Shown here in pieces: positions 1 to 64,000 of a stretch of 64,000 bases of DNA. Source of the stretch: Candidatus Woesebacteria bacterium RIFCSPHIGHO2_01_FULL_39_32. GTDB lineage: Bacteria; Patescibacteriota; Microgenomatia; UBA8517. The notes under the pieces are model-generated. The model was not told the origin of the DNA. It made no database searches and was given only the letters and a program-made list of their open reading frames with translations. The position numbers were made by a program, and so were the translations under genes. The stretch spans positions 85,371 through 149,370 of the forward strand of contig MGGJ01000013.1 of assembly GCA_001792345.1 (NCBI GenBank), written 5' to 3'. Positions within the stretch are counted from its first letter, which is position 1. The number at the start of each line of letters is the position of its first letter.

Positions 1-118
1 TCACAGACCACAGAATCGGCAAAAGCTGGGGAAATCTGGAATCGATAGTTGACGGAAATTTAGATAAAGTTATTGAGGCAACCAAGAATTTATAATGGAT
101 ATCTTTCAATATCAATTC

Positions 119-1099
119 CTATTCAATAAAGATAGTATCACCGTAACTCACAGGTACTTCATCACCCAGTAAATCAAAATCGGTAAATTTTGAAGGGGGT
201 CTTTGAAATCCCCGAACTTGCCCTTCCACAGCAAAACTTCCATCGTCAGAGAATAGTTTTTTAACTCTCTCAGAAATTCGCTCAGCCGGTAAATCAGGAA
301 TTACACGCAAATTTTGTCTAACCAAATAATAATAGATTTCTTCTAAACTTACTTCAGGCATGAGTTCTTGTACCGCTTCTGTTGTGCTTAGTATATGAAA
401 GGGATGACGAATTGTTCTATCCAAATCTTGTCCTCCCCTTACCAGTTTTTGCGAAAGGTATGGGTCCTTTTCGTGTACAAAAAAATATTTAACACCTGCC
501 ATAATAAATAACTCATTGTAGTGGTCGTTATCTGGTAAACCAGAAAGATTGCTCGGTAATACGGCAAGATGAGTGACTGTCGGTTCATAAAACCACATAG
601 AAAGCCTTAATTGCAAGGGAAGAAATGGCGCTTTGCGGGCCTTCCTTTGCATATATTCATCTTGTTCAAATCCCCAAACCGTCACAGGAACCACGCTTGC
701 CATATATTTCGCAGCGTGGATATGCCCTTTATGGCCTTCTGCCCCAGCAACAAATATCATTCCTGTATTTTCATCTTTATATCTACTTTCCAGTAAACGT
801 GATAAATCCTCAAATTTAACTAACTTATCTCCAGAAAACATCAGCCCAGTGTCTGATTCGTAAGGAAACGCGATTAGTAAATCCTTCCAATAGCCAAACC
901 ATTCTGGTGCGAGAACCTTTCTCCTTTCAAGATTTGGGCCAGGATGACTAACTAATAACTGCTCGGCCTCCTTCAGGGCAGCAAGTATATTTTGAGGCGC
1001 AAATACAACCCTTTTATCAAGCATTTCTTGCCAATCAACACTTGGCAATGCATCGGAATCAAAGCTATGAAAGTATTGTTCGGTTCTCTCCGCTCCCAT
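119..1099 (-). CDS. Nucleotidyltransferase-superfamily (HxGH / cytidylyltransferase-like) protein with an N-terminal extension
   Basis: Internal motif GAEGHKGHIHAAKY (HxGH) and later ILSTTEAV (ISxT-like), which is typical of the HIGH-motif alpha/beta nucleotidyltransferase fold. Exact substrate unknown. Confidence 0.4.
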   Translation of the reverse strand: MGAERTEQYFHSFDSDALPSVDWQEMLDKRVVFAPQNILAALKEAEQLLVSHPGPNLERRKVLAPEWFGYWKDLLIAFPYESDTGLMFSGDKLVKFEDLSRLLESRYKDENTGMIFVAGAEGHKGHIHAAKYMASVVPVTVWGFEQDEYMQRKARKAPFLPLQLRLSMWFYEPTVTHLAVLPSNLSGLPDNDHYNELFIMAGVKYFFVHEKDPYLSQKLVRGGQDLDRTIRHPFHILSTTEAVQELMPEVSLEEIYYYLVRQNLRVIPDLPAERISERVKKLFSDDGSFAVEGQVRGFQRPPSKFTDFDLLGDEVPVSYGDTIFIE

Positions 1100-1126
1100 T
1101 TGCAGCGATTATATCACTTGTAATAA

Positions 1127-2005
1127 GTGTTAAAGAATGTTATTTTGGCGGAAATGTTAGAACATGGTCTTTTTTATCATGAGGAAGAAACGAAAATAGC
1201 GCTTAGAAAGTTAGAAGTATCGTCAGAAATATTACCCAGTGAGCTACCTCAGATTAATGAGATAATTTGGCCGAGAGAATCTTTAAGAATTGATGAAAAT
1301 TTATCGATAGTTGGATTAAATGGCCCTCCAAGTGCAGGAAAAACCACCGTTTTTACTCGAAGTTATAATGAAATGGCAGATAAAATACAAATACCCGTCA
1401 GTGTGACTGGCACTCCGACCCCATGGATCTACCATCTTGGAAGATATGCAAGTAAGTTTAAAAATAACCTTCAGGGTGATCCAACAATAAGATATAGTTT
1501 CTTTGAACAGCATATGTGGCAACTTTATGCCTTAAAATCTGAATATGAAACGTATGCAGAAGTATGTGCTGGTAAGGAAATGTCAACTCCGATATTAGTT
1601 GAGAGAAACGAGCTCGATATACTAGTATTTTCAAGAGCAAATTATTTACATGGAGGACGGCTACATCGATTCTCGCAGGATATAATTGAATACACTGTCG
1701 AAGAAATTATGCAACCAGACTGGCCACGTTTAAAACCTTTTTATAAAGCCTACATTTTCTGTTTAATTCCACCCAAAGAATCCCTCGATAGGGACGAGGA
1801 ACAGGAGAATCCATCGAGAACCGTACTAACTCTCCCCTTTCTTAATACACTGTACGAACAATATTTACGAATACACTTACAGGCAATCTCTGGAGATATT
1901 CCACATCCATATGCTTGTTTAGATTTTACTAAGACACCAGATGAAAATTATAGACTATTAACCGATACCCTTAATACAATGCATGATTATTTTTCAAAAG
2001 TTTAA
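1127..2005 (+). CDS. P-loop NTPase, deoxynucleoside-kinase-like
   Basis: Walker A IVGLNGPPSAGKTTV. An ER...LVFSRA segment resembles the dNK/dCK ERS motif. Divergently transcribed from gene 1. Confidence 0.4.
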   Translation: MLKNVILAEMLEHGLFYHEEETKIALRKLEVSSEILPSELPQINEIIWPRESLRIDENLSIVGLNGPPSAGKTTVFTRSYNEMADKIQIPVSVTGTPTPWIYHLGRYASKFKNNLQGDPTIRYSFFEQHMWQLYALKSEYETYAEVCAGKEMSTPILVERNELDILVFSRANYLHGGRLHRFSQDIIEYTVEEIMQPDWPRLKPFYKAYIFCLIPPKESLDRDEEQENPSRTVLTLPFLNTLYEQYLRIHLQAISGDIPHPYACLDFTKTPDENYRLLTDTLNTMHDYFSKV

Positions 2006-2147
2006 GAGTAAATTTAAAGACAAACTGAGAAGATTAACCAACACCGGGTGTTAAGTAGGTTTGAACAATGGGTATTCTGGCTTACTCGCTAAATTCACTC
2101 AAAGTGGCTGTTAATTGAAGAGTTTCTCTTTCGCGCAAAATTATTAA

Positions 2148-2423
2148 TTAACTTGCTGGGTGGTATTTGTCTACTCTACTTTTCAATTCATTAAATTCTC
2201 TTTTAGATGGAGTGTCGGATAATTCAGCAGTTAAACCTTTAATATCATCTCTAACAAATCCCAATTCCGTTTTAAATTCGCTTCTAAGTTCCGACTTTGC
2301 ATTTTTTATTTCGCCCCGAAGATTCTCCCCTGTCTGACCAATCAGTTTATCCATTCCTTTAAGAATAGCCTTGACGGCCTGGTCTAACATACTTTTTCTA
2401 ACAAGCGGGTCTTTCTTGTTCAT
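2148..2423 (-). CDS. Small hypothetical coiled-coil protein
   Basis: 91-aa charged K/E-rich ORF with no recognisable motif. Confidence 0.3.
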   Translation of the reverse strand: MNKKDPLVRKSMLDQAVKAILKGMDKLIGQTGENLRGEIKNAKSELRSEFKTELGFVRDDIKGLTAELSDTPSKREFNELKSRVDKYHPAS

Positions 2424-2465
2424 ACGAAAAGGATAGTATGTGTAAGTTAATAAAACAAGAAGAAA

Positions 2466-3656
2466 TTATTCACTGAATTCTGAAAGTGTTGCTGTGAGTT
2501 GAAGGGTTTCACCGTCGCGCCAAACCTCGAGAGAGACCGTTTGGCCCGCTTTTTTCTTCGAGATTAAATCAGCCAAACCACCATTAGTGTCTCGAACATC
2601 TTCGCTGTCAAACTTAGTAATTATATCTCCCGCTACAATTCCTGCCTTTGCCGCCGGAGAATTTCCGACTACTTCAACTACATATGCTCCTTGAACAACT
2701 TTATTTAAAATTGCGGTTTCCTCATCAACCATTTGGTATTGAATACCAAGGAAAGGTTTTGAAGCAAACTTTCCTGTTTTTTCAAACTGGTCTAGCGCAT
2801 CTTTAACAAGATTAATTGGAATTGCAAAGCCGATATTCTCTGCTCCTTGGGCGACGGCCACGTTGACTCCTATTACCTGCCCCGCAGAATTTAGAAGCGG
2901 ACCGCCTGAATTTCCCGGGTTAATTGCCGCATCGGTTTGGATAACATCATCAAGCCGTTCAACAAAGCCCTCAAAAGCCGATCCTGCGGTTATTCCCCGC
3001 CCTAAACCAGAAATCACACCTGTTGTAACAGTTGAGCGAAATTCTCCGAGAGCAGTACCAATTGCAATAGCAAACTGCCCTACTTTCAATTTCCCGGAAT
3101 CCCCCATTTCAACAGGAATTAGTCCGCTTGCATCTATCTTTAGAACAGCTAGATCGTTTGAAGGATCACGACTAATTTTTTCGACCTCGTATTCTTTATT
3201 ATCTGAAGAAACTACCTTGTAAGAAGCCTCTGTATTGGATACTACGTGTTTATTTGTGATTATCAAACCATCTTCAGAAACAATAAATCCGGTTCCGATA
3301 TCCTGAGGTTCCCCTCCTTCAATGCGAGACCTAAATCCCCCACCGAATGGATTAAATTCCAAAATTCTTTTCTGGGGTTCCACTATTGCGATCGTAACAA
3401 CAGATGGCGAAACCCTATCGGCTACTTGCGTTACAACCGACTCTTCATTTAAAACTCTTTGTTCAATAGTACCGGTACGAAAACCTAATCCATTTTGTCG
3501 TTCAAGCAGAAAGTCCAATGGTTTAATTACAAAAAGTCTATCTGCTATTGCACCGCCAATTGCCGAAGCAGATAATACTACCGTAATGGCCGTAAAAATC
3601 AAAAGTCCTCTGATGCTAAGCTTTTTCCCTGATTCCGGCTTTTGCATTGGTTCCAT
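2466..3656 (-). CDS. htrA: HtrA/DegP-family periplasmic serine protease with PDZ domain
   Basis: N-terminal TM segment, trypsin-like catalytic segment with GNSGGPLLNSAGQVIGVN, and a C-terminal PDZ-like region. Confidence 0.85.
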   Translation of the reverse strand: MEPMQKPESGKKLSIRGLLIFTAITVVLSASAIGGAIADRLFVIKPLDFLLERQNGLGFRTGTIEQRVLNEESVVTQVADRVSPSVVTIAIVEPQKRILEFNPFGGGFRSRIEGGEPQDIGTGFIVSEDGLIITNKHVVSNTEASYKVVSSDNKEYEVEKISRDPSNDLAVLKIDASGLIPVEMGDSGKLKVGQFAIAIGTALGEFRSTVTTGVISGLGRGITAGSAFEGFVERLDDVIQTDAAINPGNSGGPLLNSAGQVIGVNVAVAQGAENIGFAIPINLVKDALDQFEKTGKFASKPFLGIQYQMVDEETAILNKVVQGAYVVEVVGNSPAAKAGIVAGDIITKFDSEDVRDTNGGLADLISKKKAGQTVSLEVWRDGETLQLTATLSEFSE

Positions 3657-3696
3657 AATATTAACTTACGTTAAGTACCTAAGAAGTAACTGAGAA

Positions 3697-4935
3697 TTAG
3701 CTATTCATTTCTTCAATTGCCTTTTGTAATTGTTCGTCTTCCTCTGTATCCGAATTATCTTCAACTTCTATATCCGGTTTTAAACCACCATCGTTTACCC
3801 AAAATCCACCCGGAGTTAGCCAACGAGCAATTGTAACATGTAAACCCGCTCCTCCATCCACCGGAAGCGGTTCTTGAATCGTTCCCTTCCCAAAAGTAGT
3901 AGTCCCGATAAGTTTCGCTCTTTTATTATCTTTCAGAGCTCCTGCCAAAATCTCAGAAGCCGAGGCCGAACCCTCATTAATTAAAACAACCATCTTTTGT
4001 TTTCTGAGTCTTCCGATTTTTTCTACTCTATAAACATTTTCAAATTCATCTGCACCTTCTTCCTTAACAACAGTGTCACCATTTTCTAAAAAATCAGAGG
4101 CGATTTCGATCGCTTTATCCAAATATCCTCCTGGGTTATTTCTAACATCAAGTATAATTCCCTCTATATTTGGCTTTGTTACAAGTTCTACTAGAGCGTC
4201 CTCCCATTCAGCCGTTGTTTCTCCTGAAAACTTGATAACTTTAATATGAGCTAGTCGCCCGTTCTCGCTAATATAATCAACAACAATACTAGGAACATTT
4301 ATACTTTCTCTAACAATTTCCACTTCGTCCGCCTCTGACTGACCATCACGCAAAAGTAGTAAGCTAACCTTAGTCCCTGCTCTGCCTCGAATCGCCTCCA
4401 CTGCTTCGGGAACGGTTATACCTACCGTACCCATATCAATATTTTTGGTCTCGTCTTTAATGCCGATAATAAAATCTCCCGCTTGAACTCCAGCTTTTTC
4501 AGCAGGTGACTCAGGGAGTGGTGCGATAACAGCAAGTTGGCTTCCTTTAAACCCGATTTGTATCCCAATCCCCTCAAACGTTCCCTGCAAATCTTCCTGA
4601 ACTACTTTATTTTCCGCCGGAGGTAAGAAAACGGTGTAGGGGTCCCCGACTGCTGAAACCATACCTCTTATAGCCCCGTAAACCATCTCTGACGGAATTA
4701 TTTTATCAGGATCGTAGTACTTAGCGGAAAGCGTATCCCAAACTCTCCAAAAAAGAGCAAAGTCGATAGAATCCTTATCTTGCGGAACAACTCTATCGAT
4801 CGTAACATCGGGAAACTTTTGTACGCTCGCTCTAAATCCTTTATATCCGAAAAAATATCCTCCGGCAAAAGACACTGCAACAAGGAAACTTAGTAGTAAT
4901 ATTTTCCGAACTATAGAAAAATTAACTTTTAGCAT
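3697..4935 (-). CDS. ctpA: Carboxyl-terminal processing peptidase (S41, tail-specific protease) with PDZ
   Basis: N-terminal TM, PDZ segment (AGVQAGDFIIGI) and S41 catalytic region (GTTTFGKGTIQ). Confidence 0.8.
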   Translation of the reverse strand: MLKVNFSIVRKILLLSFLVAVSFAGGYFFGYKGFRASVQKFPDVTIDRVVPQDKDSIDFALFWRVWDTLSAKYYDPDKIIPSEMVYGAIRGMVSAVGDPYTVFLPPAENKVVQEDLQGTFEGIGIQIGFKGSQLAVIAPLPESPAEKAGVQAGDFIIGIKDETKNIDMGTVGITVPEAVEAIRGRAGTKVSLLLLRDGQSEADEVEIVRESINVPSIVVDYISENGRLAHIKVIKFSGETTAEWEDALVELVTKPNIEGIILDVRNNPGGYLDKAIEIASDFLENGDTVVKEEGADEFENVYRVEKIGRLRKQKMVVLINEGSASASEILAGALKDNKRAKLIGTTTFGKGTIQEPLPVDGGAGLHVTIARWLTPGGFWVNDGGLKPDIEVEDNSDTEEDEQLQKAIEEMNS

Positions 4936-4991
4936 AATTTAGGTAAGAACATCAACCATTGTACCACGCGGTGGTTTTCAAAAAATTGAAA

Positions 4992-5234
4992 TTACATCCC
5001 GGGGACAAATGGAAGCAAACCCAAGTAGCGAGCACGCTTAATCGCAGTTGAAAGTTTCTTTTGGTGTCGTGTACAGATACCCGTGCGGTCACGGCCAAGA
5101 ATTTTGGCCCTATCTGAGAGATATTTTTCGAGCGTTTTGTAGTCCTTGTAATCAGGATTTTTACCCATTTTACAGAAAGGGCAGTTTTCGGGGGTTTTAA
5201 ATCTTGTGACTGGCGGCGCTTTTCTTTTCGGCAT
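4992..5234 (-). CDS. rpsR: 30S ribosomal protein S18
   Basis: 80 aa with an ARYLGLLPF C-terminal signature. Sits in an rpsF-ssb-rpsR arrangement. Confidence 0.85.
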   Translation of the reverse strand: MPKRKAPPVTRFKTPENCPFCKMGKNPDYKDYKTLEKYLSDRAKILGRDRTGICTRHQKKLSTAIKRARYLGLLPFVPGM

Positions 5235-5242
5235 ACAAATTC

Positions 5243-5800
5243 CTAGAAGGGAATGTCTTCATCTGTAGCAGCTTCCTCATCAATTTTTTTCTCTTTTTCT
5301 CCATTTTCGCCAGAAGTCTTCGTACTGGCTTTTTTAGAAGTAGGTTTGGTCCCTTCTTTTGGCTTAGATTCTTTTGCTTCAACTCCGCTGGTTTCAACGG
5401 GAGGCTGCTCGGCGATCGCATCCTCGGGTACATTAAACTCGTCTGTGCTAACCACCGCTGCAGCTCCTCGAGAATCAAGAATAATCATATCGTTGATTAC
5501 GATTTCAGTTGTGGTTCTATCCTGCCCGTCTTGTCCTGTCCAGCGGCGTGTCTGAAGTCGTCCCTCTACATAAACCTTTCTTCCCTTAGTTAAAAGCTGT
5601 GCGCACAATTCAGCTAATTTATTCCAGGCAACAATTCTGTGAAATTCTGCGTCTTCCTTTTTCTCACCTGAATCGGTAGTCCATTGTCGATTAGTGGCTA
5701 AACCCAAAGTGCAGACCGCCGTCCCAGCCGGTGTATAGCGAAGCTCAGGATCCCGTGTAAGATTTCCGATTAATTCAACTTTATTTAGACTCCTTGCCAT
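5243..5800 (-). CDS. ssb: Single-stranded DNA-binding protein
   Basis: OB-fold N-terminal domain (MARSLNKVELIGNLTRDPELRYTPAG...), a Gly/Pro/acidic linker and the canonical DEDIPF acidic tail. The likely true start is MARSLNKV at 5800; the 13 upstream codons of the track ORF are leader. Confidence 0.9.
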   Translation of the reverse strand: MARSLNKVELIGNLTRDPELRYTPAGTAVCTLGLATNRQWTTDSGEKKEDAEFHRIVAWNKLAELCAQLLTKGRKVYVEGRLQTRRWTGQDGQDRTTTEIVINDMIILDSRGAAAVVSTDEFNVPEDAIAEQPPVETSGVEAKESKPKEGTKPTSKKASTKTSGENGEKEKKIDEEAATDEDIPF

Positions 5801-5861
5801 ATTCACGCTCTCGCTCAAAATCCCAAGCCCAAATTTCAAATATCAAATAATTTGGATTTTG
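5801..5861 (-). repeat. Junction hairpin built from AAAATCC heptamer repeats, between rpsF and ssb
   Basis: On the minus strand: AAAAATCCAAAATCCAAATAA CAAAATCCAAATTATTTGATATTTGAAATTTGGGCTTGGGATTTTG. The left arm encodes the rpsF C-terminus KNPKSK and stop. Confidence 0.6.
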
Positions 5862-6155
5862 TTATTTGGATTTTGGATTTTTAACAATAAGATACCTAAT
5901 TATATCACTTTCGAGATGTAATTTATCTTTAAGATTCATAGCTGCCATTCCGTTTAATTCTAGATTAAAGTGAATAAATAAACCAGAATCTTCTTTGCCA
6001 ATTTTATAAGCCAAATCTAACTTTCCCCATTCCTCAGTCTTTTTAATCTTTCCCTCAAGGCTCTTAAGAAGTTTATCTAATTTTTCATTAATCGATTTCT
6101 TCTTCGCGCTAGATGCTCCCCCCGGCAAAACCACAGTTAATTCATAATCGTTCAT
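5862..6155 (-). CDS. rpsF: 30S ribosomal protein S6
   Basis: 97 aa with S6-like composition. Conserved rpsF-ssb-rpsR synteny. Confidence 0.8.
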   Translation of the reverse strand: MNDYELTVVLPGGASSAKKKSINEKLDKLLKSLEGKIKKTEEWGKLDLAYKIGKEDSGLFIHFNLELNGMAAMNLKDKLHLESDIIRYLIVKNPKSK

Positions 6156-6189
6156 ACGAGGCTAAGTATACCTGTCCCGCTCTGCGGGA

Positions 6190-7161
6190 TCAACTCCCAA
6201 CTTTGAACTCAATAACATCTCCGTCTTGGACTATATAATCCCTTCCCTCTAATTTTACCAATCCCTTCTCCCTTGCCAGTGTCCATATATCGTGATGAGT
6301 TTCTCCTACCTGTCTACCAAGTTCCAGTAGCCGATGCACCAAAATCTCTTCTGCTTTAATAAATCCCTTTGCAAAATCTGTATGTACTTTTTCCGCCGCC
6401 TCAATTGCACTTGCTCCCCTTTTTAAACTCCATGCGTGAACTTCTTTTCCCCCCTTAATAGTATAAAAAGTAATTAAATCAAGCATCGAATATGCTGTTT
6501 TTATAAGTTTTTCCAGACCGGTTTCGGAAACCCCCGCTTGAGAGAGATACTGCCTTCTCTCATCTTCATTAAAGTCGATAAGATCTTCCTCAATTTTTGC
6601 AGAAATTGCTATTGTAGCTATTTTGAACTTTTCTGTAACCGCTATAATTTTTTCTTTTGTATCAAGCGAGTTGATGTCATCCTCTCCGACATTCAAAACA
6701 ATTACACTTGGTTTATCCTTAATTCCACCCAACTCGAGTTCAATGTTGACAATCTCGATATCATCGTAAATTTGCTCCTGTGATCCCGTTTCGTATTTTT
6801 CGTTTTGACTAACAACCGAAGGGTCATAAAAAGCTCTGACAACATGTACAATTGCATCTACTTCGCGGATTTTGGCCAAAAATTGATTTCCTAATCCTTC
6901 GCCTTTATGGGCTCCAGCAACCAACCCTGCGATATCTATAAAAGTCACAGTTGCAGGAATAGTTTTTTCAGGTTTAACCAATTCTGCTAATTTTTCTAAA
7001 TCACTATCTCGCACGGGGACCACTGCTTCGTGCGGCTCTATGGTCGTAAACGGTCTTGGTGCAGTTTCGGCTAAGCGCCTTGATGCAAGCGCATTAAAAA
7101 GTGTTGACTTCCCCACATTCGGAAGACCCACTATCCCGACTGCTAGTTTCGAACTTGACAT
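6190..7161 (-). CDS. ychF: Ribosome-binding ATPase YchF (Obg-family GTPase)
   Basis: G1 GIVGLPNVGKSTLFNALA and the rest matches YchF (TGS-like C-terminus). Start trimmed to MSSSKLAV. Confidence 0.85.
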   Translation of the reverse strand: MSSSKLAVGIVGLPNVGKSTLFNALASRRLAETAPRPFTTIEPHEAVVPVRDSDLEKLAELVKPEKTIPATVTFIDIAGLVAGAHKGEGLGNQFLAKIREVDAIVHVVRAFYDPSVVSQNEKYETGSQEQIYDDIEIVNIELELGGIKDKPSVIVLNVGEDDINSLDTKEKIIAVTEKFKIATIAISAKIEEDLIDFNEDERRQYLSQAGVSETGLEKLIKTAYSMLDLITFYTIKGGKEVHAWSLKRGASAIEAAEKVHTDFAKGFIKAEEILVHRLLELGRQVGETHHDIWTLAREKGLVKLEGRDYIVQDGDVIEFKVGS

Positions 7162-7846
7162 CTTGGATTCCTCCTTTCCATACATTTGCAATTATACTCG
7201 AATTTAAGGCTAAATGCCCATATACTTTTATGTCGTGTTGCGTTCCTACTATCGTGTCTACCACCTTTCGGACAATAGACTGTTTAGCCTCAAACCCCAT
7301 ATCACCAATAACCTTATAGGCTATTTTACAGAATTCATCAATTTCTTTGTCTTCTGGATAGTTATTAACCTCTACTATAGTTTCTCTTTGCATTGAGAAA
7401 ATTTGTTGTTCAATCAACTTTTTTTGTTTCTTTAAATCCTTTGTTGACTCCTTCAACTGATCAGAATCTATCATTTCAGCTCCATAAGCCTTGATGTATC
7501 TTTGTTCTTCCTTTTTGATTCTAGTTAGCTCACTTTTTAATTCTTCAATTGATTTATCGGTTTGTTTCACTTCCTCCTTTTGTTCACCCATCCACCGCCT
7601 TACCTGAGCTTTAAGAACTTTAGGATTAGTCATGTAGTTTGATATGCCATCCCAAACCAGTTTATCTGCAATGCGGGCATTTATCCCCCTCTCATGGCAT
7701 TTACGAGGTAACGGGTGCATATAAACTCTATCTGTACATCGATAATATAAGTGTTTACCCTTCTGTGGCCCCTCACCAGTTCTTCTTCTACCACAGGAGC
7801 AGTAAATCTTTCCTGATGTCCCGATAGAAAATGTAAATTTATTCAA
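7094..7846 (-). pseudogene. Large serine recombinase, C-terminal fragment only: zinc ribbon, coiled-coil and tail. The catalytic resolvase and recombinase domains are missing.
   Basis: Begins at the zinc-ribbon motif CSCG...YYRC...C and is followed by a long coiled coil. There is no room upstream for the ~250-300-aa N-terminal domains. The 3' end overlaps the ychF start by ~67 nt. Confidence 0.6.
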
Positions 7847-7933
7847 TAATTAACTATGCGAAACAAACAACTTTTTTACAAGAACTAACAGGTTACCTGA
7901 GACAAAGGAATAGAGTCGAAGATGACATAACTT

Positions 7934-8530
7934 TTATTTTTTTTCAAATTTATAGTTGAAGTGATCAATATCTTTTTTATAAAGTTTTTGAACTAGTAAG
8001 CGTGTTTTTCGGTCATAGTATTTTGAATAATGGTTTCTTTCAAGCATATTAATGTGTGCGAGTTCTTTATACGTTACATGCAAAATCCCACAAATTTTGT
8101 CAAAGTCATTTTGGATACTTTCAAATCGTCCAACAAAATCTAATATAACTTTTTCACCATCAGAAATCTGATCAAATTGTTGCTGGATAGCAAGATGAAA
8201 AACTGGAGTTTTTATCGGTCCGACTTTAGATTGTCTATATGTTTCTATAAACTCTAACCATTCCTTAAAAGTTTTATTTTTAGCATCCCAACCCCAATGT
8301 TTACTCTTTCTCCATAAGTAGTACGATATCATGCGATCATAAGGATTTCTCACAAATGTAAACTTAAAGTAATTTTCCCAAACACTTTCTCCGACAATTG
8401 TCCTAATGGCAACAGCAGTTTTGTGTTTTTCACCCGGAGGTACTTCGTCTTTTGAAAACACATCCTCTATACTAGTTCCTCCAGTTCTACTAATATGAAC
8501 AAATATAAATTTGTATTTGTGGGAAATCAT
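7934..8530 (-). CDS. Sulfotransferase family protein (carbohydrate-sulfotransferase-like)
   Basis: 5'-PSB-like motif FVHISRTGGTS and 3'-PB-like motif RNPYDRMISYY. Paralogous to the next gene. Confidence 0.6.
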   Translation of the reverse strand: MISHKYKFIFVHISRTGGTSIEDVFSKDEVPPGEKHKTAVAIRTIVGESVWENYFKFTFVRNPYDRMISYYLWRKSKHWGWDAKNKTFKEWLEFIETYRQSKVGPIKTPVFHLAIQQQFDQISDGEKVILDFVGRFESIQNDFDKICGILHVTYKELAHINMLERNHYSKYYDRKTRLLVQKLYKKDIDHFNYKFEKK

Positions 8531-8553
8531 AAGTAATTTTAAGGAAATATTGT

Positions 8554-9183
8554 TTATGTCTCTTGAAATTGATAATTAAAGCATTCAATCTCCTTTATAA
8601 ATAATTCCCTCACTATTTTTCTAGTTTTCTTATTGTAATATTTAGAATAATGCCTTCTATTTTTTCTATGCTTAGATTTTAGTCTAGGCAACTTTGCATT
8701 CGGTATCCCCAGATGGTCACAAACTTGCTTATAGTCTCTATATAAGTTTTCATATCTTATATAATAATCGCAAATTAGTTTTCCCTGAGCATTAAAATAA
8801 AAACGTGTATTTGTCCATTTTTGTTCAAAATTTTCAATAAAGTAGTTAAAAACCAAATCTGGTTCAGTACGATATTTCTCCCAATGATATCGAGAAACAA
8901 CCTGGTCCCAAGGATTTCGTATAACTGTAAACTTATAATAATTATTCCATGTATCGTTCCTAATTTTCTTCTTTATTTCGCTTGGAGGAAGGTGATTATA
9001 ATAACCATCAAAATTCCTCGCCAGATGTTCGTATCGATCATCATCTGAACTTTCAGAATATTCTGTAATAGGTGTAATTATGTCCTCTTTGCCACAACTC
9101 TCAGCTAGAGCGACCTCCAAACTCGTTCCCGCCACCTTTGTCGGTTTAATAAAAATATATTTATGTTTATGCGAAATAATCAT
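8554..9183 (-). CDS. Sulfotransferase family protein (paralog of the previous gene)
   Basis: KPTKVAGTS and RNPWDQVVSRY motifs, with a shared HYSKYY segment. Confidence 0.6.
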   Translation of the reverse strand: MIISHKHKYIFIKPTKVAGTSLEVALAESCGKEDIITPITEYSESSDDDRYEHLARNFDGYYNHLPPSEIKKKIRNDTWNNYYKFTVIRNPWDQVVSRYHWEKYRTEPDLVFNYFIENFEQKWTNTRFYFNAQGKLICDYYIRYENLYRDYKQVCDHLGIPNAKLPRLKSKHRKNRRHYSKYYNKKTRKIVRELFIKEIECFNYQFQET

Positions 9184-9311
9184 AGTTAATTTGATTGCTC
9201 ATCGTTTATATTCTACGTGATTTATGTTTATATACCATTCAATTACAATTTTAAAAAATTACACGATATTTTACCACTTCAGAACTCTAGTTTATAATTT
9301 CATTATTAACA

Positions 9312-9947
9312 GTGATAAAGAAGCAACAAGAAATAAAAGCAATCATCTTTGATGTGGGTGGAGTAATTCTTGATCTTAATAAAAAGAAAACACTAAGAAT
9401 CCCAGAGTCAATATCTACAATATATGGCATTTCTATCGAGGAGGCTCGCAAAATCTGGGTCACTTATGATCGGAGAAGCCTACTGACTGGTGCTGAAACA
9501 CCCAAAACCTTTCTACGAAATATCTCACGAGCCATTGATACCAGTAAAACTCCAGAGACTCTTTACGAGGAATGGACTAAACTTAGTCTAAAAGAAGAGA
9601 ATTGTATTGATTGGAAGCTATTAGATTTTATCAAAAATTTAAGAGAGAAATACAAAATCTATGTTATGAGCAACGCAGTAAATATTGCCCAAGAAGACAA
9701 GTTAACACGGACGATTAAATCGATGTTTGACAAGTATTTTGTTTCCTATGAAGAGGGATTTAGAAAACCTGAGAAAGAGGCGTTTCTTAATGTTCTTAAA
9801 AAAATCGACTGCAATCCCGAAAATTGTATTTTCGTGGATGACACTTTAATAAACATCAATACAGCGAAAGAAATGAAAATCAACTCAATAATTTACAAGA
9901 GTCTGGAACAGCTTAAAAAAGATATTAAAGAAATAGTTGATAAATAA
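9312..9947 (+). CDS. HAD-superfamily hydrolase (subfamily IA-like)
   Basis: Motif I FDVGGV (DxG), followed by SNA and a DD motif (FVDDT). Confidence 0.7.
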   Translation: MIKKQQEIKAIIFDVGGVILDLNKKKTLRIPESISTIYGISIEEARKIWVTYDRRSLLTGAETPKTFLRNISRAIDTSKTPETLYEEWTKLSLKEENCIDWKLLDFIKNLREKYKIYVMSNAVNIAQEDKLTRTIKSMFDKYFVSYEEGFRKPEKEAFLNVLKKIDCNPENCIFVDDTLININTAKEMKINSIIYKSLEQLKKDIKEIVDK

Positions 9948-10174
9948 ATTTGATAAACAATTTCTTGGATAATGATATATTTTGATCTTAGAGAAAAAGT
10001 TATGACTTGTTATTAGTGGAATTAACTTATATAAATTTCATACTAAGGAGTGTGGTCTTATTTTTAAATTTAAACCCAAGCATGGAAAGTACTAAACAAG
10101 TTACTGTCTAAGAAGATAACAAACGAACCTTTTCCTCAAATAAATGCAGGCAACCAAACAGAAAAGTAATCACA

Positions 10175-10816
10175 TTACTCATCCTTGAATGCCTTTTGTG
10201 CACCTTTATATTCTTCTGGCGTATCAACATCCATCCATTTTGAATTAGGATTAACTTCTACAGTTCTAAATCTGGTTGTATTCGGTCCGACACCCCACCA
10301 TCTTATATTATCCAAGTCATCATAAATTTTTTTCAATCTTTCTTTATCAACAACTTCACATACTTCAGATCCAACCCCCTCTTCTTTAGAAAACTTGATA
10401 ATATAACCGTCTTTGATTACCAGTTTCATTGCCTCTGGATCAGTTGTTCGTAAATCTACCAAAGAAATACTTTCGCTTTTAAACGAATTAACTAATTTAG
10501 GAATTAAATCGTTACTTAAAAGCAGATCGGCATCTAGCATCACCGTATCTTCAAAGCCTATACGATCTAAGGCAACTTTTAGTGACCGTGCATTATCTGC
10601 TGTGTGATATAACGGATCATTTATTAAAACGACATCGGGAAGTTCCAAAAACTTTTCAGCTTTAAAACCAGTAACAACATATATCGGTTTTATTCCTGCA
10701 GATTTAAGTTGCCTAATAAGACGCCCAATAATAGTTTCTTCGTTTATTTTTAAAAGAGATTTGACTTTACCTTCAAACCTTGTCCCTTTACCTGCTGCTA
10801 AAATTATCGCTCTCAT
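10175..10816 (-). CDS. Sugar-phosphate/phospho-alcohol nucleotidyltransferase (LicC/MobA-like NTP-transferase fold)
   Basis: N-terminal MRAIILAAGKGTRF signature. ~213 aa with a C-terminal extension. Confidence 0.65.
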   Translation of the reverse strand: MRAIILAAGKGTRFEGKVKSLLKINEETIIGRLIRQLKSAGIKPIYVVTGFKAEKFLELPDVVLINDPLYHTADNARSLKVALDRIGFEDTVMLDADLLLSNDLIPKLVNSFKSESISLVDLRTTDPEAMKLVIKDGYIIKFSKEEGVGSEVCEVVDKERLKKIYDDLDNIRWWGVGPNTTRFRTVEVNPNSKWMDVDTPEEYKGAQKAFKDE

Positions 10817-12528
10817 TGTATTTGTTTATCAAAATTATCCTTGCTTGTTATTAATGTATTTATAGCTTCTTCAATATGCTCTGGAGTTATTAACGGTGAA
10901 GTAGGATATAACTTGATTGCAGATATTTTAATACCACTAGGTGTACTACAGTAACCTTTACTAAAAGAGTATTCCACACCCTGATTTTTATGAATTCGAT
11001 CCTTTTTGTCAAAACTAAAGAAATCTTCGTTATATTTATTTAAGTTTTCAATGAACTTTGCCATCTTGGGTGAATTATCCTCAAGTTGTTTATTAACCAA
11101 ACTTGATCCTTGCAAAGATATTGGTATCAATTGAAGCATAGTAACAAAGCCCAAAGAATCTGTGTTTACTATATTAAAATTAGCATCACTATGAGCAAGA
11201 ACTCTAGTTAATCTGGCCATTTGAACTAAATTAGCCAAATGTGCCTGAAGGCCCTTAACTCCTAAAGTAAAAATAGTTGTCAATCCAGCCAAAGCGGCAC
11301 CCCCAGGTCTTGAGGTTTCTAGTGTATAACTAACGGGATTTATATGGCTGAATTCCTGAGCCAGTTGATGAAGATTGCTCCCATCTTCATTTTGTTGAAG
11401 TAAAGTGGCAAAACTATCACTATTATTCATAATAACCATACTACAGGGAATGGGACTAGAACCAATTCCTTTATGAAAATCTACACCCCATGAATCAGCC
11501 ATTGCTATTGCTGCAGCTTTTTTAGCCTGAATATTAAGTATCTTTAATGTATTAGACTCAATATCAAGTTCATTTCTGTCAAAATCGTAATCCCTAAATA
11601 CCAAGAATGACCAACCTATCACAGAGTCGACATGTACATGGGGAACATATCTTAATTCGTATTTCTTTACCAATTTATTCCTCATCTCTACAAACTTGTT
11701 GATGTTGTCAATAGCATTATCATATGTAGTTCCACCATTAACAATAATTGCTGGTACCAAAAAATCATTTTCTATCGCCGATTTAATTTCATTCTCTGCT
11801 CTAGATATATTTGTTGTCCTATCTCTGTTTGCTTGCATAACAATGGCATTTTCCTCGCCAATTCCCAACCAGTTGAGACTTGTCATGTGTGAGAAATGAG
11901 AATCCTCTGTAATCGCAATTTTTATTTTCCCTCTTAATCCCAGTTTTTTTGATTGTGGTACTGCCTTTGTTATTGCTACCTTAATAGCATATAAATTCGT
12001 CCCTGTCCCACCAAATGTAAATATACCCGCAGATTTATCAGGGTCGACTCCCGCCAAAAGTGATAAAATCCTACAAACAACTTTCTCAGCTGCTAGAGCA
12101 TTACCAGCAAGACCGTCATTTATGTTATATACGTTAACTTCTTGGGATATTGCATACAATACATTGGAAGCTATATTAGTAGCAGAACCAACATTATACT
12201 GAAGCAATGGACTTTTCCAAATCGGTGCGCCAGCTAAAAAATCTTTTGCTAGATTTAAAATTAACTTTTCATCTTTGACTGTTTCATTGGGGAGTTGACT
12301 ATATTTAGATAGCAAGGATGCATATACTTCCTTATTTGAATTTCCACGGACCCTAGCTCTGTTTAGACTGTTCGTTAAATCTAAATTATCAAATATCCGT
12401 CTATATAGTTCTATAAAAAGTTTAGTATCCTTAACAGGAAACCATCTGTACAGTTCATGAACATAGTTATTCTGTTTTTTTAACTTTTTTATCTCTACCT
12501 TAGTCGCTTTGGATAAAATCCTAGTCAT
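10813..12528 (-). CDS. Group II pyridoxal-phosphate-dependent decarboxylase
   Basis: HVHVDSVIGW (HVDAAxGG-like) and PLP-lysine motif SWGVDFHKGIGSSPIPCS (S-x-D-x-HK...P..C). 4-nt overlap with the upstream cytidylyltransferase gene. Confidence 0.75.
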   Translation of the reverse strand: MTRILSKATKVEIKKLKKQNNYVHELYRWFPVKDTKLFIELYRRIFDNLDLTNSLNRARVRGNSNKEVYASLLSKYSQLPNETVKDEKLILNLAKDFLAGAPIWKSPLLQYNVGSATNIASNVLYAISQEVNVYNINDGLAGNALAAEKVVCRILSLLAGVDPDKSAGIFTFGGTGTNLYAIKVAITKAVPQSKKLGLRGKIKIAITEDSHFSHMTSLNWLGIGEENAIVMQANRDRTTNISRAENEIKSAIENDFLVPAIIVNGGTTYDNAIDNINKFVEMRNKLVKKYELRYVPHVHVDSVIGWSFLVFRDYDFDRNELDIESNTLKILNIQAKKAAAIAMADSWGVDFHKGIGSSPIPCSMVIMNNSDSFATLLQQNEDGSNLHQLAQEFSHINPVSYTLETSRPGGAALAGLTTIFTLGVKGLQAHLANLVQMARLTRVLAHSDANFNIVNTDSLGFVTMLQLIPISLQGSSLVNKQLEDNSPKMAKFIENLNKYNEDFFSFDKKDRIHKNQGVEYSFSKGYCSTPSGIKISAIKLYPTSPLITPEHIEEAINTLITSKDNFDKQIQ

Positions 12529-12551
12529 GAATTGTAGTATACTATTTTAGT

Positions 12552-13796
12552 ATGAAATTGGCATTTTTAGCTTATAATAGAGATCCTTCAATACCCGAAG
12601 TTGATAATGATGGTAACCCTGTAATTGTTAGAAATTATAGTTATTGGTTAGCTAAATACGGACACACAATTGATATTTTTGTAAATAAAGTAATTCCTAA
12701 CAATCTTAGCAACGAATATACTAGAAAAAAATATAATTTACAGAAAAAATCCCGATTAGAGCTTTTTCCTGGAGTTAAGGTGGTAAGAATAAAAACATCA
12801 GATTTAACTGCTAAAGAATTATTCAAGACCGTCGAGTTGCAGGAAATTCCAGAAATAACACAATCTGTTCTTTCTGCATCCTACTTTAAAACAACACTTC
12901 TATCTGATTACGATCTGGTCTGTATTTTCCACCCATTAACTGCTTTTGGAGTTATCTTTCGGGACCTGCTTCCCTTAAACAAAACTTTATTGTTCCCAAT
13001 GTTGCTAAGCGATGAGTATTTGAAATTTGGAAGTGTATCTCCTATTTACATCGATCTAGAACAAATGGTTTTAGAAAGCGTAAATAAAATATATAGTACA
13101 TCAAATGATGAAAAGAAAGTATTAGTCTCCAGAAACATACCACAAGAAAAAATTGAAGTAATTCGTAGAGGAATTGATATAAATACATTTCCCTATAAAC
13201 AAAAGGAATCCATAAGAGTTCGCAATGAAATTAATATAGTTACTGTCGGTTCTCTTCGTCCCCAAAAACGTCAGCATATTTTAGTAGAAGTTATTGAGAA
13301 TTTATTATCGAGAGGGCTTAAGGCAAAACTGCAAATTGTTGGTGAGAACAAATTTTTTACTAAAAAAGAGTATGAAGATTATTTCAACAGTATTAAGTCA
13401 GCAATTCTAAAAAAAGATTTGGAAGACTATATTGTTTTCGTTGGTGGAGTTGAACCTGATCAAGTAGGAGAGTTGCTAAATTCTGCAGACCTTGCAATAT
13501 TTCCTTCAATTTCAGAATCATTTGGCAAAGCTGCTTTGGAATCTATTTGTTCCGGAACACCTACCATAATTGCTAGTGAGTGCTCAGCTTATAAGGAATT
13601 TGCCCTTGATCAAGAAAATGCTATTTTCTCTTCAAGTAATTCAAAGGATATTACTAAAGCTGTATTAAATTTAATAAATAACGAAGAACGGTATCTTCAC
13701 TTATCTAAAAACGGATTAAAAACAAGGAAAGAATTTTCGTGGCAAAATGTATCAAAGATCCTTGAGACCTCACTTTTGAGATCGACCACATCCTAG
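12552..13796 (+). CDS. Glycosyltransferase family 4 (GT-B, group 1)
   Basis: C-terminal GT4 signature FPSISESFGKAALESICSGTPTIAS with an EX7E-like region. Confidence 0.8.
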   Translation: MKLAFLAYNRDPSIPEVDNDGNPVIVRNYSYWLAKYGHTIDIFVNKVIPNNLSNEYTRKKYNLQKKSRLELFPGVKVVRIKTSDLTAKELFKTVELQEIPEITQSVLSASYFKTTLLSDYDLVCIFHPLTAFGVIFRDLLPLNKTLLFPMLLSDEYLKFGSVSPIYIDLEQMVLESVNKIYSTSNDEKKVLVSRNIPQEKIEVIRRGIDINTFPYKQKESIRVRNEINIVTVGSLRPQKRQHILVEVIENLLSRGLKAKLQIVGENKFFTKKEYEDYFNSIKSAILKKDLEDYIVFVGGVEPDQVGELLNSADLAIFPSISESFGKAALESICSGTPTIIASECSAYKEFALDQENAIFSSSNSKDITKAVLNLINNEERYLHLSKNGLKTRKEFSWQNVSKILETSLLRSTTS

Positions 13797-13900
13797 CAAC
13801 TTCGTAAATCGTTGCCCTCAAATCTCAATCTTATAAATTGCAATAAAACAGCTGTTAGGGAATAAATATTTTTGTTGACACTTTTTTCAAAATACTTTAT

Positions 13901-15538
13901 TTATTCATATTTTGCGTATAGGGGCTTAGGTTTTTTAAGTTTAACCTTATCTACAGTCTCAGATAATAAATTTTTAATATCTTTAGTTTTCCACAATTCG
14001 TTATTTTCAAGACCATTTACTAGTAAATATTCCGAACTAGCATTTGGAGTAATCGGTTCCATTAACATCGCAATTGCATATGTTAATACAAACAAGTCGG
14101 CTCCTACTTTTTTGAATTTTTCTTCATCGTTTTTCTTTAATATCCATGGTTTTTTGTCATTGAAATATTCATTAGCAAAATTGGATAATTCCAATATTTC
14201 ATTTACATAATCCTTAAACTTTGACCCCCTAATATCTTGCTTAGATTTTTCAACCGCTGTATTTATTCTCTCTGTAATCTCATTAGTCAAATTAGATCTT
14301 TTAAGTTTAACTCCTGCATAGATATGAAGTGTTCTGTTAATGTAATTTCCTATGTGTCCTACTAACAGATCGTTGTTTTTTCGCAAAAAATCCTCCATAG
14401 TAAAGCTAGAATCAGAGTTCTCCGGCATAATAGTTGTCAAGGCAAAACGAAGTGCATCAGAACTGTACTTTTTAATAAAGCCAGCTGTATCAATCACAAC
14501 CCCCCTACTCTTTGAAAACTTCTTACCGTCTAAGTTTAAAAACTGATTAACTGCAGGTTGATCTGGCAACTTCAGCTTTAGATCATAGGTCATTAATTGA
14601 CCTGGCCAAAATATTGTATGGAAAACCAAGTTATCTTTGCCCATGAAGTAGTAGTGTTTTAAGTTACGTCCAATCCAAAAATTCTCCCAGTTTTTGTTAT
14701 TTTTATCTGCCCATTCAACTGAAGCTGAATAGTAACCTATAACGGCATCGAACCAAACATATATTCGCTTACTTTCACTGTTGGGTAACTCTTTGGCTAT
14801 TTTTTTCGGAATCGGAACTCCCCAATCCAGATCGCGAGTCACTGCTCTTGGCTTAAGCCCTTCATCTAGCCAATTCTTTGTTTGTCCTAAAACCCAGTTT
14901 CTCCAGTTAATCGAGTTCTCATTAACATACCTCTCAATATCTTTTTGTAACTTATCCCAACAAATATACAGGTGGTCAGTACCTCTCAAAACAACCTTTT
15001 TCCCATCTAATTTGCTAGTTGGTTTTTTCAAATCTTGATTCAGTAATTTCCCGCAGTTATCGCACTGATCGCTTCTCGCACCATCAAAACCACAGTAAGG
15101 ACAAGTCCCTTCTACATATCTGTCTGGAAGAAACTTGTTTTCACTTTCTGAATAGTATTGTTCTTGCTTCTGAATATCAATTAACCCTTTTTCCCAGAAT
15201 GCTAATAAGAACTCTTGAGTAATCTTTTTATGATTTTCAGTGTTAGTCTTAGTGTATAAATCAAATGTTAATCCAAGATTTTTGAACAATTTTACGTTTT
15301 TTGGATGATATTCATTTACTATGTCATCTGGTTTAACTTTCTTCTTATCAGCCTCAACCGTGATAGGTGTGCCAAAACAATCGGATCCTGAAACCATTAA
15401 AACTTTATGTCCCATTAACCGATAGGCTCTAGCTGTAATGTCAGCTGGAAGCAGATAGCCTGCAACGTGCCCAATATGCAAATTTCCATTAACATAAGGC
15501 CAAGCAACTCCAATAAATATTTTAGTCTTAACATTCAT
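13901..15538 (-). CDS. metG: Methionyl-tRNA synthetase, short form without a C-terminal tRNA-binding domain
   Basis: HIGH (LHIGHVAGY), a zinc knuckle CPYCG...CDNCG and KMSKS (KFSKSRG). Confidence 0.9.
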   Translation of the reverse strand: MNVKTKIFIGVAWPYVNGNLHIGHVAGYLLPADITARAYRLMGHKVLMVSGSDCFGTPITVEADKKKVKPDDIVNEYHPKNVKLFKNLGLTFDLYTKTNTENHKKITQEFLLAFWEKGLIDIQKQEQYYSESENKFLPDRYVEGTCPYCGFDGARSDQCDNCGKLLNQDLKKPTSKLDGKKVVLRGTDHLYICWDKLQKDIERYVNENSINWRNWVLGQTKNWLDEGLKPRAVTRDLDWGVPIPKKIAKELPNSESKRIYVWFDAVIGYYSASVEWADKNNKNWENFWIGRNLKHYYFMGKDNLVFHTIFWPGQLMTYDLKLKLPDQPAVNQFLNLDGKKFSKSRGVVIDTAGFIKKYSSDALRFALTTIMPENSDSSFTMEDFLRKNNDLLVGHIGNYINRTLHIYAGVKLKRSNLTNEITERINTAVEKSKQDIRGSKFKDYVNEILELSNFANEYFNDKKPWILKKNDEEKFKKVGADLFVLTYAIAMLMEPITPNASSEYLLVNGLENNELWKTKDIKNLLSETVDKVKLKKPKPLYAKYE

Positions 15539-15804
15539 GAGTGCTATTTTACATTATTTACACATGTGTTGAAACTTGCGATCTCAAAATTCTCCCTTTC
15601 TCATCTCTCTCCAAAATCAATCTAGATATTTTTGGTGGTGGCATTTTAACTGTGAATTGGAATGGAATTACTTTCTCCTCTGAAGATATTGGTTCTGGCT
15701 CTAACTGATTGTTTGAGCCTGAAGTTGGAGTTCCGCCCTGTGAGTTCCGACAGAAAGTGACATATTGAAGCAATTTTACACCCCGTAATGATTAACTCAA
15801 AATA

Positions 15805-16353
15805 TTATTCCTCCACAATAAGCATTCCGACTTGGCCGTTAGCACGATGTTGTACAACCGAGCAGTAATATTCAAATTCCCCCACTTGATCGGCAACAAA
15901 ATCTATAGTTGTTGTTTCTCCTGCTTTGATTACTGGTCCGTCTACTCCAAGCTCGTCAATATTAAAGTCGTGCATCATATCATTTGCTGTTAATACAATT
16001 CTTATGGTGTCACCAATTTTTACTCTTATTTCTTCGGGATTGTAATAAAAACTACCCGCCTCAACGTCGATTACTATTGGTTCCGCAACTTCGCTCTCTG
16101 TCGTATTTTCTGCTACGGAAAAATCAGAAAGTTCGTCTACTACTTCTTGGCTCTCAGTCTGCGCAGGTAACGTTGAAGGTGTAGGTCTATTTCCAGCTCT
16201 TAATAATATACCTCCCCCTAAAACAACTAGGGCTAAAATCACTCCTCCAACTAGCAAAAAGTTTGTTGATTTTTTTGGTACGCTATGCTGTATTTCTTCA
16301 ATTGAAGTTTTTTGTTCTTCCATTTCTCTCACCACCTTCCAAACATAAAACAA
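15805..16353 (-). CDS. Membrane-anchored cupredoxin-like (type-1 copper, Cupredoxin_1-like) protein
   Basis: N-terminal TM. C-terminal beta-sandwich with candidate Cu ligands H (MMHDFN), C (YYCSV), H (QHRANG) and M (VGML). Confidence 0.55.
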   Translation of the reverse strand: MFYVWKVVREMEEQKTSIEEIQHSVPKKSTNFLLVGGVILALVVLGGGILLRAGNRPTPSTLPAQTESQEVVDELSDFSVAENTTESEVAEPIVIDVEAGSFYYNPEEIRVKIGDTIRIVLTANDMMHDFNIDELGVDGPVIKAGETTTIDFVADQVGEFEYYCSVVQHRANGQVGMLIVEE

Positions 16354-16392
16354 AAAGTATAAATTTTAATTTTAAGAAAAAGCTGAAAAAAA

Positions 16393-17556
16393 TTAAAGTT
16401 TCTCAGGGTTTACACGGATAACTTTATCGTCATCTGATTCGGGATCTCCCCTACCATCACGGTTACTCGTTGTTATATAAAGCATGTTGTCAGGTCCTGC
16501 AATAACTTCTCTTAACCTCCCAAATTCTCCTTTAAAAAAAGTTTCCAATTCGGCGGAATTTCCTGATAGCGTAACCCTATATAATGCTTGTCCCCGAAGA
16601 CCTCCGAAGTAAAACTTTCCATTTATATATGCAAGTCCCGCTGGCGCCCAAGTATCCGATCGGCCCGATTCTATAATCGGTGTCACCATACCTTCCCTCG
16701 TTTCTTTTCCACGAATTTCCGGCCAGCCGTAATTTTTACCAATCTCAATTCTATTAAACTCATCATTTCCTGTTTCCAATCCTGATGGGCCGTGCTCTGT
16801 TTCCCAGAGAGTTCCATTTGCGTCCCAACTTATTCCTTGTGGGTTCCTGTGGCCGTAGGAATAAACTCTATTTCGAAACGGATTTCCTGCTGCAGGATTA
16901 CCTTCGTAGGTTACTCTAAGAATTTTTCCCGACAAAGAATCAGTGTCCTGCGCGTTAGAAGGGTTTTGTGCATCTCCGGTTGTGATATAAAGCATTTTAT
17001 CCGGACCGAATTTAATCCTTCCACCGTCGTGGTTTGCTGCCCCGGGTATAGCATTAACAATTACTTTCTCGTCGCTTAATTTCTGGTTTCTATACGTCAT
17101 TCGCACTACCTTATTTAACGTATTACCACCTGATTCCGAATAAGTGTAATAAAGATAGACGAAGTAATTAGAGGGAAAATCTGGATGAAGCGCAATTCCC
17201 TGCAAACCGCCCTCTCCAATTTCTTTAACACATTCAATTTCTGCAATCGGATTTGGCAGTAGGTCGCCGCTTGAATTGATTAATCGAACAGTCCCTTTCC
17301 TTTCTGTTATTAGCACTCCCCCATCTGGTAAAAATGCTATTGCCCAGGGTGTATCGAGGCCTGTTGCAATGACAGTAGTCTTGGGAATGTTCTCAGTGTT
17401 CACGTTATCTGAAGAATCTTGAGAATTATTGTTCAAAAAAGGAATCGAAGTTTTATTTTCTTGATCTTGCCCCGAAGACTTATTAGAAGTCCTCGCATAA
17501 AAAACACCTACTGCAACTAATATTAAAGCTAAGATTATTAAAGTGACTTTATTCAC
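16393..17556 (-). CDS. PQQ-dependent soluble aldose/sorbosone dehydrogenase family beta-propeller (YliI/GSDH-like)
   Basis: N-terminal TM or signal. Motifs TGLDTPWAIAFLPDGGVLITERKG, HGPSG..GNDEFN and GWP. Confidence 0.75.
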   Translation of the reverse strand: MNKVTLIILALILVAVGVFYARTSNKSSGQDQENKTSIPFLNNNSQDSSDNVNTENIPKTTVIATGLDTPWAIAFLPDGGVLITERKGTVRLINSSGDLLPNPIAEIECVKEIGEGGLQGIALHPDFPSNYFVYLYYTYSESGGNTLNKVVRMTYRNQKLSDEKVIVNAIPGAANHDGGRIKFGPDKMLYITTGDAQNPSNAQDTDSLSGKILRVTYEGNPAAGNPFRNRVYSYGHRNPQGISWDANGTLWETEHGPSGLETGNDEFNRIEIGKNYGWPEIRGKETREGMVTPIIESGRSDTWAPAGLAYINGKFYFGGLRGQALYRVTLSGNSAELETFFKGEFGRLREVIAGPDNMLYITTSNRDGRGDPESDDDKVIRVNPEKL

Positions 17557-17735
17557 AGAAAATTATTTTACCACAAGATTATTTTTTTTAGCAGCTCATC
17601 TAAATAATCTTTAACTGTTTTTGCTTTACTCGGCATGTCTCTATTTTCTATTTTACCATTACAAACTCGCTGTTTAGACTTAAACACTAATAAGTTGGAA
17701 TTGCTAATGTATAATATAAAGGCCGCATAATTTTT

Positions 17736-19214
17736 ATGCAATTAACAGAAAATGGCAAGGTCTATGCATTAATCCTCCTCGCTTCTGCTATCTTTTCAAT
17801 TTTTACAATCGCTTTCGGCTTTTTCCCATACCTGGGGGCTTCAATTTCGTTTATCGCATTTACTCTGCTTGCCTACTATATCAAAAAAGACAAAACACGA
17901 CTCACAAAGATATTTTTTGCAATCACATTAATTTTATCGGTTTTCTTGTCAATTCGAAGTGAGGGATTTCTCACCCTACTAAATATAGTAGGAATTTTTT
18001 ACTTCGGTTCACTTTTTACATTGACATTGAAGGGTAACAAAACAGAAAGCACTTTTTCAATAATTTTTGCACCATTTACCCTTTTCTTAAAAAGTCTTTT
18101 TACCACAAAGGAGTATTCTCTGGAATTTAATGATTCATTAACCGAAGAAAAAAAGAAGGAAAACACCCTAAATACGATTGCTATAACCTTGGTAACTATA
18201 ATTGCCCTAGCAATCATACTTCCCCTACTGGCATCCGCAAATCCTTATTTCGAAAAACTATTATCGGATCTTGTAGATTTACTAGGAATAAGGAACTTTA
18301 AAATAACCGAGAATTTATTTGAATGGACTCTTAGACTAATCTTCTTTATTGTACTAGTACTTTTTGTTCCCAAAATGGCTACTTTGATGAATAAGAATGA
18401 GGCTTCAAAACTTCGCCCTCAAGAAGGGTTAAATATGTTAATTCCCAAAATTGCAGTTGCAGTTGTATTAATAATCTTTTTTATAACACAGTTGCAATTG
18501 TATTTTTCATCGCCAGAAACTTTAGAAAGCTTGGGGTATACTTACTCGCAATATACCAATGAGGTTTTTGCACAACTCTCTGCCGTAGCCGTAATAGTTC
18601 TAGCTCTCCTTTATTTCGAAAAGGAAAACAAAAAGGCCAACATAAATATGGCTTTAGTTCTCGCTTTCCAGGGAATCTTTCTAACGTTAATGGCCTATAA
18701 AAGCGTTTATGAATATAGTAATGCATGGGGTTTTACTTATAAAAGACTATATGGTTTTACGGTCGCAACTTGGATTTTGGGAGTATTTACTATTTATTTA
18801 TACGCGTTTCTCAAAAATCTTAAAAGGGAAGGCTTTATTTTCTCATCAGTCATTTATACAGGGATAATTCTAATCTTAGTAAATCTTTCTAATTTCGATT
18901 ACATGATTTATCACTTCCGAAAAGCCAGCACAGGACAAGGAATCGACCATGGATATCTTACAAGACTCTCAAGCGACTCGCTTTCTTATAAAAATCAGTT
19001 ATCGGAGATAGCTAAAGACTCGCCCCAAATATTAACAGATTTAGATAAAAAGGAAGCTAACACAAAGGGTTTGTGGACTTTACTCTATAAAATCGAAAGA
19101 TTGCAAGAAAAATATAAAGATGCCGATATTCGGGGTTTTAATTTGTTTGAATACCTGCAATATAAGGATATTAAAGATATAGATACCCAAATATATCGCG
19201 ATAAATACAAATAA
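17736..19214 (+). CDS. Polytopic integral membrane protein of unknown function
   Basis: About 10 hydrophobic segments and a C-terminal charged soluble tail. No catalytic motif recognised. Confidence 0.5.
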   Translation: MQLTENGKVYALILLASAIFSIFTIAFGFFPYLGASISFIAFTLLAYYIKKDKTRLTKIFFAITLILSVFLSIRSEGFLTLLNIVGIFYFGSLFTLTLKGNKTESTFSIIFAPFTLFLKSLFTTKEYSLEFNDSLTEEKKKENTLNTIAITLVTIIALAIILPLLASANPYFEKLLSDLVDLLGIRNFKITENLFEWTLRLIFFIVLVLFVPKMATLMNKNEASKLRPQEGLNMLIPKIAVAVVLIIFFITQLQLYFSSPETLESLGYTYSQYTNEVFAQLSAVAVIVLALLYFEKENKKANINMALVLAFQGIFLTLMAYKSVYEYSNAWGFTYKRLYGFTVATWILGVFTIYLYAFLKNLKREGFIFSSVIYTGIILILVNLSNFDYMIYHFRKASTGQGIDHGYLTRLSSDSLSYKNQLSEIAKDSPQILTDLDKKEANTKGLWTLLYKIERLQEKYKDADIRGFNLFEYLQYKDIKDIDTQIYRDKYK

Positions 19215-19301
19215 ACTTCCCCCAGTTATCCTTGATCATTATTTCCAATGTGGTTTAAATCGCAATTCAAGTAGAAAAGTTTTTAAAATTTGAAATAGAT
19301 C
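19215..19301. terminator. Bidirectional terminator between convergent genes
   Basis: AAAGTTTTAAAATTTGAAATAGATCTTAAAACTTT is a 10-bp inverted repeat flanked by A/T runs. Confidence 0.45.
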
Positions 19302-20105
19302 TTAAAACTTTCTCCAATTTTTATCTGCTCTGGTTCTATGGATTTTTTGAATCAACTCTTGTTGTCTGGAAATTCTTCTGGCGGTTTGAGTAACAGTTGA
19401 TATTTGCTCGGGATTTGCCTTACGAACAAAGTTATTAAACTGTTTAATCAGTTGGGTGAAAATAAGTTTTGCAACTTTCGATCGATTATAACTATATAGA
19501 ACAAAATCTTTATATAACCGTGCACGGTTCTGGTCTATTACTGGCTTCTTTACTCTGATGATTCGAATCATCGTAGTATCGACGCTTGGCAGTGGAACGA
19601 AATCATATCGGTTAAACTCCCAACAAACATTTATTTCAAACCATGGTTTTAAAAGTGTTGCCAGCATTTGGTTTTTAGAATCGTATGGCAGTCCGATAAA
19701 CTTTTTCGCTGCTTCTTTTTGAACAACTAAATACCCTTCTTGAAAATTATTATCCGAAGTAAGTTTCCTAATTACATCCGCGGTAATAACGAAAGGCATA
19801 TTTGCAAAAACTTTGTATGGATAAAGCGGCAACTTAAAGTTCGAAAACTTGTCGTGAACCAACTCTAAATTCTTGACATTTTTGAATTTTTCTTTAAGCT
19901 GAAGATAAAGCTTTGAATCAAGTTCAACCGCAATTACTTTTGCTGCTACTTTTAATAACTCTTGGGTAATAATTCCGCGGCCCGGACCGATTTCTAAAAC
20001 TGTATCTTTTTTGCCAATAGAAGATCTGCTGACAAGTTTAGTGATGAGCTTTCGGTTGAAGAGAAAGTTTTGTGAGTATAGCCTCTGCCTTTGTTTGTAC
20101 CTCAT
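19302..20105 (-). CDS. rsmA: rRNA adenine N6-dimethyltransferase (KsgA/RsmA-Erm family)
   Basis: SAM motif LEIGPGRGIITQEL, an N-terminal QNFL-like segment and NMPF (the NLPY equivalent). Confidence 0.75.
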   Translation of the reverse strand: MRYKQRQRLYSQNFLFNRKLITKLVSRSSIGKKDTVLEIGPGRGIITQELLKVAAKVIAVELDSKLYLQLKEKFKNVKNLELVHDKFSNFKLPLYPYKVFANMPFVITADVIRKLTSDNNFQEGYLVVQKEAAKKFIGLPYDSKNQMLATLLKPWFEINVCWEFNRYDFVPLPSVDTTMIRIIRVKKPVIDQNRARLYKDFVLYSYNRSKVAKLIFTQLIKQFNNFVRKANPEQISTVTQTARRISRQQELIQKIHRTRADKNWRKF

Positions 20106-20153
20106 TGTGGAACCCCCTTACAGTTACGGTTTATATTACAAATTTCCCTGGAG

Positions 20154-20744
20154 CTAATTTGAAGACAATTTTTCTTTGAATTCTTCATACGAATTATAAA
20201 CTTTTGCATTTATTCCCACTTCTTTTGCTACCTCAACATTTTTCGGATCGTCGTCCCAGTATTCTAAATCTTGAGGCTTTAAATTCAACTTATTTAAAAC
20301 CTTTTGAAAAAACTCAGGTTCTCCCTTGGTATAACCCAAATCAAAAGAAAAAAATCCTCCATCAAACTCATTTTTAAGTCCAAGTTTTTCCATTATATAC
20401 TTTCCTCTTTCTACCTCATTATCTGAAACCAGATATATTTTGTTTCCCATATTGCGTAAGTCCCTCACTACCCCTAGAACATTTTCGTCCAAAGTTCTCT
20501 CGCTATCAAACCAGTAATTTAAAAATTCTTCAACGCTTCCTTTCCATCTCCATTTTGAAAGATAGGCCGGCAAGACCTCCTTTATGGTCGTCTCTCCTCT
20601 GGCTGCCTTTTTATACTCTCCTTTGAAAAACGGAAGAATATCCTTCAAAGGAACTCCATGATCTTCTGAGTATCTTACACTGAAATATTTATGGCGCGGT
20701 CGAATTACGATTCCATCTAAATCCAATAAAATTATTTTCGACAT
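20154..20744 (-). CDS. HAD-superfamily hydrolase
   Basis: Motif I LLDLDGIV. Motif IV WDDDPKNV. Confidence 0.6.
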   Translation of the reverse strand: MSKIILLDLDGIVIRPRHKYFSVRYSEDHGVPLKDILPFFKGEYKKAARGETTIKEVLPAYLSKWRWKGSVEEFLNYWFDSERTLDENVLGVVRDLRNMGNKIYLVSDNEVERGKYIMEKLGLKNEFDGGFFSFDLGYTKGEPEFFQKVLNKLNLKPQDLEYWDDDPKNVEVAKEVGINAKVYNSYEEFKEKLSSN

Positions 20745-20787
20745 GGAGTTATTGTAACACGCTTTTCAGATGGTAAAATAACTTCTA

Positions 20788-21243
20788 GTGAAGATAATTA
20801 ACCCTTCGACTCTCAGGTCCCAAAAAAAGAGCACGCTCAGGGTTAATACTGAGCGAAGTCGAAGTATTAAAAAAGAATATCATATTTGGGTTCCACAATC
20901 CGAAGTTTGGAATGCTCTCGTTAACCCCGAAACAATCCAAAAATGGGGTGAGGGAAAAGCTAACATGAGCGAAAAAGTAGGTGTGAAATTTAGTCTTTGG
21001 GATGGCCAGATACATGGAACTAATTTGGAAGTAATACCTCAAAAAAAGTTGGTTCAGGAGTGGTATTCAAGTGACGATCCCGATCACGTAACAAAAGTTA
21101 CGTTTACCTTGACTCATAAAGACGGGTGCACTGCTTTATACCTGAAACACGAAGGTGTTCGTGAGAAAAATTACGACTCAATAGATAAAGGTTGGGATGA
21201 TTATTACTTAGGAGAAATTAAAAAATTACTGGAGAAAAAATAA
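20788..21243 (+). CDS. SRPBCC-fold protein, Activator-of-Hsp90-ATPase (AHSA1)-like
   Basis: Domain begins at EYHIWVPQSEVWNALVNPE. The first ~30 codons of the track ORF (GTG start) are encoded by a palindromic repeat element, so the true start is uncertain. Confidence 0.5.
   Translation: MKIINPSTLRSQKKSTLRVNTERSRSIKKEYHIWVPQSEVWNALVNPETIQKWGEGKANMSEKVGVKFSLWDGQIHGTNLEVIPQKKLVQEWYSSDDPDHVTKVTFTLTHKDGCTALYLKHEGVREKNYDSIDKGWDDYYLGEIKKLLEKK
20802..20864. repeat. Composite copy of a GC-rich palindromic element family (CCCTTCGACTCTCAGG ... CTGAGCGAAGTCGAAG)
   Basis: Inverted arms with a ~30-nt spacer. The 17-mer CTGAGCGAAGTCGAAG(G) recurs exactly at 24361-24377. Related copies lie at 7896-7921, 21963-21996, 22873-22900 and 42223-42243. 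Confidence 0.6.
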
Positions 21244-21245
21244 CT

Positions 21246-22331
21246 TCACAAATATTTCTGAAAAAACTCGACTGTGTTTTGCATCGCTTGGGAAAATGCT
21301 GAACCAGTTAAATTATGACCGCCCGAAGAATATTCATTCAATTCGTGCGGAATGCTAGTTTTATCTAATAAACTATCTAAATTTTTACTATATTCAATAC
21401 TCACAACGTTATCATTTACCGCATGGTTAAGTTGCACTGCTCCTTTTATATCCGAGAGATAATTTGTCGCAGGAACTTGTTTCCAAAACCAATGATCTGG
21501 ATTAAATGTGCCATAAGCATCACGAAGTTGCTGTCTTTTTTTAGCTCTTTCCGAATCAGGCGGTGGCGGCTGATAAGAAGTATCTTCTATCCGATACTCC
21601 TGTAAATCCTGGTATGTGTAGCCTGCGCCAGCCCAAATAACAACTGCAGGAATTTCTGGATTAGCTCCCAAAGCTCTAAAAACAACATTTCCTGCCATCG
21701 AATGGCCCCATAAACCAATTGCCCTTGGGTTTACAAAATCAGTATTTCTTAATGCGGCAATAGCGTTTAGTGTGTCAATAACATAATCGGACGAATAATA
21801 TCCTCCACCAGGTTCGCCTTCTGAATTCCCATGTCCGCGAAGGTCTATTTTAAAAACAACAAACCCGTTTTTTGCAAGATAGTCTACATAGGAATTGTAA
21901 TTTACAGTTGTTTGATAATTTTGGGGCGGAATGTAACCGTGTACGAAAATGATAGCTGGATACCTTCGACTATCACCCTGAGCGTTAGTCGAAGGGCTTT
22001 CCTTCGGTATAGTTAATAGCCCATAGACAGTCAGTCCATCAGAATCATAGCTAGTAACGTAAGAGGTATAAATTAGTGTTTCGTTTCCCTTTCGCATTTC
22101 TTCCAGATTACTTAGATAAGATCGTTTTCTTAAATAAGGAATAGTTAATTCTTGAAAAGCAAATGGAGTAGGTGTTGGCGAGGATAATGTTATTGCTTTA
22201 TTAACACCTTCTAAAACCGGCAGAATGACTTCTTTTTTATCACTCCGATTGAAAATGGCAAAGAAAAGAATTCCCAAACCAACTATTAGAATTAACAAAA
22301 TGGGTGTAAAACCTTGAATACTTTTTCTCAT
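21246..22331 (-). CDS. Membrane-anchored alpha/beta hydrolase (S9/dienelactone-hydrolase-like), paralog 1
   Basis: N-terminal TM. GxSxG nucleophile elbow GHSMAGNV. Acid and His likely near the C-terminus. Confidence 0.7.
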   Translation of the reverse strand: MRKSIQGFTPILLILIVGLGILFFAIFNRSDKKEVILPVLEGVNKAITLSSPTPTPFAFQELTIPYLRKRSYLSNLEEMRKGNETLIYTSYVTSYDSDGLTVYGLLTIPKESPSTNAQGDSRRYPAIIFVHGYIPPQNYQTTVNYNSYVDYLAKNGFVVFKIDLRGHGNSEGEPGGGYYSSDYVIDTLNAIAALRNTDFVNPRAIGLWGHSMAGNVVFRALGANPEIPAVVIWAGAGYTYQDLQEYRIEDTSYQPPPPDSERAKKRQQLRDAYGTFNPDHWFWKQVPATNYLSDIKGAVQLNHAVNDNVVSIEYSKNLDSLLDKTSIPHELNEYSSGGHNLTGSAFSQAMQNTVEFFQKYL

Positions 22332-22376
22332 TAATAAATACTACTAAATCCAATTTAATATTTGAAGTTTTGTAAG

Positions 22377-23468
22377 TTACTTAAGATTTTTGTTAAAAAA
22401 TTCAACAGATCGGGAAAGTGCAAGGGATAAGTTTTTACTAAGATTATGATCGTCACCCTCGTATATATAAAGTTCTACTTCTTTCCCTGCATCTTTCATT
22501 TGAGCTTCCAATGTTTTAGAGAATTCTAAGGGAACCGAAGTGTCTGCTGTTCCATGATGAAGCTGTAAAGGTCCAGAAATGTCGGCTAAATAAGAGTTGG
22601 GAGATATAGATTTCCAAAATTCTGGATTTTGATATGGATCTCCGTATTTTTCTATTAGTTCACGTCTCCATCTACCTCTCTGACTCATCGGGTTAATCGT
22701 GGGTGTTGGACCCAGTCTTTTCCTCCAGCGTTCAATCAAATCAGGGTAGCTCCCTACGACCCCTGCCCAGATGACACCGGCTTTAACATCCTTTGTAGTA
22801 ACCATTGCTTTTAGCGTAATCGAACCACCCATCGAATGTCCCCACATTCCAATCCGACTTGTGTCAACAAGTCGTCCTGAGCGACCTAAGGGAGTCGAAG
22901 GATCCTCCGAAAGGTCATTTAGCCTTTTAATAGAGGCGACGGCATTTAGTATGTCAATTGTATACGCATTTGATCCATAACCTCCTGTTGCATCTCCTTC
23001 AGAATTTCCATGCCCACGATAGTCGGATTTGAAAGTTACATAGCCTGCTCTGGCAAATGCATCCTGATACGCAACATATTTTTCGGTAGTTTTATAAATG
23101 GAAGGTGAAATGTAACCGTGATTGAAAATGATAGCTGGCCAACCTCCCACTGGCTGAGTTCCATTCGGTGCGGTTAATAAGCCATAAATTTTTAAGCCTT
23201 CGGATTTATATGAGGCAATATACCTTTTGTAGTTAGATCCTGCGCTTAGAGTTTGTTCGATAATAATATCGCTTCCTGGATATTCGCCTTCTCTGAGGGC
23301 TTGAATCGACAGTGGATGCGGCTCAACTTCTGGACCGCCTTCATTTTCTTGAACAACATTGTATATTATAGATTCCCTAACATCCTGATTTTTTGAAGAA
23401 TAAACATAAGCACTCACCCCCAATAAGATAAGAAGGAAAATTAGTACGAATTTGTTTTTTGTGACCAT
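22377..23468 (-). CDS. Membrane-anchored alpha/beta hydrolase, tandem paralog 2
   Basis: GHSMGGSIT. Colinear with paralog 1 along its length. Confidence 0.7.
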   Translation of the reverse strand: MVTKNKFVLIFLLILLGVSAYVYSSKNQDVRESIIYNVVQENEGGPEVEPHPLSIQALREGEYPGSDIIIEQTLSAGSNYKRYIASYKSEGLKIYGLLTAPNGTQPVGGWPAIIFNHGYISPSIYKTTEKYVAYQDAFARAGYVTFKSDYRGHGNSEGDATGGYGSNAYTIDILNAVASIKRLNDLSEDPSTPLGRSGRLVDTSRIGMWGHSMGGSITLKAMVTTKDVKAGVIWAGVVGSYPDLIERWRKRLGPTPTINPMSQRGRWRRELIEKYGDPYQNPEFWKSISPNSYLADISGPLQLHHGTADTSVPLEFSKTLEAQMKDAGKEVELYIYEGDDHNLSKNLSLALSRSVEFFNKNLK

Positions 23469-23487
23469 TGTTACATTTTACCCAAGG

Positions 23488-23550
23488 ATTTAAAAGTGTA
23501 AAGAAGGACGCACCAACTGGTGCGTCCCCCCTTGTGATAAGAAACAAACC
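23488..23550 (-). terminator. Hairpin terminator downstream of the CpxP-like gene
   Basis: GGACGCACC AACT GGTGCGTCC is a perfect 9-bp GC-rich stem. A T-rich tract follows on the minus strand. Confidence 0.45.
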
Positions 23551-24057
23551 TTAATTGTTTGTACCCATCATGTAACCTTTGTGGAATCCACGCATAAAGC
23601 CGCGACCGAAAGGTCCCAAAAGCGGTAGATCTATCCCCGGCCCTTCTGCCCAGGTTTTAAATTCATCATGAAGAGCATGCATCTTCTCATGTCTTTCTTC
23701 CACATTCAAATCTTTCCACTCTTCCATTTTGTTGTGCATCTCTTCGTGTTTATCTAAAATTACCTGCTTTTGTTCGGCTGTTATTTTCCCATCATTTACA
23801 AGATCGTCTAACCTTTCAGACCACCTTGCTTGCATTTCTGCATAATGTTCTTCTCTATCTTCTACAAAAACTGCCTGTACATCAGCCTCATTTAAATTAA
23901 ACTTCTCGGCAATCTTTTGAACAATCGATGGATAGTCGTCGGAATCTTGTGCCGAAGCAACCGAAACGCTTAATAATCCAACTAGAATTACTCCTAAAAC
24001 TAACATTGTGGGAAAAATTACTTTCTTTACCTTTTTACTCATATATCTCACCACCAA
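23551..24057 (-). CDS. Secreted helical protein, possibly CpxP/Spy-like periplasmic stress protein
   Basis: Signal peptide. An LTxxQ-like segment (ITAEQKQVI). Lies immediately downstream of the two-component system. Confidence 0.35.
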   Translation of the reverse strand: MVVRYMSKKVKKVIFPTMLVLGVILVGLLSVSVASAQDSDDYPSIVQKIAEKFNLNEADVQAVFVEDREEHYAEMQARWSERLDDLVNDGKITAEQKQVILDKHEEMHNKMEEWKDLNVEERHEKMHALHDEFKTWAEGPGIDLPLLGPFGRGFMRGFHKGYMMGTNN

Positions 24058-24106
24058 TCTAATTCTCTAATACCTTAACTAATAAACCTGAAAAAACGCT
24101 GAAGAA

Positions 24107-25177
24107 TCAGGCGGGAAGAATAACTTTAAATGTGGAACCTTTACCTACTTCGCTTTTAACTTTAATTTCTCCTTTGTGTACATCAACAATTGACTTAGCA
24201 ATTGAAAGGCCGAGGCCGTAGCCATCTATTTTGGCTTTACTTCTTGAAGAATCGGCTCTGTAAAAGCGATCGAAAATGTGAAGAATATCTTTTTCTGCAA
24301 TTCCAACTCCTTCATCTTTAACCTCGATCACAGCATTTTTTCTCAAACCCCTTAGTTGTCCTGAGCGAAGTCGAAGGACTCTTACTCTTACTTCTGATTT
24401 CTCTGGAGAATATTTAACTGCATTATTAATCAGAATTGAGATAAGTTCTACCAAACTTTGCGGGTTACCATTTACAACAACTTCTGACAAATCATCTTTA
24501 ATCGTAATCTTTTTCTCTACAGCCACCGGCATATTTCTTTCAATCGCTTGCCGAGAAGCTTCTACAAGATCAACCTCTTCCGTTAGTAAATTATTTCCGT
24601 TTGTTTCATAACGAGACAAAGATAAAAGGTTGTCTGTAAAATATTTCATTTTATCTACTTCGGCTAAATTACTTTTTAATAAGTCTTTTGCGTCTTTTAA
24701 AATTAATTTTTTGTCACGAAGAGCTACTTCTACCTCGGTTTTCATCGATGCTAAAGGTGTGCGAAGTTCGTGAGAAGCATCTGCAACAAATCTCTTTTGT
24801 TCTTCAACCATTACTTCAATAGGGGCAAGTGTCTTTCCAGCCAAAAAATATCCTGAAGTTCCAGCTAGAATTAAAATTCCTCCGTTTATTATTAATAGCT
24901 GTAAAGCAAACCTACGTTTGGCGAGATTTATAATTTCAATAAATTCCTCGGGAGGAAGTTCGTCCGGGTAAATTAAAAAGGGTAAAATTCGAAAAAATCC
25001 GTTTCGCTCTTGAACAACTATTCTTTGCTGTGCGGCGCCTCGAAGCGCCTGCATATGAAATCCACGCCCAAGTTCTTTCGTAAAACCTCGGTAAACAATC
25101 AGACTAAAAAACCCGCTTACTATCATAATAATAAGCAGGTACCAGAGAGTTAATTTAATTCGAGCGTTTTCAAACAT
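24107..25177 (-). CDS. Sensor histidine kinase (HisKA + HATPase_c)
   Basis: Two TM segments, H-box ASHELRTPLASM, and N, G1 (VKDEGVGI) and G2 boxes. Confidence 0.85.
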   Translation of the reverse strand: MFENARIKLTLWYLLIIMIVSGFFSLIVYRGFTKELGRGFHMQALRGAAQQRIVVQERNGFFRILPFLIYPDELPPEEFIEIINLAKRRFALQLLIINGGILILAGTSGYFLAGKTLAPIEVMVEEQKRFVADASHELRTPLASMKTEVEVALRDKKLILKDAKDLLKSNLAEVDKMKYFTDNLLSLSRYETNGNNLLTEEVDLVEASRQAIERNMPVAVEKKITIKDDLSEVVVNGNPQSLVELISILINNAVKYSPEKSEVRVRVLRLRSGQLRGLRKNAVIEVKDEGVGIAEKDILHIFDRFYRADSSRSKAKIDGYGLGLSIAKSIVDVHKGEIKVKSEVGKGSTFKVILPA

Positions 25178-25232
25178 GATTATTTATCTCAAAACGCAAA
25201 ACTCAAAGCTCAAACCCATATCTAAAAACTTA

Positions 25233-25925
25233 TTAACTTTTAACATTTGAGTTTTGACCTAATTTATATCCAAATCCCCTTACAGTATGAATTATTGGTT
25301 TTTCTTTTGGAAATACGTTGTCGATCTTTCTCCGTAAATAACCAACGTAAACTTCAACCGTATTCGGAAGCACGTCGGCATCATAATCCCAAACATGAGC
25401 AATGATTTGATCTTTAGTCATAATCTTTCCAGGGTTACGCATTAAGTATTCCAAAAGCGCAAACTCGCGCCGTGTAAGATTTACCGATTTTCCCACACGT
25501 TTTACTTCATACGCGGTAGTGTCTAATTCCAAATCACCTACCTTAAGTATAGTTTGCCCACCATTTACTGGCCTGCGCGTCAGCGCTCTAATTCTTGCCA
25601 AAAGTTCTTCGAATGCGAATGGTTTTACAAGATAATCGTCTGCCCCCGCATTTAGTCCATCAACCTTGTCAGATGTTTGTCCTTTTGCTGTAAGCATTAA
25701 AATCGGAGTATGATTTCTATCTTCGCGAAGTTTTTTACATAGCGTAACTCCATCCAGTCCGGGAAGCATTAGATCCAATATTATTACGTCGTACTCCTCG
25801 GCAGAAGCCATATCATATCCCTCGTTTCCATCATAGACCACGTCAACTGCGTACCCCTCTTGCTCCAATCCTTTTTTAACCGAGTTTGCAATCTTGTATT
25901 CATCTTCAACCACTAAAATCCTCAT
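25233..25925 (-). CDS. OmpR/PhoB-family response regulator
   Basis: Receiver domain (DVIILDLMLPGLDG) plus a winged-helix C-terminus (RGFGYKL). Confidence 0.9.
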   Translation of the reverse strand: MRILVVEDEYKIANSVKKGLEQEGYAVDVVYDGNEGYDMASAEEYDVIILDLMLPGLDGVTLCKKLREDRNHTPILMLTAKGQTSDKVDGLNAGADDYLVKPFAFEELLARIRALTRRPVNGGQTILKVGDLELDTTAYEVKRVGKSVNLTRREFALLEYLMRNPGKIMTKDQIIAHVWDYDADVLPNTVEVYVGYLRRKIDNVFPKEKPIIHTVRGFGYKLGQNSNVKS

Positions 25926-26010
25926 TATTCCAAATTATACTCCGGAAGCTGAGAATTAACTGAATATTTTTCTCAGCTAACTTTAAGAAAGAATATGATA
26001 TATTTATCTT

Positions 26011-26784
26011 TTGTGCATGAAAAATAAATTAGTAATTATCGTTTTGTTCTTGCTTCTTATTCCACCTTTTATAGTTTCCTACAAATTTATAGCATCCAAA
26101 AATACTGCCGGAGCGCCGCCTTATGCAATTGAAGATTTGGAACCACCCGAAACCGATCCTTATGCATGGCTTCGCGATTGGAAAAGACCAGATGGACCAC
26201 CCAAAGTGGGGTTACAAGTTGGACACTGGAAAAATAGTGAGCTTCCGGAGGAACTCGAACGATTAAGGGGTAACTCCGGATCCTCCGGCGGCGGGAAAGC
26301 AGAGTGGGAAGTAAATCTAGCTATTGCCAAAAGTACTGCTGAAATTTTAAAGGGGAAGAGAATTATAGTAGAAGTTCTTCCTGCAACCATACCTCCTCAA
26401 TTTTGGGCAGATGTTTTTGTTGCAATTCATGCGGATGGTTCAACTGATTCAACCAAATCGGGTTTCAAGGCTGCAAATCCTAGACGGGATTATACAGGAC
26501 GTGCTCCAAAGTTATTGGAATTAATTGAGGGAGAGTATGAATTATCAACTGGCTTTCAAAAAGATCCCAACGTTACTCGAAATATGCGAGGCTACTATGC
26601 TTTTGCCTGGTGGAGATACCAACATGCAGTTCACCCAATGACGGCTTCCGTAATTTTAGAAACGGGTTTTCTTACGAGTTCCTTAGACCGCAGAATTATT
26701 GTTAATAGACCGGAAATCTCGGCAGAGGGAATAGCAAATGGCATAGTTAGGTACCTTGAGTCGGAAAACCTACTAATGAATTAG
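26011..26784 (+). CDS. Putative N-acetylmuramoyl-L-alanine amidase (Amidase_3-like), membrane anchored
   Basis: N-terminal TM. VAIHADGS resembles the Amidase_3 Zn-binding region. Confidence 0.5.
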   Translation: MCMKNKLVIIVLFLLLIPPFIVSYKFIASKNTAGAPPYAIEDLEPPETDPYAWLRDWKRPDGPPKVGLQVGHWKNSELPEELERLRGNSGSSGGGKAEWEVNLAIAKSTAEILKGKRIIVEVLPATIPPQFWADVFVAIHADGSTDSTKSGFKAANPRRDYTGRAPKLLELIEGEYELSTGFQKDPNVTRNMRGYYAFAWWRYQHAVHPMTASVILETGFLTSSLDRRIIVNRPEISAEGIANGIVRYLESENLLMN

Positions 26785-26790
26785 AGTAGA

Positions 26791-27036
26791 TTATTCTTCT
26801 TTGGGGATTATTATCCAGCAGAGAACATATGGAATAATTCCTGGAAGCCCGCCGGGAATGAGAAGAAAAATCCAAATAACTCTAATTACAACTGGATCAA
26901 CGTTAAAATAATTCCCAATCCCCACACAAACTCCCGCTAAGACTTTTCCCTTTTTCGATCTAACCAACCTTTTGATTTCTTTCTTCACCGCAATTTGATC
27001 TATTTTACCACAAATTATAATCTGAGAGGTACCCAT
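26791..27036 (-). CDS. PspC-domain membrane protein
   Basis: KGKVLAGVCVGIGNYFNVDPVVIRVIWIFL matches the PspC domain consensus. A TM segment follows. Confidence 0.6.
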   Translation of the reverse strand: MGTSQIIICGKIDQIAVKKEIKRLVRSKKGKVLAGVCVGIGNYFNVDPVVIRVIWIFLLIPGGLPGIIPYVLCWIIIPKEE

Positions 27037-29342
27037 TCAGGATCAAATGGCAGTTCATTTGGAGTTACAAGTTCATTACCTACTTCATCACGAGGCGAAA
27101 CCTCTCTTACAAAAGTCATTACTTGACCCTCTGCAAGTGTACCAACCTTACGACGCCTTCTTATTTCTTCCCAAATATCAATTCCATAGTCTTCCTTAAT
27201 TTCTTTTGCATGAACCTTTGCTCCTTCTGAACCAAGTGTGTAGATACTCCCTATAGGATATTCACGATAGTGAGCTCTTTTCCATTCGAATATTCGACCA
27301 AGCATGGATTCTTCACCAAATTCTAGCTCTTCGTATTTTGATAGGTCACCAGAGGTAATCAAATACAAACGTCTTAAAACTACATTAGTTAGAAGTTGTT
27401 TTTGGGTAGCGTCAAGTGTTAAGGTGCCCCTGTCTTCATTGAGTAATTTGCCTTCTTTGTCCACCCAAAATACAAACGGTTTAGAACTAACATCGAGAGT
27501 AACAAAAACCTTGTGCTCTCTTGGGTACTTTTTGTCGATTCTGAAAACTATTGAGGAAATTCCTTTTGAACCAATTTCGATGTCCCTTTCTTGTGAGAAC
27601 CTATCGCCCCTTGGAGACACGAACCATTTTGAATTGTCCAAGATTACTTTGGTTAAACCAACGTTCTGCCTTTCGATATTATCAACTCTACCATCATCTG
27701 GGTCTAAACATTCCTTGCAAAATTGATAAAGCAAGCTTAACCTTAACTCAGAATTCTGCCCCAATTCAGCACTTTCCGCGAGTTCCTGAAGAGTCAACGT
27801 AGTAGGTTTTCTAAAATGGCCCTGTTGAAAAAAATTTTTCATTTGAGGAGTAACCTTATCCTTGGGTATAGTAAGATAGATCATTAAATCCTCATTTATT
27901 CCAGACTGTAGATAAATGTCTCGAAGGGGTAAGTAAAATGGAATTAGAAAGGTCGGAATCTGGCTTGGAACATATGAAGTGAACTTTTCCCGAAATTCAC
28001 TATCCATTCTAGTAAATAACATGTCATCAATATTTTTCATTACACCTGGTTTACCCCTCTTTCTCATGTGCTCGAAGTCTGCTGTTGTCCCAATTGTAAA
28101 GGTAAAACCCGCAAAGATGCGGAATTCATCTTCTTGCACTAATTTTTTCACCGAAGGTTGAACGTTATCTGAACCAATGTAAACTAAACCCTCGATTTTA
28201 CTCGCCTCAACATATTCAGGTTGTCCAGGAAGAACTTCAAAAGACCGATAAATTTCATGAAGACGACTTATAAAAAAATCTAGTTCTTTTTTGATACCAC
28301 CACCGCTACTAAAGTCAGAAAAGATTGTATCGACAATTTCCTTGTGTACATTTTTAACTACCATTGTATATCCTGAAGATAAACCAGAAGTAAGAGTGTC
28401 GTAGATTAAAGACATTCTTGGGTATTTTTCATCGACGCCAGGTTCCAGCATGGTTGCACGGTTCCTTAAAAAGATTAAATAAGATTTTCCCAGCTCCTGA
28501 AATCTGTCCTGTTCTTCAGATTCTACAACTAAAAGTTGAGGATCTAAGGCCAACTCTAATGCGGGTGCTAGTACGCTCGTATCTTCTCCTGTCGACACTA
28601 TTGTCGGGCTTTTTCTATATTTGTGTTTTGTGAACAGGCTGGTATCTTTTGTTCTCCTTAGGTATTTAGAGAGTGACTCAATAAAGTAATCTAACGATCC
28701 TTGGACATCGGCCCTCTTTTCCTCCGGTAAAGCTTGCGTGTTATTTTTAAATTGGTTGATTATACTTGGCAGTAATCTTAGGGGAACTTGAGCCTCGTCT
28801 CCTGGGGAGAAAACATCCATAACTGCCTTCCTTAGGATTAAACCACTAACCTCTTTTTCGATCTCGATAGCTCTTGAATTTTCATCAATATCATCTTTGT
28901 ATTTTTCTCTATAAAGTTTGTTTTTTTCAACGCCAGGTTTATGTTTACCTTTAAACCTTCTATCTAATTCCTTTTTGTCTTTTTCAAACTGATCATTCAA
29001 AGTAGATATTCTTTGTACATAGATTTGCTCTCTAAATTTGTGTTCCTTTAACAATTCAACAAATGCTAAAACCCTAGCTTGAGGATTTCCCAGATCTCCT
29101 TCCACACAATAATCCCTTTTTATAGGATTTTCTCCTTCGGTAAGTAAATTCAGTTCTACTCCAACAAGTTGGCCTTCTATAACCTTATTTACTTCATCCA
29201 TTGTCCTCTCTGGAGCAACTAGCCAGGCATTATCTCGCGGAGTAACTTCTATTACCTCGCTTTGCTTTCCCGGGTACCAAGGATATGATTCTCTTGCAGG
29301 AATGATGATTTTACTTAAATCTTGTTCCCTTTCATTTGTCAT
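27015..29342 (-). CDS. Large (775-aa) cytoplasmic protein of unknown function (orphan)
   Basis: Long uninterrupted ORF with good coding texture. No TM and no recognisable catalytic motif. Confidence 0.5.
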   Translation of the reverse strand: MTNEREQDLSKIIIPARESYPWYPGKQSEVIEVTPRDNAWLVAPERTMDEVNKVIEGQLVGVELNLLTEGENPIKRDYCVEGDLGNPQARVLAFVELLKEHKFREQIYVQRISTLNDQFEKDKKELDRRFKGKHKPGVEKNKLYREKYKDDIDENSRAIEIEKEVSGLILRKAVMDVFSPGDEAQVPLRLLPSIINQFKNNTQALPEEKRADVQGSLDYFIESLSKYLRRTKDTSLFTKHKYRKSPTIVSTGEDTSVLAPALELALDPQLLVVESEEQDRFQELGKSYLIFLRNRATMLEPGVDEKYPRMSLIYDTLTSGLSSGYTMVVKNVHKEIVDTIFSDFSSGGGIKKELDFFISRLHEIYRSFEVLPGQPEYVEASKIEGLVYIGSDNVQPSVKKLVQEDEFRIFAGFTFTIGTTADFEHMRKRGKPGVMKNIDDMLFTRMDSEFREKFTSYVPSQIPTFLIPFYLPLRDIYLQSGINEDLMIYLTIPKDKVTPQMKNFFQQGHFRKPTTLTLQELAESAELGQNSELRLSLLYQFCKECLDPDDGRVDNIERQNVGLTKVILDNSKWFVSPRGDRFSQERDIEIGSKGISSIVFRIDKKYPREHKVFVTLDVSSKPFVFWVDKEGKLLNEDRGTLTLDATQKQLLTNVVLRRLYLITSGDLSKYEELEFGEESMLGRIFEWKRAHYREYPIGSIYTLGSEGAKVHAKEIKEDYGIDIWEEIRRRRKVGTLAEGQVMTFVREVSPRDEVGNELVTPNELPFDPEWVPLRL

Positions 29343-29400
29343 ACCGAATATTATACAAACTTTGTAAACAACGTGCTCTTTCGATTCTATTGAGGAGGAA

Positions 29401-30507
29401 CTACAAAGCTTTCAGAGACTCTTGAGCGGGGGTGAAGTTTTTGTTGTATTGGACAGCCAATTCAAACTCACGTTTTGCTGGATCTTTATTTCCTTGTGCC
29501 AAATAAATTTCCCCTCTAATTTGGTAAAGTTCGGAATAGGCACGATTACCGTTATTTAAGATTTTGTCTGTAATTTGAAAAACACGGTCATAATTTCCCA
29601 ACTCTTTATAAGCCTGAATCGGTTCGATTTGATACCAAAGCATTCGTTTGGGTAGTCGACTTTCAACATTCTCAAACGCAGTTACGGAATTTTGATAGTC
29701 TCCTAAGTGATAATAGCTTGTTGCCATATTAAACCAAGCGTAGACATTTTCATCGGCCAGTTCAGATTCTTTTTTTGCTCGCTCAAGCGCGTTCTCCCAC
29801 GCAATTTTTTCATCCAAATCCTTTCCAATTATCGCCTCGACTAATTCTTTTTTGGTGTCATCATAAACGATAATAAAGGCGTAATTAAAAGGTTGCCATA
29901 TACTTAAAAAATCATAATAAGAAAACTTACGATTCGGTCCTTCGTAAGAATCATCCTGAATAATCACTCCTTTGCTTTCGTCGAATCCCCGCACAATTCT
30001 AAAGTGTCCGATATCATCACCTACATGAAGCCAAGTTTTTACAACAACAGGGATTCCATTGGCAGTAAAATTTTTAAGGAGATCAATATCTCCATTTACT
30101 CTACTTATCGCCTCAACGCCATACTTTTCAGCCCAATTAACGAATTCATATGTAAATATTGTTTTGTCGTCATTGTCACCACTAGGGATTTGAAAGGGGC
30201 GCATCTGGTCTCCCAATTCTTTTTGAGAAACATCCTTCCCATACCACGAAAGTATCATAGATAAAGTCGCCGGGCCACAATTATTGAAAGTTTGGTACGT
30301 ATGTTTTGGGTTATCAACTAAAGCATAGTCTCCAGGAGTTTTTATTTGAATATTCTTCGTGGTATTTTCTTGTTTGATACTTTGTTCTATATCAACATTC
30401 TGTACAAATTTAGTTTCAAGTGGTGGCTTCAGCTTATATTTAAAATAAGCTGCTATCCCACCAACCCCAAGGAAAATCAACAGTGCAGCAATTACTATTC
30501 TTCTCAC
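29401..30507 (-). CDS. Membrane-anchored C39-like cysteine peptidase domain fused to TPR repeats
   Basis: N-terminal TM. Papain-like C39_2 Cys motif NNCGPATLSMIL with a later GHF. C-terminal TPR-like repeats (YAWFNMATSYYHLGDYQNSV...). Confidence 0.55.
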   Translation of the reverse strand: MRRIVIAALLIFLGVGGIAAYFKYKLKPPLETKFVQNVDIEQSIKQENTTKNIQIKTPGDYALVDNPKHTYQTFNNCGPATLSMILSWYGKDVSQKELGDQMRPFQIPSGDNDDKTIFTYEFVNWAEKYGVEAISRVNGDIDLLKNFTANGIPVVVKTWLHVGDDIGHFRIVRGFDESKGVIIQDDSYEGPNRKFSYYDFLSIWQPFNYAFIIVYDDTKKELVEAIIGKDLDEKIAWENALERAKKESELADENVYAWFNMATSYYHLGDYQNSVTAFENVESRLPKRMLWYQIEPIQAYKELGNYDRVFQITDKILNNGNRAYSELYQIRGEIYLAQGNKDPAKREFELAVQYNKNFTPAQESLKAL

Positions 30508-30541
30508 AACGTATATTATATCTGAAGACTGTCACTTTAAA

Positions 30542-30916
30542 CTAATTTATCTGAAGGCGTTTTTTTACCGTTGCGACAACCTCGGTTAATGAAGTATTGG
30601 TTTTTACCAAATAATCTACTGCTCCTAATTGTTTTGCAATTTTTTCCTCGGTGTGTAGGTTTGTTATAACAACAACCGGAATTTTGGAAAGTCCTTTCTC
30701 ATTTTTAATTTCTTTTAAAGCCTCTAACCCAGAAGTCGAGCCTGGCAATAAAAGATCCAGTAATATCAAGTCGGGCTTTCCCGCCTTTGCAGCAAAGAGT
30801 GCTTCCTCCCCAAAGGTTACTGAAATAGTTCTGAGCCCCTCTCTTTCAAGAGTTTTTTTATAGATATCAAGAGTTGTAAAATTGTCCTCTATTAGTAATA
30901 TTTTTCTCCTATTCAT
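30542..30916 (-). CDS. Stand-alone response-regulator receiver (CheY-like)
   Basis: LLIEDN, the phospho-acceptor context LILLDLLLPG, and a conserved K (VVVITN...). Confidence 0.8.
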   Translation of the reverse strand: MNRRKILLIEDNFTTLDIYKKTLEREGLRTISVTFGEEALFAAKAGKPDLILLDLLLPGSTSGLEALKEIKNEKGLSKIPVVVITNLHTEEKIAKQLGAVDYLVKTNTSLTEVVATVKKRLQIN

Positions 30917-31015
30917 TTTGTGTTCCTAATCACATTGTAGCATTACCCGATATAATTGTATACTAGATTCATGACTAAATACAAAGAATATTAAAATAAC
31001 AAATATGCTATTTAT

Positions 31016-31363
31016 ATGACAAAATACAAAGAATATTTTGAGAAAATGCTTGCAGAGAACAAGGAACTTTTTGATGAATTCAAAAAGATTCACGCGCAAT
31101 ACACTCTGGATCCTGATAGACTGCAAGATCAATTCAATTTGCAAGGAGAAAAAATTTTGGAAGTAATACGGGAATACGAAAACCGCCTCTGCGCGGATAC
31201 CGAGCGTGGAATGTATAACAAATTCTCGGTAGCCTTAGCCGAAAAATTTCAAAATGAAGTTCAATACCACTTCCCTATGATTGATCATATCGGTTTAATT
31301 GTCGAAAAAGACCAACCTGCCTACGAAGAAAGCTTTAGTATTAAGAAAATTGACCTTTCGTAA
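31016..31363 (+). CDS. Hypothetical 115-aa protein
   Basis: Isolated plus-strand ORF among minus-strand genes. No motif recognised. Confidence 0.35.
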   Translation: MTKYKEYFEKMLAENKELFDEFKKIHAQYTLDPDRLQDQFNLQGEKILEVIREYENRLCADTERGMYNKFSVALAEKFQNEVQYHFPMIDHIGLIVEKDQPAYEESFSIKKIDLS

Positions 31364-31364
31364 A

Positions 31365-32024
31365 TTAGAATTTTACGTTGAAATCAAGACTCGGAGGGAA
31401 AAGCTGCTCTTCACGAATATTTGTATTGGTCAGTTCAGCCTCTAATATGTTTATGTCCTCCTCTAACTGGAGTACTTCAGGATCTCCGGCATAGATTGAA
31501 GGCTTGTACGGTTGATACGGAATAGGTGAAGGAGATATTCCTGGAGGCCTAACGACCACCCCGTCGTCCTCTTGCAAGGTTCTAAAAAGTCTAAAAGCGA
31601 TGAAGGTAAGAATAATAAGAAAAACCAATATAAGAAAAGCTCGTACAAGTTTTTTAAGGAATGATTTATCAACAAGTTGTTTTGCACCCGAGACAGCATG
31701 GGACCCTAATTCGACGCCCTGCACCGCTGCCGGTGTTGCTTTAGTGGTAACCTTTTTAAGTGTTTTATTTACAAAAGTTTTAAAACCCTGAATATCGGAA
31801 ACTATGCTATCTTCCTCAGATGAAGCTGGCATTGTCGAGGCAGTTGCCTCTTGCTTTGTAGTTTTCTCTGAAGGTTTTGGTTCAGGCTCTTGTTGACCGG
31901 TCGAAGGTGGAATGTAAGGTCGCGGTTTGCCCAATAAAGACGAAAGCCACCCGGCTACTCCACCCATACCTTTAAACGTCCCTTTCAAACCACCCGGTTT
32001 TTGTTTTTTATCTTTCTCTTCCAT
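31365..32024 (-). CDS. Hypothetical single-pass membrane protein with a P/K/E-rich N-terminus
   Basis: Low-complexity N-terminal half and one TM (LVRAFLILVFLIILTFIAF). Confidence 0.4.
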   Translation of the reverse strand: MEEKDKKQKPGGLKGTFKGMGGVAGWLSSLLGKPRPYIPPSTGQQEPEPKPSEKTTKQEATASTMPASSEEDSIVSDIQGFKTFVNKTLKKVTTKATPAAVQGVELGSHAVSGAKQLVDKSFLKKLVRAFLILVFLIILTFIAFRLFRTLQEDDGVVVRPPGISPSPIPYQPYKPSIYAGDPEVLQLEEDINILEAELTNTNIREEQLFPPSLDFNVKF

Positions 32025-32025
32025 G

Positions 32026-32934
32026 TTATTCTTCGGCTGTTTTTATCTCCCTAATAATCTCTCCCATAAAAGTATTAGCTTCTTTGAGATAAAGCTGTGT
32101 TTCACCTAAAATTGTAATGACTTCGTTATATTGCGATAAAGCGTTTGATCTTCGTTTTGCCAAAAGGGTTATCGCACTTTCTGCGTCGCTTTTCCGTTCC
32201 TTACTCCTCGCTATCCTATTTTCGGTTTCGAATACCCATCTATTTAAAATATCAAACTTTTGATTACTAAACGTGTATTCATCCCGCTCTTCGGTTCTTA
32301 TATCCTCCGACTTATTTTTTACTCTACCGAAAATCTCATCCGTCCGATCAGTAAACTCCAATACCCTTCCATGAGCGATCACTGCAAGCACTTCATAAAT
32401 AAGTGGGTCAACAGATTTCCATCGTGATTGGGCTTCAATAGAATCTTTCTCCAGATCTTCCAAAGTTCCAGCACTAGGAATCGTGTTTCTATGGTCAGTA
32501 AACCACCCAATCTCCTCATCTATCCTTACTTTCAAGCCCTCTTCGGTAGAATCCTGAACTCCTATAGCCTCGGAAACACGTGTCTTCAGAGCTAATAAAT
32601 ATGAAATTACAACATTATCTCGTGTTTCAAGCATCAGAACCGTTGCGGATTGTGCCTCTTGTCGTGAAGTAAGGGTACCAAACCTCTGGTATTGTGCTTT
32701 TTTAAATAAATACTCATCATGAGCACTGCGATAAATTTCCATTTCATCCTGATACTTCCCGTAAGCTGCATCAAAAGATTCTGTCGTCACAGCTTCCGAT
32801 TCCTCTATTGTTTCTGAAGGACCAGTCTCGGTTACTGTTTCAGGTTCTTGTGATGATACAACCGTTTGTCCAAAAATTAATAAGAAAACTAAAATCGCAC
32901 AAAAAGTAAGGAGTGATTTTTTCATAACTGCCAT
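32026..32934 (-). CDS. Hypothetical secreted protein
   Basis: Signal peptide and an acidic helical body. Start adjacent to the upstream gene's stop. Confidence 0.45.
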   Translation of the reverse strand: MAVMKKSLLTFCAILVFLLIFGQTVVSSQEPETVTETGPSETIEESEAVTTESFDAAYGKYQDEMEIYRSAHDEYLFKKAQYQRFGTLTSRQEAQSATVLMLETRDNVVISYLLALKTRVSEAIGVQDSTEEGLKVRIDEEIGWFTDHRNTIPSAGTLEDLEKDSIEAQSRWKSVDPLIYEVLAVIAHGRVLEFTDRTDEIFGRVKNKSEDIRTEERDEYTFSNQKFDILNRWVFETENRIARSKERKSDAESAITLLAKRRSNALSQYNEVITILGETQLYLKEANTFMGEIIREIKTAEE

Positions 32935-33056
32935 TTAACTTTACTATAGCTTCGGGAAAGCCGTCAACTATGTTGACGGATGAATTGAAGCTAGAGCCAA
33001 CATTTTCCCTTCGGGGCTTTGGAAAAAGCCGTCACCTCTGGTGGCGGGAAATGTTA

Positions 33057-33707
33057 CTATAGATTTGATATTTCTTCCAATGAAATCTTGTCAAAGCTAT
33101 CTTTCAGTAAATCCGCATTATTGAGGGTCTTTAGGTGTTTATTATCTCTATAAATACCTATTACCTTCATTCCTGCACCCTTAGCAGCTTCTATCCCCGA
33201 TTCAGAATCTTCGAAGACCAAACATCTTTCAGGTTCTATGCCCATCTTATCTAATGCTACCAGGAAAATGTCGGGCTCAGGTTTTTTGAATGAAACCTCC
33301 TCGCCCGTTGTTACGCTATCAAAATACTTTTCTATATGAAGGTAATCAAATATATTTTCAACTATATCCCATGTGTTCGAAGTTGCCAATGCAACTAAAA
33401 TTTCTGACTCACGGAGAGCAGTTACAAATTCAATAAACCCATCTTTAAGCGTAACCTTCGGGATAAGTTTTTTGTATTCCTGCTGAGTAAGTAAAGTCAA
33501 TTCCTCAATAGTTTTGTCTGTCTTTATATTGTATTTTTTTATAAAAATCGGCCAATTCTCTCTTACTCCAATTCCGCCTACATGAGGATACTCTGAGTCT
33601 ACAATAACCCCAAGTTTTTTAAGCACCCGAGCGAATGCCTCTCCATATTCATCCTCGTCTGCTACAACGGTCCCATCTAAGTCAAAAATAACTGCAGAGA
33701 GTTTCAT
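33057..33707 (-). CDS. HAD hydrolase, beta-phosphoglucomutase/phosphatase-like (IA)
   Basis: Motif I FDLDGTV. Motif IV FEDSESGIEAAKGAGM. Confidence 0.7.
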   Translation of the reverse strand: MKLSAVIFDLDGTVVADEDEYGEAFARVLKKLGVIVDSEYPHVGGIGVRENWPIFIKKYNIKTDKTIEELTLLTQQEYKKLIPKVTLKDGFIEFVTALRESEILVALATSNTWDIVENIFDYLHIEKYFDSVTTGEEVSFKKPEPDIFLVALDKMGIEPERCLVFEDSESGIEAAKGAGMKVIGIYRDNKHLKTLNNADLLKDSFDKISLEEISNL

Positions 33708-35137
33708 TTAAAAGTTTTTACTCGGAGTCCTTCTGGAGTATCTTCAAGCAAAAATCCTTTTTCTTCGATATTCTTCCGTACATTATCGGCCTCATCAAAT
33801 TTTCCTTCCTTTCTCAGTTTCTCACGTTTGCTAATCAGCTTCCCAACTTCTTCTGGTATTTCAAATTTTATCTCTTGAACCTCTGAAAGTTTCAGCCCGA
33901 GTACTTCATCAAAGGATAGCGCTAAGTCATATTTATCCTCCGATGGAATGTTGCTTTTCATTGCATCCCAAAGGACAGCCAACGCCCTTGGAGTATTCAA
34001 GTCATCATTAACAGCCTCAAGAAATCGGGAGCTGAAGCCGTCAACTTTCTTTCTTTTTTCTTCCGAAAGAGAAGTTCTTGTATTTTGGGTCTTTGCGGCC
34101 AGAACTTGTTCATTAAGTTTATCGAGTGCTTGCTGAGAACTCTTTAAAGAATCCCAGGTAAAGTTTAATGGTTCATTATACTTGCCAGTCAGATAAAAAT
34201 ACCGAAGTGCCAGTGCTCCATAACCTTTCTTTTCGATATCGGTTATTGTGTAAAAATTACCAAGACTTTTTCCCATCCTTTTCCCGTCAACCTTCAAAAA
34301 AGCACCGTGGATCCAATACTTTACAAACTTTTTCCCTGTTGCCCCTTCGGATTGCGCAATCTCATTGGGATGATGAGTTGAACGAAGGTCTTCTCCCCCT
34401 GCATGTATATCAAAAGTCTCTCCTAAATATTTCATGCTCATAGCCGAACACTCGATATGCCAACCCGGAAAACCAACTCCCCAAGGAGAGTCCCATTCCA
34501 TATCCCGTTTTTCACTTGGATCGCTAAATTTCCATAAAGCAAAATCTCTGGGATTTTTTTTAGCTTTATTAACCTTGACTCTTGCTCCTTCTTTTATTTG
34601 ATCGAGTGTTGAAAGTTCGCCATATTTCTTCCCCGTACTTTTTTCGAACTCAATTGTGTCGAAATAAATTCCATCCGGAATTTTATAAGTTATGCCATTT
34701 TCTTCAAGCTTTTTAATTAAATCCATTTGATCTTTTATGTGATCAGTTGCCTTGGCGAAAGTATCAGCTTTGGTTAGGTTCAATTTTTCAAAGTCTTTAA
34801 GAAATGCTTCCGTATAAAATTTGGCGATATCCCAAGCTGTTTTTCTTTCTCTTTTAGCTGCTTTTACCAACCTATCCACACCTGTATCTGCATCTCCCAA
34901 GTTATCTCCAGTCAAATGCCCAACGTCAGTAAAATTCATTACATACCTAACTTGGTAACCGTTATATTTCAGTGTTCTTACAAGAATATCCCCAGTTACG
35001 TATGTCCGAAAGTTTCCAATCGATGCATAGTCATAGACCGTAGGGCCACATGTATACATTCCGACATTAGGAGGATTTATCGGTTCAAACTTTTCTTTTT
35101 TGCGGGTTAAAGAATTGGTTAAATAAAGTTCTGTCAT
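33704..35137 (-). CDS. cysS: Cysteinyl-tRNA synthetase with a non-canonical HIGH motif
   Basis: CGPTVYDY...RTYV, and the zinc and active-site block WHIECSAM...[20 protein letters not shown]. The KMSKS equivalent is RMGKSLGN, and the HIGH position reads SIGN. Confidence 0.85.
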
Positions 35138-35143
35138 GTTAAT

Positions 35144-35602
35144 TTATCCTGACACCATTTTCCCCATCTCCTTGGTTCCTTGTTTCTTTTGTGCAGGACC
35201 CATCATTCCTCTTTTTCGTCTGGTTACCGGTTCAACCAGAGGTGTTTCCGCTTGCGGCTCCTGTTGTCCTTGTTTCATCTCCCCCATAACTTTTTGCTCG
35301 TAACTTTGTTGTTTTTCTTCTCTTTCTCCTCTAAGTTTCTTGAGTTCTTGTTCCAATTCTTCTATTCTACGTTTGGTTTGGGCTTCTTCTTGGGCTTTCT
35401 CTATTGCAGATATCTCCTGCACTTTTCCATTTCCCGTCATTACCTGTTGCATGACAGACATCTCGCCAGGCTTTTCCCTACCCGTAACTTGCGATCCGGC
35501 TGATTTTAAAATCTCGATAGGCTCTAAGGCCACCTGCTTTGCTATCTGCTTAGCAATATCGGCAGTTGTTTTTCCTGCTTTTTTAATTATTCCGTTTGTC
35601 AT
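35144..35602 (-). CDS. Hypothetical K/E/Q-rich coiled-coil protein
   Basis: 152 aa, low complexity. Confidence 0.4.
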   Translation of the reverse strand: MTNGIIKKAGKTTADIAKQIAKQVALEPIEILKSAGSQVTGREKPGEMSVMQQVMTGNGKVQEISAIEKAQEEAQTKRRIEELEQELKKLRGEREEKQQSYEQKVMGEMKQGQQEPQAETPLVEPVTRRKRGMMGPAQKKQGTKEMGKMVSG

Positions 35603-36261
35603 ATGATCCTTCTTCCCTCCAATGCTTCTCTTAACGTTGTTTCATCTGCATATTCTAAATCGGCGCCTGTCGGAATACCCATTCCCAATCTGGTAAGTTT
35701 TACGGTTTCGCCATTTGAGGAGAGCTCTTTTACTTTTTTTGAAATATACATCGCCGTTGCGTCACCCTCCATTGTTGGATTTGTTGCTATAATGATTTCG
35801 CTAATTTTAGCGTCGTTTTCAGAAATCCTTCTTAATAGCTCCGTTATAAAAATTTCATCCGGTCCAATATTATCCAATGGATTTAAACTTCCGTGTAAAA
35901 CGTGATAAATACCTTTATATCTTCCCGTTTTCTCAAAAGCAAGTATGTCCAAAGGTTGTTCGACTACCAAAAGTTGTGTGTGATCTCGGTTTGCATCAGA
36001 ACAAATTGGGCATGGGTCACTCTCGCTTACATTCTTACAGACAGAGCATAGAATTGTTTCTTTCTTTAAATTAGCAAGTGATGTGGCAAATTCTTCAAGT
36101 TCGGTTTGCGGTACATGAAGTAGATAGTAGGTTAAGCGTTGGGCAGTTTTGGGACCAATTCCCGGTAGTTTCTGGAACGCTTCAATTAATCTTGATAATG
36201 GTTTGGGTATTCTCATCACGCTATATATTAAAGTTTCCAGTGTCCAATTTCCAGTCTCCAA
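35599..36261 (-). CDS. recR: Recombination protein RecR
   Basis: HhH (LPGIGPKTAQRL), a C4 zinc finger (CSVC...CPIC) and a Toprim C-terminus. Confidence 0.9.
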   Translation of the reverse strand: METGNWTLETLIYSVMRIPKPLSRLIEAFQKLPGIGPKTAQRLTYYLLHVPQTELEEFATSLANLKKETILCSVCKNVSESDPCPICSDANRDHTQLLVVEQPLDILAFEKTGRYKGIYHVLHGSLNPLDNIGPDEIFITELLRRISENDAKISEIIIATNPTMEGDATAMYISKKVKELSSNGETVKLTRLGMGIPTGADLEYADETTLREALEGRRII

Positions 36262-36303
36262 TCAGTTTTTAAGAAGTCAAACAAGTACAAAAGACTGCCG
36301 AAG

Positions 36304-36588
36304 TTATGACATCCCGCCCAATAAACCACTCAATCCTCCACCCATTTCCATCATTTTTTTAGCTGATTTTTTCTGAATTTCCTTCATGGCTCTATTTATT
36401 AACTCAACCAATTCTCTTTTATCTTCCCCATTAACTTCCAAAGAGACTATATTTTGAGTACCATTAACCGTAACTTTCATTCCACTTCCTTCTTCTGTAT
36501 GGCGGATTTGCTCCAATTCAGCCTGAAGTTGTTTAGCCTGCTGACGAAGTTTTAGTAGTTCTTTTCCTTGACGAATTTTGTCAAACAT
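36304..36588 (-). CDS. ybaB: Nucleoid-associated protein YbaB/EbfC
   Basis: 94 aa with a typical YbaB sequence. Sits in dnaX-ybaB-recR synteny. Confidence 0.85.
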   Translation of the reverse strand: MFDKIRQGKELLKLRQQAKQLQAELEQIRHTEEGSGMKVTVNGTQNIVSLEVNGEDKRELVELINRAMKEIQKKSAKKMMEMGGGLSGLLGGMS

Positions 36589-36690
36589 ATAGTAATTTTA
36601 CTACATAAATTTAAAATCCAAAATCCCAATTTCAAAATCTAAATTAATTTGATATTTGTCATTTGGATTTGGGATTTGCTAAACTTTAGT
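36589..36690 (-). repeat. Homologous heptamer-repeat hairpin element in the ybaB leader (about 80% identical to the ssb copy over ~65 nt)
   Basis: On the minus strand: AAATCCCAAATCCAAATGACAAATATCAAATTAATTTAGATTTTGAAATTGGGATTTTGGATTTT. Confidence 0.6.
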
Positions 36691-38265
36691 TTAGCTTCCA
36701 AATATCTCTTTGGCGACTTTAATTATATCCTCATCCTTGCTGTCAGTCAAAATTACATCGGATGCATCAGAACTTTCTGTTTTCAACTCTACCTTCTCTT
36801 CCATCTTTTTAACTGGGGGTTCAGTTAATGTACAAACTACTCTTATCCTACCTCCCAAAATAGTTTCTAAACCATCCTCAAGAATATCTCTGTGGGGGTT
36901 TGCTTCTAAGCGTTCCTTATGAAAACGGTAATATACTCCCAAAGTTAAAACCTTTCCATCAAAGTCGATTGGTTTCGAAGCACGCAGTAGTGCCTCAGTC
37001 GAAGCGTTTCGAGGCCTTATCTCTGTCAAGACTCTTCCCCAAACTTTTTCAATTACATCGCTATCGTAGTCCCCATTAGATGCTTTTTTTACCTCAGGAG
37101 GCACTTGATTTTCTGATATATCACTCTCTTTTACCTCCGTACTTTTCTGGGCCGCCTGAGATTTCCCTCCTACCTCCGACTTTTTTTCGGTATCTGCATT
37201 TTTAATTTTTTTATCGTCGTCCAAAGGACGATCAGCCTCTGACTGACACCACTCGACAATCACTATCTCAAGGGGAACTTGCTCCAGGGTAGCCGTGTGT
37301 ATATGGGATAAGCTAGCCGACATCAGTTTGATTAACGTTATTAATTCCTCCTTAGAAAAGTATCTAAGTTCGTTTCCGTTTAAACCTATTTCGCTCATCA
37401 ACGCTTCTCTTAGTCTTTGTATTATCAAATTTGTCATGCTCTTAACTGAGAATCCAAGAGCAACAGATTTTTCAATTTCTGAGAGAGCTGATTTATCATC
37501 TTTTCTACCTAAGATTTCTAAAAATTCATCAACTTTAAATGATTTTATATTGTATAAAAACTCTTCAACTTCGGGAGCAGCAATTGACTTTCCCTCCATA
37601 AGAAGTTGCTCGGTTAATTTAATCGCATCTCTGAAGGAACCATCTGACTCCCTTGCTATAAGCTCGAGAGCCTCTTTTTCGGCTTTTATTTTCTCTCCCT
37701 TAACTACTCTCTCCAAAGATCTAACAATCTCAACAATGCTTCCCTTCTTAAAAATAACATTAGTTGCACGAGAACGAATTGTTTCAATCAATTTTTCGGG
37801 ATTTGTAGTTGCCAAAATAAACATAACGTGCTCGGGTGGTTCCTCTAAAGTTTTCAAGAGGGCATTTGAAGCTTCGGTTGTTAGCATATGTGCTTCGTCA
37901 ATAATGTAAACTTTCTTTTTTGCCTTAGCGGGAGAGAGTTTTACCGCATCGCGAAGAGCTCGTATGTCATCGATTCCCCGATGACTTGCGGCGTCGAGTT
38001 CAATAACATCAAGATTTTCTCCTTTTGCAATAGATATGCATTGATCACATATATTACAAGGTTCTCCACCAGCCGGCGGATTTTCGCAGTTAACAATTTT
38101 CGCTAATATCCTTGCAGCAGAAGTCTTTCCCGTTCCCTTTGGGCCGGAAAAAAGAAAGGCATGTGGAATATCGCCTTTGACAACAATTTTCTTTAATGAC
38201 TCACGAACGTTTTCCAGATCAAGTTCGTCAAGAGTTTGAGATCGGTATTTAAGATAAAGTGTCAT
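36691..38265 (-). CDS. dnaX: DNA polymerase III subunit gamma/tau
   Basis: AAA+ Walker A GPKGTGKTSAARILA, Zn module CENPPAGGEPCNICDQC, and sensor motifs. Confidence 0.9.
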   Translation of the reverse strand: MTLYLKYRSQTLDELDLENVRESLKKIVVKGDIPHAFLFSGPKGTGKTSAARILAKIVNCENPPAGGEPCNICDQCISIAKGENLDVIELDAASHRGIDDIRALRDAVKLSPAKAKKKVYIIDEAHMLTTEASNALLKTLEEPPEHVMFILATTNPEKLIETIRSRATNVIFKKGSIVEIVRSLERVVKGEKIKAEKEALELIARESDGSFRDAIKLTEQLLMEGKSIAAPEVEEFLYNIKSFKVDEFLEILGRKDDKSALSEIEKSVALGFSVKSMTNLIIQRLREALMSEIGLNGNELRYFSKEELITLIKLMSASLSHIHTATLEQVPLEIVIVEWCQSEADRPLDDDKKIKNADTEKKSEVGGKSQAAQKSTEVKESDISENQVPPEVKKASNGDYDSDVIEKVWGRVLTEIRPRNASTEALLRASKPIDFDGKVLTLGVYYRFHKERLEANPHRDILEDGLETILGGRIRVVCTLTEPPVKKMEEKVELKTESSDASDVILTDSKDEDIIKVAKEIFGS

Positions 38266-38693
38266 TCGTGGTGTTCTCCCAATAAGTGTGCCGCTCCATG
38301 CTCGGCTAATTCAATAACCTTATCGTCAATTAGTCTTCCTTGGCTTTTCGCTTCATCTACTACTTTAGGATAACAAATGATAATATCCCCAAGGTGAATT
38401 ACGTTATCGGGGGGTTCAACGAATGTATCGGTCTCCATAAATGGAAAAGACAAGACATTATGAACAATATTATTTTCTTTTAAATACGTATGGGCTAGAC
38501 TAATCATTTTCTTTTCTCCAACTATCGAAAGCGAAACGTCGGCATTAGAAACTATTCCAGCTTTAATAAAATACTCCTGAAGTTTTTTTTTAACTTTTGG
38601 AGTATTAACTGCAAAATTTCCTTGCTTTTTTACGTAAACCCTTATCATAAACATAGTTTGTGACAAGCTTTGCTTATCATAGGCATTAGGCAA
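38262..38693 (-). CDS. ybeY: rRNA maturation endoribonuclease YbeY
   Basis: VLSFP and the H-x-x-x-H-x-x-x-x-x-H motif (EHGAAHLLGEHH). The track start is a TTG. The real start is probably an internal ATG near 38650 (MFMIRV). Confidence 0.7.
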   Translation of the reverse strand: MPNAYDKQSLSQTMFMIRVYVKKQGNFAVNTPKVKKKLQEYFIKAGIVSNADVSLSIVGEKKMISLAHTYLKENNIVHNVLSFPFMETDTFVEPPDNVIHLGDIIICYPKVVDEAKSQGRLIDDKVIELAEHGAAHLLGEHHE

Positions 38694-38750
38694 TAGTAAT
38701 TAGGCAATAGATAAATATGGAACTAGTGCCTAGTGCCTAGTGCCTCTTTT
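38650..38750 (-). repeat. Heptamer-repeat hairpin at the yqeY/ybeY junction
   Basis: GGCATTAGGCAATAGTAATTAGGCAATAG ...loop... CTAGTGCCTAGTGCCTAGTGCC. The arm encodes the YqeY C-terminus EALGTRH. Confidence 0.55.
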
Positions 38751-39202
38751 ACTTTCTCCGCTACCCTTTTTCCATCTGCCCTTCCTTTTGATTTTTGCAT
38801 AACAGTACCTATCACTTTTCCCATATCTTTCATTTCGTTAGCACCCGTTTCCTTTATCGCTTCGTCAACAAAATTTTGAAGTTCCTCGTCTGATAATTCC
38901 TCTGGTAAATACTTTTTTAAAATCTCGAGTTCTTTCTCTTCTTGCTCCAGTCTATCTTCCATGCGTGTTTCATTAGAACTAGTAAGTCTGCCTCGAGCCT
39001 GTAGAAGTGACTCAATTGCGTCAGTCCTTTTTTTTGCTTCGCGTTTTACTACAACCAATTCTTCTTCTTTCGATAAATCGTGTTGCTTAGCAATTTTTTC
39101 GTAATTTAGAGCCGAAGAAAGCATACGTAGCGTTGATAATCTTATTTCGTCACGACTTTTAAGTGCCTCAGTAATTTTTTGATTGATATTATCAGCAATC
39201 AT
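38723..39202 (-). CDS. GatB/YqeY-domain protein
   Basis: N-terminal YqeY-like helical domain. Confidence 0.7.
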   Translation of the reverse strand: MIADNINQKITEALKSRDEIRLSTLRMLSSALNYEKIAKQHDLSKEEELVVVKREAKKRTDAIESLLQARGRLTSSNETRMEDRLEQEEKELEILKKYLPEELSDEELQNFVDEAIKETGANEMKDMGKVIGTVMQKSKGRADGKRVAEKVKEALGTRH

Positions 39203-39519
39203 ACTGCCCTATCCGATGTAACATCACCCAAGAAATGAACGTGCATATGAGAGATAACAGAAGCATCTCCAACATTATGAACTATCCGAAAACCACTTAG
39301 AGCCTTCGCCCTGGCTATGCTTACAGCAACATCCTTAATTTCATTCCACAATATATTTTCGGCTTCACTCATGTCTTTAATATGTTTTTTGGGGACAACG
39401 AGAAGATGGATTGCTGCTTGGGGATTGATATCTTTGAAGACTACGAGGTTTTCGGTTTCTTTTTCAAACTTAGTCCCCATTTGACCTTTTACAATTTTAC
39501 AGAAGATACAATCATCCAT
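39199..39519 (-). CDS. HIT-family nucleotide hydrolase
   Basis: CIFCKI and a histidine triad (HMHVHFLG). Confidence 0.8.
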   Translation of the reverse strand: MDDCIFCKIVKGQMGTKFEKETENLVVFKDINPQAAIHLLVVPKKHIKDMSEAENILWNEIKDVAVSIARAKALSGFRIVHNVGDASVISHMHVHFLGDVTSDRAV

Positions 39520-39560
39520 TGCCTTATCAATATACCAACTTGTGAAAACTTCGACAAGAC

Positions 39561-40550
39561 CTAAAGAAGCGAAATTATTGCTTTTGCGAGTTTATTGGAA
39601 TCATGGCGTACAAGACTTCGGGCTAGTCTGTCCGAAGAAGGTTTTTCATAAAACTCATTAGATACAAAATTCGTTCTTATTATTTTGGCGTTCGTAACTT
39701 CACTTAAATTATCTTTCACCGGCTTTGCTTTTACCCTTTTATACCACTGCCTTGCTTTTTGGGGAATTTTCCCATTATTAATTAAAACAAAGTCAATATT
39801 CCCCTTTCCCAAATAATTTTCCATTTCTTCCAAATAATCTTTTGCAGTGTAATCGTTTGTCTGTCCGTAGCGTGTCATGAGATTCATTACAAAAACCACT
39901 TTACCTTTAGCTGCTTTGATTGCCTTGACAATTCCGTCAATGACTAAGTTAGGTAATACACTCGTATAGAGATCCCCCGGTCCCAAAACGATTAAATCAG
40001 CTTCTTTAATTTCTTTTATTGCTTTCGGATTAGCCTTTGCTTTCGGAAAGACATCAATGTGTACTATTTTTAACTTAGCCAGCTCCTCGGGAGGTTCATC
40101 AATAGCATGTTCCCCTAATACCTGCTTCTCATTTTCGTAAAGTGCAACAAGATTAGTGTTATCATATGTAACAGGGATAATTTTCCCTTGTACATCCAAA
40201 AACTCGCAGGTTTTTTCAATGGCCTTCTCCTGGGAACCGTAAATATCAGTGAGTGCTGCCATAAAAAGATTTCCGAAAGTCATACCGGTAATTCCGGTTC
40301 CTGCATTGTAACGATAAGTAAAAAGCTCTCTTACAATCTCGCTTGGTTTTTCGGAGGAAAGTGCAACCATGCACTGACGCAAATCTGAAGTCGGAAGAAG
40401 TCCAAATTCATCTCGAATCACGCGATTACTCCCTCCCGAATCCATCATGGAAACAATTACAGAAAGATCGACTTCATACTTTTTAAGCCCTAATAGAACG
40501 GTGTAAGTTCCCGTACCTCCACCAATTACTACTATTGTTTTCTTTTTCAC
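39561..40550 (-). CDS. YvcK/CofD-like gluconeogenesis-factor family protein (UPF0052)
   Basis: N-terminal IVVIGGGTG and overall length fit. Confidence 0.75.
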   Translation of the reverse strand: MKKKTIVVIGGGTGTYTVLLGLKKYEVDLSVIVSMMDSGGSNRVIRDEFGLLPTSDLRQCMVALSSEKPSEIVRELFTYRYNAGTGITGMTFGNLFMAALTDIYGSQEKAIEKTCEFLDVQGKIIPVTYDNTNLVALYENEKQVLGEHAIDEPPEELAKLKIVHIDVFPKAKANPKAIKEIKEADLIVLGPGDLYTSVLPNLVIDGIVKAIKAAKGKVVFVMNLMTRYGQTNDYTAKDYLEEMENYLGKGNIDFVLINNGKIPQKARQWYKRVKAKPVKDNLSEVTNAKIIRTNFVSNEFYEKPSSDRLARSLVRHDSNKLAKAIISLL

Positions 40551-41812
40551 TAAGAAAGTTTATTAACAATCTGACCTAATGACAAAAGCTCAGTATTATC
40601 TTTAATTCTCTCTTTCCACTCAATTTTAGCACCTGTATTTTCAGAAATGACTAATCTAACCGGAATTCCGATGAGATCTGCGTCTGCAAATTTTTCCCCA
40701 GCAGACACTTCCCTATCATCCCAAAGAACTTCTATCCCCGCGTTTCCTAATTTCTCATAAACTTCCCGAGCAAGATTTTGGATTTTGGATTTTGGATTTT
40801 GGATTTGAAGAAGGTGTGCCTCAAAAGGTGCTATCGTTTTATTCCAAATAATTCCCTTTTCATCATGACTCACCTCAACCCAAGCCCCCATTACACGAGT
40901 CGAACCTATTCCATAACTTCCAAACCAAATCGGCTTTTTCTTACCTTCTTTATCAGTGTAATAGACTCTCATTCTCTCTGCATACCAAGTACCCAGTGGA
41001 AAAATGTTCCCAACCTCAATTGACTTGGATTCGACAATTTTCCCCTTCTTGCACTTCTGGCATTTATCTCCCTTTTTACCTTTAAATATTTCTTTATTTT
41101 GCCCCCAACCACACGAATCACAATAATAGATAGTATCCTCTCCCCCTTCAGAAATAACCTGGAATTCGTGTGTATACTTATCAGTAAAAACTCCACCCGA
41201 AGCCTCAATCACCCTAAAATCAAATCCAAGCCTTTGGAAAATTTTGGAATATGCTTCTTTGGCCCTCTCATAGTAATCCATTAAATCTTTTTCTGTTGAA
41301 TGTGCAGAATAAAGATCTTTCATCATAAATTCCCTACCCCGAAGTATTCCACTTTTAGTTCTCAATTCATTCCTAAACTTAGTAGAAAAGTGATACAGAT
41401 AGACTGGTAAATCCGCATGGCTTACAACATTTTTTCGGAGTAAATCCATTACAATCTCTTCATGCGTGAATGAAAGGGCATACTCTCTACCAGCCTGATC
41501 TTTAAATTGATACATCACATCCTTGGCCTTATCCCAACGACCCGTTTCACTCCATATACTTTTAGGATGCCGCAGAGGCATAAGAAGTTCCTGCCCTCCA
41601 ATAGCATTCATTTCTTCACGGATAATGTTATTTATCTTTTGTATAACACGCCAACCAAGAGGAAGTAGGGTCCAACCACCTGCCATCAGCTGATCTATAA
41701 ATCCACCTCGGACTAGGTATTTATGATTAACGCTCTCCGCTTCCCTTGGTGCCTCTTTTTTTGTTTTAGGAAAGAGTTTAGATTGCAACATATTAATATA
41801 ATTTACCACCAA
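40550..41812 (-). CDS. proS: Prolyl-tRNA synthetase, minimal bacterial-type with no INS editing domain
   Basis: Colinear with bacterial ProRS (WTLLPLGWRV..., motif 2 FRNELRTKSGILRGREFMMKD, motif 3). A CxxC-x17-CxxC mini-insert sits at the usual INS position. Anticodon-binding C-terminus. Confidence 0.85.
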   Translation of the reverse strand: MVVNYINMLQSKLFPKTKKEAPREAESVNHKYLVRGGFIDQLMAGGWTLLPLGWRVIQKINNIIREEMNAIGGQELLMPLRHPKSIWSETGRWDKAKDVMYQFKDQAGREYALSFTHEEIVMDLLRKNVVSHADLPVYLYHFSTKFRNELRTKSGILRGREFMMKDLYSAHSTEKDLMDYYERAKEAYSKIFQRLGFDFRVIEASGGVFTDKYTHEFQVISEGGEDTIYYCDSCGWGQNKEIFKGKKGDKCQKCKKGKIVESKSIEVGNIFPLGTWYAERMRVYYTDKEGKKKPIWFGSYGIGSTRVMGAWVEVSHDEKGIIWNKTIAPFEAHLLQIQNPKSKIQNLAREVYEKLGNAGIEVLWDDREVSAGEKFADADLIGIPVRLVISENTGAKIEWKERIKDNTELLSLGQIVNKLS

Positions 41813-42128
41813 TTACCGCTTCGTGCTTATCCGGAACCACAAGCACGCATTCGTGCTCATCGTCAGGCACACCCAATGTTAAAACTTCTGACTTAAAAGG
41901 TCCAATTTGTTTTTCAGGAAAGTTAACCACTCCCAGAATCTTTTTGCCCTCTAAATCTTCTTTTTTATAATATTTAACAAGTTGGGCGCTAGATTTTTTG
42001 ATACCAATTTCAGAGCCAAAATCAATTGTCAGTATATATGAAGGCTTCCTTGCTTCAGGGAAATCTTCAACCCCAACAATCTTTCCGACTCTTATATCTA
42101 GCTTTAAAAAATCGTCATAAGTTACCAT
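41793..42128 (-). CDS. Stand-alone tRNA-binding domain protein (CsaA/Trbp111-like)
   Basis: FLKLDIRVGKIV and an OB-fold tRNA-binding (Myf) domain signature. Confidence 0.7.
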   Translation of the reverse strand: MVTYDDFLKLDIRVGKIVGVEDFPEARKPSYILTIDFGSEIGIKKSSAQLVKYYKKEDLEGKKILGVVNFPEKQIGPFKSEVLTLGVPDDEHECVLVVPDKHEAVIGGKLY

Positions 42129-42174
42129 TAATTATTCACCTTCCTTCATTATTACATTTATTGTTGACCAATAA

Positions 42175-42430
42175 AAAAAGCCCTTGCAAACCAATAAACT
42201 CCCAATTATTAGTTCACAAGGGCCCTTCGACTTTGCTCAGGACTGTACCACCTTGTTCTTGTTACTCCATCGCTAAAGTAACCTTACTAGCTGGCTCCAA
42301 TAGTTATCGACACCAGCGTCTCTATTTTACGGTAGGGCTTCCGTACTGCTCGTCGCAGTCTGCTCATTTGGCGGGAAACCAAATTCTAACGCTTTATTTA
42401 ATTGTTAATAGAAAAAGTATAACAGAAATA
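42175..42430 (-). ncRNA. Candidate structured small RNA or leader (unassigned class) in an unusually long GC-richer gap
   Basis: A 300-bp non-coding gap in a tightly packed region. It appears GC-richer than its surroundings. At its minus-strand 3' end is a hairpin GCCCTTG..CAAGGGC followed by TTTTTTT. It contains one copy of the CCTTCGACT..GCTCAGGAC palindromic element. Confidence 0.25.
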
Positions 42431-42434
42431 TCGT

Positions 42435-43535
42435 TTATTTCAACACTGTCTCAATATATCCAGCAATTCCACCACCTGTAACAAGTTTTTGAATGTCATG
42501 CGCAGTTACCGCCAAGATAAGTAGTATCAAAATAATCATACCCACAGTGTGAACTAAGTGTTCAACCCTCGGAACAACTTTCCTGCCAAATAGGGATTCG
42601 ATTGCTATAAAAAGAAGTCTTCCACCATCAAGGGCCGGGAATGGCATGGCGTTAAGTATCGCAAGATTAACCGAAAGAACGCCTAAGAAATTAATTAACG
42701 ATAAGGCTCCGAACTTTGCAGCTTGAGAGGTTAGTGCAAAAATACCTACAGGACCCGCCACGTCTTTAGGTACAACCCCGATAAATAAATCTTTAAATAT
42801 TTGGAAAAATCCCGTTAAGACAATCTGGCCCCAAAAGATTGCTTCCTTGAAACCATAATAGACTCCGATAAAAGGCCGCTGCCAAATTGGGGGGTAATAA
42901 AGTTCGATGTTGCTAATTAAAACTCCCAATGCCCCTTCCCCCTCTGGAGGATCGGAACGTGGAATTGCTTTAAAGCTCCTAGTTTCCCCGTCTCTTAAAA
43001 TAGTAATTGAAATTTCTTCTCCCTGTTTCTCGTCCACCAAGCTAATAAGATCACTGTTGGATTTGATAGTCTTCCCATTGATATCCTTGACTATATCGGC
43101 CACTTTAAGACCTGATATATCTGCGGGTGAACCTTCTCTTATCTCTATAACATGAACGTTTTCAGATTCCCGAGGAATTCCTGAAAACGAATATACAATC
43201 GAAAAGGCAAAAATTGCTAGAGCAAAATTCATAAAAACACCCGCCAAGATAATAACTAGTCTTTGAAATTTTCCTTTATGAAGAAATGCTCTATCTGAGT
43301 TGGTAATTTCTTCTTCGGTATTTTCTCCGTGAAGTCTAACAAATCCTCCGAAAGGCAAAAGATTAATGGAATATATAGTTTCACCAATCTTTTTTCCCAA
43401 TACTCTCGGAGGTAGCCCAAAGCCAAATTCCTCAACCCAAACCCCAGCTCTACGGGAAGCTATGAAATGCCCAAACTCGTGAACAAGAACAAGAATCGAT
43501 AATACTATTAAAAAAGTAAGTACCGAAATAAGCAT
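42435..43535 (-). CDS. rseP: Site-2 protease RseP (M50) with PDZ
   Basis: HEFGH zinc motif in TM1, an internal PDZ, and the LDGG motif. Confidence 0.8.
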   Translation of the reverse strand: MLISVLTFLIVLSILVLVHEFGHFIASRRAGVWVEEFGFGLPPRVLGKKIGETIYSINLLPFGGFVRLHGENTEEEITNSDRAFLHKGKFQRLVIILAGVFMNFALAIFAFSIVYSFSGIPRESENVHVIEIREGSPADISGLKVADIVKDINGKTIKSNSDLISLVDEKQGEEISITILRDGETRSFKAIPRSDPPEGEGALGVLISNIELYYPPIWQRPFIGVYYGFKEAIFWGQIVLTGFFQIFKDLFIGVVPKDVAGPVGIFALTSQAAKFGALSLINFLGVLSVNLAILNAMPFPALDGGRLLFIAIESLFGRKVVPRVEHLVHTVGMIILILLILAVTAHDIQKLVTGGGIAGYIETVLK

Positions 43536-43662
43536 AGTAGAAGGATAGCATTTTTAACTCAAATGTTAAAACTCAAATCGCAAATCCATGCTGAAAACTT
43601 AATAACTCTAAAGATAAAAAGGTTTGAGATATGGTTTTGAACTTTAAGATATGAGTTTTGAG
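43536..43662 (-). repeat. Heptamer-repeat (CTCAAAA) hairpin at the frr/rseP junction
   Basis: TTTAACTCAAATGTTAAAACTCAAAT ... ATGAGTTTTGAGTTAAA inverted arms, starting at the frr stop codon. Confidence 0.5.
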
Positions 43663-44217
43663 TTAAATCTGAAGTAGTTCCTGTTCTTTCTTCTTGCCGA
43701 TCTCTTCGATATTTGTTATAAACTCGTCGGTAATTTCCTGCAAAAGTTTCTCTTGGTTAAATTTATCGTCCTCACTAAGCTCTTTTTTTTCGAAGCTTTG
43801 CTTTATGTCCCGCATTCCATCTCCCCTAATTTGCCGAATCATAATCCGTCCGTTTTCCAGCTTTGTGTGAAGAAGCTTTACATACCTTTCTCTATCCTCA
43901 GATGTTAGTGGAGGCAAGCTTATTCTAATCAATTCACCGTCGATTGATGGGTTCAAACCGATATTTGCGGCCAAAATACCCTGACGAATCTCTCCAATAA
44001 TAGACTTATCCCAAGGTTCAATATTTAAAGTTTGTGGATCGGGGGCCGTAATTGTAGCAAGCTCCTGAATTTTTAACTTTTGTGTTCCTCCATACACTCC
44101 CACACCTAATCCTTCTACAAGTGAGGGGGTTGCTCGACCGGTTCTTATTGAAGAAACATCAGAAGTAATCATCTCCAAAACCTGCTGCATCCGAGATCGT
44201 ATTGAATCCTCGTCCAT
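43663..44217 (-). CDS. frr: Ribosome recycling factor
   Basis: Colinear with RRF along its whole length. Confidence 0.9.
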   Translation of the reverse strand: MDEDSIRSRMQQVLEMITSDVSSIRTGRATPSLVEGLGVGVYGGTQKLKIQELATITAPDPQTLNIEPWDKSIIGEIRQGILAANIGLNPSIDGELIRISLPPLTSEDRERYVKLLHTKLENGRIMIRQIRGDGMRDIKQSFEKKELSEDDKFNQEKLLQEITDEFITNIEEIGKKKEQELLQI

Positions 44218-44218
44218 T

Positions 44219-44674
44219 TTACTTCTGCCCTAATTCTACACGAAAGATTCTACCAATGCGAGCGTTTTCTCCAGTTTTTGCGATAACCTCTTTTACTAAA
44301 TCTTCCACTATTTTCGACGGATCTTTGATGAATTCTTGTTTCTCGAAATCCTTTTCTCCCATTGACGCAACCTGCATTGCTAAATCGTGTGCCAGGTTTT
44401 GGAAAAGTTCGTTTCTTGCTACAAAATCGGTTTCACAAAAAAGCTCGATTACCCCAACAACCTTTTGGTTATGATGTGCGTATGTGGCAACTATTCCTTC
44501 CGAAGTTTCACGCCTAACCCTTTTTGCAACTTTTTCAAATCCTTCTTTTCTCAAAATCTCTTCGGCTTTTTTCATATCACCTTTAAGCTCCTCAAGAACC
44601 TTTTTTGTTCTCATAACTGGAGCACCTGTGTCCTCTTTTAATTCTCGGATTTGATCGACTGTAATTTTTGTCAT
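44219..44674 (-). CDS. tsf: Elongation factor Ts (short form)
   Basis: N-terminal UBA-like TKITVDQIRELKEDTGAPVMRTKKVL. 151 aa. Confidence 0.8.
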   Translation of the reverse strand: MTKITVDQIRELKEDTGAPVMRTKKVLEELKGDMKKAEEILRKEGFEKVAKRVRRETSEGIVATYAHHNQKVVGVIELFCETDFVARNELFQNLAHDLAMQVASMGEKDFEKQEFIKDPSKIVEDLVKEVIAKTGENARIGRIFRVELGQK

Positions 44675-44687
44675 ATTTATATGTTTT

Positions 44688-45398
44688 TTAGCTTTTCTGT
44701 TTCTCAGTTTTTTTCTTACTTCCTTTTCCTTCGATAATCGTTTCTCCCATCAATTCCAATACGTATTCAACTGCTCGAGTTGCGTCATCGTTCATTGGAA
44801 TAGGATAGTCCAAGTCCGTTGGATCACTATTGGAATCAACTATTCCTACAGTTGTAACTCCACTTGCGATGGCTTCTTTGACTGCAGTTATTTCGCGTCT
44901 AACATCAACTATAACTAAAAGATCGGGTAGTTTTTGCATTCCAACGAGTCCTCCAAAAAATCGTATCAATCTTTGAACTTCACGATCGATAAGGAGTCTT
45001 TCTTTTTTTGTGTAACCCTTATACTCTCCTGACTCAAGTCCCTTTTTCATCTCTTCCAATTTCTGGAGGGACCTTTTTACCTGCTCAAAGTTGGTTAAAA
45101 TTCCACCTAGCCAGCGCTCGTTTATAAAAAAACTACCGGAATCCTCCGCAACTTTTTTAATTTGCTCTTTTGCTTGTTTTTTGGTTCCGACGAAAAGAAT
45201 TGTTTTACCTTCCTTTGAAGCTGTTTTAAGAACATTCAACGCCTCATCTAGTGCTTCTTTAGTTTTCGTTAAATCAAAAATGTGGATACCGTCTTTTTCT
45301 CCGTAAATAAACTCCTTCATTTTCGGATTCCAACGACGGGTCTGATGCCCGAAATGAGCACCCGACGCAATAAGTTCTTTAAGCGATACCTCTGGCAT
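44688..45398 (-). CDS. rpsB: 30S ribosomal protein S2
   Basis: LIASGAHFGHQTRRWNP, colinear with S2. Confidence 0.9.
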   Translation of the reverse strand: MPEVSLKELIASGAHFGHQTRRWNPKMKEFIYGEKDGIHIFDLTKTKEALDEALNVLKTASKEGKTILFVGTKKQAKEQIKKVAEDSGSFFINERWLGGILTNFEQVKRSLQKLEEMKKGLESGEYKGYTKKERLLIDREVQRLIRFFGGLVGMQKLPDLLVIVDVRREITAVKEAIASGVTTVGIVDSNSDPTDLDYPIPMNDDATRAVEYVLELMGETIIEGKGSKKKTEKQKS

Positions 45399-45549
45399 AA
45401 TATGGATTGGTTCCTTGTACCTCTACCCGAAGCTAAGAAGCCCCATAGGAGTCCTTCAGGAACCTGCTTCAGATATGCGTATTCTCCTAAATAATTAGGA
45501 GTGAGAGTATTGTAACAATATCAAAGCCGTTTTACAATATTAAAAAGAT

Positions 45550-47481
45550 ATGTCCGACAACGATTTAGATGCTCAGGAGCTATTGCCGACCGAGGGGAAG
45601 AATTTACAAATCGAGAATAAGTATCCTGCAACTCTTTACTTGGCAATTATTAAACAGATGGGAAGTAAAGATATGATGACACGTCTTGCGGGAGAAAAAA
45701 TCGGGTTTGTTGAATCACAAGATCCCGAGCATCCCTTGGTTAATATTGAATCCAGGATACGTGGGAATTTAATTCATACCCAATGGGAAGATATTCCTGA
45801 CCACCCTGGATCAAGACGGGGAGTTGGTAAACAGATACAAGAATTCAATTGGGAGACCAGATTTAAACTTCATAATCATACATATATAGATGAGGAAGTG
45901 GCATCCTCAATAGGTAGTCAATTAACAGAAAAAGGTTATGAAACTCGGACTGAATCTACCCGAACTGGATCTAAAAAGATGTTTATCGAGTCCCCTGCGG
46001 GGAAATTTGAATTGTCGTTAGGCTTTCCAAATCCACAAGCACTGATCAAGTTTTACCAAGACCAATTGGTTGAATATAGAGCAAAGTATTCAAGTCTTGT
46101 CCAGTTTCAACTTTCGCAAATTGAAACAGTTCGGAAAGGAGAAGAAGAAAGTTCTTTACACCTTGAAATAGCCAATTCGCATCCCAATTTAGGCCCTTCG
46201 GGAACTCCTTTAGAATCGAAAGAACAAGCTCTGGCTTATATAGAGCAAGGTAAAAAGCTAGCTGAATTTGTTGCAACCTTATTGACCAAAGAGCTTGGTG
46301 GTGGTAGGAGTTTTCCAGTCATAAATATGGAATGGAAGACTAGTTCTGTCCAACCTGCCCTATGGCATGAAGCAGGAAAAGTTAACCTCCTTGAAGACTT
46401 AAAAAACATACCGATAAGCGAATTAAATTCCTCCCTTGTCAGAGTAATACAGACTCTTAAGGAGGAAAAGAACGCCCCTGATCTTTTTACCAAAAGTGGA
46501 ATGGACTCGGAAGCCAAAAAAATGCTCGGCTTAATCGAAGATTATTTCCAAAATCGTTTTACAGTAATTAAACCTGAAGATTTTGCTACCTTAGATGGAC
46601 AGGACAAGGCTTTATTAGCACTTGGGCTTACCTTGAAGTCGATAGAAGGAGCAATAGTTAGGGACAACGATCGTTTTATTCCCCCTAATCAATCCAGTAT
46701 ATGTGGGGTAAAATTTCAAAGATATGGCGAGAGTATGCGCGACCGTTTCGAATTTTATATGCAACAAGATCGGAAGTTCAAATATGACAAAGAAACCTCA
46801 GAACCAGCAGATTTCCTTTTACTACACACTACTTTTGAAGGGCAAGCCGATAATTTAACAAGATATGAAAGAATACAATCAGAGAATTTGGGGAAGACAA
46901 GGCAATGGATTATTACACAATTAGAACCCGAAAAAGCAGGAAGGTATACTGCTGATGACGTGGAAAAGATAAACAGCTTGCTGCTCCTTGACTTAGTCCC
47001 CGATCGTGTCCTCGGCATGTTCAGGAAAACACAGAACGCGATGATTGAAGGGCGGATAGGCATGACCCAGCCAGAAGACATCGAGAGAAATCTTAATTCT
47101 TTACTAGAAAATACAGGTAAATATATTTCAGATACACAAAGATCTGGACAGATCGACGAGGATGCCGTTTTACGTACCCTCGTGCAAAATTGGTCATATT
47201 TTGATGCCATTCACCCAATGGAAGAAGGAAATGGAAGAACAGGAACATTGCTCTTCGAATCCTGGTATAGGCTCTTATATGGTTCGCAAAAACGTTTTGT
47301 ATCTGAAAGAAAAGAGTCTTATTTACTATCGCAAGCTATATCAGAGGCACTGAAAGGTAACTCGAACTATGAGTTTTGGTATTCTCCAAACTCCAAACCA
47401 TCAGGCCTAGAAGGAGATATTGAACCTCTTTTTGAATATGTCAAATCTCACTTGGTAGAAACCGCCGAACCAACAAGTTAA
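45550..47481 (+). CDS. Large Fic/Doc-family (AMPylation-type) domain protein with a long N-terminal region of unknown function
   Basis: C-terminal Fic core motif HPMEEGNGRTGT, matching HPFx(D/E)GNGR with the last Arg replaced by Thr. Confidence 0.6.
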   Translation: MSDNDLDAQELLPTEGKNLQIENKYPATLYLAIIKQMGSKDMMTRLAGEKIGFVESQDPEHPLVNIESRIRGNLIHTQWEDIPDHPGSRRGVGKQIQEFNWETRFKLHNHTYIDEEVASSIGSQLTEKGYETRTESTRTGSKKMFIESPAGKFELSLGFPNPQALIKFYQDQLVEYRAKYSSLVQFQLSQIETVRKGEEESSLHLEIANSHPNLGPSGTPLESKEQALAYIEQGKKLAEFVATLLTKELGGGRSFPVINMEWKTSSVQPALWHEAGKVNLLEDLKNIPISELNSSLVRVIQTLKEEKNAPDLFTKSGMDSEAKKMLGLIEDYFQNRFTVIKPEDFATLDGQDKALLALGLTLKSIEGAIVRDNDRFIPPNQSSICGVKFQRYGESMRDRFEFYMQQDRKFKYDKETSEPADFLLLHTTFEGQADNLTRYERIQSENLGKTRQWIITQLEPEKAGRYTADDVEKINSLLLLDLVPDRVLGMFRKTQNAMIEGRIGMTQPEDIERNLNSLLENTGKYISDTQRSGQIDEDAVLRTLVQNWSYFDAIHPMEEGNGRTGTLLFESWYRLLYGSQKRFVSERKESYLLSQAISEALKGNSNYEFWYSPNSKPSGLEGDIEPLFEYVKSHLVETAEPTS

Positions 47482-47520
47482 TTTCAAACAGCTGTTTTGA
47501 AAGTAACACTTAATCATTTA

Positions 47521-47585
47521 TAACTCCAAGCTGCCTCGACTAAATTTTCCAAAAGAGCTAAATTTGTAACAGTGCGATTCCGATT
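47521..47585. repeat. Direct repeat of the folD 3' end (partner at 48415-48470) flanking the VanY gene
   Basis: GCTGCCTCGAC(T/C)AAATTTTCCAAAAGAGCT has 30 of 31 positions identical, with decaying similarity for ~20 more nt. The partner copy encodes the FolD C-terminus LLENLVEAAI. Confidence 0.6.
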
Positions 47586-48399
47586 ATTCTAATTTATACT
47601 TTCCTCCACCCCCAACGGGTCTCTCAGGTCTTATCGGATGAGAGGTTCTTTTTTCTAAATACGCTTTTTGGAGATCAAAAACGTCACTTTCCCAACCATT
47701 TTTTCTCAAAGCTTGGAAATATTCTGCAACGTTTTTTCCGACATATATCCAATGCCATGATTCGTTTGTTATACCGTCGTGGCCTCGATCGTAAGAAATG
47801 ACAAAACCGTATTCCCAAGCGTTTTTTACTAACCATTCATATTCCCTTGTTTTTTCAAATCCCGCTCCTTCTTTAGCTACATTCCCAATGCTGAGAGTAG
47901 TAAAGTCAAGCGCAAGACCTGTATGGTGTTGTGAAGTTCCTGGCAGCATTGATGTTTTATTATCCTCGCCTTCGCGCTTATGTATTAATTCCTGTTCTTC
48001 CCAAGAACGGTATCCGCTTCTTACTTTAATATCAACCCCAGCAATTGAAGATGCAATTAATAAATCTTCCAATGGTTGAACTACCAACGAATGGATTCTA
48101 ACTTTACCAGTAACATCTGCTCGTCTTAGGAACCCTTCGGGAGAAAACTGACTTAGAGGTTTTAGTTCAGGTTCTATTTCTTCCTTAATAAAAGATTGCT
48201 CTAAAGGATGCTCTCTATCGACCAACTTAACGCATAATAGATCTTCGGGTTCGGGAAGATTTGTTGGCTCTTTGTCGGAAGTTGTGTTAGAAAATTCATT
48301 GGGTTTTAACGCAAGAGTCCCGAGACCCAGTGCACTAAGTTTTAAGAAATCTCTTCTTGTAACTTGTTTTTGATTTGCTTCTGGATTATCTTCGCTCAT
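47584..48399 (-). CDS. Tat-secreted VanY-type D,D-carboxypeptidase (peptidase M15B)
   Basis: Twin-arginine signal RRDFLKLSALGLGTLAL. M15 motifs SGYRSWEEQ and H-x-x-G-x-A-x-D (QHHTGLALD). Confidence 0.7.
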   Translation of the reverse strand: MSEDNPEANQKQVTRRDFLKLSALGLGTLALKPNEFSNTTSDKEPTNLPEPEDLLCVKLVDREHPLEQSFIKEEIEPELKPLSQFSPEGFLRRADVTGKVRIHSLVVQPLEDLLIASSIAGVDIKVRSGYRSWEEQELIHKREGEDNKTSMLPGTSQHHTGLALDFTTLSIGNVAKEGAGFEKTREYEWLVKNAWEYGFVISYDRGHDGITNESWHWIYVGKNVAEYFQALRKNGWESDVFDLQKAYLEKRTSHPIRPERPVGGGGKYKLE

Positions 48400-48412
48400 G
48401 ATTCAAGTTAAT

Positions 48413-49222
48413 TTAAATCGCTGCCTCGACCAAATTTTCCAAAAGAGCTGATATTGTGATGGGACCGATGCCACCTGGGACTGGAGAAATAAAAGCGGCT
48501 TTATCGATAATTTCATCGGCTTTTACATCGCCTTTCGGTGAGCCCACGTCTATAATCACAGCCCCATCCTTTATTTCCTCTTTTCCAATAATTCCAGGAG
48601 AACCTGTCACGCTTATCAAAATATCTGCTTGTCTTGTCTTAGTATTTAGATTTTCAATCTCTCTGTCGAGTCCTTCGACAACGTAGACCATTTCTTTCAT
48701 AACTTTAAAAATCTTTTTCCCTTCAAATCCCTTAGCTCCAACTACTGCCACCTTTAAAGGTGGCACCTTTAAAGTAATATAAGGAGTTGCTTCACGAACT
48801 ACTTCCAAAACTGCTTTTACAGTTGGGGTTAGATATAGACCATCTTCGCGTAAACCGTCAACATCTTTTTCTTTTGCAATTGTCTTAATTATTTCGTCTC
48901 TGTCTTTTTCAGAAAAATTCGCAGGAAGTGGCAACTGCACCATTATTCCGTGGGTACTTTCATCCTTATTTAAAGTCTGAATCAATCCAATAATCTTTTC
49001 TTTTCTTACATCTGACATCATACTTCTTACTTCTACTTCAGCTCCTACTCTTTCCGCTGCTTTTTTCTTTAATTTGACATACATAACGCTTGCCGGATTA
49101 TCTCCAACAAGAATTGAAACTAGTTTTGGTTTGATACTTCTTTCACTTAGTCTCTTAATCTCTTCTTTTAACTTAATTTCTTTCTCTCTCGCAAATGTTT
49201 TTCCATCAAAAATAATTGCCAT
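48413..49222 (-). CDS. folD: Bifunctional 5,10-methylene-THF dehydrogenase/cyclohydrolase
   Basis: N-terminal block AIIFDGKTFA...KLVSILVGDNPASVMYVKLKKKAAE and a C-terminal NAD(P)-binding domain. Confidence 0.85.
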   Translation of the reverse strand: MAIIFDGKTFAREKEIKLKEEIKRLSERSIKPKLVSILVGDNPASVMYVKLKKKAAERVGAEVEVRSMMSDVRKEKIIGLIQTLNKDESTHGIMVQLPLPANFSEKDRDEIIKTIAKEKDVDGLREDGLYLTPTVKAVLEVVREATPYITLKVPPLKVAVVGAKGFEGKKIFKVMKEMVYVVEGLDREIENLNTKTRQADILISVTGSPGIIGKEEIKDGAVIIDVGSPKGDVKADEIIDKAAFISPVPGGIGPITISALLENLVEAAI

Positions 49223-49332
49223 ATCTGGTAATTCTAGTTCATTTACCTACCAGATCACAAGAATTTCACGAAAATTTATGTATATGCTAAGCTTAGGTAA
49301 GTTAATAAAAAGGCCACCGGCCTTGAGAGGAG

Positions 49333-49602
49333 GTGAAAATAATGTATAAAGTTCAGAAAAAAGATGGTACACAAGAGGATTTTGACCCAAACAAGATATT
49401 AAGCGGGGTGAAGAAAGCGGGTGGATCCGAAGAGGATGCTCAGAAGGTTCTTTCTGAAATCCAGGCTTGGTTACCTACTGCAGCACAAAATAACGTAGTT
49501 AAAGCACTAGATATAAGAACAAAAGGACTCGAAGTGCTTGAACAAGTTAGTCCCGAAGTCTTTACAAAATTCAAATCCTACGAAAAACCGCCCACAAGCT
49601 AG
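49333..49602 (+). CDS. Stand-alone ATP-cone domain protein
   Basis: MYKVQKKDGTQEDFDPNKI matches the ATP-cone consensus (V.KRDG..E.F...KI). A GGAGG RBS lies 8 nt upstream. Confidence 0.55.
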   Translation: MKIMYKVQKKDGTQEDFDPNKILSGVKKAGGSEEDAQKVLSEIQAWLPTAAQNNVVKALDIRTKGLEVLEQVSPEVFTKFKSYEKPPTS

Positions 49603-49915
49603 CTAAATACGGAAGTGTGTACATAGTTCCTGTTGACAAAAATGAATTTTTTGGAGCTATAATTATTTACTATTGCTGCTAATAAAAATATGTCCGTCGA
49701 GTTAGATTCTACTGTTCCGGGAGTTTTATTAAACCTGATGAAGATTTAATTTCAGGAGATGGAACAAGTAGCACCGCAGCGGTTGGTACTTCGGTATATG
49801 ATGGTGATACTGGATATCAAACTTCACGAGAAGAAGATTTTGCAGAAGAGGATCCTTATAGCCCAAGTTATAAACCCGATGAATAATCTTTTTTTAACTC
49901 CATTTATTTAATAAA

Positions 49916-51217
49916 TCAAGGAACTGGGAATTTTTGGCAGAGGGTTTTGACTTCAGAAGCAATACCCAACAAAAATTTATCTTTCTCAATTTTTGATCTG
50001 AATGCCTTCAAAAATGTTGATCTGGCTTCTGGTTTTTCAGGAAGTTTATAGGGCTTCACATAATCAATTACTTTTAAAATCCAAGTTGCAATTTGTTTCA
50101 TTTCCTTTTCCTTCATTCCCCTGGTTGTCAATGCGGGAGTACCAAGCCGCAATCCGGAAGGATAAAAGGGGGGCATTGTGTCATTTGGAACTGAATTCCT
50201 GTTTGCCACAATTCCCGCAACTTCCAAGCTTTGGGCAACAACATTTCCTGATAGTTCTAAAGGTCTTAAATCGACAACTAATAAATGGCATTCTGTTCCA
50301 TTTGCAACTAAGGTTAACCCTCCGTCCAACAGGGCGCTGGCTAGTGCCCTGGCATTTTTGACTACTTGTTTTCCGTAAGTCTTGAAAACAGGAGTATTTG
50401 CCTCCTCTAAAGAAATCGCGATTCCGGCAGTGGTATTGTTGTGCGGTCCTCCTTGCATACCGGGAATTATCGCCTTATCAATTTTTGCAGGAAGTTCAGG
50501 ATCTTTTTTAACTCCCTTAGCTGTCGCCAGAATCATGGCACCCCGCGGTCCACGTAAGGTCTTATGTGTTGTACTTGTAACAAGATGTGCGTGAGTAAAT
50601 GGCGAGGGATAAACCCCAGCAATAATTAAGCCAATAACATGAGAAGCATCTGCAACTAACCATGCCCCGATTGAGTCGGCTATTTCTGCGAGCTTTTTCC
50701 AATCAAAGGCTAGAGGATATGCGGTTGTTCCAATCAGCATGAGTTTTGGTTTTTCCTTTTGAGTTTGTGCACTGATCTTTTTGTAGTCTAATAACCCCTT
50801 ATCATCCAAGCCGAATTGTACAGAGTTAAAATATTTACCGGAAAAAGTAACTTTCGGATGACCGTGTGTTAAATGCCCGCCGGAAGCCAGTTCAAGACCC
50901 ATAATCGTGTCCCCGGGTTCAACTAAAGCAAACAAAACTTCTGAGTTGGCAGGAGAGCCGGAATACGGTTGGACATTTGCATAAGGAACTTTGAAGAGAT
51001 TTTTAGCGCGCTCAATTGCAAGGGTTTCAATTTCATCAATGATTTTATTTCCCTGATAATATCTGCGACCGGCATACCCTTCTGAATATTTATTTATTAA
51101 AACGGATCCGACGGCTTCCCGAACGGATTTTGAAGCATAATTCTCCGACGGAATCATCATAAGTGTTTCGCCCTGCCTTTTTTCTTCCTTTTTAATTAAT
51201 TCAAATATTTTATCCAT
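49916..51217 (-). CDS. glyA: Serine hydroxymethyltransferase
   Basis: NKYSEGYAGRRYY and PLP-lysine block VTSTTHKTLRGPRG. Confidence 0.9.
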   Translation of the reverse strand: MDKIFELIKKEEKRQGETLMMIPSENYASKSVREAVGSVLINKYSEGYAGRRYYQGNKIIDEIETLAIERAKNLFKVPYANVQPYSGSPANSEVLFALVEPGDTIMGLELASGGHLTHGHPKVTFSGKYFNSVQFGLDDKGLLDYKKISAQTQKEKPKLMLIGTTAYPLAFDWKKLAEIADSIGAWLVADASHVIGLIIAGVYPSPFTHAHLVTSTTHKTLRGPRGAMILATAKGVKKDPELPAKIDKAIIPGMQGGPHNNTTAGIAISLEEANTPVFKTYGKQVVKNARALASALLDGGLTLVANGTECHLLVVDLRPLELSGNVVAQSLEVAGIVANRNSVPNDTMPPFYPSGLRLGTPALTTRGMKEKEMKQIATWILKVIDYVKPYKLPEKPEARSTFLKAFRSKIEKDKFLLGIASEVKTLCQKFPVP

Positions 51218-51257
51218 CGGATTATACTAATGTAATAAGACCCTACAATCCACTGTA

Positions 51258-52133
51258 TCATATTCTCTCTCCTCTACCACCTTGCAGCTCCGTAAAACCC
51301 CAGTCATTCCAATCTTTGTACATACTTTCTCTCAGTAGTTCCTTAGAAGGAAATCCTAAAGATCTTCTTACCTCTTCGACCAGTTGCTGATTCTCATTGA
51401 AGCTGTACAACCCTTTCTCGTTCAAAAGTCTTGCAAAGTCCGTGATGCTATCCAAAGAAAACTCCTTCAAACGATCAATTCCAGCTTCTCTACAACCCTT
51501 ATCCTCCGTCATTATATTCAAGATTTGGCCAGAAACTTCGTAAAGAATATCCCACGGATTTTTAAAAGCATCAATTACACAAACCCTATTCTTCTGGCTC
51601 TCAGCTAAAGATAAATAGTTAGTTCTGATAGCACAGTATATTTCTATCCCAACATCATCTCTCCAGTTTCTCTTGCCACCCAATCTCTTCGCTGTTTCAA
51701 CCCTAATCATAGATTCCTCAGCCGGCAAATCTAAATAAAAAGTTAGAGTTGGGTACCACTTGAAGGGGTTTTGCATGTTGTGAATATAGGAAATATCAGC
51801 TCCGTCAACCTGTTGCAAAGCAATCGAAGACCACCAACTTCTATCGGCTACTGAAATACCGTTAGGATTCTCCGATCGCCAAGGTCTGACTTTTTTTGTG
51901 ATTAATTCGTTTCTTGCCGCAGTAAACAGCAGTAAGTGGGTATTGGGGCTCATATCACTGAATTCTTCGGTAAATAGCAAGTTTCTTATGGCCTCTCCAA
52001 TTGGAGTACCACCCGGCTCCCGAATTCTTAAAACTGGACTCTTGACAAATTGTTCTAAAAAACTCGCAAGCAATGTGGATTGCGTAGTTTTTCCAACTCC
52101 TTCAGGTCCTTCTAATACAATACTTACTGACAT
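51258..52133 (-). CDS. tmk: Thymidylate kinase with a ~80-aa C-terminal extension
   Basis: P-loop LEGPEGVGKTTQ. A lid-like DRxxx region. Confidence 0.75.
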   Translation of the reverse strand: MSVSIVLEGPEGVGKTTQSTLLASFLEQFVKSPVLRIREPGGTPIGEAIRNLLFTEEFSDMSPNTHLLLFTAARNELITKKVRPWRSENPNGISVADRSWWSSIALQQVDGADISYIHNMQNPFKWYPTLTFYLDLPAEESMIRVETAKRLGGKRNWRDDVGIEIYCAIRTNYLSLAESQKNRVCVIDAFKNPWDILYEVSGQILNIMTEDKGCREAGIDRLKEFSLDSITDFARLLNEKGLYSFNENQQLVEEVRRSLGFPSKELLRESMYKDWNDWGFTELQGGRGERI

Positions 52134-52178
52134 CGCTCGACATTATAACCCAGATAACAATAAATTTCCCTTTTTTCG

Positions 52179-54032
52179 TTAACTTCTCCCATCAGTAATA
52201 TTAGAAAGCTTTTCCTGGGTTCTGACTTCTGCTTTTAATCTACCTAAACCATAATCTTCTACCCAGTTAACGTGGGCAAAATGTGGTTCTAAAAACGGAT
52301 ATACTCCGAGAATTTGGCGAGCAGCTTCCTGTAAAGCTCTTCTATATGAAGGGTGACCCCCTTCAATAGTTCGAAGCTCCGCAAAAAATGCCCACTGACG
52401 TATGTTTGCCCGTACATTAAACCTCAATTTATTTCCAAACATTGTTACGTACTCAGAAGCGTCAAACAATTTCGGATTACCGCTTGTCGTCAATTTCCTG
52501 TTTAAATCCTTAGTTGATTGAGCTAATCGCTCGTAATCAGTTCGCACCTCCTCCATTCCTTCCTCATAAAATTCCTCTGGTATAAACAATTCATCTGCTG
52601 TAAGCATTTGGCGCTCAGTTGAGCTTATTCTATTCCTTTGTAAATCTCTATAAATACCAAAATCTACATCGAATTCGACCTCTGCTGTGGTGTGCTCGAA
52701 AGCACGAGGGAGTTTATGGCGTCTACTTAAGCCCTTTGCACTTCTTTCCGGAACTGCAGATGCGATTAACTCTGCAAGTCTCGGGCTATATGTTAACTCG
52801 GGATTTCTCTGCAAATCTTCTTCTTTGATTACCCTTAACCGTTCTCTGATAGCTGCTTTTGATAGTCCTTTATTTTTTTGTCCAGTATATACCAGTTGAG
52901 TTGCTATCCTTAAATCAGCATCCTCGTCCCAATCAACTAACCTAACTGCTTCAGTATCTCCGGGAGTAATTCCCTCAACCCAGCTTTCAACCGCGGTTCT
53001 CTGGGTATTCCTAACATCTCTCAGATATTCTCTAGTTCTTGATCCATGGGCGTGATCCACATTCTGCAAAAAACTCGGTGCAACTTTTTCCAACTCGTGA
53101 TAAGCCATAACTCCGAGAAGCCTTACTTCCGGATGTTGGGAGGAAATCATCTTATTTATTGTATGCTCTGCAGCTTGTCCAGAATAGTGAGCACCTAAAT
53201 TTGTAACGGTAGTAGTAGGAAGAAAAACTCGAATAGTATCAAAGGTTTTTGCCTTTAATGCGCGTTCATACGCTTTTTGCACCCTTACTTTATCATCCTC
53301 GTTTCCTATTTCATCATATTTAACTTCCTGACCTGTGCTAGGAACTAAGACAACCTGTTCCTCTAAAGGATATTTCCTTCTTAACATCAGTTGTGTTGCT
53401 GGGATGTGCCTTTTATATGCTTCGAATGATGCAATACTCCAATCCAGATATTCCTGCGCAAATTCAGAATTCATTACTGTTGGCTCCTCCATAAAAAGAA
53501 AATGCCCATCAACGTTGCTTCCGAAATCTACATATCTAGTTGACTTTTCAATGTAGGCAGAGGCAACTCTCTGGTCTTCAATTGCCTTGGCTGCTATTTG
53601 AGAAACAAATTCGAAAGAAATGTGAACACTTCCCATTTGAATTACCGAGTCATCGCCATATTCGGCAAATACTCTCCTATAAAATTTCTCCGCGTGTTCC
53701 TTAGCGCTTTCAATTCCTTCTCCTTTTGTTTCTATAATATTTTCCGTTATATTCTGTATGCCTAGTTCCTCACTTGCCCAAAATTCATCTAAAAATACTC
53801 GACGCACACTTTTACTAGTCCGACTGTATCTTGAAAACATCGCCCCAACAACTTCTTGAGGAAGACCATATATAGCAAAAACAGGGCTATCTGTATTTGT
53901 AAAGAACTTGGATAAAACTGCCTCTTCTTCTGGAGTAAATTCTTCTTGTGTGTAAGGAAAAGGGAATCTGTCAGGAAGAGAAAGAGTTTCTGTTTTTAAA
54001 ACGTGCGTTTTTTCAAGAAACTCTCTAGTCAT
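52179..54032 (-). CDS. thyX: Fused tandem ThyX-like protein (two flavin-dependent thymidylate-synthase-like domains) with non-canonical RHR motifs
   Basis: The C-terminal domain aligns to the ThyX core (HTTAEVEFDVDFGIYRDLQRNRISSTERQ versus H.T.FE..VFTF.V.API.VARQ..RHR.AS..E.S.RY, and FNVRANIRQWAFFAELR versus [20 protein letters not shown]). The N-terminal half has a weaker ThyX-like block (FAIYGLPQEVVGAMFSRYSRTS). Flanked by tmk and dcd. Confidence 0.5.
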   Translation of the reverse strand: MTREFLEKTHVLKTETLSLPDRFPFPYTQEEFTPEEEAVLSKFFTNTDSPVFAIYGLPQEVVGAMFSRYSRTSKSVRRVFLDEFWASEELGIQNITENIIETKGEGIESAKEHAEKFYRRVFAEYGDDSVIQMGSVHISFEFVSQIAAKAIEDQRVASAYIEKSTRYVDFGSNVDGHFLFMEEPTVMNSEFAQEYLDWSIASFEAYKRHIPATQLMLRRKYPLEEQVVLVPSTGQEVKYDEIGNEDDKVRVQKAYERALKAKTFDTIRVFLPTTTVTNLGAHYSGQAAEHTINKMISSQHPEVRLLGVMAYHELEKVAPSFLQNVDHAHGSRTREYLRDVRNTQRTAVESWVEGITPGDTEAVRLVDWDEDADLRIATQLVYTGQKNKGLSKAAIRERLRVIKEEDLQRNPELTYSPRLAELIASAVPERSAKGLSRRHKLPRAFEHTTAEVEFDVDFGIYRDLQRNRISSTERQMLTADELFIPEEFYEEGMEEVRTDYERLAQSTKDLNRKLTTSGNPKLFDASEYVTMFGNKLRFNVRANIRQWAFFAELRTIEGGHPSYRRALQEAARQILGVYPFLEPHFAHVNWVEDYGLGRLKAEVRTQEKLSNITDGRS

Positions 54033-54099
54033 TTTATGAAGATCTTAGGACAACTGTAAAGTTTTAACAACTATGAGTTGCCTTGTCAACTAGGAGAAA

Positions 54100-54639
54100 T
54101 TACACCTGTTTTTCTTTTTTCTTCATCAATACCCGTCCACCGCGCCATTGTCCTCTGTATGAAGTTCCTCCGCCATCTACGTATTCAAACTGAACGTGCA
54201 TGAATCTTGCTCCTAATTCTATCTCGATTTCGCTAGGTCCCACATTTGCGATTGAAGTAACTAGTGGGCCAGAATAACCTGGAGCAATTTGGCTTAATCC
54301 CTGAAGTAAACCGCTACGAAATATCGTCGATCGAGGGAATAAATATCCTCCAATATTTTCAGGTAAATTAACGCTTTCTAAAGTTTTTACTAAGTAATAG
54401 CTTCCTGCTTTAAAAGTAAAAGTTTTTTTCTTTCCTTCAATGTAAGAAGCCAAAACTTTTGTGTCCGGCGTTTTTCTCTCTTCAATCCCTAAAAACCCTT
54501 TTCCTTTTAACTCGTGCACCTCGCCCAGCCGTAAATCAAATCCAGCGCCCTCGGGATTTTTCAATTCACGCTCAGTTAGATTTTCAACAAGTTTCTTTTC
54601 CTTAACCAGTTTTAAAAGTATTTTCGGTCCAATCGGCAT
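54100..54639 (-). CDS. dcd: dCTP deaminase / dUTPase-superfamily protein
   Basis: GAGFDLRLG and PGYSGPL resemble Dcd motifs. Confidence 0.7.
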   Translation of the reverse strand: MPIGPKILLKLVKEKKLVENLTERELKNPEGAGFDLRLGEVHELKGKGFLGIEERKTPDTKVLASYIEGKKKTFTFKAGSYYLVKTLESVNLPENIGGYLFPRSTIFRSGLLQGLSQIAPGYSGPLVTSIANVGPSEIEIELGARFMHVQFEYVDGGGTSYRGQWRGGRVLMKKKEKQV

Positions 54640-54688
54640 AGTAAAAAGACTACCTTTAAGGGGTTGTCCCTACAAGGTGTATATAGTT

Positions 54689-56737
54689 TTAATTAACTTC
54701 TTTTTCTGTTTCCTTATCTTTGATTGCACCCGGTTTACGCCAGCTTGCCCATTTGCATTTCGGATAACGGGAACAGCCGTAAAACTTCTTCCCTCTTCTT
54801 GTAGTTTTTACAATTATGTCACCCTTTTTACACTCTGGGCATTTCATTCCAAGCTTTTCAATATATTTCTCGGTATGTTTACACTCCGGAAAAAGAGAGC
54901 ATGAAATAAATTTTCCAAATCTTCCAACCCTAATAACCAAATCTCCTTGTTTATCTCCCACTCTTCCTTCTAATTCACATGTTGGGCATTTTTTCCCAAG
55001 TTTCTCCGCTTCAATTTTTACACGTTTGGCTTTTTCTTCAACTTCTTCCAATTTTTTATCAAAGGGTGTGTAAAATTCGCTCATCATTTTTTGCCACTCC
55101 CGTTCTCCTTTTGCAATATTATCTAACTCATTTTCCATCTGGGCTGTAAACGAATAGTCAACAATGTTTTTAAAGTTCAATACCAAAAAATCATTTACCG
55201 CTATTCCAATAGGAGTCGGCTGGAATTTTCCTTCCAACTTTTCAACATAATTACGAACTTGAATTGTTGTGATAATCGGGGCGTAGGTTGACGGCCTTCC
55301 AATTCCTAGTTTTTCTAGAGTTTTAATTAAAGATGCTTCATTATAACGGGGGGGTGGTTGAGTAAACTTTTGTTCAGATGTAACTTTTATTAAATCGAGT
55401 GCTTCATCTATCCCAACAACAGGTAATTCTGGAGCCTCTTCTTTTGAAAGCGGGATAACTTTTCTCCAACCATCAAACTTCATGACTTGTCCGCTCGCGC
55501 GAAGAAGATAATTGTTAGTATTTAATGATTGATGGCTAATTAGGGGGGTTGCGAGAACATCAATTGCAGTTTCGTCAAAAACACTCTCTGTCATTTGACA
55601 TGCTACAAACCGGCGCCAAATAAGATCGTATAATCTCTCTGCATCTTTCTCGAATTTGTAATTTGTAATTTGAAATTTGGTATTTATATCTGTAGGACGT
55701 ATTGCCTCATGTGCCTCTTGAGCAAGCTTGGAAGTTTTTCTGAAAAATCTAGGTTTTTCCGGTATATATTTAACTCCAAAATTCTTTGAAATATATTCTC
55801 TTGCTTTTGATACAGCAGCTGCTGCCAAATTTACGGAATCTGTTCTGTGATAAGTAATGAGACCTTCCTCATAAAGTCTTTGAGCTACAGACATTGTTCT
55901 TTTTGCCGACCAACCGAAAAGTCTTGCGCCTGCTTGAGTCATTGTCGAAGTCGTAAAAGGTGGGTATGGATTTTTTCTTACTTGCCTTTTTCTGACATCA
56001 AAGACTTTGTATCCAGCCTTTTCAAGATCCGTTACTACTGCTTTTGCTTCTTGCTCGTTTTTAACTTCCGCTTTCTTCTCACCAACCTTAACCAACTGAA
56101 CAGTAAGGTCTTCGGTTTTGAGTTCTGGGTTTTGAGTTCTGAGTTGACAAAATATCTCCCAATACTCCTCGGATTTGAACGCTTCAATTTCTCTTTCGCG
56201 CTCTACAATTAAACGAACTGCAACTGATTGCACCCTGCCTGCCGATAAACCACGACGTATTTTTTTCCACAATAAGGGAGATAGTTTGTATCCAACAAGC
56301 CTGTCAAGAACGCGTCGCGCAATTTGTGCATCAACCAAATGAACATCGATGCCTCGAGGATTTACAATTGCTTCTTCTACCGCTTCTTTTGTAATTTCGT
56401 GGAAAACAATCCGCTTTAATTGGTCTGTGGTCAGTGGTCCGTGGTCAGTTAAAATCTCTTTTACATGTTGGGCGATTGCCTCTCCCTCACGGTCAGGATC
56501 CGTTGCAATAAATATCTTGTCGGATCTAACGGCCGCATCCTTTATCTTTTTAATACTATCTGCCTTTTTCTCAACAGCTAAATACTTTGGTTCAAAATTT
56601 TTCTCGAGGTCAACGGCTAATTCACTTTTAGGTAAATCTTTAATATGCCCCATTGTGGCTTCCACCGAATACTCTTTCCCGAGGAAGCGGGATAACGTAC
56701 GAGCTTTAGTTGGCGACTCGACAATTATTAAATTCAT
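54689..56737 (-). CDS. topA: DNA topoisomerase I
   Basis: Toprim N-terminus MNLIIVESPTKARTL, a catalytic Tyr region, and three C-terminal C4 zinc ribbons. Confidence 0.9.
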   Translation of the reverse strand: MNLIIVESPTKARTLSRFLGKEYSVEATMGHIKDLPKSELAVDLEKNFEPKYLAVEKKADSIKKIKDAAVRSDKIFIATDPDREGEAIAQHVKEILTDHGPLTTDQLKRIVFHEITKEAVEEAIVNPRGIDVHLVDAQIARRVLDRLVGYKLSPLLWKKIRRGLSAGRVQSVAVRLIVEREREIEAFKSEEYWEIFCQLRTQNPELKTEDLTVQLVKVGEKKAEVKNEQEAKAVVTDLEKAGYKVFDVRKRQVRKNPYPPFTTSTMTQAGARLFGWSAKRTMSVAQRLYEEGLITYHRTDSVNLAAAAVSKAREYISKNFGVKYIPEKPRFFRKTSKLAQEAHEAIRPTDINTKFQITNYKFEKDAERLYDLIWRRFVACQMTESVFDETAIDVLATPLISHQSLNTNNYLLRASGQVMKFDGWRKVIPLSKEEAPELPVVGIDEALDLIKVTSEQKFTQPPPRYNEASLIKTLEKLGIGRPSTYAPIITTIQVRNYVEKLEGKFQPTPIGIAVNDFLVLNFKNIVDYSFTAQMENELDNIAKGEREWQKMMSEFYTPFDKKLEEVEEKAKRVKIEAEKLGKKCPTCELEGRVGDKQGDLVIRVGRFGKFISCSLFPECKHTEKYIEKLGMKCPECKKGDIIVKTTRRGKKFYGCSRYPKCKWASWRKPGAIKDKETEKEVN

Positions 56738-57831
56738 ATTTTTTTGTAAACTCCATTCCCAATGTTTTTAATCATCCCTTTTAATTCCATAACAGTCAGT
56801 TTCCCAGAAACTTCCGAAACTTTCAACCCCGATATTCTACCAATTTCGTCAAGATGTAAGGGCTCTCTTTCTAATATTTCGATCAATTTCTCTTCTAAAC
56901 CATCATTCGGTAAAATTTTTTCTACAGCTTCCTTATCAACTCTCAGCTGTAAATCTAATTCTTCTAATATATCTTGGGAAGATGTGATCATCTTAGCTCC
57001 GTTTTTAATTAAATAATTGGGAGCGGCCGACATGGGGGAGAAAATTTGTCCCGGCACTGCAAATACAGTTCTTCCTTGATTCGCCGCATGTTTTGCCGTA
57101 TGAATAGTTCCACTTTTAATCATACCTTCGACCACAATAACTGCCTTTGACAAACCTGAAATTATCCTATTTCTAAAGGGGAAAAAATGCCGCTGGGCTT
57201 CGACTCCCGGAGGAAACTCTGAGACAATTGCACCACCCGTTTTTATGATTTTTAGGCCCAACCACTCATTTGATCTTGGAGTAATTACATCCACCCCTGA
57301 AGCCAATACTGCAATGCAGCGCCCGTTAACTTCAAGCACACTTTTATGAGCAGCTAAATCAACTCCGAAAGCAAGTCCTGAAACTATAGTTATACCGACG
57401 CTGGCAAGCTCCATTGCCAGTTTTTCTGTCACCTCGCGTCCATAAGAAGTCATTTTCCTGCTACCCACAATCGCGACTGCATTACAATCATTTTTGCTTA
57501 AGGCTCCTCTTACATATAAAACTTGTGGTGCATCCTCCAATCCTTTTAGGTTTTCCGGATAATCCTCGTCATTAATTGTAACAAAATCAATTCCGTAATC
57601 ATTCAATCTATTAAAGTATCTTTCGAAATCAAACCCATCCCTATACTCTAAAAAACTTTTAATTGTTTTTTCCCTTAAACCGACCTCTGCTAATTTTTGA
57701 AATGTAGCATTCCATGCATTTTTTGCACCACCAAAGTATTGCGTCAGAAGTTTTGTCCTGACAGGACCAAATTGGGTATATGAGGTTAATGCAACTAAAT
57801 ATTTTTTACTGATGTCTTCTTTCTGGCCCAT
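56734..57831 (-). CDS. dprA: DNA-processing protein DprA (Smf)
   Basis: Rossmann-like core VAIVGSRKMTSYGREV...IVSGLAFGVDLAAHK and a C-terminal winged helix. Confidence 0.85.
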   Translation of the reverse strand: MGQKEDISKKYLVALTSYTQFGPVRTKLLTQYFGGAKNAWNATFQKLAEVGLREKTIKSFLEYRDGFDFERYFNRLNDYGIDFVTINDEDYPENLKGLEDAPQVLYVRGALSKNDCNAVAIVGSRKMTSYGREVTEKLAMELASVGITIVSGLAFGVDLAAHKSVLEVNGRCIAVLASGVDVITPRSNEWLGLKIIKTGGAIVSEFPPGVEAQRHFFPFRNRIISGLSKAVIVVEGMIKSGTIHTAKHAANQGRTVFAVPGQIFSPMSAAPNYLIKNGAKMITSSQDILEELDLQLRVDKEAVEKILPNDGLEEKLIEILEREPLHLDEIGRISGLKVSEVSGKLTVMELKGMIKNIGNGVYKKI

Positions 57832-57877
57832 TATTTAAATAATATGACATCAGCGACAGAAATCATACTTGATTTCT

Positions 57878-59542
57878 TTATCTGTCATTGGCGGGAGGAA
57901 CTTTAAAATAGTAGTTAAATATCTCGCGTGCTATTGGTCCCGCAACCCGAGAGCCCTCTCCTCCTCTCTCAACCAAAATTGTGGCAATAATTTCAGGGTC
58001 ATCTTTTGGTGCAAAAGCTGTAAACCAAGCGTGAGTATCGTCAGTTCCATCACCGACTTCTGCGGTTCCCGTTTTACAACCAACCTCATACCCACTTTTT
58101 TCTTTAAAATCAAAAAAAGTATAACCCGTACCCCCCAGGCTACAAGCACCCACCATACCTTTTTTGACTAGGTCTATATTTTCTTTTTTGATCCCTAAAT
58201 CGCGGCAAAGAAAATTCCCCGCAAAAGCTTCTTCATTTAAAATATGCGGTGAACAATATTCCCCACCATTAGAAATCGCTGCAATTGCTTGGTTTACTGC
58301 AATTGGTGTCAGGGCGATATCTCCCTGCCCTATCGATAAATGGTAAGTATTTCCTAAAAACCAACGTTCTGCCTTTACCCTAACCTTCCAAACAGGATTC
58401 GGCACCAAACCAGCAATTTCTCCCGGAATGTCAATTCCCGTAACCTCATCTAGTCCAAAGGTATGCGACCAATCGGCAATTTTTTCAACACCAGTAAGTT
58501 CTCCGATCTGGTAAAAAAAGGTATCGGTTGAACGAGTAATAGCTCGTTCCAGATCTATAGTTCCTTCACGACCACCATACTGGGTAAAGTACCAGTTGTT
58601 GAAAGTAAAATCACCATAAACACTTTTTATTGCAATGTAACCATTATCTTCATAAGTGAAACTGCCATCTATTTTTTCTTCTTCCAATGCGGCTACAGCC
58701 ACTACTGGTTTAAAAACTGATCCTGGGTGATACTTCCCACCTATAACTCGGTTGAAAAGCGGCTTTTTTTCGTCTGTAAGAATTTCTTCTGCTTCTTTTT
58801 GTTTTGCCTCATTATTAAATACATTTGGGTCATATGAAGGTGAAGAATAAAACGCAAGAATTTCGCCTTTGGGATCGGTAATAACAGCCGCTCCTACATC
58901 ACTTTTTAACATTTCGGCCAATTTTTTTTGAAGACCAAAATCAATCGTTGTATGAATATCCCTTCCAGGAGTTGGATTCTTTCTACCCAAAGTACGTACT
59001 CTTTCTCCAAAAGCGTCAACTTCAATCAGCTCCTCTCCATCAATTCCCCGTAGGGTGCAGTCATATTTCTCTTCCAATCCACCTCGTCCAATTAGTGCAC
59101 CCAGCTTCCTCGGTCCTTTCTCTAGACACTGCGCTTCCACCTTACCAAGCTCTTCTTGCGATACTTCACCAAGATAACCTGTTAAATGCGCAAAGACATC
59201 TGCCTGAGGATATGTCCTAACCCACTCAGTAATTAGACTTTTCGTTGACTCAGAGGTTTCTGCGTCATGCTTTTCAATACCAGACTTTTCGAAGACAACT
59301 TCTTTTTGAACTTGCCCATTGTCTGTAATAACCTCTCCGCCTCTTGCGAAAATTCTTCCTCTTGGAGCTACAATTACGACACGCCGAATTCTATTTTCTT
59401 CAGCTAAAACCCTGAAATATTTCCCTCGTATGATCTGTAAATCTACTAACCTTCCGGCTAATACCAAAAAACCTAAGGTTACAACTCCTCTTAAAAACCA
59501 TATAAGCCAACTTTGGGTTTTTATAGCAAGTAAAGTCTGCAT
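57878..59542 (-). CDS. mrdA: Penicillin-binding protein 2 (elongasome transpeptidase)
   Basis: N-terminal TM. SxxK (GSVFKP), SxN and KTG (CKTGTAEV). Adjacent to mreB. Confidence 0.8.
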   Translation of the reverse strand: MQTLLAIKTQSWLIWFLRGVVTLGFLVLAGRLVDLQIIRGKYFRVLAEENRIRRVVIVAPRGRIFARGGEVITDNGQVQKEVVFEKSGIEKHDAETSESTKSLITEWVRTYPQADVFAHLTGYLGEVSQEELGKVEAQCLEKGPRKLGALIGRGGLEEKYDCTLRGIDGEELIEVDAFGERVRTLGRKNPTPGRDIHTTIDFGLQKKLAEMLKSDVGAAVITDPKGEILAFYSSPSYDPNVFNNEAKQKEAEEILTDEKKPLFNRVIGGKYHPGSVFKPVVAVAALEEEKIDGSFTYEDNGYIAIKSVYGDFTFNNWYFTQYGGREGTIDLERAITRSTDTFFYQIGELTGVEKIADWSHTFGLDEVTGIDIPGEIAGLVPNPVWKVRVKAERWFLGNTYHLSIGQGDIALTPIAVNQAIAAISNGGEYCSPHILNEEAFAGNFLCRDLGIKKENIDLVKKGMVGACSLGGTGYTFFDFKEKSGYEVGCKTGTAEVGDGTDDTHAWFTAFAPKDDPEIIATILVERGGEGSRVAGPIAREIFNYYFKVPPANDR

Positions 59543-60637
59543 TTACATTCCTTTAGAGATTCTAATCTTATCAAGTAAACTCATATCGGAGAGGACTATT
59601 CCACATCCTCTAACCACACATGTTAGTGGATCTTCGGCAATATAGGTAGGCATTTTAGTTGCTTCGGCTATAACCTCATCGATGCCGGGTAGCAGTGATC
59701 CCCCACCTGCTAAAAAAATTCCCTTTTCCATAATATCTGCAACCAACTCAGGTGGAGTTTCTTCAAGGGTATCTACTATGTTTCCAATAATTTCCTGAAT
59801 GGTAGGAGCGAGTGCTTCGCGAATTTCAGCACTCGTAAGTTTTATTGATTTCGGAAGTCCTGTCTCCAAATCGCGACCTCGCACGACAAAAAACTTTTCT
59901 TCTTTCAATTGCGCAACACTTCCAATTGTGACTTTCACTTCTTCGGCTGTGGCTTCACCCAAAAGAAGGGAATATTTAAGTCGTACATAGGAGGCAATTG
60001 CCTCATCCATCTCGTCGCCCGCAATTCGAATTGATCGGCCAACCACAGTACCACCCAATGATATAACAGCCATCTCGGACGTACCGCCTCCTATGTCTAC
60101 AATAAAGATTCCTTCGGGTCCCTCTACAGGCAAACCCGCCCCAATTGCAGCAGCCATGGGTTCTTCAATTAGATGAGCCTCGCGGGCTCCAGACGTGACT
60201 GCTGCATCAGCAACAGCTCTTCTTTCAACCTCGGTAACCCCTGACGGAATTCCAATGACTACTCTAGGTCTTGGTACTTTGGGAAATACTCCGCCGGATT
60301 CATGAACACGTCTTATGTAGTGCGAAAGCATCGCGGCAGTAGCATCAAAATCGGCTATAACTCCATCTCGAAGAGGCCGAATAGTTTCAATCGTTGCCGG
60401 TGCACGCCCTATCATTCTCTTGGCTGAAGATCCTATTGCAAGTATTTCCTTTGTTTTTTTATGACGAGCGATCGCAGAAGGTTCACGAATGACAATACCT
60501 TTTCCTTTCACCCACACAAGTGTATTTGCTGTACCCAGATCAATCCCTACATCGTGAGAAAAAAGACCAAATATCCTATTTATATGAAACCTGGGTAAAA
60601 TACTACCTAATCGTTTGATGTTCGATCTTAACTTCAT
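59543..60637 (-). CDS. mreB: Rod-shape-determining actin homolog MreB
   Basis: GIDLGTANTLVWVKGKG and the rest colinear with MreB. The true start may lie downstream of the track start. Confidence 0.9.
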   Translation of the reverse strand: MKLRSNIKRLGSILPRFHINRIFGLFSHDVGIDLGTANTLVWVKGKGIVIREPSAIARHKKTKEILAIGSSAKRMIGRAPATIETIRPLRDGVIADFDATAAMLSHYIRRVHESGGVFPKVPRPRVVIGIPSGVTEVERRAVADAAVTSGAREAHLIEEPMAAAIGAGLPVEGPEGIFIVDIGGGTSEMAVISLGGTVVGRSIRIAGDEMDEAIASYVRLKYSLLLGEATAEEVKVTIGSVAQLKEEKFFVVRGRDLETGLPKSIKLTSAEIREALAPTIQEIIGNIVDTLEETPPELVADIMEKGIFLAGGGSLLPGIDEVIAEATKMPTYIAEDPLTCVVRGCGIVLSDMSLLDKIRISKGM

Positions 60638-60737
60638 CCACTGCAGTATAGCTTTTTGCTAATTAGTTGCAAACTATAAAATTGTGAAGCTTAAATTATA
60701 TTCTCACTTCACATTTAAAGCGTCGGATTGTAAAGTT

Positions 60738-60840
60738 ATTTTATGACATTCTCAGCGGGCTGAGAGCCCGCTGTTTCACACATGAGCGAGAATGACATAT
60801 CAAGTTCAATTCCTCCGTGGGCTAAGAGCCCACGGTTTCC
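60738..60840 (+). promoter_or_regulatory. Pair of near-identical GC-rich hairpins in the leader of the O-antigen-ligase-like gene
   Basis: CAGCGGGCT GAGA GCCCGCTG and CCGTGGGCT AAGA GCCCACGG are each perfect 9-bp stems with 4-nt loops, ~60 nt apart. Both are preceded by (A)TGACAT. Confidence 0.4.
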
Positions 60841-60851
60841 TTGAAATTGCT

Positions 60852-62990
60852 ATGAGCAAAACTATAACAAAACTAATCGAATATCTATTTTTTCTTCTCC
60901 TACTATTAACCCCTTTGGTTGTTTTCCCGAAAACTTCCGAACTCTTTGAGTTTAACAAAATGATCCTGACCTACATTTTTACGGTTTTAATTATCTCACT
61001 CTGGATCATTCGAATAATAATTGAGGGAAAAGTTATTTTTCGTCGAAGCTTACTTGATATTCCTTTAATAGTTTTTTTAATTTCTCAGTTTCTTAGCACT
61101 ATAGTCTCCGTTGATTACAGAACATCACTTCTTGGGTATTATTCACGCTTTCATGGAGGTTTTATGTCGAGCGTCAGCTACTCTTTTGTCTATTGGGCAT
61201 ATGTTTCAAATATGAACCGAGAATCCACACATAAGGCTTTGAAATTTTTATTTTCTTCGGCACTGATCGTTAGCATGTGGGGGATTTTGGAGCAGACAGG
61301 TCACTCATTAAGTTGTCTGCTATTTCCCGAGTTCAAAAGTTTCGACGTATCCTGTTGGGTACAAGACGTTAAAAACAGAGTCTTTGCGACAATCGGCCAA
61401 CCCAATTGGTTAGCAGCGTGGATTGTAGTCATAATCCCACTAGCGTGGGCTTACGGAATTTCCAATAAATTAAAAAAATCAAATTACAAAGTATTAAATA
61501 AATTATTTTGGATAATGCTTTCTACTCTATTCCTTCTTACTCTTCTATACACTAAATCACGTTCCGGTCTTGGAGCTTTCGTTCTGGCTTTTTTCCTTTT
61601 CTGGATATCCACTTTCTTGCTATTTAGCTTCAACAAAATTCACACGACCGTTTTAAAAAAGTTGATCGTATTTTCTTTTCTTATTACCCTTTTAATGACG
61701 GGGTTTATAATATTTGCAGTAGGCACTCCGTGGACTCCAAGGTTAAGAGATTTAATTTCAAACCAACAATCAACTACTGACTCCCAACAACCTGCAGCTC
61801 CCGTCGGACCTGCACTTGAGGTTGGTGGAACCGAATCCGGAAAGATTAGAGGAATTGTTTGGAAAGGGGCGATTGATATCTGGAAACATTACCCAATACT
61901 AGGAACTGGTGTGGAAACTTTTGCTTTTTCCTATTACAATTTTCGCCCCGTCGAGCATAATCTAGTCTCAGAATGGGACTACCTCTACAATAAAGCGCAC
62001 AACGAATATTTGAATTTTGCTGCTACAACAGGAACGCTCGGCTTACTTTCATATTTGTTTCTAATAGGAGCAGTCCTCTACCAAATCACTAAAATATCAA
62101 TAACCAGTAGCCAAAAGGATCCTAATTCCTATATCCTACTTCCCATATCCCTCTTAGCAGGTTTTTCCAGTATCCTTGTAACCAACTTCTTCGGCTTCTC
62201 TGTCGTCATCGTGGCGCTCTTATTTCTCCTGTACCCCGCAATGGCAGTAACTTTAGGGCATGAGAGTAAAAGTGTTGAAGAGTATAAGTTTAAAACCTTA
62301 TCTAATGGCCAAATACTAGGTATTCTTATCTCATGCACTCTAGCTCTTATACTCTTATACTCTATTTCTAAGTACTGGTACGCAGATTACCTCTACGCAC
62401 AAGGAAAACTCAATAATGATGCAGGAAACTTCGTAAAAGGTCGTGAACTTATAAACCGCGCGGTTTCCTTATCTCCGAAAGAAAGCATATTTTGGAGCGA
62501 ATTATCCAGTTCAACCGCAACACTTGCTCTTTTTGCAGCGAAACAAAACGACTCTGAACTTGCAAAACAATTAGCCAATTCCGCCGTTATTGAATCCGGG
62601 AACGCAGTTGCACTCTCTCCTGCAAACGTTAATCTTAAAAGAGATATGGCGGCGAGATTAGTAGACCTGGCTCCTTTAAATCCAAACTATATAATTTCAG
62701 CCAGGGATACTTTGATTGAGGCTTCGCGCCTTGCTCCGACTGAAGCAAAACTCCAATACAACCTTTCGATTGCACATCTACGGGTAGGTGACTACGCAAA
62801 AGCAATTGAAGTTATGGAAAAAGTAATTGATATGAAACCAGATTATCGACAAGCCCGCTATGCACTGGCACTCATGTACATTGACGCCGACGAAAAGCAA
62901 AAAGCGAAAGACCAGCTAGAATATATTCTTAATAATCTCAATAGAGATGATGTTGAGGCCCGACGTGAACTTACTGAATTGGGTCTGTAA
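60852..62990 (+). CDS. O-antigen-ligase/polymerase-family polytopic membrane protein (Wzy_C) with a C-terminal TPR domain
   Basis: About 12 TM segments. Wzy_C signature NKAHNEYLNFAATTGTLGLLSYL. C-terminal TPR repeats. The start is moved to MSKTIT because the 20 upstream codons are a GC-rich hairpin. Confidence 0.6.
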   Translation: MSKTITKLIEYLFFLLLLLTPLVVFPKTSELFEFNKMILTYIFTVLIISLWIIRIIIEGKVIFRRSLLDIPLIVFLISQFLSTIVSVDYRTSLLGYYSRFHGGFMSSVSYSFVYWAYVSNMNRESTHKALKFLFSSALIVSMWGILEQTGHSLSCLLFPEFKSFDVSCWVQDVKNRVFATIGQPNWLAAWIVVIIPLAWAYGISNKLKKSNYKVLNKLFWIMLSTLFLLTLLYTKSRSGLGAFVLAFFLFWISTFLLFSFNKIHTTVLKKLIVFSFLITLLMTGFIIFAVGTPWTPRLRDLISNQQSTTDSQQPAAPVGPALEVGGTESGKIRGIVWKGAIDIWKHYPILGTGVETFAFSYYNFRPVEHNLVSEWDYLYNKAHNEYLNFAATTGTLGLLSYLFLIGAVLYQITKISITSSQKDPNSYILLPISLLAGFSSILVTNFFGFSVVIVALLFLLYPAMAVTLGHESKSVEEYKFKTLSNGQILGILISCTLALILLYSISKYWYADYLYAQGKLNNDAGNFVKGRELINRAVSLSPKESIFWSELSSSTATLALFAAKQNDSELAKQLANSAVIESGNAVALSPANVNLKRDMAARLVDLAPLNPNYIISARDTLIEASRLAPTEAKLQYNLSIAHLRVGDYAKAIEVMEKVIDMKPDYRQARYALALMYIDADEKQKAKDQLEYILNNLNRDDVEARRELTELGL

Positions 62991-63567
62991 TGATATAATC
63001 GCCGTTATGATCAGAGATATAGTAAATGCAAAAGACCCAAGGCTACGTGTTACTTCAAAACCGGTTAACAAAATTGATAAAAAGATACGCGAAATAATAA
63101 ATGATCTTAAAGAGACGCTTGTCGTTCAAAACGATCCGGAAGGAATTGGATTGGCGGCACCGCAAATAGGGAAAAATGTTCGCGTGTTTGTAATGAAACC
63201 AGATGAGGAAATAACAACCGTAATCAATCCCAAGATTCTAAAAATCTATGATTCATCTCCTCATGGATCATTTAAGAAAAAATCTAATAAAGGAAAGCCT
63301 GCAAAGAAAGATAAAAAAATAATGGAGGGTTGCCTATCTCTTCCCCATTTCTACGGACCTATCAGACGCGCCAAGAAAGTCACAATTGAGTATCTCGAAG
63401 AAAATGGCGTTAAGAAAAATAAAACATTTGAAGGACTGGAAGCTCAAATTGTTCTGCATGAAATTGATCATCTGGACGGGAAGCTTTTTATAGATCGGCT
63501 TATTGAACAGAAAAAGCCGTTATTCGAATATAAAGATGGAGAATGGGAAGAGGTGGATCTTATATGA
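62947..63567 (+). CDS. def: Peptide deformylase with a lysine-rich insertion
   Basis: GIGLAAPQIG, EGCLS and HEIDHLDG motifs. Confidence 0.85.
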   Translation: MMLRPDVNLLNWVCNDIIAVMIRDIVNAKDPRLRVTSKPVNKIDKKIREIINDLKETLVVQNDPEGIGLAAPQIGKNVRVFVMKPDEEITTVINPKILKIYDSSPHGSFKKKSNKGKPAKKDKKIMEGCLSLPHFYGPIRRAKKVTIEYLEENGVKKNKTFEGLEAQIVLHEIDHLDGKLFIDRLIEQKKPLFEYKDGEWEEVDLI

Positions 63568-64000
63568 AGATCGTTTTTTTTGGTACCCCCGATTACGTCT
63601 TACCAGTTTTAGATGCTCTGCATAAAGCATTCAAGCCTCGATCTCTCGAATCTCCGATTGCTGCAGTAGTTACTCAACCACCTAAACCCATCGGAAGAAA
63701 ACAGCAATTAGAATATTCGCCTGCTGATAATTGGGCGCACAAGAAAAAAATTCCGATATTTTTTGATCCCAACGACATTATAAAAAACAAAATTCAGGCT
63801 GATATCGGAATTCTGGCATCTTACGGACGAATTATCACAAAGGATGTAATTGATTATTTCCCTCATGGAATACTTAACATTCACTTTTCCTTATTGCCCG
63901 AATTAAGAGGAGCCGCACCCATCCCTGCAACTCTTGTTATGGGGAAAAAAGACGCTGGAGTAACAATCTTCAGGTTAGATGAGCTTCTTGATCACGGGCA
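63564..64000 (+). CDS. fmt: Methionyl-tRNA formyltransferase (5' part, runs off the window)
   Basis: MKIVFFGTPDYVLPVLDAL...VVTQPPKPIGRKQQL. ATGA start/stop overlap with def. Confidence 0.8.
   Translation, partial: MKIVFFGTPDYVLPVLDALHKAFKPRSLESPIAAVVTQPPKPIGRKQQLEYSPADNWAHKKKIPIFFDPNDIIKNKIQADIGILASYGRIITKDVIDYFPHGILNIHFSLLPELRGAAPIPATLVMGKKDAGVTIFRLDELLDHG

Follow-up and report, generated by a model that had tools for sequence, protein, structure and literature searches.

The fic Locus and Its Flanking Elements

A fic gene encoding a three-part protein of 643 aa lies in a Candidatus Woesebacteria (CPR) genome, within a stretch of 64,000 nucleotides that was analysed as a whole and is referred to below as the window (Table 1). 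The open reading frame is real, and the C-terminal third of its product is a Fic domain; public records name the protein "hypothetical" or "Fido domain-containing protein". Its ATG is the second codon past an in-frame stop, and the start is thus unambiguous.

Upstream, fic is flanked by rpsB, located 151 bp away and transcribed divergently, as an earlier note on this DNA had described; the assignment was secured by a Ribosomal_S2 match (E = 2.7e-83). Downstream, it faces the convergent vanY gene across a gap of 102 bp. A small ORF cannot fit beside fic in gaps of this size and no antitoxin-like partner was present in either the rpsB or the vanY flank, in agreement with the same note. The gene is surrounded by housekeeping genes, and the same locus was seen on 23 contigs. 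The GC and GC3 values of fic equal those of the neighbours, and a recent horizontal transfer was rejected on this basis. No paralogue of the Fic protein was found within the window, and an Rfam scan of the window returned no RNA family.

A symmetric promoter-like element is contained in the 151-bp rpsB/fic intergenic region, and its plus-strand copy ends 12 nt before the fic ATG. At the other end of the gene, an inverted repeat overlaps the stop codon. This palindrome had been taken for a terminator; the palindrome itself is present, but a function as an intrinsic terminator was not supported, since the AT-rich repeat forms only a weak fold (centroid −6.4 kcal/mol; z = 0.84 compared with shuffled sequences), lacks a T-tract, and did not come up in a terminator scan.

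Table 1. Features of the fic locus, with positions in the window. Residue numbers refer to the 643-aa protein; a dot marks features without strand assignment.
Feature	Position	Strand	Description or basis
Whole fic gene	45550..47481	+	643 aa, three-part Fic protein; OGM04623.1 and others
Symmetric promoter-like element TTGTAA-17-TACAAT, both strands	45509..45538	.	Consensus match only
N-domain, orphan alpha/beta, aa ~25-265	45622..46344	+	Profile search, Pfam architectures, alignment, model
Linker and family-specific helical extension of the Fic module, aa 266-464	46345..46941	+	Alignment
E418, near-invariant Glu (11/12)	46801..46803	+	Alignment; putative positional equivalence
Fic core, FICD-like, aa 465-605	46942..47364	+	Pfam, PDB profile, Foldseek
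G-x-F-R and flap segment, aa 489-507	47014..47070	+	Alignment with FICD GRFRTTQVLVG...P.DVE
Active-site motif HPMEEGNGRTGT, aa 555-566	47212..47247	+	Sequence; residue roles from PMC3667792
AT-rich inverted repeat, 12 nt	47477..47507	.	Arms 47477-47488 / 47496-47507, 92% complementary

A FICD-Like Core with a Variant Active Site

The protein had been read from its motif as a large Fic-domain protein, and the profile and structure searches corroborated this. The Pfam Fic family PF02661 matched aa 467-570 with 30.9 bits (E = 5.1e-7), above its gathering score of 24 bits, and all full-length homologues likewise matched Pfam Fic. When the family profile was compared with the PDB, human FICD (E = 1e-8) and BepA (E = 1.2e-7) were retrieved. 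The top Foldseek matches of the predicted structure were all Fic structures (VbhT, FICD, EcFicT, and CdFic), with a target-normalised TM score of 0.70 and an rmsd of 3.8 Å across 202 columns for VbhT (3zcb_A). Both a missing Fic HMM match and a motif lying in a non-Fic fold had been named as grounds for rejecting the assignment; the HMM match was significant, and the model, which superposes on VbhT, FICD, and EcFicT, places the motif in a predicted Fic fold, between helices 537-554 and 563-577. The AlphaFold model was built on five sequences; pLDDT drops below 50 in its active-site loop (aa 557-561).

The active-site residues read H555-P-M-E-E559-G-N561-G-R563-T-G-T566. The motif thus retains the His, the Mg-binding Glu, the GNG anion nest, and the first Arg (R1), but the canonical Phe is replaced by Met (M557) and the second Arg (R2) by Thr (T566). 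The Arg-to-Thr change had been noticed from the query alone, and it proved to be a property of the family, as T or S occupies the R2 position in all 12 members of the alignment that was used for the conservation counts. H555, P556, and R563 are invariant in the 12 members and E559, N561, and G562 are present in 11 of them, whereas the third motif position, canonically Phe, can be M, E, K, Q, I, T, G, or F. Replacement of this core-anchoring Phe could result in a distorted or inactive catalytic loop. Distant members carry partly degenerate motifs (DSNSR in P0021, EGGGR in P0022, and ESNGR in P0023).

Ahead of the motif, G489-x-F-R492-x-T-Q aligns with GRFRTTQ of FICD, and the flap-like segment to which it belongs is presumed to be the target-docking hairpin; in the model, this segment contains only isolated bridge residues, with pLDDT below 50 at positions 493-498.

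The Helical Extension and the Search for an Inhibitory Helix

The sequence upstream of the motif had been described as about 500 aa of uncharacterised protein. This was roughly correct in length, as the core starts at about aa 465, but the region resolves into an N-domain and an extension of the Fic module. No match to aa 1-464 was found in Pfam, PDB, or PHROG.

The extension itself spans approximately aa 331-464 and always travels with the Fic core, including in P0015 and P0021-23, in which most or all of the N-domain has no detectable match. It is marked by three blocks (RYGESxRDRFEFYxQQxRKFxY, E(A)ADFLLLHT, and TRYExxQxxN), and all 12 members share residues R397, Q406, K409, H426, and Y439. 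Invariant columns make up 17% of the extension and 24% of the Fic core, as opposed to 4% of the N-domain. PDB and Pfam searches with the extension revealed no similarity, AnkX included.

We also looked for an inhibitory (S/T)xxxE(G/N) helix, a check that the earlier note had proposed. The expression was absent from the query and from P0004, and its scattered matches in other homologues were non-homologous; the protein has no canonical inhibitory helix. However, E418 appears from the alignment to fall roughly at the place of the class II inhibitory Glu, outside the (S/T)xxxE(G/N) context, and may possibly be a degenerate equivalent of it. This residue is Asp in a strain variant that is 99.5% identical.

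An N-Domain Shared with Cdc48-Like AAA+ ATPases

The N-domain was modelled (pLDDT 82, pTM 0.79) as an alpha/beta domain with two long beta-hairpins and a conserved M-E-W-K motif at its end. It is a previously undescribed domain: Pfam gave no match on 19 members, Foldseek found none in a viral library, and a PDB profile search retrieved nothing, the best match being a designed mini-thioredoxin (E = 0.015). A class II aaRS-like fold was considered and rejected, because the corresponding Foldseek PDB matches were below threshold (TM about 0.2).

Profile searches and Pfam architectures showed that the N-domain also occurs as a standalone protein, fused to a Cdc48-like AAA+ ATPase, or beside a separate AAA+ gene. 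The fusions (P0006, P0011, P0018, P0019, and P0024) are single-ring proteins from related contigs, and at one locus (L097) the N-domain and the AAA module are on split genes. The AAA+ partner resembles p97/Cdc48/VAT (E = 1e-34 to p97/Cdc48), and no Cdc48 or VAT structure was among the matches of the N-domain itself in the PDB sequence and Foldseek searches. Since Cdc48/p97-like AAA+ unfoldases of related genomes carry this very domain at their N-terminus, it probably acts, by analogy with AAA+ N-domains, as a client-recognition module, and its occurrence on these ATPases points to an intracellular client.

In line with such a location, neither a signal peptide nor a transmembrane segment was predicted (maximum KD19 1.08, acidic N-terminus), the pI of the protein is 5.2, and no BID-like or other known translocation domain was found by Pfam. 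The protein may still be secreted by a signal-peptide-independent route.

Distribution of the Family

Fusion of a Fic module with this new N-domain defines a very rare family. Only 22 relatives were found among 1.84 billion cluster representatives, the word-indexed profile searches gave one match apiece, and the JGI metagenomes contributed one member. None was found among GTDB species representatives by a pattern-limited search, which would miss variants such as WASFDGIHP. The members are 26-61% identical over the Fic module, and the family is patchy, with a locus that differs between lineages.

Across 11 loci, neither a conserved neighbour nor an antitoxin was found, and no secretion-system gene adjoined the family member at any of them. 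Translation genes adjoin family members at 5 of about 11 loci (one of five for the Fic-type loci). This enrichment is suggestive only, with a binomial p of 0.02 to 0.2 depending on the assumed background.

Proposed Activity

We propose that the protein is a catalytically competent, non-canonical Fic transferase that acts inside the Woesebacteria cell, and assign a probability of roughly 0.55 to this reading. It is favoured by the conservation pattern, since invariant columns are concentrated in the Fic core and the extension, as expected for a constrained enzyme. The C-terminal 180 residues form a FICD-like core that retains the general-base His555, the Mg-binding Glu559, the G-N-G anion nest, Arg563 for the beta-phosphate, and a flap-like segment.

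In canonical Fic enzymes, R2 pairs with the inhibitory Glu and also forms a salt bridge to the gamma-phosphate of ATP (PMC3667792; PMC8401265). In FICD, the substitutions R374H/C abolish deAMPylation and the latch, and AMPylation persists at a reduced level (PMC12974487). With both R2 and the canonical inhibitory helix missing, the usual Glu-R2 on/off latch would thus be inoperable and, without an Arg at position 566, the donor would not be held in the canonical ATP mode. Two solutions can be envisaged. The donor may be a compound with a diphosphate only (NDP-X), comparable to CDP-choline for AnkX, or else R397 and K409 of the extension, perhaps with Q406, H426, and Y439, may replace R2 in gamma-phosphate binding and in regulation. 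In either case, the orphan N-domain would select the client, His555 would deprotonate a Ser, Thr, or Tyr hydroxyl on the flap-docked protein, and this hydroxyl would attack the donor phosphate, leaving an NMP or a phospho-X group attached. Fic-type and AAA+-type carriers of the N-domain would then handle clients of one kind, the former by modifying and the latter by unfolding them.

A broader model, which we regard as tentative and rather unlikely, is that of a lineage-restricted, so far CPR-associated system for handling clients, with a fast-evolving recognition domain that can be joined to a Fic modifier or to a Cdc48-like unfoldase. A single class of cellular clients, perhaps part of the translation machinery in view of the genes that recur nearby, would in this case be inactivated covalently or else unfolded. 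Residues of the extension would stand in for R2 and the Glu latch, and the Fic module might use a non-ATP donor and hence a new Fic chemistry.

Alternative Explanations

The earlier note had suggested that the protein could be host-directed. It would then be a secreted effector that the epibiont delivers into its host cell, with a Fic domain that attaches AMP or phosphocholine to a host protein and an N-domain for delivery or host-target binding. The group to which Woesebacteria (CPR) belongs is thought to be largely epibiontic (PMC11665869), a T4SS homologue is known in Patescibacteria (PMC12102498), and many non-canonical Fic proteins, such as AnkX and the Beps, are effectors (PMC8401265, PMC3667792). 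Moreover, the protein lacks an inhibitory helix and an antitoxin, like VopS (PMC12974487), and its N-domain is fast-evolving, with the low fraction of invariant columns given above. The location data, however, speak against this explanation: signal peptide, TM segment, and known translocation domains of the BID or other types are all absent, secretion-system genes adjoin fic in 0/11 loci, the locus is a housekeeping one of native composition, and the N-domain is shared with AAA+ ATPases that are active in the cytoplasm of the producer. The effector proposal was thus not borne out, and we consider it unlikely.

It is also quite unlikely that the protein is a pseudo-enzyme, in which the Fic fold would be a binding scaffold devoid of transferase activity, as in BepC of Bartonella, which acts through binding and also departs from the canonical motif (PMC8401265). 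The loss of R2, the exchange of the core-anchoring Phe even for charged residues (E, K, Q), the low confidence of the modelled active-site loop, and the degenerate motifs of distant members are consistent with such a scaffold. On the other hand, H555 and R563 are invariant and E559, N561, and G562 nearly so in proteins that have otherwise diverged widely, and conservation along the protein peaks in the motif region, which would be unexpected had catalysis been lost.

A third explanation, an eraser, has in our view a slim chance of being correct. The protein would hydrolytically strip AMP, or a similar phosphodiester modification, from a client, with His555 as the acid and E418 positioning a water molecule, as in FICD and EfFic, for which Glu-dependent deAMPylation is established (PMC8373988). 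A modified-protein substrate has no gamma-phosphate, hence R2 would be dispensable for its binding, and the near-invariant E418 seems from the alignment to lie about where the class II gatekeeper Glu sits. However, the FICD R2 mutants R374H/C are devoid of deAMPylation, as the Glu needs its salt bridge with R2 (PMC12974487), E418 lies outside the gatekeeper context and is naturally replaced by Asp, and no candidate writer enzyme was found nearby.

Finally, a toxin of a toxin-antitoxin or anti-phage defence system (SoFic / PDC-S04-like), which would arrest the growth of its own cell upon infection, is highly improbable: the patchy, rare distribution with differing loci and the weak PADLOC (PDC-S04, E = 4.4e-11, 40.9 bits; SoFic, E = 4e-10) and PHROG matches would fit it, but these matches span the generic Fic core only, the protein reaches 22.1 bits with the NCBIfam SoFic equivalog, for which the cut-off is 550, antitoxin, conserved partner, and nearby defence genes are all absent from a housekeeping neighbourhood, and an uninhibited toxin with no antidote would be hard to maintain at a locus as stable as this one, on 23 contigs.

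Significance

Fic enzymes are a model of how small changes in a catalytic loop lead to the transfer of AMP, UMP, phosphocholine, or phosphate, or to deAMPylation. The combination seen here, in which R2 is consistently lost and the "Phe" position varies, the GNGR nest is intact, and a conserved private extension is present, falls outside the published motif classification, and the family is thus a natural experiment on donor binding and gating in a Fic protein devoid of the Glu-R2 latch. In ultrasmall CPR bacteria, about whose regulation hardly anything is known, the N-domain connects a protein modifier with an AAA+ unfoldase, and finding its client would give a small view of CPR proteostasis or translation control. 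The practical weight of these findings is limited, as this is a tiny family from uncultured organisms and the functional statements are all inferred.

Comparison with Known Fic and AAA+ Systems

The best profile match is FICD/HYPE, the metazoan class II AMPylase/deAMPylase of BiP, along helices alpha1 to alpha6. Both proteins have GxFRxTQ, ahead of the flap in FICD and of the putative flap in the Woesebacteria protein, and both consist of an N-terminal domain, established (TPR in FICD) or proposed as target-recognising, followed by a helical linker and the Fic core; identity in the Foldseek structural alignments is about 11-14%. They differ in the active site, as FICD has HPFIDGNGRTSR, R374 as R2, and the gatekeeper TxxxE234G, while the Woesebacteria protein has Thr, Met, and no canonical gatekeeper. 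In addition, neither its N-domain nor its extension is related to TPR, and it has no TM anchor.

AnkX, the phosphocholine transferase of Legionella, also lacks R2 (motif HxFxDANGRxxV, PMC3667792), has V in its place, and uses CDP-choline, which has no gamma-phosphate, as a donor (PMC3667792). Its donor is bound through domains beyond the Fic core, which parallels the role proposed for the conserved extension. In contrast, AnkX is a T4SS effector and has DANGR, with Ala at position 6, instead of EGNGR, and neither its CMP-binding and insert domains nor its ankyrin repeats could be recognised in the Woesebacteria protein; the profile match is weak (E = 3e-4) and confined to the Fic core. The idea of a phosphocholinator therefore stands as far as chemical precedent goes, AnkX lacking R2 as well, but draws nothing from the domain comparison.

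Doc, the EF-Tu kinase of P1 Phd-Doc, is likewise a Fido-superfamily member without R2. It is about 125 aa long. It differs by its defining Lys at motif position 8 (GNKR, in HxFx(D/N)(A/G)NKR), which inverts ATP and is G562 here, and by its pairing with the Phd antitoxin, for which the Woesebacteria protein has no equivalent. Doc has six core helices (PMC4177925) and no beta-hairpin (PMC4454073). A Doc-like identity, also suggested earlier, was consequently rejected on the basis of the Gly at position 8, the flap-like segment, and the best profile match, FICD.

Among the clades of Khater & Mohanty 2015, F3 (Hxxx[D/E]GNTRxx[!R]) has also lost the last Arg and was reported with a modified inhibitory helix, but its second Gly is changed to Thr, whereas the Woesebacteria family keeps GNGR; GNGRxx[T/S] matches none of the five motif groups of that study. 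Lastly, the Cdc48/p97/VAT-type AAA+ unfoldases, which have substrate-binding N-domains, differ from the Woesebacteria Fic protein by the AAA+ module, which it lacks, but its N-domain is homologous to the N-module of Cdc48-like AAA+ proteins.

The C-Terminal Region Is a Fic Domain

An in-frame stop precedes the fic open reading frame, whose ATG is the second codon after it; the start is therefore not in doubt. Near the C-terminus, the protein (hereafter the window protein) carries the motif HPMEEGNGRTGT, exactly as it had been written in the earlier note, within a Pfam Fic/DOC match scoring 30.9 bits versus a gathering score of 24 (E = 5.1e-7). The best PDB chain in a single-sequence comparison was a marginal match (a Clostridioides difficile Fic protein, E = 0.087), and a profile of 12 family members matched human FICD (E = 1e-8), BepA (1.2e-7), and AnkX (3e-4). 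An AlphaFold2 model (5-sequence alignment, mean pLDDT 78.9, pTM 0.68) was also compared with known structures using Foldseek. Its top PDB matches were all Fic proteins (FICD, VbhT, EcFicT, CdFic, and Beps), the best superposition being on VbhT 3zcb_A (target-normalised TM 0.70, rmsd 3.8 A, 202 columns), and a viral structure library gave solely Fic matches, to the C-terminal part. Profile and predicted fold thus both place the motif in a Fic domain.

Location of the features of the fic gene, its protein, and related loci (window nucleotides unless aa or a contig is named)
Feature	Position	Strand	Remarks
Short tsf	44219-44674	-	EF-Ts of only 151 aa, strongly truncated; Pfam EF_TS profile positions 3-77 of 204 covered
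rpsB	Upstream of fic	Divergent	Ribosomal_S2, E = 2.7e-83
tsf, frr, M50/PDZ protease	Upstream of fic	Divergent	
Promoter-like element	45509-45538	Both	Symmetric, rpsB/fic intergenic; TTGTAA-17-TACAAT
fic	45550-47481	+	643 aa; ORF reading of the window
N-domain	aa ~25-265		Ends at conserved M-(E/D)-W-(K/L)-P
Helical extension	aa ~331-464		
Fic core (followed by short tail)	aa ~465-605		
Pfam Fic/DOC match	aa 467-570		
Fic motif	aa 555-566		
Variant positions of P0001	aa 416, 418, 448; 46795-46803, 46891-46893		
Inverted repeat	47477-47488 / 47496-47507		12 nt, AT-rich, overlaps the fic stop codon
VanY-type peptidase, folD, ATP-cone protein, glyA, tmk	Downstream of fic	Convergent	
ATP-cone protein	49333-49602	+	89 aa, stand-alone, between folD and glyA
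Lone N-domain paralogues P0017, P0020	Contig L093, 3095-4805 and 8001-9904		Tandem, between infB and rpsO
Lone N-domain gene P0014 and AAA+ gene	Contig L097 (JGI Ga0395706_007329), 1053-2754		259 aa and 313 aa; 20-nt overlap

The Active Site Lacks the Second Arginine

Over the module, the 12 members compared share 26-61% identity. In their active sites, H555, P556, and R563, the first Arg (R1) of the motif HxFx(D/E)GNGRxxR, are invariant, and each of E559, N561, and G562 is conserved in 11 of the 12. In this motif, the His is the general base, the Phe lies in the hydrophobic core, D/E binds Mg2+, and the Asn and R1 touch the alpha- and beta-phosphate, respectively (Goepfert et al. 2013, PMC3667792). 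The position of the second Arg (R2), T566 in the window protein, is never Arg: it is Thr in nine members and in P0021, and Ser in P0022 and P0023. The canonical Phe is found in three members only, the others having M, E, K, Q, I, T, or G. Khater & Mohanty 2015 (PMC4454073) divided Fic/Doc motifs into five groups, in which loss of the last Arg accompanies Lys or Thr at position 8; GNGR followed by a non-Arg residue lies outside these five groups. The earlier description of a non-canonical Fic enzyme was right.

The inhibitory helix sought in the earlier note did not emerge, as no conserved (S/T)xxxE(G/N) motif was found in the family. A near-invariant Glu, E418 (11/12 members), lies 28 residues before the start of the FICD alignment, and the FICD gatekeeper E234 lies 33 before the equivalent residue. 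Given this close spacing, E418 may be a degenerate counterpart of E234; the residue that follows it is A, P, or V, not G/N. Five polar residues of the extension (R397, Q406, K409, H426, and Y439) are invariant, and the extension itself has no PDB or Pfam similarity. A strain variant, P0001 (a read-derived 90%-cluster representative, 99.5% identical), differs only by T416P, E418D, and G448V, two of which fall within the short conserved segment that may match the inhibitory-helix Glu.

A Rare Family Built from Three Modules

A word-indexed search of 5.8 billion clusters returned four homologues over the full length, at 39-54% identity, and a further protein with similarity to the first ~270 residues only. 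One relative was present in the JGI metagenome collection, none was found with two peptide patterns in 185,579 GTDB species representatives, and an exhaustive HMMER search of 1.84 billion 50%-identity representatives with aa 1-460 recovered only 22 proteins. The family is rare. Pfam architectures and alignments of these 22 proteins made three modules evident: the N-domain, the helical extension, which accompanies this kind of Fic core without exception, and the Fic core with its tail. The N-domain occurs as a lone protein (seven proteins, 259-294 aa), joined to a single AAA+ module (P0006, P0011, P0018, P0019, and P0024), or joined to the Fic module, as in the window protein, P0002-5, and P0008-10; P0015 and P0021-23 have the extension but show no detectable match to most or all of the N-domain. 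Among eight full-length members, invariant columns make up 24% of the Fic core, 17% of the extension, and 4%, the lowest value, of the N-domain.

The AAA+ partner is Cdc48/p97/VAT-like (E = 1e-34). In one locus, on contig L097, the N-domain gene P0014 is followed by the AAA+ module as a separate gene that overlaps it, and the association is therefore functional rather than a gene-calling artefact. This pair, a split form of the fusion, stands with other genes between rplC and rpsJ, breaking the usual S10 operon order. In P0024 (802 aa), an unusual chaperone-fragment fusion, the N-domain is separated from the Cdc48-like ATPase by an inserted segment (Pfam HSP70 positions 224-302, E = 4.7e-16) that is closely similar to DnaK nucleotide-binding subdomain IIB.

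In a separate model (7 sequences, pLDDT 82.2, pTM 0.79), the N-domain was alpha/beta: long helices accompany a pair of long beta-hairpins (63-81 / 89-107) and a second sheet. Foldseek found no PDB match to this model at E <= 1e-3; weak matches (TM about 0.2) recurred to class II aaRS-like folds (PheRS-beta 3ica_B, PylRS, ProRS, and the Pol-gamma accessory subunit), a likeness that may serve as a lead, not as an assignment. A translation gene was the immediate neighbour at about 5/11 independent N-domain-protein loci (rpsB for the window protein, rplC/rpsJ for P0006 and P0014, infB and rpsO for P0017/P0020, a release factor for P0018, and cysS for P0019). CPR genomes are dense in such genes, and against that background the count falls short of significance (p about 0.02-0.2); among Fic-type loci it was only 1/5. 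A diversity-generating-retroelement-like pair (bAvd and reverse transcriptase) lies ~3 kb upstream of P0017/P0020.

Genomic Context

The fic gene is surrounded by housekeeping genes. As already described, it is divergent from rpsB. The flanking gaps of 151 and 102 bp leave no space for an antitoxin, in agreement with the lack of a partner reported before. Its GC (0.400) and GC3 (0.342) are in line with its neighbours. Across several groundwater samples, 23 contigs encode exactly this protein, with identical context every time. Its database entries (OGM04623.1 and others) bear the name 'hypothetical protein' or 'Fido domain-containing protein' of Candidatus Woesebacteria. The SHMT of this Candidatus Woesebacteria bacterium (Microgenomates, CPR) shares 85% identity with its counterpart in a Woesebacteria MAG.

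Of the palindromic terminator proposed downstream of fic, the inverted repeat exists, but it folds no better than shuffles (z = 0.84), has no T-tract, and received no call in a terminator scan of the window. The + strand copy of the promoter-like element ends 12 nt before the ATG, which would leave the mRNA with almost no leader, and upstream of the ATG there is no obvious Shine-Dalgarno sequence. Window genes are overwhelmingly on the - strand with a steadily negative GC skew, fic being among the few + strand genes. Neither a ribonucleotide reductase nor an NrdR-type zinc ribbon was detected adjoining the ATP-cone protein, and no Rfam family, tRNA included, reached gathering score across the whole 64-kb window.

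Proposed Activity and Alternatives

The window protein is a rare Fic protein of three modules, in which a conserved GNGR motif without R2 is combined with a private extension and an orphan, putative recognition domain also found in Cdc48-like ATPases. Neither a signal peptide nor a TM segment is present (hydropathy over 19 residues peaks at 1.08), and the protein is acidic (pI 5.2); these features, together with its AAA+ relatives, favour a putative intracellular client. The secreted, host-directed effector suggested earlier would fit the CPR lifestyle and effector precedents, but nothing in sequence or context backs it, and we consider it unlikely.

The window protein keeps the base, the metal ligand, the anion nest, and R1, together with a putative flap segment (GxFRxTQ) like that of FICD, and this speaks for an active Fic-type phosphotransferase. 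This conservation pattern contradicts a pseudo-enzyme, which is distinctly unlikely despite the loss of Phe and R2 and an active-site loop of low confidence in the model. In FICD, R374H/C breaks the E234-R374 salt bridge and abolishes deAMPylation, and AMPylation is lowered but not abolished (PMC12974487). Combined with the conserved absence of R2, these data suggest that a canonical latch (a Glu-R2 on/off salt bridge) and canonical deAMPylation are unlikely in the window protein, and that transfer is possible. A dedicated eraser has some appeal, as its substrate would have no gamma-phosphate and a Glu is conserved, but it is at odds with the same data and appears quite improbable. A toxin of a TA or defence system is very improbable, since PADLOC and PHROGs gave generic Fic-core matches only, the SoFic equivalog score was 22 versus a cut-off of 550, and the genomic context contradicts it. 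The 'Doc-like' description was wrong.

Because of the FICD R374H/C data and the AnkX precedent, we propose that the window protein would be an un-gated, or differently gated, transferase, whose intracellular client would be chosen by the N-domain, by analogy with AAA+ N-domains and the TPR domain of FICD. We place this reading slightly above even odds (about 0.55), its weakest steps being the activity itself and the N-domain role. The donor could be an NDP-X compound; alternatively, it could be an NTP, with invariant basic residues of the extension gripping its gamma-phosphate. FICD, the closest characterised relative, has R2 (R374), while the present family does not; AnkX is also an R2-less Fic enzyme (HxFxDANGRxxV), and it uses the diphosphate donor CDP-choline, aided by domains outside the core.

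What the first reader, a model, noticed from the sequence alone, without database searches (positions are those of the whole stretch)
47521..48470. Single-gene cassette (Tat-secreted VanY/M15 peptidase) flanked by ~50-bp direct repeats duplicating the folD 3' end
The last ~32 nt of folD (48415-48470, encoding ...LLENLVEAAI) recur nearly identically (30 of 31) at 47527-47560, immediately downstream of the VanY-like gene. There they would encode the orphan fragment ...LALLENLVEAAWSYK. Duplication of a gene's 3' end bracketing an inserted gene is the classical footprint of site-specific integration at a gene terminus. Here the cargo is one cell-wall peptidase with a twin-arginine signal.
Basis: seen in the sequence. 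Interest (0 to 1): 0.6.

Follow-up and report, generated by a model that had tools for sequence, protein, structure and literature searches.

The report
Orphan folD end behind inserted peptidase gene
In this groundwater Woesebacteria genome, a cell-wall peptidase gene was spliced in directly after the housekeeping gene folD, leaving a dead second copy of folD's last ~50 bases; this is a real recombination scar at a gene-insertion hot spot, but nothing shows it is a self-mobile element.

Summary
The repeat is real. 47530-47559 matches 48420-48449 at 29 of 30 bases, occurs nowhere else in the window, and none is expected by chance. It is compound: about 50 nt of the folD terminus, then 40 nt present only in the distal copy, then a further 14/16 match that reaches into the stop codon of the convergent Fic gene.

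Only the Tat-signal VanY/LdcB-like peptidase gene lies between the copies. The distal copy is an orphan folD end (...LLENLVEAAWSYK*).

Among 103 related loci, folD is normally followed directly by rpsB (median gap about 190 nt). VanY and Fic are therefore both insertions. One other lineage, not the sister lineage, has folD-VanY-rpsB without a repeat. A third Woesebacterium (L011) has an independent orphan folD end behind a toxin-antitoxin pair.

No integrase or transposase is found in the insert or in any ORF of at least 150 aa in the 64-kb window. There is no attC-like fold, no viral match and no GC contrast. The identical blocks in the two cases cover different parts of folD.

Best reading (about 0.5): host recombination with DNA from a relative, anchored in folD, stacked a VanY allele in front of a Fic allele. 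A trans-mobilised cassette remains possible (about 0.2).

The parts
48413..49222 (-). folD (269 aa), the functional gene. It ends ..LLENLVEAAI*, one of the shortest tails (a single residue after EAA) among the 70 relatives' C-termini printed.
   Evidence: PF00763 and PF02882. C-termini of relatives. The same protein occurs on at least 24 contigs of the same population.
48404..48469 (-). Proximal repeat copy. It comprises the last ~50 nt of folD (core 48420-48449), the stop codon (48413-48415) and the 11-mer AAATTAACTTG (48404-48414), which matches the Fic 3' end.
47584..48399 (-). The only gene between the copies: a Tat-signal M15B (VanY/LdcB-like) peptidase of 271 aa. It starts 13 nt after the folD stop, and no promoter-like site lies in that gap.
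   Evidence: Pfam VanY E = 1.1e-27. TIGR01409 above its cutoff, and family-level hits only in NCBIfam. PDB 4ox3 YodJ, E = 3e-16. His, Asp and other residues in the SQHHTGLA.D and E.WH stretches are invariant across the seven aligned homologues; that these are the metal ligands is from general knowledge of the family. Promoter scan.
47474..47570 (-). Distal repeat copy, the orphan folD terminus. Core 47530-47559. Orphan frame ..VTNLALLENLVEAAWSYK*, stop at 47514-47516. A 40-nt stretch absent from the proximal copy (47490-47529). The 11-mer at 47474-47484 overlaps the Fic stop codon and its last two codons.
   Evidence: Homology to folD stops sharply upstream: 12/30, where true orthologues keep 17-25/30.
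45550..47481 (+). Fic-domain protein (643 aa), convergent on folD/VanY. It is lineage-specific cargo at the same hot spot, and its 3' end is part of the duplicated unit.
   Evidence: PF02661. It is absent from all 103 related folD loci. Its homologues (54 % and 39 % identity) sit in unrelated contexts.
44688..45398 (-). rpsB, the conserved right-hand neighbour of folD in relatives. It marks the end of the ~2.95-kb inserted region.

Best explanation
The distal copy is a displaced, dead 3' end of folD. It was left by general (host) recombination with DNA from a related Woesebacterium at the folD-rpsB accessory-gene hot spot.

Proposed sequence of events:
1. The ancestral junction was folD-rpsB.
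2. In this lineage a Fic gene came to lie tail-to-tail with folD, which then ended ..EAAWSYK*. That old junction survives intact as the distal copy plus spacer plus Fic end.
3. A piece of DNA then arrived carrying a folD terminus followed immediately by the VanY-like gene. It paired with the resident folD by homology. Its far end, just after the VanY stop, was joined illegitimately about 54 nt before the resident folD stop. This is homology-facilitated illegitimate recombination, or equivalently a single crossover with a circularised fragment.
4. folD stays intact with a new short tail (..EAAI*). That tail is derivable from the old one by a ~40-nt deletion between CAGCT repeats.
5. VanY is read from the folD transcript, and the old terminus is orphaned.

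Shown: the compound repeat, the orphan frame, the empty sites, the hot spot, the absence of a recombinase, and a second independent case.

Inferred: the order of events, the donor, the enzyme, and co-transcription of VanY with folD.
For: - Empty sites. The closest relatives (FolD 69, 63 and 64 % identical) have folD directly followed by rpsB. Of 78 loci with both genes, 58 have a gap of 400 nt or less, median 186 nt.
- Hot spot. Other cargo sits downstream of folD in other lineages: a 4.4-kb block in L011, an IS1595 transposase in L042, and VanY alone in L032-37.
- Two different termini. The tails of the two copies are unrelated (I* versus WSYK*) and both look like natural FolD tails of the clade. 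This excludes a simple local duplication.
- Close origin. The two copies share the derived Ala codon GCT where relatives have Cys or Ser. They are nearly identical at synonymous sites in the core, while orthologues match only 20-25/30. Both termini therefore come from very close relatives.
- Fic came first. The duplicated unit includes the last 8 nt of Fic.
- Independent L011 case. 47 nt at 85 % identity, with all 7 differences at synonymous third positions (P about 1e-4 if random). Two alleles that evolved as coding sequence were therefore juxtaposed.
- No shared core. The identical blocks differ between the two cases: GGLGP codons in L011, ALLENLVEAA codons here.
- Recombination among relatives. 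FolD identity to relatives is mosaic, for example 84 % then 40 % against L011.
- No recombinase in 64 kb, but dprA and recR are present. Competence in Patescibacteria is documented (PMC10633639, PMC12455944).
- The same mechanism is proposed for orphan 3' ends in T6SS and rhs arrays (PMC5361080).
- No GC contrast, which fits a related donor.
Against: - In both cases the orphan copy starts within 0-13 nt of the cargo's stop codon. That is more naturally explained by a compact dedicated cassette than by a random illegitimate joint.
- Identity along the repeats is uneven. Here the core is 29/30 but the left arm about 10/15. In L011, 0 of 5 third positions differ in the first 16 nt against 7 of 10 after it; the hypergeometric p = 0.019 is my own arithmetic. 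This core-plus-diverged-arms pattern is what att sites look like.
- VanY sits at exactly the same position in a lineage that is not the sister of this one, which could mean targeted insertion.
- No donor allele (folD-VanY with the Fic vestige, or folD..WSYK-Fic without VanY) was found.
- Homology-facilitated illegitimate recombination is rare where it has been measured (PMC5361080).
Confidence: 0.5

Rival explanations
1. A dedicated integrase-less mini-cassette (VanY ORF plus a folD-terminus-like att site, about 890 nt as a circle). A site-specific recombinase encoded elsewhere inserts it into the folD 3' end, and the element supplies a replacement folD tail. This is the first reader's model with a trans-acting enzyme, comparable to an integrase-less att-flanked element or a miniature e14/icd case.
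For: - The duplicated gene terminus brackets the insert, and folD stays intact.
- The insert is essentially one ORF with 4 nt upstream and at most 13 nt downstream. L011's orphan likewise starts 7 nt after the PIN stop.
- The pattern of an identical core with diverged arms is seen in both cases.
- In L011 the replacement terminus differs only synonymously, as in icd/icdC at e14.
- The folD end is used recurrently, with different cargo, in 2-3 lineages.
- VanY's presence does not follow the housekeeping-gene tree.
Against: - No recombinase in the insert, in the L011 insert, or in the 64-kb window.
- The identical blocks of the two cases do not overlap in folD, so there is no common core.
- The proximal copy carries a vestige of the lineage-specific Fic end, so the supposed att site is a literal copy of the local junction rather than an evolved mimic.
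- Only 2 of about 95 surveyed loci carry an orphan.
- No other copy of the core in the window and none in viral contigs.
- The predicted excised FolD form is absent from the protein collection.
- All 10 population contigs are identical.
Confidence: 0.2
2. In-situ duplication. A VanY-sized fragment was inserted in one step with a long (57-97 nt) target duplication, for example by replication template switching or staggered breaks. The two copies then diverged, with a 40-nt deletion in the proximal copy and small indels in the distal one.
For: - The two copies share sequence on both sides of the folD stop, including the non-coding spacer and the Fic end.
- They share the derived GCT codon and near-identical synonymous sites.
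- The 40-nt difference is flanked by CAGCT microhomology, which is typical of a deletion (read from the sequence).
Against: - Divergence is uneven (1/30 in the core against about 5/15 in the left arm), which is unexpected for neutral decay of one copy.
- It cannot explain L011, where the two copies differ only at synonymous sites and have unrelated tails.
- No known bacterial mechanism routinely produces ~100-nt target duplications around a foreign ORF (my own knowledge).
Confidence: 0.1
3. The newcomer is the other side. The lineage inherited folD-VanY-rpsB (as in L032-37). The Fic gene arrived later on a fragment that began inside a donor's folD terminus, anchored by homology in rpsB. VanY is then bracketed only by accident.
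For: - The folD-VanY adjacency exists in another lineage.
- Fic is unique to this lineage at this locus and mobile among contexts.
- The orphan terminus, spacer and Fic end look like one intact convergent junction.
Against: - The 11-mer identical to the Fic end lies between the folD stop and the VanY ATG (p about 0.001). This is unexplained if VanY was there first.
- The VanY-bearing lineage L032 is sister to VanY-less L021, not to this genome; an exclusive window+L032 clade appeared in 0 of 200 bootstraps.
- No folD-Fic junction occurs in any of the 103 loci.
Confidence: 0.12
4. Chance similarity, a shared terminator or regulatory motif, or an assembly artefact.
For: The encoded peptide LLENLVEAA is the most conserved part of FolD in the clade, so similar DNA could recur.
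Against: - 0 matches expected by chance.
- Orthologues reach only 20-25/30.
- No terminator pattern and no stable fold, z = +1.0.
- The arrangement is identical on 10 independently assembled contigs from several samples.
Confidence: 0.01

Closest known systems
e14 / phage 21 integration into the 3' end of icd in E. coli (icd plus the orphan icdC)
   Same: The inserted DNA brings a substitute 3' end for a housekeeping gene. The original terminus is left as an orphan pseudogene at the far side of the insert. The two termini differ mainly by synonymous changes (as in L011). Recombination between them would restore a functional chimeric gene (PMC13626634).
   Different: e14 is a 15-kb prophage with its own integrase and SOS-induced excision. 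Here the insert is 0.83 kb with one gene. No integrase is found in 64 kb, no excised form was seen, and the two Woesebacteria cases use different identical blocks.
Homology-facilitated illegitimate recombination, or 'C-terminal displacement', in T6SS effector-immunity and rhs arrays
   Same: A conserved upstream gene part serves as the homology anchor. New downstream cargo is added rather than swapped. Orphaned 3' ends and older cargo are pushed downstream. No integrase is involved, and the organism carries competence genes (PMC5361080).
   Different: Here the anchor is a housekeeping metabolic gene, not a polymorphic toxin. The orphan is only about 55 nt. The cargo (peptidase, Fic, toxin-antitoxin pair) is functionally unrelated to the anchor gene. 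The illegitimate joint cannot be verified without the donor.
Integron gene cassettes
   Same: A promoterless single ORF with very tight boundaries, inserted downstream of a promoter-bearing site. Older cargo lies further from the insertion point.
   Different: There is no IntI, attI or Pc nearby and no attC-like imperfect palindrome. The two flanking sites are homologous to each other and to a gene terminus, which integron sites are not.
Integrase-less att-flanked elements (CIMEs of streptococcal ICE families; recalled from my own knowledge, not checked here)
   Same: A DNA segment bounded by direct att-like repeats that are copies of a gene's 3' end, with no recombination genes of its own.
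   Different: CIMEs coexist with cognate ICEs that use the same att site. No such element or integrase was seen at any of the 103 folD loci; the only mobile-element gene found was an IS1595 transposase in L042.

Membership tests
Site-specific integrative element in a gene's 3' end (e14/icd type) | Direct repeats that duplicate the target gene's 3' end flank the insert, and the gene stays intact | tested here: met
   Core 29/30; compound homology 48404-48469 versus 47474-47570; folD is full length.
Site-specific integrative element in a gene's 3' end (e14/icd type) | An integrase or recombinase is encoded within or next to the element | tested here: not met
   Only VanY lies between the repeats. 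No recombinase or transposase domain was found in any ORF of at least 150 aa in the 64-kb window or in the L011 insert.
Site-specific integrative element in a gene's 3' end (e14/icd type) | An empty site exists in related genomes | tested here: met
   folD is directly followed by rpsB in L021, L023 and L025-27, and in 58 of 78 loci.
Site-specific integrative element in a gene's 3' end (e14/icd type) | The same att core is used in independent integrations | tested here: not met
   The window's identical block covers the ALLENLVEAA codons. L011's identical block covers the GGLGP codons. The two do not overlap.
Site-specific integrative element in a gene's 3' end (e14/icd type) | An excised circle or a restored empty junction is detectable in the population | tested here: inconclusive
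   All 10 contigs carry the insert. The predicted restored FolD (..EAAWSYK) is not in the protein collection. A pattern scan of metagenome contigs returned nothing, not even the known locus.
Integron gene cassette | IntI integrase with attI and Pc upstream of the array | tested here: not met
   No integrase in the window. The upstream neighbour is folD itself.
Integron gene cassette | An attC site: an imperfect palindrome that folds as a single strand | tested here: not met
   The region 47470-47590 folds no better than shuffles (z = +1.03).
Homology-facilitated illegitimate recombination / 3'-end displacement scar | An orphan 3' fragment of a conserved gene lies downstream of the full-length gene, with variable cargo between and after | tested here: met
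   Window and L011. The cargo is VanY then Fic in the window, and vapBC then hypothetical genes in L011.
Homology-facilitated illegitimate recombination / 3'-end displacement scar | The two termini are different alleles that evolved as coding sequence in different genomes | tested here: met
   L011: 7 of 7 differences are synonymous, P about 1e-4. Window: the tails are unrelated and both are natural-looking, but the core is too similar to test.
Homology-facilitated illegitimate recombination / 3'-end displacement scar | Microhomology at the illegitimate joint, and an identifiable donor allele | not testable with these tools
   Outside this organism's own population (one 99 %-identical FolD cluster and contigs identical across the locus) the nearest FolD is 69 % identical. 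No donor or intermediate allele was available.
Homology-facilitated illegitimate recombination / 3'-end displacement scar | The host has DNA-uptake and recombination functions | tested here: inconclusive
   dprA (56734-57831) and recR (35599-36216) are in the window. comEC, recA and pili were not in view. Competence is shown for Saccharibacteria only (PMC10633639).
Transposon / insertion sequence | A transposase, terminal inverted repeats and a short (2-15 bp) target duplication | tested here: not met
   No transposase is present. Inverted repeats around the insert are weak (13-17 nt at 82-85 %). The duplication is at least 57 nt.
M15B VanY/LdcB peptidases (the cargo gene) | VanY domain with conserved His/Asp residues (SxHxxGxAxD ... 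ExxH), plus an export signal | tested here: met
   PF02557 E = 1.1e-27. His, Asp and neighbouring residues in the SQHHTGLA.D and E.WH stretches are invariant across the seven aligned homologues. TIGR01409 Tat signal is above its cutoff. No NCBIfam equivalog cutoff is reached, so only family level is claimed.

The most novel reading that the evidence does not exclude
The folD terminus of Woesebacteria is the docking site of a previously undescribed class of minimal, integrase-less gene cassettes. Each cassette would be one or two ORFs plus a folD-terminus mimic, moved by a recombinase encoded elsewhere in the genome or on a helper element. New cassettes would enter next to folD and push older cargo (Fic, hypothetical genes) towards rpsB. 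That would be a CPR analogue of an integron or CIME array built on a housekeeping gene's 3' end.
Probability: 0.15. Interest if true: 0.7.

Novelty: new member of a known kind. Interest (0 to 1): 0.38.

Why it matters
Mobile elements and mechanisms of gene gain are poorly known in CPR/Patescibacteria, whose genomes are tiny and streamlined.

This locus shows, at base-pair resolution, how accessory genes are stacked between two conserved operons (dcd-thyX-tmk-glyA-folD and rpsB-tsf-frr) without any local integrase. The cargo includes a secreted cell-wall peptidase, a Fic protein and toxin-antitoxin pairs. The scars allow the order of events to be read.

If the scars come from homology-anchored recombination with DNA from relatives, they are direct genomic evidence that transformation-type gene flow shapes uncultivated Woesebacteria. 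If a trans-acting recombinase is responsible, it would define a new cassette system.

Either way the orphan terminus is a pseudogene fragment that annotation should not call a gene. The 30-nt repeat also offers a route to precise loss of VanY that would restore a functional folD.

Tried and rejected
- Chance or a conserved-motif explanation: rejected. 0 matches are expected, and orthologues match only 20-25/30.
- Shared terminator or structured RNA: no terminator pattern and no fold.
- Simple tandem duplication of folD end plus VanY followed by deletion: rejected because the two tails are unrelated.
- The orphan copy as a small gene: the frame has no plausible start, and the region is non-coding remnant.
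- Compositional foreignness: none. GC is 0.37-0.41 throughout.
- Phage or plasmid origin: there is no match to the core, and only distant (27-30 %) VanY relatives occur in viral contigs.
- Looking for the ancestral or excised allele:
  - A degenerate DNA pattern for ENLVEAAWSYK in metagenome contigs gave 0 hits, but it also missed the known locus, so this is uninformative.
  - Exact look-up of the predicted restored FolD proteins for the window and for L011 found neither in the collection.
- A remnant after VanY in the L032-37 lineage: none above shuffle level.
- A third case in L090: only a 15-nt exact match (E = 3e-4 in one of about 100 searches), left as borderline.
- The TTAACTTG motif as a conserved feature downstream of folD: no. 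It occurs only in the window's two copies and in L023.
- The P0010 FolD variant (99.7 % identical to L011's FolD, with a different tail after LLENLV): its contig could not be fetched. Other cluster members with odd ends look like assembly errors, so it was not used.
- Fic homologues next to folD elsewhere: none.
Full report
**Source and genes**

The window belongs to a Candidatus Woesebacteria MAG from Rifle groundwater (GCA_001791885.1, contig MGFL01000030.1). Read in the direction of folD (the minus strand), the local gene order is:

| Gene | Coordinates | Note |
|---|---|---|
| glyA | 49916-51217 | |
| ATP-cone gene | 49333-49602 | small, opposite strand |
| folD | 48413-49222 | |
| VanY-like gene | 47584-48399 | |
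| orphan folD terminus | about 47474-47570 | |
| Fic-domain gene | 45550-47481 | opposite strand, convergent |
| rpsB | 44688-45398 | |

The VanY-like protein has the PF02557 domain (E = 1.1e-27). It has a twin-arginine signal (TRRDFLK; TIGR01409 above its cutoff). His, Asp and neighbouring residues in its SQHHTGLA.D and E.WH stretches are invariant across the seven aligned homologues. Its best solved relative is B. subtilis YodJ/LdcB.

**The observation**

- 47530-47559 matches 48420-48449 at 29 of 30 bases, extending to 38 nt at 89 %.
- A 3-mismatch search finds only these two sites, and none is expected from shuffles.
- It is the best direct repeat within 8 kb in the whole window.
- In the folD frame the distal copy reads ..VTNLALLENLVEAAWSYK*.
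- Ten independently assembled contigs of the same population are identical across the 1120-nt region, so this is not an assembly artefact.

**The repeat is compound**

A gapped alignment (score 77.8 against a shuffle maximum of 39) shows four segments:
1. A more divergent left part, about 10/15.
2. The 30-nt core.
3. A 40-nt stretch present only in the distal copy (47490-47529). It carries the WSYK* tail and spacer and is bounded by CAGCT on both sides.
4. A further 14/16 match containing the exact 11-mer AAATTAACTTG.

In the distal copy that 11-mer overlaps the stop codon and last two codons of Fic (47474-47484). In the proximal copy it lies between the folD stop and the VanY ATG (48404-48414). 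Its co-occurrence next to both cores has p about 0.001. It is not a conserved feature downstream of folD in relatives.

The duplicated unit is therefore the old folD/Fic tail-to-tail junction. The material between the copies is AATC, the VanY ORF and at most 13 nt. The present short folD tail (..EAAI*, one of the shortest among the relatives' C-termini) can be derived from the ..EAAWSYK* version by the ~40-nt deletion.

**Is the distal copy just a diverged orthologue or a motif?**

No. True orthologues at 58-69 % protein identity match the proximal copy at 20-25/30 in the core and 17-25/30 in the 30 nt upstream. The distal copy matches at 28-29/30 in the core and then drops to 12/30. Both copies share a derived Ala codon (GCT) where relatives have Cys or Ser. 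The region has no terminator pattern and no significant fold.

**Comparative context**

- The closest available relatives (FolD 69, 63 and 64 % identical) have folD followed directly by rpsB, with spacers of 110-225 nt.
- In a survey of 103 Microgenomates folD loci, 78 have rpsB downstream on the same strand, with a median gap of 186 nt. In 58 of them the gap is 400 nt or less.
- VanY and Fic together (about 2.95 kb) are therefore insertions into a conserved junction.
- Other lineages carry other cargo there. L011 has 4.4 kb of toxin-antitoxin and hypothetical genes. L042 has an IS1595 transposase.
- VanY occurs at this locus in only one other lineage (L032-L037; VanY 66 % identical). There the folD stop overlaps the VanY ATG, rpsB follows, Fic is absent and no folD remnant is detectable.
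- In a neighbour-joining tree of RpsB+Tsf+Frr+M50 (884 columns), that lineage is sister to the VanY-less L021. It never formed an exclusive clade with the window genome in 200 bootstraps. VanY at the folD end therefore needs at least two events.
- Beyond these two lineages, VanY homologues are at most 45 % identical and sit in genomes with complex I genes, that is, non-CPR bacteria.
- Fic homologues (54 % and 39 %) are in unrelated contexts.

**A second, independent scar**

A motif, DNA and Smith-Waterman search of all loci found only one other clear orphan folD terminus (scores 78 and 47 against a control maximum of 34). It is in L011, Woesebacteria RIFCSPLOWO2_01_FULL_39_10.

- folD 6857-6903 recurs at 7716-7762 (47 nt, 85 % identity).
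- The two copies bracket a ribbon-helix-helix antitoxin and a PIN toxin gene that has an in-frame stop.
- Both copies encode GGLGPVTISCLLENL.
- All 7 differences are synonymous third-position changes (P about 1e-4 if random).
- The tails are unrelated (VEAARR* versus TNQLK*).

The two termini therefore evolved as coding sequence in different genomes before being juxtaposed. The first 16 nt are identical, while 7 of the next 10 third positions differ (p = 0.019, my arithmetic). The orphan begins 7 nt after the PIN stop. One caveat: a 20-N scaffold gap lies between L011's folD stop and the cassette.

**Mechanism**

A plain local duplication is excluded by the unrelated tails. No integrase or transposase is present in either insert, in the flanks, or in any ORF of at least 150 aa in the 64-kb window. 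There is no viral match and no GC contrast. The identical blocks of the two cases lie in different, non-overlapping parts of folD, which argues against one site-specific core.

Three observations point towards general recombination:
- FolD shows mosaic similarity to different relatives.
- dprA and recR are in the window.
- Competence is documented in Patescibacteria (PMC10633639, PMC12455944).

I therefore favour (about 0.5) homology-anchored recombination with DNA of a close relative. It involves one homologous exchange in the folD terminus and one illegitimate joint just after the VanY stop. Topologically this is the same as a single crossover with a circularised fragment. The same process is proposed for orphaned 3' ends in T6SS and rhs arrays (PMC5361080). 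It stacks a VanY allele of the hot spot in front of a resident Fic allele.

A dedicated, trans-mobilised cassette (about 0.2) is kept alive by three things: the very tight cargo boundaries in both cases, the core-plus-diverged-arms pattern, and the non-phylogenetic distribution of VanY. The e14/icd-icdC arrangement is its closest model (PMC13626634).

One-step insertion with a long target duplication (about 0.1) fits the window but not L011. The reading in which Fic and the orphan are the newcomers (about 0.12) conflicts with the Fic vestige upstream of VanY.

**Consequences (inferred)**

- VanY has no promoter-like site in the 13-nt gap and is probably read from the folD transcript.
- Recombination between the two 30-nt cores would delete VanY precisely and restore folD..EAAWSYK. 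No such form was found, but raw reads could not be searched.

**Verdict**

The site-specific integration reading is only partly supported. This is a recombination scar at an accessory-gene hot spot of Woesebacteria, and a new example of a known kind of footprint. The L011 case shows the folD terminus has been used more than once. The mechanistic question (host recombination versus a trans-acting recombinase) remains open and could be decided from raw reads and whole-genome scans.

Noticed in passing
L011:6857-7762 (MGHC01000002.1, Woesebacteria RIFCSPLOWO2_01_FULL_39_10): An independent second case. 47 nt of the folD terminus are repeated 859 nt downstream at 85 % identity, and all 7 differences are synonymous. 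The copies bracket an RHH antitoxin and a PIN toxin gene with an in-frame stop. A 20-N scaffold gap lies just after the folD stop.
   Followed up: yes
L032:500-1600, L035:2649-4312: Another Woesebacteria lineage has folD-VanY-rpsB, with the folD stop overlapping the VanY ATG by 4 nt. Fic is absent and no orphan terminus is detectable. In the housekeeping-gene tree it is sister to a VanY-less genome (L021), not to the window genome.
   Followed up: yes
window 48413-49222 versus relatives: FolD identity to relatives is strongly mosaic along the protein. For example, against L011 it is 84 % in residues 1-45 and 40 % in residues 46-90. Against L021 it is 51 % and then 71-80 %. This suggests intragenic recombination among Woesebacteria.
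   Followed up: partly
protein P0010 (JGI contig of 3888 nt, not fetched): A FolD 99.7 % identical to L011's up to ..LLENLV continues with an unrelated 25-residue tail. This is either another breakpoint in the folD terminus within the same population or an assembly chimera.
   Followed up: partly
L021:1222-1895; L042:1574-2485: Other mobile-type cargo sits around folD in close relatives: a PhdYeFM-antitoxin/PIN pair between glyA and folD (L021), and an IS1595-family transposase convergent on folD (L042).
   Followed up: partly
L090:5733-6150: A 15-nt exact copy of the folD LENLV-coding stretch (GCTTGAAAATTTGGT) lies 322 nt downstream of folD, before a small ORF. It may be a third, decayed orphan terminus, but it is of borderline significance.
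   Followed up: partly
window 45550-47481: A 643-aa protein has a C-terminal Fic motif (HPMEEGNGR) and a long N-terminal region matching no Pfam family. Only 5 homologue clusters exist in the 5.8-billion-protein set, all in different genomic contexts. It may be an accessory effector or toxin.
   Followed up: partly
window 56734-57831 and 35599-36216: dprA (DNA-processing protein A, used in transformation) and recR are encoded in the window. This fits uptake and recombination of external DNA.
   Followed up: no
window 49333-49602: A small stand-alone ATP-cone gene sits on the opposite strand between glyA and folD. It is shared with some relatives (L023, L043, L044, L051, L087, L091, L112) and absent from others, so it is another variable insert in the same operon.
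   Followed up: no
window 47584-48399; L028, L031: Apart from the two Woesebacteria lineages, the nearest VanY homologues (38-45 % identical, all with RR signal peptides) are in non-CPR genomes next to a beta-eliminating lyase gene. Whether this Woesebacterium has a Tat pathway at all could not be checked.
   Followed up: partly
window 30959-31037: Two 34-nt direct repeats (82 % identity) lie 45 nt apart in an intergenic stretch.
   Followed up: no
window 7934-9183 and 21246-23468: Tandem paralogue pairs: two Sulfotransfer_2 genes and two alpha/beta-hydrolase (S9/S33-like) genes.
   Followed up: no

Follow-up and report, generated by a model that had tools for sequence, protein, structure and literature searches.

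A tandem two-domain ThyX-family protein from a Woesebacteria genome, with the ThyX signature divided between its halves

The tandem thyX gene and its neighborhood

The window analyzed here is the whole 64-kb stretch of DNA (64,000 nucleotides) from Candidatus Woesebacteria bacterium RIFCSPHIGHO2_01_FULL_39_32. A complete ORF of 617 aa lies on its minus strand at 52179-54032, exactly where it had been noticed from the sequence alone, and its product is 100% identical to the GenBank entry "hypothetical protein A2715_02210" of this organism. It harbors an N-terminal ThyX domain, a linker helix and a C-terminal ThyX domain (N-domain and C-domain hereafter). The N-domain carries extra helices at aa ~76-106, plus an insertion at ~aa 170-260, and the linker is mostly a single long helix (aa 328-352) in the predicted model. 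The genes and domains of the locus are the following.

48413..49222, minus strand: FolD, methylene-THF dehydrogenase/cyclohydrolase
49916..51217, minus strand: serine hydroxymethyltransferase (glyA), E=2.2e-145, 40 bp downstream of tmk
51258..52133, minus strand: thymidylate kinase (tmk), 291 aa, 45 bp downstream of thyX
52179..54032, minus strand: tandem thyX, complete ORF of 617 aa
52233..52949, minus strand: C-terminal ThyX domain, aa 362-600 (Pfam Thy1, hhalign, matches to PBCV-1 and M. tuberculosis ThyX)
52950..53066, minus strand: inter-domain linker, aa 323-361 (predicted model)
53067..53927, minus strand: N-terminal ThyX domain, aa ~36-322 (Pfam Thy1, N-only profile, N-only model)
54100..54639, minus strand: dCTP deaminase/dUTPase-family gene (dcd-like), 179 aa, 67 bp upstream of thyX

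The dcd-like gene, thyX, tmk and glyA lie on one strand with gaps of 40-67 bp, and folD is found further downstream. These are the neighbors named in the earlier note, which had placed tmk upstream and dcd downstream; that order follows plus-strand coordinates and is reversed in the direction of transcription. The dcd-like gene (Pfam DCD, E=1.6e-20; PDB dCTP deaminases, E=2.7e-14; under both NCBIfam cut-offs) likely supplies dUTP or dUMP, Tmk consumes dTMP, and the glyA product regenerates methylene-tetrahydrofolate. The thyX gene is probably part of a dTTP-synthesis operon coding for the dCTP-deaminase-like protein, ThyX, Tmk and SHMT, followed by FolD on the same strand. In a scan for promoters and terminators, the counts did not exceed those of shuffled controls. 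The order thyX-tmk-glyA(-folD) was found again in other Patescibacteria, and glyA adjoins tandem thyX in 8 DPANN archaeal loci. Moreover, family members occur as natural fusions with a dUTPase (P0144) and, in two separate clusters, with thymidylate kinase (P0255, P0260), and relatives are named "FAD-dependent thymidylate synthase" by NCBI and JGI. No significant match to thyA was detected in the 64-kb window or in 80 related loci by tblastn with an E. coli ThyA query, and no second thyX is present within the window.

ThyX identity of the two halves and spread of the tandem family

Both domains are ThyX, by HMM as well as by predicted fold, the two kinds of evidence that the earlier note had proposed as a check. 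The Pfam Thy1 model (PF02511, gathering score 24.8 bits) matches the whole protein in two stretches (80.4 bits, E=2e-22), and each half also exceeds the gathering score when searched alone, with 50.0 bits (E=4e-13) for the N-half and 38.1 bits (E=1.8e-9) for the C-half. The C-terminal ~220 aa, from which the protein had been recognized, are thereby borne out as ThyX. The N-half had been taken for a second, more degenerate copy; it is indeed a ThyX domain, with a better Pfam score than the C-half. The full-length predicted structure (pLDDT 87.3, pTM 0.86) has only ThyX among the 50 best PDB matches listed (prob 1.0, TM to target up to 0.71), and likewise the N-half model (pLDDT 75.2) has only ThyX-family structures among the matches listed (prob 1.0, TM ~0.53). 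The similarity is remote, with 12-18% identity to canonical ThyX in structural alignments. The single protein retrieved nothing relevant from PDB sequences with phmmer, and a family profile was required. This profile aligns the C-domain to PBCV-1 and M. tuberculosis (Mtb) ThyX, the N-only profile matches Mtb ThyX among PDB sequences in two co-linear segments (E=2.6e-4), and hhalign aligns the C-domain to residues 10-215 of Thermotoga maritima (Tm) ThyX (E=1.6e-5). The curated NCBIfam ThyX equivalog model gave no match at E<=0.1, one spurious hit alone being reported.

The N-domain is harder to align with Tm ThyX. Global hhalign gave no usable alignment, because of the insertions in this domain; the local one is coherent and statistically weak (E=0.12), and was accepted because it is consistent with the alignments of the HMMER family profile and of the N-only profile. 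Between the two halves themselves, BLASTP detected no similarity and profile-profile hhalign was marginal (E=0.063), suggesting that the duplication is ancient and not demonstrable by comparing the halves directly. Each half is linked to ThyX separately.

The earlier note had considered such a tandem fusion unusual, which does not hold: at least 1,059 clusters at 50% identity (E<=1e-30), nearly all of 500-620 aa, belong to the tandem family, and the fusion occurs in at least 578 species genomes across bacteria and archaea, including Patescibacteria, Chloroflexota, Acidobacteriota, Binatia, Cyanobacteria, DPANN and Nitrososphaerales. Complete genomes with the tandem gene include those of Chlorogloeopsis fritschii PCC 6912 (NZ_CP170746.1) and of a member of the Binatia (OY729432.1). 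In the searchable literature, papers on ThyX evolution included, no account was found of a ThyX with duplicated or fused domains in tandem, or of a dimeric one. The double-length form is little studied yet common across bacteria and archaea, and no one-off oddity. Short matches to the N-domain or C-domain only are mostly truncated fragments; one protein of 278 aa (P0257) consists of the C-domain only, has natural-looking ends and might be a split form.

Active-site residues and proposed assembly

Residues were mapped with three independent alignments, in which the family profile was compared with Mtb and PBCV-1 ThyX, the N-only profile with Mtb ThyX, and the two domains, by hhalign, with the T. 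maritima enzyme; for the register of the GDDS motif, on which hhalign and HMMER disagree, the HMMER alignments were followed. Conservation was counted over 132 sequences, namely 131 full-length relatives from an unbiased, exhaustive search and this protein. An earlier table was based on loci picked by a scan for EKS[TS]RY and GDDS, was circular at these motifs, and was repeated on the unbiased set. The motifs are the following, all on the minus strand.

52371..52406, minus strand: NIRQWAFFAELR, aa 543-554, with N543 (=N163), R545 (=R165) and R554 (=R174) (alignments)
52596..52619, minus strand: TERQMLTA, aa 472-479, loop at the place of canonical S88-x-R90-Y91 (alignments)
52620..52646, minus strand: DLQRNRISS, aa 463-471, RHRxxS half of the signature (alignments)
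52692..52724, minus strand: RRHKLPRAFEH, aa 437-447, equivalent to canonical xxHGH53ET55PFE58H (alignments)
53148..53183, minus strand: SGQAAEHTINKM, aa 284-295, N-domain counterpart of N163-x-R165...R174 (alignments)
53217..53240, minus strand: DTIRVFLP, aa 265-272, with D265 (=Tm E144) and R268 (=Tm R147 / Mtb R172)
53532..53579, minus strand: EDQRVASAYIEKSTRY, aa 152-167, N-domain motif region (three alignments)
53646..53657, minus strand: GDDS, aa 126-129, equivalent to canonical G-H53-x-S/T55 (profile alignments)
53814..53849, minus strand: VGAMFSRYSRTS, aa 62-73, helix alpha-1 after strand beta-1 (predicted model)

In the N-domain, the segment VGAMFSRYSRTS had been quoted for the presence of a second, more degenerate ThyX domain. 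It is not the ThyX motif but helix alpha-1, at the position of T. maritima AVRAARVSF, with S67, S70 and R71 invariant across the family, and the motif equivalent is EDQRVASAYIEKSTRY. The latter has lost R78 (D153) and H79 (Q154) and retains R155 (=R80), E162 (=E86), S164 (=S88), R166 (=R90) and Y167 (=Y91), so that the S-x-R-Y half of the signature stands in this domain as EKSTRY. S88 and R90 are conserved in all 132 sequences and Y91 in 129, the R78 position being mostly Asp with Arg kept in 27. In GDDS the flavin-stacking His is replaced by Asp (D127, 127/132) and the Ser is kept (S129, 132/132). The Arg equivalent to R147 in DTIRVFLP is present in 131/132 and the Asp in 132/132. All three residues of N163-x-R165...R174 are lost from SGQAAEHTINKM, which has S284, Q286 and, at the R174 position, M295, with K294 one residue before; Arg occupies this last position in none of the 132 sequences.

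The C-domain shows the converse pattern. DLQRNRISS provides D463 (=Q75), R466 (=R78), N467 (=H79), R468 (=R80) and S471 (=S83), with R78 conserved in 132/132 and R80 in 130/132. The H79 position is His in 122/132 of the wider family, and Asn (RNR) is confined to the Patescibacteria clade, where it appears to be a conservative, clade-specific substitute for the FAD-phosphate-binding His. RNRISSTER had been equated with the whole signature RHRxxS...SxRY: the RNRISS part is present at aa 466-471, and the SxRY half is not, since T472, E473 and R474 align to Tm Y84, N85 and E86. TERQMLTA has none of the S88, R90 and Y91 residues, and its E473-R474-Q475 is conserved within the tandem family; among the 132 C-domains the S88, R90 and Y91 positions are variable and the R147 position is Gln or Glu. 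In RRHKLPRAFEH, E446 (=E58) is invariant (132/132), the T55 position is an invariant Arg, and the H53 position, Leu441 here, is Pro or Leu in 111/132. The NxR...R helix had been rightly recognized (N543-x-R545...R554 in NIRQWAFFAELR), with N163 kept in 116/132, R165 in 127/132 and R174 in 131/132.

Canonical ThyX is a homotetramer of ~220-250-aa subunits with four active sites. Each site is built from three subunits (PMC6514825, PMC3498832): subunit A contributes R174, which activates dUMP, and the R-H-R motif, which serves the FAD phosphates, the flavin and dUMP; subunit B contributes Ser/Thr55 and R165, which bind the FAD phosphates; and subunit C contributes the E86/S88/R90/Y91 loop, which holds dUMP and folds shut over the atoms that react. 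S88, R90, Y91 and R174 are catalytically important (PMC8316439, PMC11940539). Neither domain of the tandem protein holds a contiguous RHRxxSxxxxSxRY, and the signature is complete only when both are combined: the C-domain has R466-N-R468-x-x-S471 and lacks S-x-R-Y, and the N-domain has S164-T-R166-Y167 with D-Q-R replacing R-H-R. What had been described as degenerate RHR motifs is therefore a signature divided between the domains, complementary and strongly conserved. The dUMP-activating Arg (Tm R174 / Mtb R199) is R554 in the C-domain and absent from the N-domain. A set of FAD-phosphate ligands is present in R466, N467, R468 and R545 of the C-domain and S129 of the N-domain. The flavin/folate-stacking His (Tm H53) is missing from both domains, being Asp127 in one and Leu441 in the other.

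Over the 132 sequences, the C-domain almost always holds R78/H79/R80/R165/R174 and the N-domain E86/S88/R90/Y91/R147, neither having the full set; R147 is placed with the subunit C residues from its conservation pattern and not from a cited structure. The N-domain would take the subunit C role, with the dUMP-binding and lid residues, and the C-domain the subunit A role of FAD binding and dUMP activation. The subunit B role is probably also taken by the C-domain, and is ambiguous because Ser55 is invariant in the N-domain and R165 almost invariant in the C-domain. From these complementary sets, neither half being complete, we predict that two fusion chains form a dimer resembling the tetramer of ThyX, in which two sites work and two are dead. 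The tandem protein would go back to an ancient duplication with fusion, followed by a division of labor, the C-domain keeping the subunit A residues and R165 and the N-domain those of subunit C and the R147 equivalent. Two chains would pair into a pseudo-tetramer (N, C, N', C') in which the two C-domains carry two FADs and the N-domains give the dUMP lids, yielding two complete active sites per dimer of fusions, a number suggested by residue conservation. The other two positions (N-domain as A, C-domain as C), without R174, S88, R90 and Y91, would be catalytically dead.

We consider it fairly probable that the protein, a member of a widespread tandem two-domain ThyX subfamily, works as a flavin-dependent thymidylate synthase that converts dUMP to dTMP, and the earlier proposal that a fused double ThyX serves as thymidylate synthase remains the most likely reading given the HMM matches, the fold, the conserved context and the dUTPase and tmk fusions. 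Such a synthase could in addition use its second pair of sites for regulation or for binding a reductant (NADPH, a second flavin or an allosteric nucleotide), which seems unlikely, the ligand of this candidate function being hypothetical. The N-domain retains the invariant R155 (=R80, an FAD-phosphate ligand) and S129 (=Ser55), with which the second site pair may bind a ligand; N163 and R165 are still found there in about half of the family, the minority noted above keeps R78, Lys or Arg stands one residue ahead of the R174 position in 105/132, the C-domain loop replacing S-x-R-Y is itself conserved, and NADP+ sits in the FAD site of Mtb ThyX (PMC6514825). However, in the Patescibacteria clade, this protein included, N163 and R165 of the N-domain are replaced by Ser and Gln and the R78 position is Asp, so that a nucleotide site there would be poorly equipped. 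We find it quite unlikely that the enzyme is obligately asymmetric, with its vestigial sites re-employed as an NADPH/reductant site or an allosteric nucleotide site. If true, these sites would separate functions that compete for one pocket in canonical ThyX, and a widespread, possibly ancient lineage spanning CPR bacteria, DPANN archaea, Nitrososphaerales and Cyanobacteria would have a mechanistically distinct reductive half-reaction, with which the loss of His53 is consistent.

The remote similarity to canonical ThyX, the missing His53 and the lack of an NCBIfam ThyX match would also fit a ThyX-fold flavoenzyme acting on another substrate, for instance a PolB-like methylase of UMP/dUMP, an enzyme that modifies dCMP, or an atypical ThyX that is not essential, as in Corynebacterium glutamicum, the real thymidylate synthase being encoded elsewhere in the genome. 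PolB and the atypical C. glutamicum ThyX are among the structural matches of the N-half, and the thyA/thyX search covered only the 64-kb window of this genome. This is nevertheless very unlikely: the dUMP-binding and -activating R78, R174, S88, R90 and Y91 are all conserved in trans, the gene has that of an enzyme producing dUTP or dUMP on one side and those of thymidylate kinase and SHMT on the other, fusions with dUTPase and with thymidylate kinase occur among relatives, and occurrence of the family in minimal CPR and DPANN genomes makes a housekeeping role likelier than a specialized one. A functional monomer, that is a single N-C pseudo-dimer with one composite site and no third subunit, is highly improbable. 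The high pTM of the full-length model (0.86) suggests a defined N-C packing inside one chain, but canonical sites require three subunits, and R165, almost invariant in the C-domain, and the R-H-R motif of this type of domain act from different subunits, which implies two C-domains per assembly.

Significance and relation to known ThyX proteins

ThyX is a validated antibacterial target whose mechanism is still debated, partly because each active site is common to three identical subunits. Halves that retain different roles would represent a natural genetic dissection of this shared site, indicating which residues must act in trans and predicting half the usual number of sites. In many uncultivated lineages with small genomes (CPR, DPANN) and in some cultured cyanobacteria, the candidate for thymidylate synthase also comes from the large tandem family. 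As the protein is still "hypothetical" in GenBank, reconstructions based on strict ThyX models can mis-score such organisms as thymidylate auxotrophs.

The ThyX of Chlamydia trachomatis (CT632), reportedly the subject of a 2005 JBC paper by Griffin and colleagues, has a length of ~529 aa, typical of the tandem family outside Patescibacteria. This length provides a lead that it may be a member, and a name look-up returned no chlamydial names among the representatives of ~525-535 aa. The enzyme is active and was used in NADPH-oxidation assays (PMC3498832), and chlamydial ThyX was too divergent to be kept in the original ThyX phylogeny, from which it was omitted (PMC6171736). Should it belong here, the tandem architecture would already have a biochemically characterized representative, and the asymmetry would be relevant to inhibitor design.

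The UMP/dUMP C5-methylase PolB of Streptomyces cacaoi (PDB 4p5a) and the atypical C. glutamicum ThyX (3fnn, 3ge9) share the ThyX fold and match the N-half model, more weakly than Mtb ThyX does. These ThyX homologs have other substrates or are dispensable, and unlike the tandem protein they are single-domain homo-oligomers without the tmk/dcd/glyA context and without the complementary motif split.

The closest comparison is with canonical ThyX (PF02511, EC 2.1.1.148; T. maritima TM0449, M. tuberculosis, PBCV-1, H. pylori), which has the fold of both halves, the residues R78, R80, R165, R174, E86, S88, R90, Y91 and R147, and the pathway context of dUTPase/dcd, tmk and SHMT. The tandem protein differs in being a single ~600-aa chain of two diverged domains with large N-domain insertions, in having R-x-R-x-x-S in the C-domain and S-x-R-Y in the N-domain, in lacking His53 from either domain, and in the replacement of H79 by Asn in the Patescibacteria clade; two active sites are predicted for it, in contrast to the four of canonical ThyX.

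Two ThyX domains in one chain

The open reading frame that the earlier note had read as a fused double ThyX is exact in its limits:

52179-54032, minus strand: tandem ThyX, 617 aa

Its sequence matches "hypothetical protein A2715_02210" of Candidatus Woesebacteria bacterium RIFCSPHIGHO2_01_FULL_39_32 at 100% identity, and the window therefore comes from a genome of the Patescibacteria (CPR). The whole protein matches Pfam Thy1 (PF02511) in two stretches (E=2e-22), and each half separately exceeds the gathering score of 24.8 bits, with 50.0 bits (E=4e-13) for the N-half (aa 1-354) and 38.1 bits (E=1.8e-9) for the C-half (aa 327-617). The N-half, previously taken for the more degenerate of the two, is therefore the better ThyX match. 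The curated NCBIfam ThyX equivalog model does not match the protein. Searched with a profile built from the N-half, the PDB sequences yielded M. tuberculosis (Mtb) ThyX in two co-linear segments (E=2.6e-4), and the C-half profile aligned to residues 10-215 of T. maritima (Tm) ThyX (E=1.6e-5). For the full-length protein, AlphaFold2 with 29 family sequences as input gave a confident model (mean pLDDT 87.3, pTM 0.86), and the top 50 Foldseek matches listed from the PDB are ThyX chains throughout (probability 1.0; T. maritima, M. tuberculosis, PBCV-1 and T. thermophilus), with a target-normalised TM of up to 0.71. As this table does not specify the matched domain, the N-half was modelled separately (pLDDT 75.2); its listed structural matches are ThyX-family only, with a TM of ~0.53 to Mtb ThyX. 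Both halves are genuine ThyX domains. The duplication behind them appears to be ancient, because BLASTP detects no similarity between the halves and a profile-profile comparison gives only E=0.063.

The earlier view of the fusion as unusual does not hold. A word-indexed search returned 977 relatives, nearly all of 550-650 aa and several of them carrying the NCBI or JGI name "FAD-dependent thymidylate synthase". An exhaustive search with HMMER, run on 1.84 billion cluster representatives, gave 1,059 clusters at E<=1e-30, the best 150 of which are almost all 500-620 aa long. In a one-genome-per-species scan, a full-length relative is present in at least 578 species. These include Patescibacteria, Chloroflexota, Acidobacteriota, Binatia, "Deltaproteobacteria", Nitrospirota, Omnitrophota and Cyanobacteria, the latter with cultured strains such as Chlorogloeopsis fritschii PCC 6912 and Fischerella thermalis PCC 7521, as well as DPANN archaea and Nitrososphaerales. 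The family is therefore large and already labelled ThyX in databases, and A2715_02210 is an ordinary member of it. One relative from the exhaustive search, P0257 (278 aa), consists of the C-domain only, with a Met start and the usual family C-terminus, and could be a split-gene form with separate N-like and C-like subunits or a frameshift product; the remaining short relatives are clearly truncated fragments.

Partition of the active site

In canonical ThyX, subunit A provides the R-H-R motif, which binds the FAD phosphates and ribityl and whose first Arg also touches the flavin and dUMP, together with Mtb R199 (Tm R174), which touches dUMP; subunit B provides Mtb Ser71 and Arg190 (Tm T55, R165) to the FAD phosphates, and subunit C the Mtb Q103 backbone, S105, R107 and the Y108 "lid" (Tm E86, S88, R90, Y91) (PMC6514825). 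PBCV-1 ThyX is split alike, with Gln75 and Arg182 from one monomer and Ser88, Gln89 and Arg90 from another (PMC3498832), and S88, R90, Y91 and R174 are each important for catalysis (PMC8316439, PMC11940539).

The halves were mapped by three independent alignments: the family profile was aligned to Mtb and PBCV-1 ThyX, the N-only profile to Mtb ThyX, and both halves by hhalign to a T. maritima ThyX sequence that fits all published numbers (H53, Q75, R78-R80, S88, R90, Y91, E144, R147, R174, H178). The C-domain keeps D463 (Q75), R466-N467-R468 (R78-H79-R80), S471 (S83), E446 (E58), N543 and R545 (N163, R165) and R554 (R174); it has M476, T478 and A479 at S88, R90 and Y91, and E527 replaces R147. 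The N-domain keeps E162, S164, R166 and Y167 (E86, S88, R90, Y91), R155 (R80), D265 and R268 (E144, R147) and S129 (T55); it has D153-Q154 for R78-H79, S284 and Q286 for N163 and R165, and M295 at R174.

A first conservation count used loci picked by the motifs EKS[TS]RY and GDDS and was hence circular at those positions, and the recount adds A2715_02210 to 131 full-length representatives that the exhaustive search had returned.

Conservation at canonical active-site positions (Tm numbering) in 132 sequences
S88: N-domain Ser 132/132; C-domain variable
R90: N-domain Arg 132/132; C-domain Thr/Ser/Gly
Y91: N-domain Tyr 129/132; C-domain variable
E86: N-domain Glu 127/132; C-domain Arg/Trp
R147: N-domain Arg 131/132; C-domain Gln/Glu
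R80: N-domain Arg 131/132; C-domain Arg 130/132
R78: N-domain Asp 66, Arg 27, Trp 15; C-domain Arg 132/132
H79: N-domain variable; C-domain His 122, Asn 4, Gln 3
R165: N-domain Arg 68, Gln 62; C-domain Arg 127/132
R174: N-domain never Arg (Leu 73, Met 46); C-domain Arg 131/132
N163: N-domain Asn 74, Ser 36; C-domain Asn 116/132
E58: N-domain Glu 65, Gln 59; C-domain Glu 132/132

The two halves keep complementary parts of the canonical active site with almost no overlap, and each part matches the contribution of a different homotetramer subunit. The motifs had been called degenerate, and the contiguous signature is indeed complete in neither domain, but its residues are conserved and divided between them. 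Neither domain has a full set, and one canonical residue, the flavin/folate-stacking His53, is missing from both: in the 132 sequences its position mostly holds Asp in the N-domain and Leu or Pro in the C-domain. The reported His-to-Asn change is present and is a clade-specific substitution of a FAD-phosphate ligand: in the first, motif-selected set, RNR occurs in 22/22 Patescibacteria-type sequences and RHR in 82/83 others. We regard it as conservative because Asn keeps the ability to donate a hydrogen bond.

Two conserved elements are family-specific, with no canonical counterpart:

52224-52250, minus strand: C-terminal tail G-L-G-R-L-x-A-E (R598 in 125/132)
52596-52619, minus strand: conserved E473-R474-Q475 loop replacing S-x-R-Y

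The canonical tetramer has 222 symmetry, with an A/B pair in Mtb ThyX whose FAD riboses face each other (PMC6514825). In the fusion, the C-domain would take the role of subunit A and the N-domain that of subunit C, and two chains would dimerise into N, C, N' and C' with two sites holding all residues. The other two sites (N-domain as A, C-domain as C) would be dead because R174, S88, R90 and Y91 are missing there. R165 is near-invariant in the C-domain yet acts across subunits from R-H-R, which suggests that the two C-domains face each other at the true two-fold axis, like the A/B pair, and speaks against a monomer. Role B has no clean assignment, since the N-domain invariably carries the Ser55 equivalent. 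That the chains dimerise, that two sites are live and that the enzyme is active are all inferred.

Gene neighbourhood and fusions

The minus-strand order is topA, a dCTP-deaminase/dUTPase-family (dcd-like) gene, thyX, tmk and glyA, with gaps of 67, 45 and 40 bp from the dcd-like gene to glyA; beyond glyA lie an ATP-cone ORF on the opposite strand and then folD. The neighbours named in the earlier note are thus all present, and overall its observation was partly confirmed and its interpretation partly supported.

54100-54639, minus strand: dcd-like protein, 179 aa
51258-52133, minus strand: thymidylate kinase, 291 aa
49333-49602, plus strand: ATP-cone ORF, 89 aa, between glyA and folD
47584-48399, minus strand: VanY-type D-Ala-D-Ala carboxypeptidase (PF02557, E=1.1e-27), directly downstream of folD

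Judged by gene content, the cluster would cover every step from dCTP/dUTP to dTDP and would also regenerate methylene-tetrahydrofolate. The order thyX-tmk-glyA(-folD) is found again in other Patescibacteria (loci L001 and L002), and the tandem gene adjoins glyA in 8 DPANN archaeal loci. No thyA or second thyX is present within the 64-kb window. Some relatives carry an additional domain; these forms are rare, with 1-2 members each:

P0144, 703 aa: dUTPase + tandem ThyX
P0255, 767 aa: thymidylate kinase + tandem ThyX
P0260, 779 aa: thymidylate kinase + tandem ThyX, in a cluster separate from P0255
P0076, 741 aa, on a 741-kb contig: tandem ThyX + C-terminal nucleoside 2-deoxyribosyltransferase-like domain

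The fusions to dUTPase and thymidylate kinase, which join ThyX to dUMP-making and dTMP-consuming enzymes, are strong indirect evidence of thymidylate synthase activity.

The dcd-like protein scores under both NCBIfam cut-offs (72 vs 92.8 bits for dCTP deaminase, 64 vs 130 for archaeal-type dUTPase), and its closest solved relatives are dCTP deaminases of ~155 aa (8y1w, 9ln0); it might combine dCTP deaminase and dUTPase activity and deliver dUMP straight to ThyX. The Tmk domain of the thymidylate kinase reaches ~aa 192, and the C-terminal extension of ~100 aa has no Pfam match. The ATP-cone ORF has PF03477 alone (E=4.8e-9), without NrdR zinc ribbon or reductase domain, and may act on the dNTP/folate cluster as a small nucleotide-sensing regulator. 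Finally, the VanY-type carboxypeptidase has weak twin-arginine signal matches close to its N-terminus.

Relation to known ThyX

Domain model and fold place the protein in the ThyX superfamily, and a ThyX-like mode of action is probable. It differs from canonical ThyX in that no single domain has the contiguous signature, His53 or an equivalog match, and the most fitting description is that of a distinct tandem subfamily. In full-text literature searches, which reached subscription journals in part, and in papers on ThyX evolution, no ThyX was found described as tandem, fused or dimeric; ThyX itself is known, and it is the variant with a complementary active-site split that we did not find in the literature searched. 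A2715_02210 is still a "hypothetical protein" in GenBank though relatives are named FAD-dependent thymidylate synthase, and metabolic reconstructions by strict models could overlook thymidylate synthesis in such genomes.

A candidate member is the ThyX of C. trachomatis, which at ~529 aa has the typical tandem-family size outside Patescibacteria. It is an active enzyme (PMC3498832), and chlamydial ThyX was left out of the first ThyX phylogeny for too little sequence identity (PMC6171736). If the C. trachomatis enzyme belongs to this family, the tandem architecture is already characterised, which would make the function surer and the novelty less.
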